From Candidatus Eiseniibacteriota bacterium (lineage in GTDB: Bacteria; ARS69): a stretch of DNA of 14,299 nt. How positions within the stretch are numbered: position 1 is the first letter of the stretch; each line of letters starts with the position of its first letter. Both the position numbers and the translations under genes were made by a program. Under the pieces are notes generated by a model. The model saw only the letters and a program-made list of their open reading frames with translations, ran no database searches and was not told the origin of the DNA. Shown here piece by piece: positions 1 through 14,299 of this stretch. The stretch covers positions 1 through 14,299 of the forward strand of contig JBQTGV010000177.1 in assembly GCA_052390515.1 (NCBI GenBank). Direction: 5' to 3'.

Positions 1-71
1 GCGGGCGCCGGTGGGGCACGGCCGCAGTGGGGGGGGTGTTGTGCCCGACCTCCCCCGCGCCGTGGCCGGTC

Positions 72-98
72 GTGGGCAATTTTTACAAAATCCCCCAC
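72..98. promoter_or_regulatory. Imperfect palindrome, candidate transcription-factor operator
   Basis: GTGGGCAATTTT-TAC-AAAATCCCCCAC: 12-nt arms match at 10/12 positions around an AT-rich core, 19 nt upstream of the candidate -35 box. Confidence 0.4.
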
Positions 99-117
99 TA
101 CCACGAGGCCACCCCCC

Positions 118-149
118 TTGACGTACCCCCCCCCGGGACTCGGTACATT
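118..149 (+). promoter_or_regulatory. Candidate sigma70-type promoter for the 293-5760 operon
   Basis: TTGACG (118-123) and TACATT (144-149). The spacer is 20 nt, longer than the optimal 17, and contains a C9 run (126-134). Confidence 0.45.
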
Positions 150-292
150 GGTCTCGTTCAGCAGGCGACTATTTCTCTCTCCGGCAATCCCCCGTCGGAG
201 GTCCTGCTGACTGACGTGGGCGCGTCCCGCGTGCTCGTGTCCCGCGGCGGGATGCTGCCTGAGGTTCGGCACTCGAGCCGGGGGGGAACGTC

Positions 293-3200
293 ATGTCTAG
301 AAGCTCACTCGCCGCCGCCTGCGTCCTCGCTCTCATCCTGATCCTGATTCGCGCCGAAAGTACGCGCTCCAGCTACATGTGGGAGCCGGCTGTTCAGGTG
401 AGCAACACGCCGTATCGGTGTGTGCCGAACGTCGATCCATCGTGGAGCAAGACCGGCTCTCGCCGAATTCATCACGTGTTCAAGGAATGCGTGAACGCAG
501 CCGGCGACTGTGACGGCGACAGCGGCATGGGGTTGTACCTGGAAGTCGGGCCAGGGTTGGACGCCTCGGCTTGGAACTCGGCGTGGAGCGCCAGGGACAC
601 GCTGAACAGCAACGGCATGGGGGCGTCGGACTTCGACATGGTGGTGGACCGCAACGACGTGGTGCACGTGGTCCACGAGGTCTTCCATCACCCGGCCTAC
701 GGCGTGGGGCAGATCCCGGTCATCGCGTACAAGATGAAAGGTAGAAGGAGCTGGGATCCCGACACCGCCGTGGTGCTGGAGGACACGCTGACCGCCGGCA
801 CGATCGAGTGCACCCGCCGCGGCCACGGTCCCAAGCTCTTCCTGGAGCCGGGCGGAGACGAGGACACGATTCACGTGGCCATCCCTTACGACAACACGGA
901 CACGGTGAATTGCGCGCGGCCCACGCCGCCGATGCATCACGCCATGATCTACCTGAAGAAGGATGTGGCTCCCACTACTCCCGATACGGGAGGCGCGTGG
1001 CCGAACGAGACCTTCGCGACCCAGGAGTATGCGAAACATAACAAAGTGACCATCAATGGTGGAGGCGGGATCCAGATGCTGGGAGCGGGGATCTTCTCGC
1101 TGCTGCGCGATTCGACCGGGACCTTGCACATGTGGGGAATACAAAAGCTCGAGGCTACGACTGGGGCGGACACGCTTCTGTGGCGGCACTTTTGGGGCAC
1201 ACCGGGTGAGCCCGAGACGGCCTGGCAGGACACCACCAGCCGAGTGCTTCTGAAGGACGATCCACCGCTGGGCTTTGCCGAGTCCGGCGGCGAGCCGGCG
1301 CCTTTGAACAATGCGGTAGCGACGGACAGCTCGCTGTACTTCCTCTGGAAGCGGCGCCAGGGACCCGGGATCATTCATCGGGTGCCGGTCGGCGGGCCGT
1401 ATCCGGACACGACCGGCCTCAACTCATCCAACACTCGGCAACTCACCGCGTCCGGAGTGGCAGTGGAGCACTTGAAGCTGCGGCGGGCCGCGGATGGGGT
1501 CTGGCACCTCACCTGGCGAGCGAGACCTGACCCCAGCGCGGAGCCCCAGATCTGGCACAAGTACGTGACAACGGAAGAGGATCCCTTCGACGCCACGTCA
1601 GAAGTTCCGGACACGCCGGGCGGCTGGTCGACTCCGTCCATGGTGGCGGCCGACTTCGGAAGCGGGATCAGGGACGGCAAGCAAGCGTGGTACGTGGCCA
1701 ACGGCGACACGGTGTGGATCACGTTCGCGGCTGAGGCTGCGGGCGCGGACACGACGGACGAGGTGTGGTTCCGGAAGGGTTACCCGATCGGGTCGGACAG
1801 CGTGCTGGCGGGCAAGCAGGTCTGGGACGGCCTCGTCTCTCTGGACGCGGACTTCTACGTGGCTCCGAACTGCACGCTGGAGATCAAGCCCGGGACCATG
1901 GTGGTGGCGGCGGACAGCACCGACCGGCTCGCGGGTGGAGTGGACCCGAACTTGGTCGAACTGATCGTGCAAGGCACGCTGTTGGCCGACGGGACGGCGG
2001 CCGAGCCGATCGAGTTCCGCTCCGCGGATACGACGGCGACGAATGGCTGGTACGGAATCCGCCTGGACCTGATCGGCTCGACGTGGACCGGCTACGGCTA
2101 CATCGGCTCGGAGGAACCGCTGTCTTCGATCGCCCACGCCACGATCCGGGACGCGGCTAAGGGCATCTCCATCGAGAACCTGATCGCGCCGAACCTGGCG
2201 GACGTGCAGTTCACGAACATCGGGGGCAGTCCGGCCAAGCACATCTATCTCGACAGCACCGACGTGGTGCTGCCGTACGGGGTGTGGGACCGGACGGCCA
2301 ACCCCGACACGGTCAAGAGGGTGCCCGGCACCTGGGACCTTGCTCGGGTGAACGTCATCGCCGCCAACGCTGCGTCGCAGGATGCACCGTACGGAGCGGC
2401 GAGCCAGGTGGATTTGATCGTCCAGGGGAAGCTGTTCACCAGCGGCAGCTCCGCGAACGGTGACTCGACCTACTTCCGCCCGGAGAGCCCGACCAGCGCG
2501 GGGAACAACTGGGGCGGCCTGCTCCTGGATTTTGATGCCGCGGGGAGCGTGATCGAATATCTGGACATCGGCTACGCGGCCAATCCCGTGTTCCTCTTCT
2601 ATGCGGACTCGTCGACGGCGCTTCGCCACTGCCGGATCCACGACTTCGCGGACGTGGGCATCTGGGTGGACGAGGCGGTGGGTTTCGGGGGGATCATCGA
2701 GTCGAACACCGTCGAGCGTGGCACGAACGTTCTCCTGAGCCTTGGGCGAACGGGCATCTTGCTGGACGGCGCCGACCAGATGGTGGTGAAGGACAACAAG
2801 GTGGATCTGTCGGGGCTCGTGCTCACCGGAGGCACTTCCGCCGCCATCGACGTGATGTGGGGAAGCTCGTGGTGCAACGCGAATCCCCCGGGTGGTGAGC
2901 GGCTGGTTGTCCAGGGTAACTGGGTCGTGGGGCCAGGCACCGGGGCCCTCCTCGGGACGCACTCCGGCATCCGGTCCACGTGGATCTGTGCGCAGACCAA
3001 CCGCAGGGTCGACTACGTCCGGAACTACGTGGAGGACTTCAATCTGGCGGGGCTGGCGCTGACCCAGACCCAGCACATCCAGGCGGACAGCAACAACGTG
3101 GTGCAGAGCCTTCGAGCCGTGGACATCAGCCGGGACTCCAACGCGGCGCTGACCGGGCCCGTGGCAAACTGGAGGGCGAATTGGTTCGAGTACGACACGC

Positions 3201-3889
3201 GCGCCGCAATTGAGCTCATTCGCACGAACAACAAGCTTCGGACGAAGTTCGGTCCGAGTTCCACGCTACTCGGCGACAATGGGTTCCTCGTTGCCGACAG
3301 CATGGCTGTCTTTATGCGCGAGAACGACACGGCTGTGGACACTCTAAAGGCAGAGGAGAACTACTGGTATCTTGACGCGAACGGATCGGAGGTCTTCCTC
3401 AACACGCTGCAAGAGTGGTCATTCAAGATCCGACCTCGTCTAGACCCTGACTCGACCGAGTACGACGTCTGGCCGGTGAAGACGAGTGATTCGCCTGCCA
3501 CATACTTCCGGATGTCGAGCCCCCCATCCGTCGGTCGAGTGATGGCGAGTGCTTTAGGACTGTACAAGGAAGCCGGAGAACCTTCGGAAGCTGGGTCGGC
3601 GCCCCTGAGTACGTTCCTGAGTCCGCCGCTGGAGAATCCGATTCGGACAGCGACGGAAGTGGTGCTGGGAGTGGCGTCGGAGAACCAGGGCCTCTACAAG
3701 GTCGAGGTCTTCGACGTGGCGGGGCGGCGCGTCGCTACTCTGCTTCGAGAGACCCTTCATGCTGGAACGTACCGCATTCCCTGGAACGGAACGAACTCAT
3801 CTGGCGAACGAGTCACCGCAGGGACGTACTTCATGCGTGCGGAGGGTCCTGGATTCCTGAAGACACAAAAGGTTACGCTGGTGAGGTAA
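293..3889 (+). CDS. Large secreted/surface protein (1198 aa): signal peptide, beta-propeller-like N-terminal half, right-handed beta-helix region, C-terminal FlgD-Ig / T9SS type A-like sorting domain
   Basis: Hydrophobic N-terminus (LAAACVLALILILIRA). G-rich RBS 280-288. Blade-like motifs (DMVVDRNDVVHVVHE, DGVWHLTWR). Two LIVQG.L...G......F.......W.G modules that typically cap beta-helices. C-terminal NP...VEVFDVAGRRVATL...GTYRIPWNGTNSSGERVTAGTYFMR...TQKVTLVR. Confidence 0.85.
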   Translation: MSRSSLAAACVLALILILIRAESTRSSYMWEPAVQVSNTPYRCVPNVDPSWSKTGSRRIHHVFKECVNAAGDCDGDSGMGLYLEVGPGLDASAWNSAWSARDTLNSNGMGASDFDMVVDRNDVVHVVHEVFHHPAYGVGQIPVIAYKMKGRRSWDPDTAVVLEDTLTAGTIECTRRGHGPKLFLEPGGDEDTIHVAIPYDNTDTVNCARPTPPMHHAMIYLKKDVAPTTPDTGGAWPNETFATQEYAKHNKVTINGGGGIQMLGAGIFSLLRDSTGTLHMWGIQKLEATTGADTLLWRHFWGTPGEPETAWQDTTSRVLLKDDPPLGFAESGGEPAPLNNAVATDSSLYFLWKRRQGPGIIHRVPVGGPYPDTTGLNSSNTRQLTASGVAVEHLKLRRAADGVWHLTWRARPDPSAEPQIWHKYVTTEEDPFDATSEVPDTPGGWSTPSMVAADFGSGIRDGKQAWYVANGDTVWITFAAEAAGADTTDEVWFRKGYPIGSDSVLAGKQVWDGLVSLDADFYVAPNCTLEIKPGTMVVAADSTDRLAGGVDPNLVELIVQGTLLADGTAAEPIEFRSADTTATNGWYGIRLDLIGSTWTGYGYIGSEEPLSSIAHATIRDAAKGISIENLIAPNLADVQFTNIGGSPAKHIYLDSTDVVLPYGVWDRTANPDTVKRVPGTWDLARVNVIAANAASQDAPYGAASQVDLIVQGKLFTSGSSANGDSTYFRPESPTSAGNNWGGLLLDFDAAGSVIEYLDIGYAANPVFLFYADSSTALRHCRIHDFADVGIWVDEAVGFGGIIESNTVERGTNVLLSLGRTGILLDGADQMVVKDNKVDLSGLVLTGGTSAAIDVMWGSSWCNANPPGGERLVVQGNWVVGPGTGALLGTHSGIRSTWICAQTNRRVDYVRNYVEDFNLAGLALTQTQHIQADSNNVVQSLRAVDISRDSNAALTGPVANWRANWFEYDTRAAIELIRTNNKLRTKFGPSSTLLGDNGFLVADSMAVFMRENDTAVDTLKAEENYWYLDANGSEVFLNTLQEWSFKIRPRLDPDSTEYDVWPVKTSDSPATYFRMSSPPSVGRVMASALGLYKEAGEPSEAGSAPLSTFLSPPLENPIRTATEVVLGVASENQGLYKVEVFDVAGRRVATLLRETLHAGTYRIPWNGTNSSGERVTAGTYFMRAEGPGFLKTQKVTLVR
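1910..2119 (+). repeat. Direct repeat copy 1 (210 bp, codons 540-609 of the large gene); copy 2 at 5927-6136
   Basis: Manual ungapped alignment at offset 4017: 19 mismatches in 210 nt. Confidence 0.95.
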
Positions 3890-3904
3890 GGAGGTTGCAC
3901 AGCC

Positions 3905-5215
3905 ATGAAGAGGCATCGAGGACTCATGGTCACCGCAGGGTGCTGCTCCATCCTCACCCTCTCTCCAGGGTGGGCGGCCACCCAGAGGGTACCAACCGAG
4001 TATGCGACCATTCAGGCAGGCGTGGACGCTAGCGCACCTGGGGATACGGTGCTGGTCGCGCCCGGGACCTACGTCGATTGGGAGACGCGGGGCCTGCGGT
4101 CGGCTTGCGTCTTCTTGCGCGACGGTGTGGCCCTGCGGTCGGAGTCTGGACCGAGCGCGACAACGATCGACATGCAAGGTTCTGGTGTCGGCTCTGTCGA
4201 CGTGCTCTTTTCCGATCAGATCAGTTCGACTTCCACGCTGGTGGAAGGATTCACGATCACGGGGGTCCCCGTCGGCCGGTCAGGGGCGTTCGTGGTTGGA
4301 CCCGGGGTCATGACATTCCGCCATTGTGTGTTCCGGGACATGGACGGCGGCTCCTCGGGGTCCGCGGGGATCGTGTCCTGGTGCGACTTGGTCGTCAGCG
4401 GATGTGAGTTTCGGAATCTCCGTAGCACGTCCAATGGCGCCGGCATCTTCATGTCCAACGAGGCCGACCTATTCGTGGACGGCTGCCTGTTCACCAACTG
4501 CATGGAGCGCGCCATCGCCGCACTTGCCTTCGACAACCTGATCCACGAGCAGGCCGTGATCACCAACAGCTCGTTCATCGGGAACTCGGAGGCGAACTCG
4601 GGAGGCGGCGGGGCGATTGCGATCGGGGGCTATCAGGATGGTGTGACGATCACGGACTGCTACTTCGAGAACAACTCGGCGGCGTCGGGTGGGGGAGCGG
4701 TGGGAATCAACGCGGCTGTGACGGTTGCCTACTCAGTCCGGAACTGCGTCTTCTGGAACAACCGTACTTCGTTCGGGGGAGGAGGGGGCGGAGCGCTGGC
4801 GACGGGCGGGTCCGGGACCGTGATCGGCAACACCTTCCACGCCAACACGGCCTTCGGCGCCGGTCCGGCTGCGGCCTTCCAGGTGGGCTCCATCCAGTTC
4901 AAGAACAACGTCGTCTCCGGCTCGATCGGCGCTCCCGCGGTGTACGAGCTGAGCGGGGTGGTCAACTCGAGCTGCAACGTCTACTGGAACAATGCCGGCG
5001 GCGATGCCTTCGGCTTCAGCCTGTCGGCCACGGACCGGGTGGTCGATCCGCTCTACTGTGACCCCACGAACGGAGACTTCACGGTCCATGAGACATCGCC
5101 CTGCCTGCCGGCGAACTCGGCCGGCTGCGGGCAGATCGGAGCTCGAGCGCAAGGCTGCGGTTCGGTCGCAGTGGAGACCAGGTCCTGGGGTCGGATCAAG
5201 GAGGGTTACCGATGA
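3905..5215 (+). CDS. Secreted right-handed parallel beta-helix (pectin lyase-like) repeat protein (436 aa)
   Basis: RBS AGGAGG 3889-3894. Signal peptide. VPTEYATIQAGVDASAPGDTVLVAPGTY helix cap. Repeated F..N...GGA(I/V/L) motifs. DPLYCD...GDF....SPC...IGA closing motif. Terminal SWGRIKEGYR. Confidence 0.9.
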   Translation: MKRHRGLMVTAGCCSILTLSPGWAATQRVPTEYATIQAGVDASAPGDTVLVAPGTYVDWETRGLRSACVFLRDGVALRSESGPSATTIDMQGSGVGSVDVLFSDQISSTSTLVEGFTITGVPVGRSGAFVVGPGVMTFRHCVFRDMDGGSSGSAGIVSWCDLVVSGCEFRNLRSTSNGAGIFMSNEADLFVDGCLFTNCMERAIAALAFDNLIHEQAVITNSSFIGNSEANSGGGGAIAIGGYQDGVTITDCYFENNSAASGGGAVGINAAVTVAYSVRNCVFWNNRTSFGGGGGGALATGGSGTVIGNTFHANTAFGAGPAAAFQVGSIQFKNNVVSGSIGAPAVYELSGVVNSSCNVYWNNAGGDAFGFSLSATDRVVDPLYCDPTNGDFTVHETSPCLPANSAGCGQIGARAQGCGSVAVETRSWGRIKEGYR

Positions 5216-5760
5216 GAACCTTGCACGCATTCCCCGCGCTGGTCGCCGGCGCGGCGATGGTCGCCGCCGCGCCAGCCTTGGCCGAGACGCTCCGCTTGGC
5301 GGTGAAGGACATGACCACGGTTCAGGACGGCCTCGGCAATTCCCGGGTCTTCTTCCACCTGACGGACCCCGGAAGCCTGGGGGACGTGGCCGTGTCCAGT
5401 GCCAGCGTGCAGTTCGAACTCGCCGGGACGACGAGGGCGGGAAGCCTGGATCTCGCCGTGCATCCGGTGCAGACGGCGTGGAGTCCCGGTGCGGTTACTT
5501 GGTCCACGGCCTTCGACGAATCGGTGTACGGACGCACGGAGGTGGACCTGAACCGCGGCGGGACGGTGAGCTTGGATGTGACTCTCGTCGTGAAGGAGAT
5601 GCTGGAGGGCGGCGTCGCGACGAACGGCTTCGTGCTGACCGCGGCTGCGCCGGACGCGCTGGGCCTGCAGGCCGCAGATGTCTCGCGCTTCTCGAACCTC
5701 GCGTCTGGAGCCGTGGAGATCAACTACCGGACCACGCCGCCGAGGCCGCGGCCGAGGTAG
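5212..5760 (+). CDS. Secreted DNRLRE-like domain protein (182 aa)
   Basis: ATGA overlap with the upstream stop. RBS AAGGAGG 5198-5204. Signal peptide ending ALA-E. Pattern VSSASVQF...VHPVQTAWSPGAVTWST...LDVT.VVK.ML.G...NGFVL resembles DNRLRE/disaggregatase-related domains. The gene is solid; the domain name is less certain. Confidence 0.7.
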   Translation: MRTLHAFPALVAGAAMVAAAPALAETLRLAVKDMTTVQDGLGNSRVFFHLTDPGSLGDVAVSSASVQFELAGTTRAGSLDLAVHPVQTAWSPGAVTWSTAFDESVYGRTEVDLNRGGTVSLDVTLVVKEMLEGGVATNGFVLTAAAPDALGLQAADVSRFSNLASGAVEINYRTTPPRPRPR

Positions 5761-5926
5761 GCGGGCCGGCGGCCGGTGTGTGCCACGCCAGCCTCACCGC
5801 GCCGGCGCCCCGGCCCGATCCAGACCCGCCGGTAGGCGAGGCAGCACCCCGCGCGGTCATCTCCACGAACGCGGCGATGAACCCCCCGGGAATCGCGATG
5901 ATGTCCGGCACGACCCGCCACGCCGC

Positions 5927-6136
5927 GCGGACAGCACCGACCGGCTGGCCGGAGGGAAGGACCCGAACCTGATCGAGCTGATCGTGCAGGGCACGTTGCT
6001 TGCTGACGGCACGGCGACTGATCCGATCGAGTTCCGCTCCGCGGATACGACGGCGACGAACGGCTGGTACGGAATCCGCCTGGACCTGATCGGCTCGACG
6101 TGGACCGGCTACGGCTACATCGGCTCGGAGGAACCG
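5927..6136 (+). pseudogene. Orphan 70-codon fragment paralogous to codons 540-609 of the 293-3889 gene (direct repeat copy 2)
   Basis: Translates ADSTDRLAGGKDPNLIELIVQGTLLADGTATDPIEFRS...GSEEP, 66/70 aa identical to copy 1. It has no credible start or signal peptide, and similarity ends abruptly on both sides. Confidence 0.85.
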
Positions 6137-6159
6137 GCACTGGGTTCTCGCCGCGGGAA

Positions 6160-7227
6160 TCACAACCTGGTCGAGTCCGCCAGGACTGCGTCGCTCAGCC
6201 ACCGCGCGATGGCCCGCCCCGCGACGAGATTCCCGCGGACGGTGAAGTGCCCGTCCCGCGGGAGGTAGAGCCCGGCTGGCTGGCGCTCGGCCCGCAGCGG
6301 TCCGAGCAGGTCGAGGTGCGGGATCCCCGCCGCCGCCACCCGCGCGACGAGCTCGTCGTGCAGTTCCACCTGCGGCTCCCCCTGCGGCAGCACGTACACG
6401 TCGGCCGGAAAGAAGATCACGGCGAAACGCGCTCCCGCGGCCTTCGCCGCACGGTCCATGGCTATGATGTGCTCGGCGGCGCGCTCCATTCCCACTCGGA
6501 AGTCATCCTCCGAGAAGTTGCGCACCGGCCGGGCAGCCGGCATCGCCCCGAACCAGCGCACGGCCGCCGTCTCCCGAGCCACGGAGAGCAGCCGCCACAA
6601 GTGACTCGAGCGCTGCAGGAAGCTCTCCTGCCAGACGCGGTGAGTGTGCTCGTCGAAGAGGTGTCCGTCCCGGACGGTGTACAGGTTCGGCGCGCCGATG
6701 AACTCGTCCAGGAAGTCGTTGTCGAAGAACCCGAAGAGGATCACGTCGGGATCGAGCTGCGGTGCCAGCTCTTCCAGAAAGGCGAGCGCGTTCTCCGGGC
6801 CGTAGCCGAGCACGCCGCAGTTGATCGTCTCGACGGCGTCGCCCCCGGCCGCCCGATCCATTTCGCGCTCGACGACGCTGACCCACTCCTCGCCCTGTGG
6901 AACGCCCCATCCCCAGGTGAACGAATCCCCGAAGGCGAGCACGCGCGTCACGGTCTTCGCCCCGACCTCGTCGTCCCGCAGCCCGAGCGAGTTGCTCGTG
7001 AACTCGGTCTCGTGGCCGCTGATCTGCACCTTGCCGGTGAAGCTCGGCGCGGGCCGGTACGTGGGCCGCTCCGACGGCAGGAACATCCCCCGGCTCATGA
7101 ACTGCCGGACCTCGGCCTGGGAGGGGAGGGTCTGGGGCGCGGCCACGCGCACGATCAGCTCGGCGACCGGCACGAGGAGGAGCAGCGTGCCGAGGGTGAC
7201 GGCCGCGCCGGAGAGGAGGCGAACCAT
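6160..7227 (-). CDS. Membrane-anchored SGNH/GDSL-family protein, AlgX/AlgJ-like (about 355 aa)
   Basis: N-terminal TM segment (VTLGTLLLLVPVAELIVR), NSLGLRD, block I FGDSFTWG, block II INCGVLGYG, block III FFDND, and C-terminal DGHFT (D-x-H). Start placed at ATG 7227, just after the upstream stop at 7238; alternative ATG 7266. Confidence 0.88.
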   Translation of the reverse strand: MVRLLSGAAVTLGTLLLLVPVAELIVRVAAPQTLPSQAEVRQFMSRGMFLPSERPTYRPAPSFTGKVQISGHETEFTSNSLGLRDDEVGAKTVTRVLAFGDSFTWGWGVPQGEEWVSVVEREMDRAAGGDAVETINCGVLGYGPENALAFLEELAPQLDPDVILFGFFDNDFLDEFIGAPNLYTVRDGHLFDEHTHRVWQESFLQRSSHLWRLLSVARETAAVRWFGAMPAARPVRNFSEDDFRVGMERAAEHIIAMDRAAKAAGARFAVIFFPADVYVLPQGEPQVELHDELVARVAAAGIPHLDLLGPLRAERQPAGLYLPRDGHFTVRGNLVAGRAIARWLSDAVLADSTRL

Positions 7228-7237
7228 GCGGCAGAGT

Positions 7238-8956
7238 CTAACGGCTCCCGCCGCCACCGGCGACATCCCGCCGCGCCGCGTCGATCCAGCCCCGCACGCG
7301 CCGCTCCCGCGGCCACCAGCCCGGCTCGTCCAGCGCGGACAGGGCGGCGACGAGCTCGTCCGGCTCGCGGAAGGCGAGCTGCTCGATCGTGGTCACGCCG
7401 ACGGCCTCGAGCCGCCGGACGTTCGCCGGGCCGATCCCGTGCAGCAGCAGGAGCCGGCACTTCTCGCCGAGCGCGCCCATCAGGGCCTCGGTGCTGCCGC
7501 CCGGAACGTAGAGATCGCCGGCCTCGATGAGCCGCAGGACGCCCCAGGCGCTGTCCTTGTGCCGGTGCCGCGCGTACTCGGGGACACCGTCCGGGACGCC
7601 AGGAATGTCCCGTGCACGGGCGGCGAAGGAGTCCACGGTGAGCCAGTCCATGGCCTGCAGCACGCCGAGCGAGAGAATGGCGACGCCGATCTTCGCCCTG
7701 TTCCGCCAAGCCGGCGGCACGATCCCCTCCGCCTCGTGCGCATGCTCGGCACCGGGCCGCTCCCAGTCGGGCAGCAGCCCGAGGCGGACGAGGGCGCGGG
7801 CCATCGACCACAGGCACAGCGCGAACGGCGCGAAGCCGAGGAAGCCGAGCAGCGGCATCTCGAACGGCCGCAGTGCGGCGAAGCCCGGGACGGTGTAGAT
7901 CCAGCGGCCGCCGGAGACGGCGTTCGCCGCTTCCCACACGAGACCGCAGATCATCCCGGCTACGAGCAGCCGGAGAACGCGGCCAGGCCGGCCGTCGGCC
8001 AGATCCCGAGCCAGGGACGCGCCACCGCTCCGGCGCAGCCACGGCTCCAGAAAGAGCACCGGGATGGCCCAGACCAGCGGGAAGAAGAACGTCGGCAACG
8101 CGAGGACGAGCGCCGTGGCCACGCCGCCGGCGATCATGAGGTTGCGGTCCAGCGCCGCCGTCCATCGGATCCCCGGCATCCTCACGCTCTGGAACACGCG
8201 GCGCACGCGCAGGCACTCCTCCAGCAGCAGCACGCCGGGCAGCACGGTAGCGAAGGAGAGCGCCACCCCGATGCGCCGCAGGACGATGTTCGCCGGCACG
8301 CCGACGTAGTACCAGTTCTCGACCCGGAAGTTGATCGCCTCGAAGACGAGCCACATCGGCACGGACCACGCCATGAGGTGCATTACCGTGCGCCAGCGCC
8401 CGTAGAAGATCGAGTAGCCGAGCGTGCGCGACGACGTGACGAGATTGACGGCGAGCAGGAACGGGTACCATGCGAAGAGGTAGTACCAGGTGTGCACCGG
8501 CTCGACGTGCATCACCGAGAAGAACGTCGCCGCGGCCCACAGGGCGCCGGCGGAAATGGTGACGATGAGCGCCGCGAACGGCGGCTCGGGGGCCCGCGGC
8601 ATCGAAGCGGCTCGCGCACCCGACGGCGACCGCGGACCCTCGACGCGCGCCTCGAACCAGTTGGGCCGCTCGTCGACCTCGACCGCCGCCTCGCTCTCCG
8701 CGGGCGGCGTCTCGGGTGCTGGCTCCGGCTCCGGTTCCTCGAGGCTCACGGGCGGCGGCTTCGGCGGCTCGCGCTTCGGCTTCGGCGGAGCCTTCCGCTG
8801 CATCTCCTGCGCCATCAGGAGCTCGGAAGTCAGGTCGCGGAGGATGGGGAGGTCGTCGGAGTCCTCCTTCGACGACGCACGACCGCCGAGCTCCGAGGAG
8901 GAGTGCTCGAACGTCGAGAAATCGGGCTCGTCGCTTTCCCGCGGCGTCTCGGACAT
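7238..8956 (-). CDS. Polytopic membrane protein with C-terminal DUF4332-like helix-hairpin-helix domain (572 aa)
   Basis: Start MSETPRES (ATG 8956). Several TM helices with WLVFEAINFRVENWYY, GLVWEAAN...WIYTVP and FEMPLLGFLGF. C-terminal LHGIGPANVRRLEAVGVTTIEQLA...VRGWIDAAR. The ORF-track extension to 9475 overlaps the peptidase and is not credible. Confidence 0.8.
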   Translation of the reverse strand: MSETPRESDEPDFSTFEHSSSELGGRASSKEDSDDLPILRDLTSELLMAQEMQRKAPPKPKREPPKPPPVSLEEPEPEPAPETPPAESEAAVEVDERPNWFEARVEGPRSPSGARAASMPRAPEPPFAALIVTISAGALWAAATFFSVMHVEPVHTWYYLFAWYPFLLAVNLVTSSRTLGYSIFYGRWRTVMHLMAWSVPMWLVFEAINFRVENWYYVGVPANIVLRRIGVALSFATVLPGVLLLEECLRVRRVFQSVRMPGIRWTAALDRNLMIAGGVATALVLALPTFFFPLVWAIPVLFLEPWLRRSGGASLARDLADGRPGRVLRLLVAGMICGLVWEAANAVSGGRWIYTVPGFAALRPFEMPLLGFLGFAPFALCLWSMARALVRLGLLPDWERPGAEHAHEAEGIVPPAWRNRAKIGVAILSLGVLQAMDWLTVDSFAARARDIPGVPDGVPEYARHRHKDSAWGVLRLIEAGDLYVPGGSTEALMGALGEKCRLLLLHGIGPANVRRLEAVGVTTIEQLAFREPDELVAALSALDEPGWWPRERRVRGWIDAARRDVAGGGGSR

Positions 8957-8987
8957 GGGGTCCCCGGCGAGGCTCAGGATTGCCCTG

Positions 8988-9015
8988 GAATCGGCCGCCC
9001 AGCCTCCGCAGTTGA
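8988..9015 (-). promoter_or_regulatory. Possible sigma28/FliA-like promoter for the DUF4332-SGNH gene pair
   Basis: Minus strand reads TCAA-N16-GCCGATTC versus consensus TAAA-N15-GCCGATAA. It lies in the only sizeable gap of the minus-strand block, about 30 nt before ATG 8956. Confidence 0.3.
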
Positions 9016-9135
9016 ATCTGGGCCAGAGGGAGGCCAGGGTCCAGCCCGGGAAGCCCGCGCGGCCCGCCGGCGTGGTGCTGTCCAGCGGGTGGGGTTGGCG
9101 CCAGTAGCCGGCGTCGGTCCGTCCGTCCGCTCCCC

Positions 9136-10542
9136 TCAGTCCAGCCGGCCGGGCATGTCCGCCAGGACGTAGGCCATGACCGCCATCGCGGCGACGTTCC
9201 GCTGCAGGGCCTCGGGGTCGACCTTGTCGACGGTGTCGGCCTCGCTGTGGTGAATGTCCCAGTACGTCTCCATCGAGGTGCGTAGGGCGAGGCCCGGCAC
9301 GCGGCCCTTCATCAGCGGTGCGATGTCCGCACCGCCGCCTCCGATCTTCGCCGAGTCGGCCTGCACCGGACGCAGGAGCTGGCCGATCTCCTGCACCACG
9401 TCCAAGACGCGCTGCTGCCGTGCCTCGTCCACCGTATCGTCTTCGCCCTTCCAGACGCTCACGCCGAACCCCCAAGGCTCCTCGACGCCGAGGTCGGCCT
9501 CGATGGCGGCGTGATGGCGATGCAGGTCCCCGCGAACGGAGTCACGGTAGGCGTCCGCACCGCGCGTGCCGTTCTCCTCGTTGGTCCACAGCACGACGCG
9601 GATCGTGCGGCGGGGGCGAAGGCCCAGCTCGGAGATGAGACGCGCCGCCTCCATGGCCACGACGCATCCGCCGCCGTCGTCGTGCGCACCCTGCCCCACG
9701 TCCCAGGAGTCGAGGTGCCCACCGATCACGACCACTTCCTCGGGACTCACCGCGCCCGGCACCTCGGCGATCACGTTGAACGACTCGGCGTCGGGGAGCG
9801 TGCGCGCTCCCATCTCCAGCCGGATGCGTGCCTCTTCGCCCGCCTCCAGCATCCGCGCGACCATCGATGCGTCCTCGATGGACAGCGCCGCCCCCGGGAT
9901 CCGGCGAAGCTCCTTGCCGTACTCCTTCATGCTTCCGGTGTGCGGGTTGCGCAGCGAGCCACGCCCCACGGTGCGGACCAGGGACGCCACCGCCCCCTTC
10001 GCGGCGGCGCACTCGGCACCCTCGGAGCGGTACTTCACCGTCTCCGAGTACGTCGTGAAGGGCGCGTTCCAGAGCACGATGCGCCCGGCCACGGCCGAGT
10101 CCGGAAGTGCCTCGAACTCGGCGAAGCTGGAGACGGCGACGACGCGTGCTTCGATGCCGCCGGCGGGCGTGCCGATGCTGCGGCCGAGCCCGAGCATGGC
10201 GAGCTCCGCGTGTCGCGGCGCGACGAGCGTGGCTCGCTCTTCGCCGCGGACCCACACTGGAACCATCACGCGCTGGCGCCGCACGTTGGCGAGACCGTCC
10301 AGCTCCATCCGCTCGACCGCCCAGTCCACGGCGCGGGCGAGGGACGGCGAACCGGAGAGGCGGTGGCCGATGCCGTCACAGAGCTCGGTGAGCTTGCGCC
10401 AGCCCTCGTCGGAAGCCAGCGCCGCGGTGATGAGCCGCTCCGCGTCGCGGCGGTGGCGCTCGCTGACGGCGCTCTCGGCGAGCGGCACGCTCGGCAGCGC
10501 GAAGAGGAGCGCGGCGGCCGCCGCGAACCCGGAGCGGGTCCA
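9136..10542 (-). CDS. M28-family metallopeptidase, carboxypeptidase Q / PGCP-like, with PA domain (about 468 aa; start codon anomalous)
   Basis: GHRLSGS, GGHLDSWDVGQGAHDDGGG, NEENG, IEAD, HHSEADT. Signal-peptide-like TRSGFAAAAALLFALPSVPLA-ES follows the codon at 10542, which reads TGG as sequenced. The next in-frame GTG is at 10488. Confidence 0.88.
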   Translation of the reverse strand, partial: WTRSGFAAAAALLFALPSVPLAESAVSERHRRDAERLITAALASDEGWRKLTELCDGIGHRLSGSPSLARAVDWAVERMELDGLANVRRQRVMVPVWVRGEERATLVAPRHAELAMLGLGRSIGTPAGGIEARVVAVSSFAEFEALPDSAVAGRIVLWNAPFTTYSETVKYRSEGAECAAAKGAVASLVRTVGRGSLRNPHTGSMKEYGKELRRIPGAALSIEDASMVARMLEAGEEARIRLEMGARTLPDAESFNVIAEVPGAVSPEEVVVIGGHLDSWDVGQGAHDDGGGCVVAMEAARLISELGLRPRRTIRVVLWTNEENGTRGADAYRDSVRGDLHRHHAAIEADLGVEEPWGFGVSVWKGEDDTVDEARQQRVLDVVQEIGQLLRPVQADSAKIGGGGADIAPLMKGRVPGLALRTSMETYWDIHHSEADTVDKVDPEALQRNVAAMAVMAYVLADMPGRLD

Positions 10543-12830
10543 ACGCCCCCGGTCCGGGTGCTCGGACCGGCCTGCTCGAGGGACTCCAGCACGAGCTTCT
10601 TGTTGATGATCTCGGGCAGCACGATCACGTCCTCGGGACGCCCCGCAGGATACACGGCGTAGAACGGGACGCCGGCCCGGTCGTGGCGCCGCAGGACCTC
10701 GGAGATCTCCGGGTCCTGGCGGGTCCAGTCGCCCTTGAGCGCGAGGACGCCGTTCTCGTGGAACATGCGCTCCACCTCCGCGTCGGCGAGCACGGTGCGC
10801 TCGTTGACCTTGCAAGTCCAGCACCAGTCGGCGGTGAAGTCCAGGAAGACCGTGCGGCCTTCGCGGACCGAGGTGTCCAGGTACTCGGTCGAGAACGGCT
10901 CCCAGCGGACGCCGCCGCGGGTCACCTCGACGCGGGGGCCGAGCCGGGCGGTCTCCCCGCCTCCGGGAGGCGGCGCTGCGAAGAGCCGATTGTGCAGGAA
11001 CGCGCCGTAGCCCGCTCCGACGCCGGCCAGCGTCAGCGCCCAGATCAGCATCACCCGCCGCATCGACGAGGTGAGGTCCAGGAACGTGCCGTGCATCCAC
11101 GCGAAGAAGGCCAACACGAGCAGGAAGGCGAGCAGCCAGGCGGCGCCGTCCGCACCGGTCTGCGCGCCGAACACGGCCACGAGCCACACGAGCGTCGCCA
11201 GCAGCAGGAACCCCATGCCCTGCTTGAACCGCTCCATCCACAGCCCCGGCTTCGGCACGTAGCGCAGCCAGGCGGGATGCATGGAGAGCAGCACGTACGG
11301 GAACGCCAGCCCGAGCGACGTGGAGAGGAAGATGGCGATGATGACCGGCGCCGGCTGCGAGAACGCGAAGGCCACCGCGGCGCCGAGCATCGGGGCGGTG
11401 CAGGGAGTCGCCAGGATGGTGGTCAGCACGCCGTGGAAGAAGGCGTCGGCGTAGTCCTTGCGGTCCTTGGCGGCGAGCCCCAGCCCGACGATCGCGGTCA
11501 TGGCGCCGACCTCGAAGACGCCGAGGAGGCTCAGGGCGAAGACGAAGACGACGGACGCGAGCGCTGCCACGAACGCAGGGTTCTGGAACTGGAAGCCCCA
11601 GCCGATGTGCTCGCCCGCGGACTTGAGCGCGACGACGACGAGCGCGAGCGCCAGGAAGGAGACGACGACGCCGGCCCCGAACGTCCAGCCGAGCTTCGCG
11701 ATCTTGCCGGGATGCTCCTCGGCCTTGGAGACGAATCCGAGGATCTTCAGCGAGACGACCGGAAGGACGCACGGCATCACGTTGAGGATGATCCCGCCGA
11801 GGAACGCGAGGACCAGGAAGCGGAGGAGGTTCGCGCCGCGCGCAGTCGGCGCGGGCGCCGCCGCGACGGGATGCTCGGCGAGGAAGGGCCCCTTGCCGGA
11901 GAAGACGGCTGCACCGGTCGCGCGGGCGGTGTGTCCGGCCTCGGCCACGTTCACCGGCACCTCGAAGGAGAGGAGAAGGTCTTCGCCCCCGCGAGGAACG
12001 CGGATCACGCCGGCGAGCGTCGACACGGTTCCCGGCGCCACGGAGGTGTCCACTTCGACGGGAACGACCACGGCGAGGCTCGTGCCGTCGTCGCGGAAGG
12101 ATCCGTCACGAGTCCACAGTTCCGTGGACGGCCGCGGGAAGAACACGCACGCGGCGGGGTCGGCGCCGCCGAGGCCCCCGAATACGACCGCGATCTCCGC
12201 CTTCGCCCCGGGAGGGATGGCGTCGACGCTCTGGAACACCTGCACCGCGACGCCCGGGACGGCGGTCGCGGGCCGCGGCAGTTCCGCCTGCACGGCGGCG
12301 AAGTCGCGGACGACGGACTCGCCGGCGGGGACGGCCTCCGCGGCGACGTTCAACACGAGCGAGAGATCGGTGCCGCCGGGGATGCAGATGTCCTTGCACT
12401 GCAGCCAGTCGACCCGCGCCGCGAGCGTCACCGTCTCCGCGTCGAGCGGGGACGGCGGAGTGATCTCGGTGAGAAGCAGCACGCGGTCGGCGTAGCCGAA
12501 GGTGACGAGATCGCCCGCCTCTTCATACCGGTGGGGGACCGGCCACAGGATCGGTCCGGCCTCGAAGCCCTGGGGAAGGGTCCACTCGATCGTGGTGGGG
12601 AGGCCCGCGTCCCCGCCGTTCTCCCAGTACGTGTGCCAGCCTTCGGCCATGCGGATGTCCACGGCCACCTGGAAGGGGCGGCCGGCCGCGATCGTGCCGA
12701 CCTCGGCGACGAGGCGCGCGGTGACCGTCCCCTCGTGAGAGCCGGGGGACGACTCATCGGACCCGGCCGGGGGCAGCGCGAGCGCGCCCCCCGCCGCCCC
12801 GAGGATCAAGAGGGTATGGAGTCGAATCAT
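10266..12830 (-). CDS. dsbD: Thiol:disulfide interchange protein DsbD family (N-terminal Ig-like domain, TM domain, thioredoxin); expected true end near 10539
   Basis: GWHTYWENGGDAG and QCKDIC (N domain), LNVMPCVLPV and ATPCTAP (TM cysteines), DFTADWCWTCKVNE and GVPFY (thioredoxin). Start ATG 12830, alternative GTG 12872. As sequenced it has a 91-codon low-complexity tail overlapping the peptidase gene. Confidence 0.9.
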   Translation of the reverse strand: MIRLHTLLILGAAGGALALPPAGSDESSPGSHEGTVTARLVAEVGTIAAGRPFQVAVDIRMAEGWHTYWENGGDAGLPTTIEWTLPQGFEAGPILWPVPHRYEEAGDLVTFGYADRVLLLTEITPPSPLDAETVTLAARVDWLQCKDICIPGGTDLSLVLNVAAEAVPAGESVVRDFAAVQAELPRPATAVPGVAVQVFQSVDAIPPGAKAEIAVVFGGLGGADPAACVFFPRPSTELWTRDGSFRDDGTSLAVVVPVEVDTSVAPGTVSTLAGVIRVPRGGEDLLLSFEVPVNVAEAGHTARATGAAVFSGKGPFLAEHPVAAAPAPTARGANLLRFLVLAFLGGIILNVMPCVLPVVSLKILGFVSKAEEHPGKIAKLGWTFGAGVVVSFLALALVVVALKSAGEHIGWGFQFQNPAFVAALASVVFVFALSLLGVFEVGAMTAIVGLGLAAKDRKDYADAFFHGVLTTILATPCTAPMLGAAVAFAFSQPAPVIIAIFLSTSLGLAFPYVLLSMHPAWLRYVPKPGLWMERFKQGMGFLLLATLVWLVAVFGAQTGADGAAWLLAFLLVLAFFAWMHGTFLDLTSSMRRVMLIWALTLAGVGAGYGAFLHNRLFAAPPPGGGETARLGPRVEVTRGGVRWEPFSTEYLDTSVREGRTVFLDFTADWCWTCKVNERTVLADAEVERMFHENGVLALKGDWTRQDPEISEVLRRHDRAGVPFYAVYPAGRPEDVIVLPEIINKKLVLESLEQAGPSTRTGGVGPAPGSRRPPRSSSRCRACRSPRAPSASATAATRSGSSPRRWLPTRAGASSPSSVTASATASPVRRPSPAPWTGRSSGWSWTVSPTCGASA

Positions 12831-12877
12831 CGACCGGTTAGAGCGCCGGAGTCGACCGAGAGTTCCCTTCACGGGAC

Positions 12878-13036
12878 TCAGAAGAGCGTGTAGATGAACG
12901 GCGCGACGGACGTCGACGTGAACAGGATGAGCGCGCCGAGCACCACCAGGACGACCACGATCGGCGTCAGCCACAGCTTCTTGCGCACCTTCAGGAAGTC
13001 GAGGAACTCCTTGATGATCCCGATTCTGGACGTCAT
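12878..13036 (-). CDS. Small single-TM protein, DUF5989 / SxtK-like (52 aa)
   Basis: MTSRIGIIKEFLDFLKVRKKLWLTPIVVVLVVLGALILFTSTSVAPFIYTLF. RBS GAGAGG upstream of ATG 13036. The RKK.WL.P and APFIYTLF signatures and its position after carbamoyltransferase and SxtJ fit the family. The ORF track shows it only as the tail of a 234-aa ORF. Confidence 0.9.
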   Translation of the reverse strand: MTSRIGIIKEFLDFLKVRKKLWLTPIVVVLVVLGALILFTSTSVAPFIYTLF

Positions 13037-13047
13037 GGATTCGCCTC

Positions 13048-13449
13048 TCAGTATTGCTTGCGGAGGCGCTCGGGGTCGAACGGTCCATCCGAGCGCCGGA
13101 TCCAGTAGGAAGCCCTGCCCTTCTCGAAACCGCGGTCCAGCGGGTCCTTGCCCAGCATCCGGAGCACGATCCCGTACGGCGTGAACACGAGGTAGAACGC
13201 GAGGGTGAGCATGAGCCAGGTCAGCGCGCGCGCGATCCCCTTCGCGGCCGGCATCCACACGCGGTGGATGGGACCCAGCGCCGCCGGGACGGTGAGCGCC
13301 AGCAGGGCGAGGACCGGTGCGGCGCCGAGCAGCCAGGGAAGCGGTGCCTTGTGCCCGCGCCACCACAGGATGCCCGCCCAGAGGAGACAGACGACGCCGA
13401 GGGAGAGCCCGAAGGTCCTCAGCTCTTTCCGATCCGGCTTCGCGCTCAA
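13048..13449 (-). CDS. SxtJ-family membrane protein (133 aa)
   Basis: TTG start with RBS AGGAGG. ELRTFGL, W...A..I, FYLVFTPYG..LR.LGKDPL and SYWIRR...LRKQY signatures. Three hydrophobic segments. Confidence 0.88.
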   Translation of the reverse strand: MSAKPDRKELRTFGLSLGVVCLLWAGILWWRGHKAPLPWLLGAAPVLALLALTVPAALGPIHRVWMPAAKGIARALTWLMLTLAFYLVFTPYGIVLRMLGKDPLDRGFEKGRASYWIRRSDGPFDPERLRKQY

Positions 13450-13461
13450 GTCCGCCTCCTC

Positions 13462-14299
13462 TCAGTCCGCTTCGAACTTCCGGTCGGCGCGCACCCGTTC
13501 GATGAGCGCGGGATCCTGGTCCGACTTGCGGAGCAGGAAAGGGCCGGCCAGCAGAACGTCCATCTCCGTTCCCAGGAAACACTGGAAGGCGTGCTCCGGC
13601 GCACAGACGATCGGCTCGCCGCGCACGTTGAACGACGTGTTGATCACCAGCGGGCAGCCGGTCAGGTCCCGGAAGGCCGAGATCATGCGATGGTACGTCG
13701 GATTCGTCTCGGCGTGGACCGTCTGCACGCGGGCCGAGAAGTCCACGTGGGTGATCGCCGGAACGCGGCTTCGCCGCACCTTCAGCAGGTCGATCCCCGT
13801 CTTGCCCAGGTCGCCGTCGGTCACCGCGATGCGGTGCTCGTTGCGGACGTGGGTCACGAGCAGCATGTACGGGCTCTCGACGCCCTCCTCGAAGATCTCG
13901 CCGGCGTGCTTGGCCAGCACGCTCGGGGCGAACGGCCGGAACGACTCCCGGTACTTGATCTTCAAGTTCATGCGGCTCTGCATGTCGGGATCCCGTGGAT
14001 CCCCGATGATGGAGCGCGCTCCGAGTGCGCGCGGCCCGAACTCCATGCGGCCCTGGAACCAGCCGACCACGTGGCCCTCGGCGAGCAGCTGCGCCGCGGT
14101 CCGCGGGACGTCGTCCTCGACCAGCTCCTGGTACACGGCACCCGTCGTGTCCAGGAACGCCTTGATCTCGTCCCGCTCGAATGCCGGTCCGAGGTAGCTC
14201 CCGGACTGCGCGTCCTGCAGGCCGCGCTGGACCGGGCGTGGATGGCCGTGGAGACGGGGGGAGATGTGCAGCGCGACACCGAGCGCGCCGCCGGCGTCC
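13462..14299 (-). CDS. Carbamoyltransferase, NodU/CmcH/TobZ/SxtI family (C-terminal about 278 aa; 5' end outside window)
   Basis: Frame open to the window edge (DAGGALG...SYLGP). Motifs WFQGRMEFGPRALGARSI, KYRESFRPFAPS, PAITHVDFSARVQTV, INTSFNVRGEPIV. Confidence 0.95.
   Translation of the reverse strand, partial: DAGGALGVALHISPRLHGHPRPVQRGLQDAQSGSYLGPAFERDEIKAFLDTTGAVYQELVEDDVPRTAAQLLAEGHVVGWFQGRMEFGPRALGARSIIGDPRDPDMQSRMNLKIKYRESFRPFAPSVLAKHAGEIFEEGVESPYMLLVTHVRNEHRIAVTDGDLGKTGIDLLKVRRSRVPAITHVDFSARVQTVHAETNPTYHRMISAFRDLTGCPLVINTSFNVRGEPIVCAPEHAFQCFLGTEMDVLLAGPFLLRKSDQDPALIERVRADRKFEAD

Follow-up and report, generated by a model that had tools for sequence, protein, structure and literature searches.

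O-carbamoyl groups are found on surface glycans and natural products, and NodU/TobZ enzymes transfer carbamoyl onto hydroxyl groups; carbamoylation has so far been treated as a purely cytoplasmic step. For other groups, a tyrosine-bearing tail has been described. According to the available text of PMC12148441, the FXYXXF motif serves as an "acyl shuttle" in DltX and at the C-termini of MBOATs, and N. gonorrhoeae PatA ends in FIYANF. The L. plantarum DltX tail, NQAKFIYNEF, binds the DltD ectodomain (Kd 2.4 uM); DltD has 425 aa and a single TM helix at its N-terminus (PMC13653941, available parts). What a preliminary description of the locus studied here says of DltX and of like tails on MBOATs agrees with the available text of both papers.

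Two other described systems combine a carbamoyltransferase with a short peptide. Published sxt gene tables, as far as available, list sxtI, sxtJ and sxtK followed by sxtL, a GDSL lipase (PMC2679770, PMC2684587, PMC3037375), and bear out the sxtI-sxtJ-sxtK order given in that description; the lengths given are 405 nt for sxtJ, 165 nt for sxtK and 1281 nt for the GDSL lipase (PMC2679770). In the accessible portions of this literature, SxtJ and SxtK have carried no assigned function ever since sxt clusters were first described, their roles being given as "unknown" or "working in conjunction" (PMC2679770; bioRxiv 10.64898/2026.06.11.731795), and SxtL is a proposed decarbamoylase. In the crocagin cluster, as described in the available text of PMC10070186, CgnD releases a C-terminal Ile-Tyr-Trp core from a 21-aa precursor, and a carbamoyltransferase, CgnI, is also encoded.

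In the window (the whole stretch of DNA analysed, a 14,299-nt contig of a Candidatus Eiseniibacteriota bacterium), genes for a NodU/TobZ-type carbamoyltransferase, SxtJ and a 52-aa DUF5989 peptide follow one another in this order on the minus strand, as read from the sequence. The three constitute a conserved three-gene module across many phyla. The peptide resembles DltX in its size (~50 aa), its one membrane helix and the F-I-Y-x-x-F at its very C-terminus, which is predicted here to lie on the outward side. The SGNH candidates resemble DltD in having a single membrane helix at the N-terminus and, outside the cytoplasm, an SGNH-type domain of ~350-450 aa. Unlike in the Dlt system, no MBOAT (DltB) was found in the genome or in 80 of the 81 loci compared, the donor is a soluble ATP-dependent carbamoyltransferase, the group transferred would be carbamoyl rather than aminoacyl, and the extra membrane protein is a three-helix SxtJ without an MBOAT-like histidine. 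The same tail motif is found in PatA and AlgI (for PatA, in the available text of PMC12148441), and the SGNH neighbours match ALGX, AlgJ, AlgX and PatB profiles, recalling PatA with PatB and AlgI with AlgJ/AlgX. However, in PatA and AlgI the motif is fused to an MBOAT and the donor is acetyl-CoA, whereas here the peptide is free-standing in a genome without an MBOAT match. The sxtI-J-K-L block presents these families in an identical order, sxtL, described as a GDSL lipase, being the putative counterpart of the SGNH gene. The crocagin cluster shares an SGNH-fold enzyme acting on the Tyr-containing C-terminal end of a short peptide, together with a carbamoyltransferase. In contrast to the proteins here, CgnD, as portrayed in the accessible text, is soluble, cleaves a peptide bond slowly and acts on a 21-aa soluble precursor; it is 15% identical to the SGNH protein of the window, and that text reports neither SxtJ nor DUF5989 for the crocagin cluster.

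Layout of the three-gene locus

The carbamoyltransferase frame runs from 14298 to 13462 and closes with TGA at 13464-13462. SxtJ starts at a TTG at 13449, with GAGGAGG ahead of it, and stops at 13050-13048; the peptide reads from an ATG at 13036 to a stop at 12880-12878 (Table 1). These starts and stops leave intergenic gaps of 12 nt between carbamoyltransferase and SxtJ and of 11 nt between SxtJ and the peptide, and the earlier reading of three genes packed 11-12 nt apart is therefore correct. The range given in the same description, 12878-14299, is an open alternative frame of 473 aa, and it holds three genes, not one.

Table 1. Coordinates of the features of the window
Feature	Coordinates	Strand	Evidence
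Carbamoyltransferase, C-terminal 278 aa, NodU/CmcH/TobZ-type O-carbamoyltransferase	13462..14298	-	PF16861 Carbam_trans_C 1.4e-73
SxtJ-family small membrane protein, 133 aa	13048..13449	-	PF19588 24.4 bits
DUF5989 / SxtK-like peptide, 52 aa	12878..13036	-	PF19451 4.7e-22
Basic patch K16-V17-R18-K19-K20 ahead of membrane helix	12977..12991	-	column conservation
C-terminal hexapeptide F47-I48-Y49-T50-L51-F52, stop 12878-12880 directly after	12881..12898	-	sequence
Membrane-anchored SGNH/GDSL protein, 355 aa (ATG 7227) or 368 aa (ATG 7266); last of same-strand gene row	6160..7227	-	PF13472 3.1e-10, PF16822 ALGX 4.4e-06

The window is a whole contig, the end of which truncates the carbamoyltransferase gene. 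The N-terminal half lies on another contig of the same assembly, C160 (PF02543, 2.3e-97; L003 2-1111, minus strand), whose first 125 bases overlap window positions 14175-14299 with 94% identity. Both Carbam_trans_N (PF02543) and Carbam_trans_C (PF16861) were found, the gene having been split over two contigs by the assembly. Further neighbours in the window encode a DsbD-like protein, an M28 peptidase and a membrane protein without an assigned function. There are no other sxt genes in the window, which is not a toxin cluster, and a scan of 5600-14299 for promoters and terminators gave no signal above shuffles. Gene X (7238-8956) was considered as a hidden acyltransferase and rejected, as it returned just a weak DUF4332 match and hypothetical atlas clusters. 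The locus had been called MBOAT-free, and this is borne out: PF03062 has 0 matches in the window's genome, which is 95.14% complete, and the single MBOAT across the 81 loci lies 8.6 kb off the triad.

The peptide matches PF19451 (DUF5989) with 78.2 bits against a cut-off of 27, over model positions 2-49 of 49, and the family comprises 5,774 cluster representatives at E <= 0.001 from many phyla. Its layout is an amphipathic N-terminal helix, K-V-R-K-K, one transmembrane helix (hydrophobic stretch at about residues 21-39) and a 13-residue uncharged tail. The KVRKK patch previously said to precede the membrane helix is found at residues 16-20, within the second conserved block of the peptide, F..K-V-R-K-K-x-W-L-x-P (R 98%, K 99%, K 97%, W 100%, L 97%, P 100%). 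Net charge is +3.4 over the first 24 residues and -0.2 over the last 14. In natural SxtJ-peptide fusions (P0343, with 19 member sequences, and also P0287, P0285 and P0354) the basic C-terminus of SxtJ is joined to the N-terminus of the peptide, and the fusion P0221 (TM, long domain, TM, peptide) likewise places the tail outside. Charge bias and fusions together predict that the peptide N-terminus and the basic SxtJ C-terminus are cytoplasmic and that the tail points outward. Most long forms were rejected as true fusions, being N-terminal over-extensions or read-through from a neighbour, and for this reason the single-member forms P0305 (peptide-carbamoyltransferase), P0364 (peptide-SGNH) and P0314 (carbamoyltransferase-SxtJ-peptide) serve as adjacency evidence only.

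The window SxtJ, adjoined by the carbamoyltransferase, matches PF19588 at exactly the curated cut-off of 24.4 bits. Our own profile, built from 66 related loci, gave 9e-47, a score that is not independent because the window sequence seeded the profile. In the AF2 model of the natural fusion P0343 (pLDDT 84.9, pTM 0.54; block-mean pLDDT of 86-97 in the SxtJ part), three long helices are predicted for this SxtJ homologue (3-28, 34-49 and 51-94); the conserved element at the C-terminus of SxtJ is SYW...Y..QF. The SxtJ alignment contains no invariant column and no conserved His, the near-invariant positions being one Trp and one Pro only. A Foldseek search of the SxtJ-peptide fusion model against PDB returned nothing (best E 4.3), and the protein atlas gave only hypothetical clusters for SxtJ, with scores of 0.82 and below. 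With three helices, no catalytic column and no fold match, SxtJ is therefore not a recognisable catalyst or pore. The proposal that it stands in for the MBOAT is not supported: it has no conserved polar or catalytic residue matching the MBOAT histidine, and no solved fold is alike.

The C-terminal tail of the peptide

The peptide does end in F-I-Y-T-L-F-stop, as had been stated, with the Tyr codon TAC at 12892-12890. Among 361 full-length family matches, drawn from 370 collected proteins, 354 have an FxYxxF end and 357 have Tyr as the fourth-last residue. The tail columns are 98-100% conserved in these matches, which makes the tail the most conserved part of the peptide, above the membrane helix, and in 309 of the 361 it is the very end of the protein. 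The FxYxxF end is present in 116 of the best 120 of 282 homologues; the four exceptions carry, one each, V for the first F, a terminal Y, a 14-aa extension and a truncation. An AP-F-[IV]-Y-x-x-F end was seen in 80/80 loci of the genome scan, a count biased by the scan itself, one of whose two patterns was APFIYTLF. When SxtJ served as the anchor, in a test blind to the tail within the window's GTDB phylum, an adjacent peptide was found at 13 of 15 SxtJ loci (the window being one of the 15), and all 13 end in [FL]-I-Y-x-L-F. Conservation of the terminal Tyr and Phe, fixed beforehand as a check on the proposed relay, is thus seen in both the full-length and the tail-blind samples.

An F-[ILVM]-Y-x-x-F end occurs in 1 of the 46,216 six-frame ORFs of at least 40 aa in the window's genome, namely the peptide frame, and a looser aromatic/aliphatic-x-Y-x-x-aromatic end occurs in 2. 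Among 7,911 locus ORFs, the loose pattern otherwise fits only one true MBOAT and one loose match; the true MBOAT, at locus L050 (PF03062, 3.5e-31), ends in FIYAQF. Homology of the peptide to DltX was considered and rejected. The DltX Pfam model, PF12459, has no match in the genome at E <= 0.01 (the B. subtilis and L. lactis controls match), no DltX row was obtained for the peptide at E <= 10, and a PDB profile search gave only a chance GPCR segment.

SGNH genes near the module

Of the 81 loci, 68 have the carbamoyltransferase at most 2.5 kb from the peptide and 71 contain SxtJ, with gene order differing among loci. In two relatives that keep carbamoyltransferase and SxtJ, the peptide was not found within about 7 kb, which counts against a relay. 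Beyond these three genes, only a gene for a membrane-anchored SGNH protein recurs directly beside the module. SGNH ORFs number 41, in 35 of the 81 loci, and 29 of them (25 loci) are inside the module or at most 400 bp away, where uniform placement expects 3.2 (~9-fold fewer); none of 200,000 simulations reached 29, the highest value being 13. The association of the triad with SGNH genes was another check fixed in advance, and against the uniform-placement null it is present, with 25 of the 81 loci having such an immediate neighbour. Weighing against a relay, 56 of the 81 loci are without an adjacent SGNH gene and 46 are without any within 10 kb.

A hydrophobic segment precedes block I in 38 of the 41 SGNH ORFs, and the catalytic Ser and His are conserved. 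The SGNH neighbours have an ALGX Pfam match in 7 of 31 cases and profile matches to AlgJ (3.4e-13), AlgX (1.3e-08) and PatB (9.5e-05). Module-adjacent SGNH proteins do not form one clade (17 tree changes vs 19.6 with shuffled labels) on a tree that is poorly resolved, with long branches and 29 of 56 inner branches open. The glycan genes around the loci include GT2, GT4, GT9, DegT, UDP-glucose dehydrogenase and Bac_transf, and outward-acting membrane enzymes are found nearby, with PMT_2 in 11 and Wzy_C in 6 of 61 multi-TM ORFs. Some loci also contain B12-binding radical SAM genes.

As to the SGNH partner invoked for the window itself, the gene exists, but it lies 5.6 kb downstream and not beside the triad. 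The genome holds about 19 paralogues, this gene included, and the tree places another of them closest to it. In the loci of four relatives that reach past gene X, no SGNH gene directly follows X, the operon being otherwise conserved. Orthology with the module-adjacent SGNH proteins was considered and rejected, the adjacent ones being unclustered on the poorly resolved tree. We regard the window SGNH protein as a weakly linked candidate for the extracytoplasmic partner of the triad.

Across 80 sequences, residues G113, S115, D184 and H340 of this SGNH protein are invariant and N149, G151, N183 and D338 are at least 90% conserved, and its AF2 model (pLDDT 92.1) has the SGNH fold. Foldseek gave 138 PDB matches at E <= 0.001, those listed being SGNH or GDSL-type esterases/hydrolases; the best among those listed is CgnD (8a2n_A, E 5.2e-09, TM 0.53/0.64). 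A profile search likewise matched CgnD over nearly the full length (1.1e-08, profile positions 80-376 vs chain residues 33-343). Since the canonical hydrolase blocks I, II, III and V are all present, the SGNH proteins could be plain esterases. A complex fold of the window SGNH protein with the peptide, from alignments of 80 and 36 rows respectively, scored 0.46 (runs 0.46, 0.48 and 0.46), in a band where most calls are wrong if the pairing was not already probable, while the best of 3 controls scored 0.02. At least 65% of contacts are shared between the runs, and partner pLDDT is at least 71. Of 80 solved complexes, 58 attained the score mark, as did 2 of 110 mismatched pairs, and scores of 0.60 or below belonged to 7 of the 80 solved complexes and to both passing mismatches, counts that hold only roughly here because our own alignments were used. 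Generic helix packing could explain the score, because the controls may have lacked membrane helices. The predicted complex lends weak support to a partnership, not to a particular interface, and its score may reflect likeness to known complexes.

A possible carbamoyl shuttle and its alternatives

Our leading reading, which we hold tentatively, is that the peptide is a DltX-like tyrosine carrier and the module a carbamoyl group-transfer system. The cytoplasmic N-terminus of the peptide and the basic SxtJ C-terminus would dock the carbamoyltransferase. Tyr49 would carry carbamoyl as an O-aryl carbamate on the outward tail and give it up to an SGNH enzyme outside the cytoplasm, at its serine, or to another outward-facing enzyme. 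The receiving enzyme would then place it on an envelope glycan, or on a small molecule in the case of sxt clusters. Serine hydrolases can be carbamoylated by aryl carbamates. As for the crossing, SxtJ might let the tail dip or flip through the membrane, or it might pass a lipid-linked carbamoyl intermediate across, for which small Und-P-sugar flippases would provide an analogy. Of the carbamoyl relay as first described, the conserved tail, the SGNH association and the lack of an MBOAT match stand; SxtJ as an MBOAT substitute is not supported, the DltX profile does not match the peptide, and the local SGNH link is weak. Against the shuttle, we know of no route for a cytoplasmic ATP- and carbamoyl-phosphate-dependent enzyme to load Tyr across the membrane. 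It also counts against it that CgnD, the closest solved relative of the window SGNH protein, is a slow peptide-cleaving hydrolase in the available account. We found no proposal of this shuttle in the literature searched; the primary DltX study or its supplements may survey further tail-bearing microproteins.

The main rival is a tether or connector without a covalent shuttle, which we consider doubtful yet well within reach. Here SxtJ and the peptide would hold the carbamoyltransferase at the inner membrane face for direct carbamoylation of a lipid-linked glycan or a membrane-proximal small molecule, and the outward tail would be a docking ligand for a periplasmic enzyme, for example an SGNH esterase trimming carbamoyl or acyl groups, with Tyr binding but doing no chemistry. 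To our knowledge, the characterised relatives of the carbamoyltransferase all act directly on hydroxyls in the cytoplasm, which speaks for a tether. Two conserved cytoplasmic elements, F..KVRKKxWLxP in the peptide and the SYW...Y..QF end of SxtJ, fit docking, and SxtJ without a catalytic residue, the canonical hydrolase blocks of the SGNH proteins and the missing adjacent SGNH gene at most loci point the same way. So do the available parts of earlier work, in which SxtI, SxtJ and SxtK are treated as cooperating on a soluble substrate (PMC2679770; bioRxiv 10.64898/2026.06.11.731795) and the DltX tail also binds the esterase DltE, DltX being called a possible molecular connector (PMC13653941). 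What a tether leaves unexplained is the position-for-position match to a catalytic shuttle motif (Tyr in 357/361, tail terminal in 309/361) and the conservation of the tail above the membrane helix. Moreover, a docking motif should co-vary with diverse, non-monophyletic SGNH partners, yet the tail does not.

The tail might also have converged on the motif without a shared mechanism, its aromatic residues placing the peptide in the interface region of the membrane, with SGNH genes nearby as part of a general clustering of envelope genes. The failure of the DltX profile to find the family, the abundance of SGNH genes in the window's genome and the GPCR NPxxY segment that matches the tail by chance in the solved-structure search, indicating that such strings recur, all agree with this. 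We nevertheless consider it improbable: the tail end occurs in just 1 of 46,216 genome ORFs, only a true MBOAT and one loose match share the loose pattern among the 7,911 locus ORFs, SGNH adjacency is ~9 times the uniform expectation, and an interface anchor would accept Phe or Trp where Tyr is kept in 357/361. More improbable still is that the peptide is itself the substrate, a membrane-tethered precursor whose tail is modified by the carbamoyltransferase and cut off by a CgnD-like SGNH-fold hydrolase. This idea draws on CgnD being the closest solved relative of the window SGNH protein by fold and near-full-length profile, on the B12-binding radical SAM genes at some loci and on the freeing of an Ile-Tyr-Trp core by CgnD in a cluster with the carbamoyltransferase CgnI (PMC10070186, available text). 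It is at odds with a conserved transmembrane protein that has a second conserved block across the membrane, and with a huge family that is nearly invariant across phyla and sits within glycan gene clusters. In addition, the SGNH gene is missing at most loci, and CgnD is soluble whereas the SGNH proteins here are membrane-anchored.

If the tail is a carbamoyl shuttle, the tyrosine-carrier principle, seen with D-alanyl and acetyl groups, would extend to a new chemistry and a new donor enzyme without an MBOAT, and a function open to testing could be assigned to a family that spans many phyla and counts its sequence clusters in the thousands. The module could then represent a further class of trans-membrane group-transfer machine beside the MBOAT, AT3-type and lipid-carrier routes, in which the peptide Tyr would be loaded by a cytoplasmic ATP-dependent carbamoyltransferase and carried outward with SxtJ, and SGNH enzymes would then modify glycans; in this full form we think the proposal unlikely, though worth stating. 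The four-gene sxt block would, if the shuttle is real, make SxtL the terminal carbamoyl-handling enzyme and not a simple decarbamoylase. As a connector only, the tail would still mark a conserved link from a cytoplasmic enzyme to periplasmic partners. The Dolichospermum DUF5989 protein P0175 ends in FIYTIF.

Gene content of the window

The window, at 68% G+C, is one whole contig of 14,299 bases in a 4.27 Mb assembly that is 95% complete. The preliminary description placed a row of three genes at positions 12878–14299. The triad of a NodU/TobZ-type carbamoyltransferase, SxtJ and a DUF5989 (SxtK-like) membrane peptide is indeed there, with gaps of 12 nt (carbamoyltransferase–SxtJ) and 11 nt (SxtJ–peptide), as three separate genes. 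The claimed C-terminus of the peptide is borne out by the sequence: it reads F-I-Y-T-L-F-stop, with the Tyr codon at 12892–12890. Triad and tail are confirmed as observations.

Features of the window
Feature	Position	Strand	Remarks
Carbamoyltransferase, C-terminal 278 aa	14298-13462	minus	PF16861 1.4e-73
SxtJ	13449-13048	minus	GAGGAGG precedes the TTG start; PF19588 score equals the cut-off
DUF5989 peptide, 52 aa	13036-12878	minus	PF19451 4.7e-22
DsbD-like protein	12830-10266	minus	start 47 nt past peptide
M28 peptidase	10266-9136	minus	start overlaps DsbD stop by one base
X, 572-aa multi-helix membrane protein	8956-7238	minus	weak DUF4332 match
SGNH/GDSL protein	7227-6160	minus	start 10 nt past X
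1,198-aa beta-helix protein with FlgD_ig end	within 293-5760	plus	
436-aa beta-helix plus DUF5123 protein	within 293-5760	plus	
182-aa CBM96 protein	within 293-5760	plus	

The N-terminal half of the carbamoyltransferase (PF02543, 2.3e-97) is located on contig C160 of the same genome (locus L003, G000:C160). Since bases 1–125 of that contig overlap window positions 14175–14299 at 94% identity, we conclude that a single gene is split across two contigs; the imperfect overlap probably reflects strain variation in a metagenome-assembled genome. The genome holds only one DUF5989 peptide and two more carbamoyltransferase genes (G000:C17:19928-21073, PF02543 9.7e-38; G000:C5:39906-40925, 5.4e-29). 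At its N-terminus, protein X (P0437) is acidic and rich in proline; it also has about eight hydrophobic helices and a DUF4332/helix-hairpin-helix-like C-terminal end (1.5e-05). Its atlas neighbors are hypothetical proteins of Gemmatimonadota and Thermodesulfobacteriota. The three plus-strand genes, which converge on the SGNH gene, encode probable secreted glycan-active proteins.

Conservation of the tail and of the module

In D-alanylation, DltX ends in an FXYXXF 'acyl shuttle' whose invariant Tyr receives D-alanine from the MBOAT DltB and passes it to the catalytic serine of DltD. The hexapeptide also forms the C-terminus of other bacterial MBOATs themselves; PatA acetylates its Tyr, and PatB takes the acetylated hexapeptide (FIYANF) as donor (relevant parts of PMC12148441). 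L. plantarum DltX ends NQAKFIYNEF, and this peptide has a Kd of 2.4 uM for the ectodomain of DltD, which is 425 aa long and has a single N-terminal membrane helix (relevant parts of PMC13653941). Within these parts, both sources agree with the background given in the preliminary description.

The DUF5989 family is very large: among 1.84 billion cluster representatives, 5,774 matched its profile at E <= 0.001. Among the best 120 of 282 homologues, 116 end in FxYxxF and 110 in APFIYTLF; the four exceptions have Val for the first Phe, a terminal Tyr, an extension and a truncation. Full-length matches make up 361 of 370 collected proteins; FxYxxF is present in 354 of them and ends the protein in 309; most of the others came from a search that targeted longer proteins. 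Conservation peaks in two blocks, F..KVRKKxWLxP (97–100%) and APFIYxxF (98–100%, with T at 84% and L at 82%).

Because these sets consist of top-scoring matches, and one scan had the tail as its search pattern, we also ran a tail-blind test. An SxtJ profile applied to 12 genomes of the window's GTDB phylum gave 15 SxtJ places, the window being one, and the peptide profile without its last eight columns was then applied beside each. It turned out that 13 of the 15 have a peptide; nine end APFIYTLF and four, from a second, divergent triad, end SPLIYTLF or SPLIYRLF. Thus, Leu may take the place of the first Phe, whereas Tyr and the last Phe are kept. Conservation of the terminal Tyr/Phe had been set beforehand as a refuting test; Tyr is retained in 357 of the 361 full-length proteins, and all 13 tail-blind peptides keep both Tyr and the last Phe.

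The second triad (L097, L098, L099 and L101, in genomes G001, G006, G007 and G010) includes SxtJ and the peptide, and its carbamoyltransferase matches only at about 1e-58 or weaker. At two loci of one genus (L102, G006:C11; L103, G007:C1), no peptide was found up to about 7 kb from the main carbamoyltransferase–SxtJ pair; the second triad, including a peptide of its own, occurs in both genomes.

The ending is also rare. Only one of 46,216 six-frame ORFs in the window's genome ends F-[ILVM]-Y-x-x-F, and among 7,911 ORFs of related loci the loose pattern otherwise ends only one loose match and one true MBOAT. The latter (L050 17169-18653, plus strand, Peribacteria; PF03062 3.5e-31), ending FIYAQF, served as positive control for the tail search. 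The proposal that the system is MBOAT-free agrees with our searches: PF03062 has no match in the window's 95% complete genome, and the L050 protein, 8.6 kb from its triad, is the only MBOAT in 81 loci.

These 81 loci comprise the window and 80 others from many phyla. In 68 of them, a carbamoyltransferase is found no more than 2.5 kb from the peptide, and SxtJ is present in 71; in about 7 to 10 loci, some of them cut by contig ends, the peptide has neither partner nearby. Gene order differs from locus to locus, which points to selection for the set of genes and not for one operon layout. In the window's lineage, the triad has the DsbD-like protein, M28 and X as its conserved companions, since their row is for the most part retained in relatives from several other genera of the same family (L104, L105, L106, L107, L109 and L112; one without an M28 match, two showing the row only partly) and none of the four loci reaching beyond X has an SGNH gene directly after it.

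SGNH proteins near the module

When all neighbor ORFs were clustered, the families obtained were all of glycan synthesis (GT2, GT4, GT9, DegT, UDP-glucose dehydrogenase, Bac_transf, epimerase, B12 radical SAM), apart from a single small cluster of SGNH proteins. Iterating a profile built on this cluster brought up 41 SGNH ORFs, spread over 35 of the 81 loci. Association of the triad with SGNH genes, likewise set beforehand as a refuting test, was observed: 29 of the 41, from 25 different loci, are inside the module or within 400 bp of it, against 3.2 expected under uniform placement in the same loci; the highest value in 200,000 simulations was 13. In the 25 loci, 24 of 30 SGNH ORFs share the strand of the peptide. 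The catalytic-type Ser and His are conserved, a hydrophobic segment precedes block I in 38 of 41, and 31 scanned ORFs include 21 named GDSL_2, 7 ALGX and 1 DltD by Pfam. A subset (L040, L013, L080, L061, L060, L049, L037, L062) has three N-terminal hydrophobic segments, not one.

The window's own SGNH protein, invoked as the extracytoplasmic transferase, is real, on the same strand and part of a tight gene row, but lies 5.6 kb from the peptide. Its link to the triad is weakened by about 19 SGNH paralogues in the genome (e.g. C1:34921-36846, C182:7488-8888, C70:16289-17986), by the tree, in which it groups with another paralogue, and by the gene rows of relatives, one of which has an SGNH gene 3.9 kb further past X on the other strand. 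From the paralogue counts, we estimate the chance of an SGNH gene within 6 kb at roughly 5%. Module-adjacent SGNH proteins do not form one clade. Alongside these paralogues, the genome has no MBOAT and no other FxYxxF-ended ORF.

Co-folding of this protein with the peptide weakly suggests that the two may bind. The score was 0.46 (runs 0.46, 0.48, 0.46; best control 0.02) with no interface reported; the runs shared at least 65% of contacts, and partner pLDDT was at least 71. Of 80 solved complexes, 58 reach the score mark, as do 2 of 110 mismatches; with scores of 0.60 or under, just 7 of those 80 reach it, and both passing mismatches fall in this range. These counts are only rough here because our own alignments were used. 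The controls are not established membrane helices, so the score may reflect generic helix packing, and likeness to known complexes could likewise raise it.

Topology and readings of the tail

The peptide was proposed to be N-in/C-out, and two lines of evidence agree. Mean net charge is +3.4 over the first 24 residues and -0.2 over the last 14. Moreover, natural fusions (P0343, P0287, P0285, P0354, P0297, P0315, P0358) join a very basic SxtJ C-terminus to the peptide N-terminus, placing both on one membrane side, which by the positive-inside rule would be the cytoplasm. Together, they suggest that the tail most likely lies outside, as in DltX; a single fusion of another kind (P0221: helix, long domain, helix, peptide) agrees. 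Fusion P0343 represents 19 member sequences, with relatives at 55–63% identity; in P0343 and P0287, one sense codon replaces the SxtJ stop directly before the peptide Met. SxtJ itself is confidently predicted as three helices; its fold had no match among solved structures, and no conserved polar residue was found in it.

The four-gene order carbamoyltransferase–SxtJ–SxtK–GDSL is already published for sxt clusters, whose tables give, in succession, sxtI for carbamoylation, sxtJ and sxtK as of unknown function, and sxtL as a GDSL lipase proposed to be a decarbamoylase; in L. wollei, sxtI is truncated and sxtL also missing (tables and related parts of PMC2679770, PMC2684587, PMC3037375). A 2026 preprint, in the part concerned, still has SxtI, SxtJ and SxtK 'hypothesised to work in conjunction' (bioRxiv 10.64898/2026.06.11.731795). 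In the literature searched, we found neither a relay reading of this block, nor DUF5989 by name, nor, among the papers listed, a treatment of carbamoyltransferases together with SGNH or MBOAT proteins; titles and abstracts combining DltX with carbamoyl gave nothing relevant.

The proposed relay withstood the two refuting tests that were run, on tail conservation and on SGNH association, while its central chemical step and the membrane crossing are what we infer. We tentatively prefer to see the peptide as a DltX-like tyrosine shuttle that would carry carbamoyl groups, an idea well worth a mass-spectrometry test. A peptide acting as a non-covalent tether or connector is the main competing explanation and a possible one, if somewhat doubtful. 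Convergence on the motif without a shared mechanism seems unlikely. Least probable, by our estimate, is that the peptide is a substrate, not a carrier, a notion fed by the window's SGNH protein: the best PDB match of its model (pLDDT 92.1) is CgnD of crocagin biosynthesis (E 5.2e-09), ranking above ordinary esterases, and CgnD is its only near-full-length sequence match. The substrate of CgnD is a 21-aa precursor, from which it cleaves off the C-terminal Ile-Tyr-Trp core, and a carbamoyltransferase is encoded in its gene cluster too (relevant part of PMC10070186).

We also surveyed multi-helix ORFs of the loci, scanning 61 of 73 (the other 12 being partial, overlapping or already known). The commonest families were PMT_2 (11) and Wzy_C (6), both outward-acting glycan enzymes.
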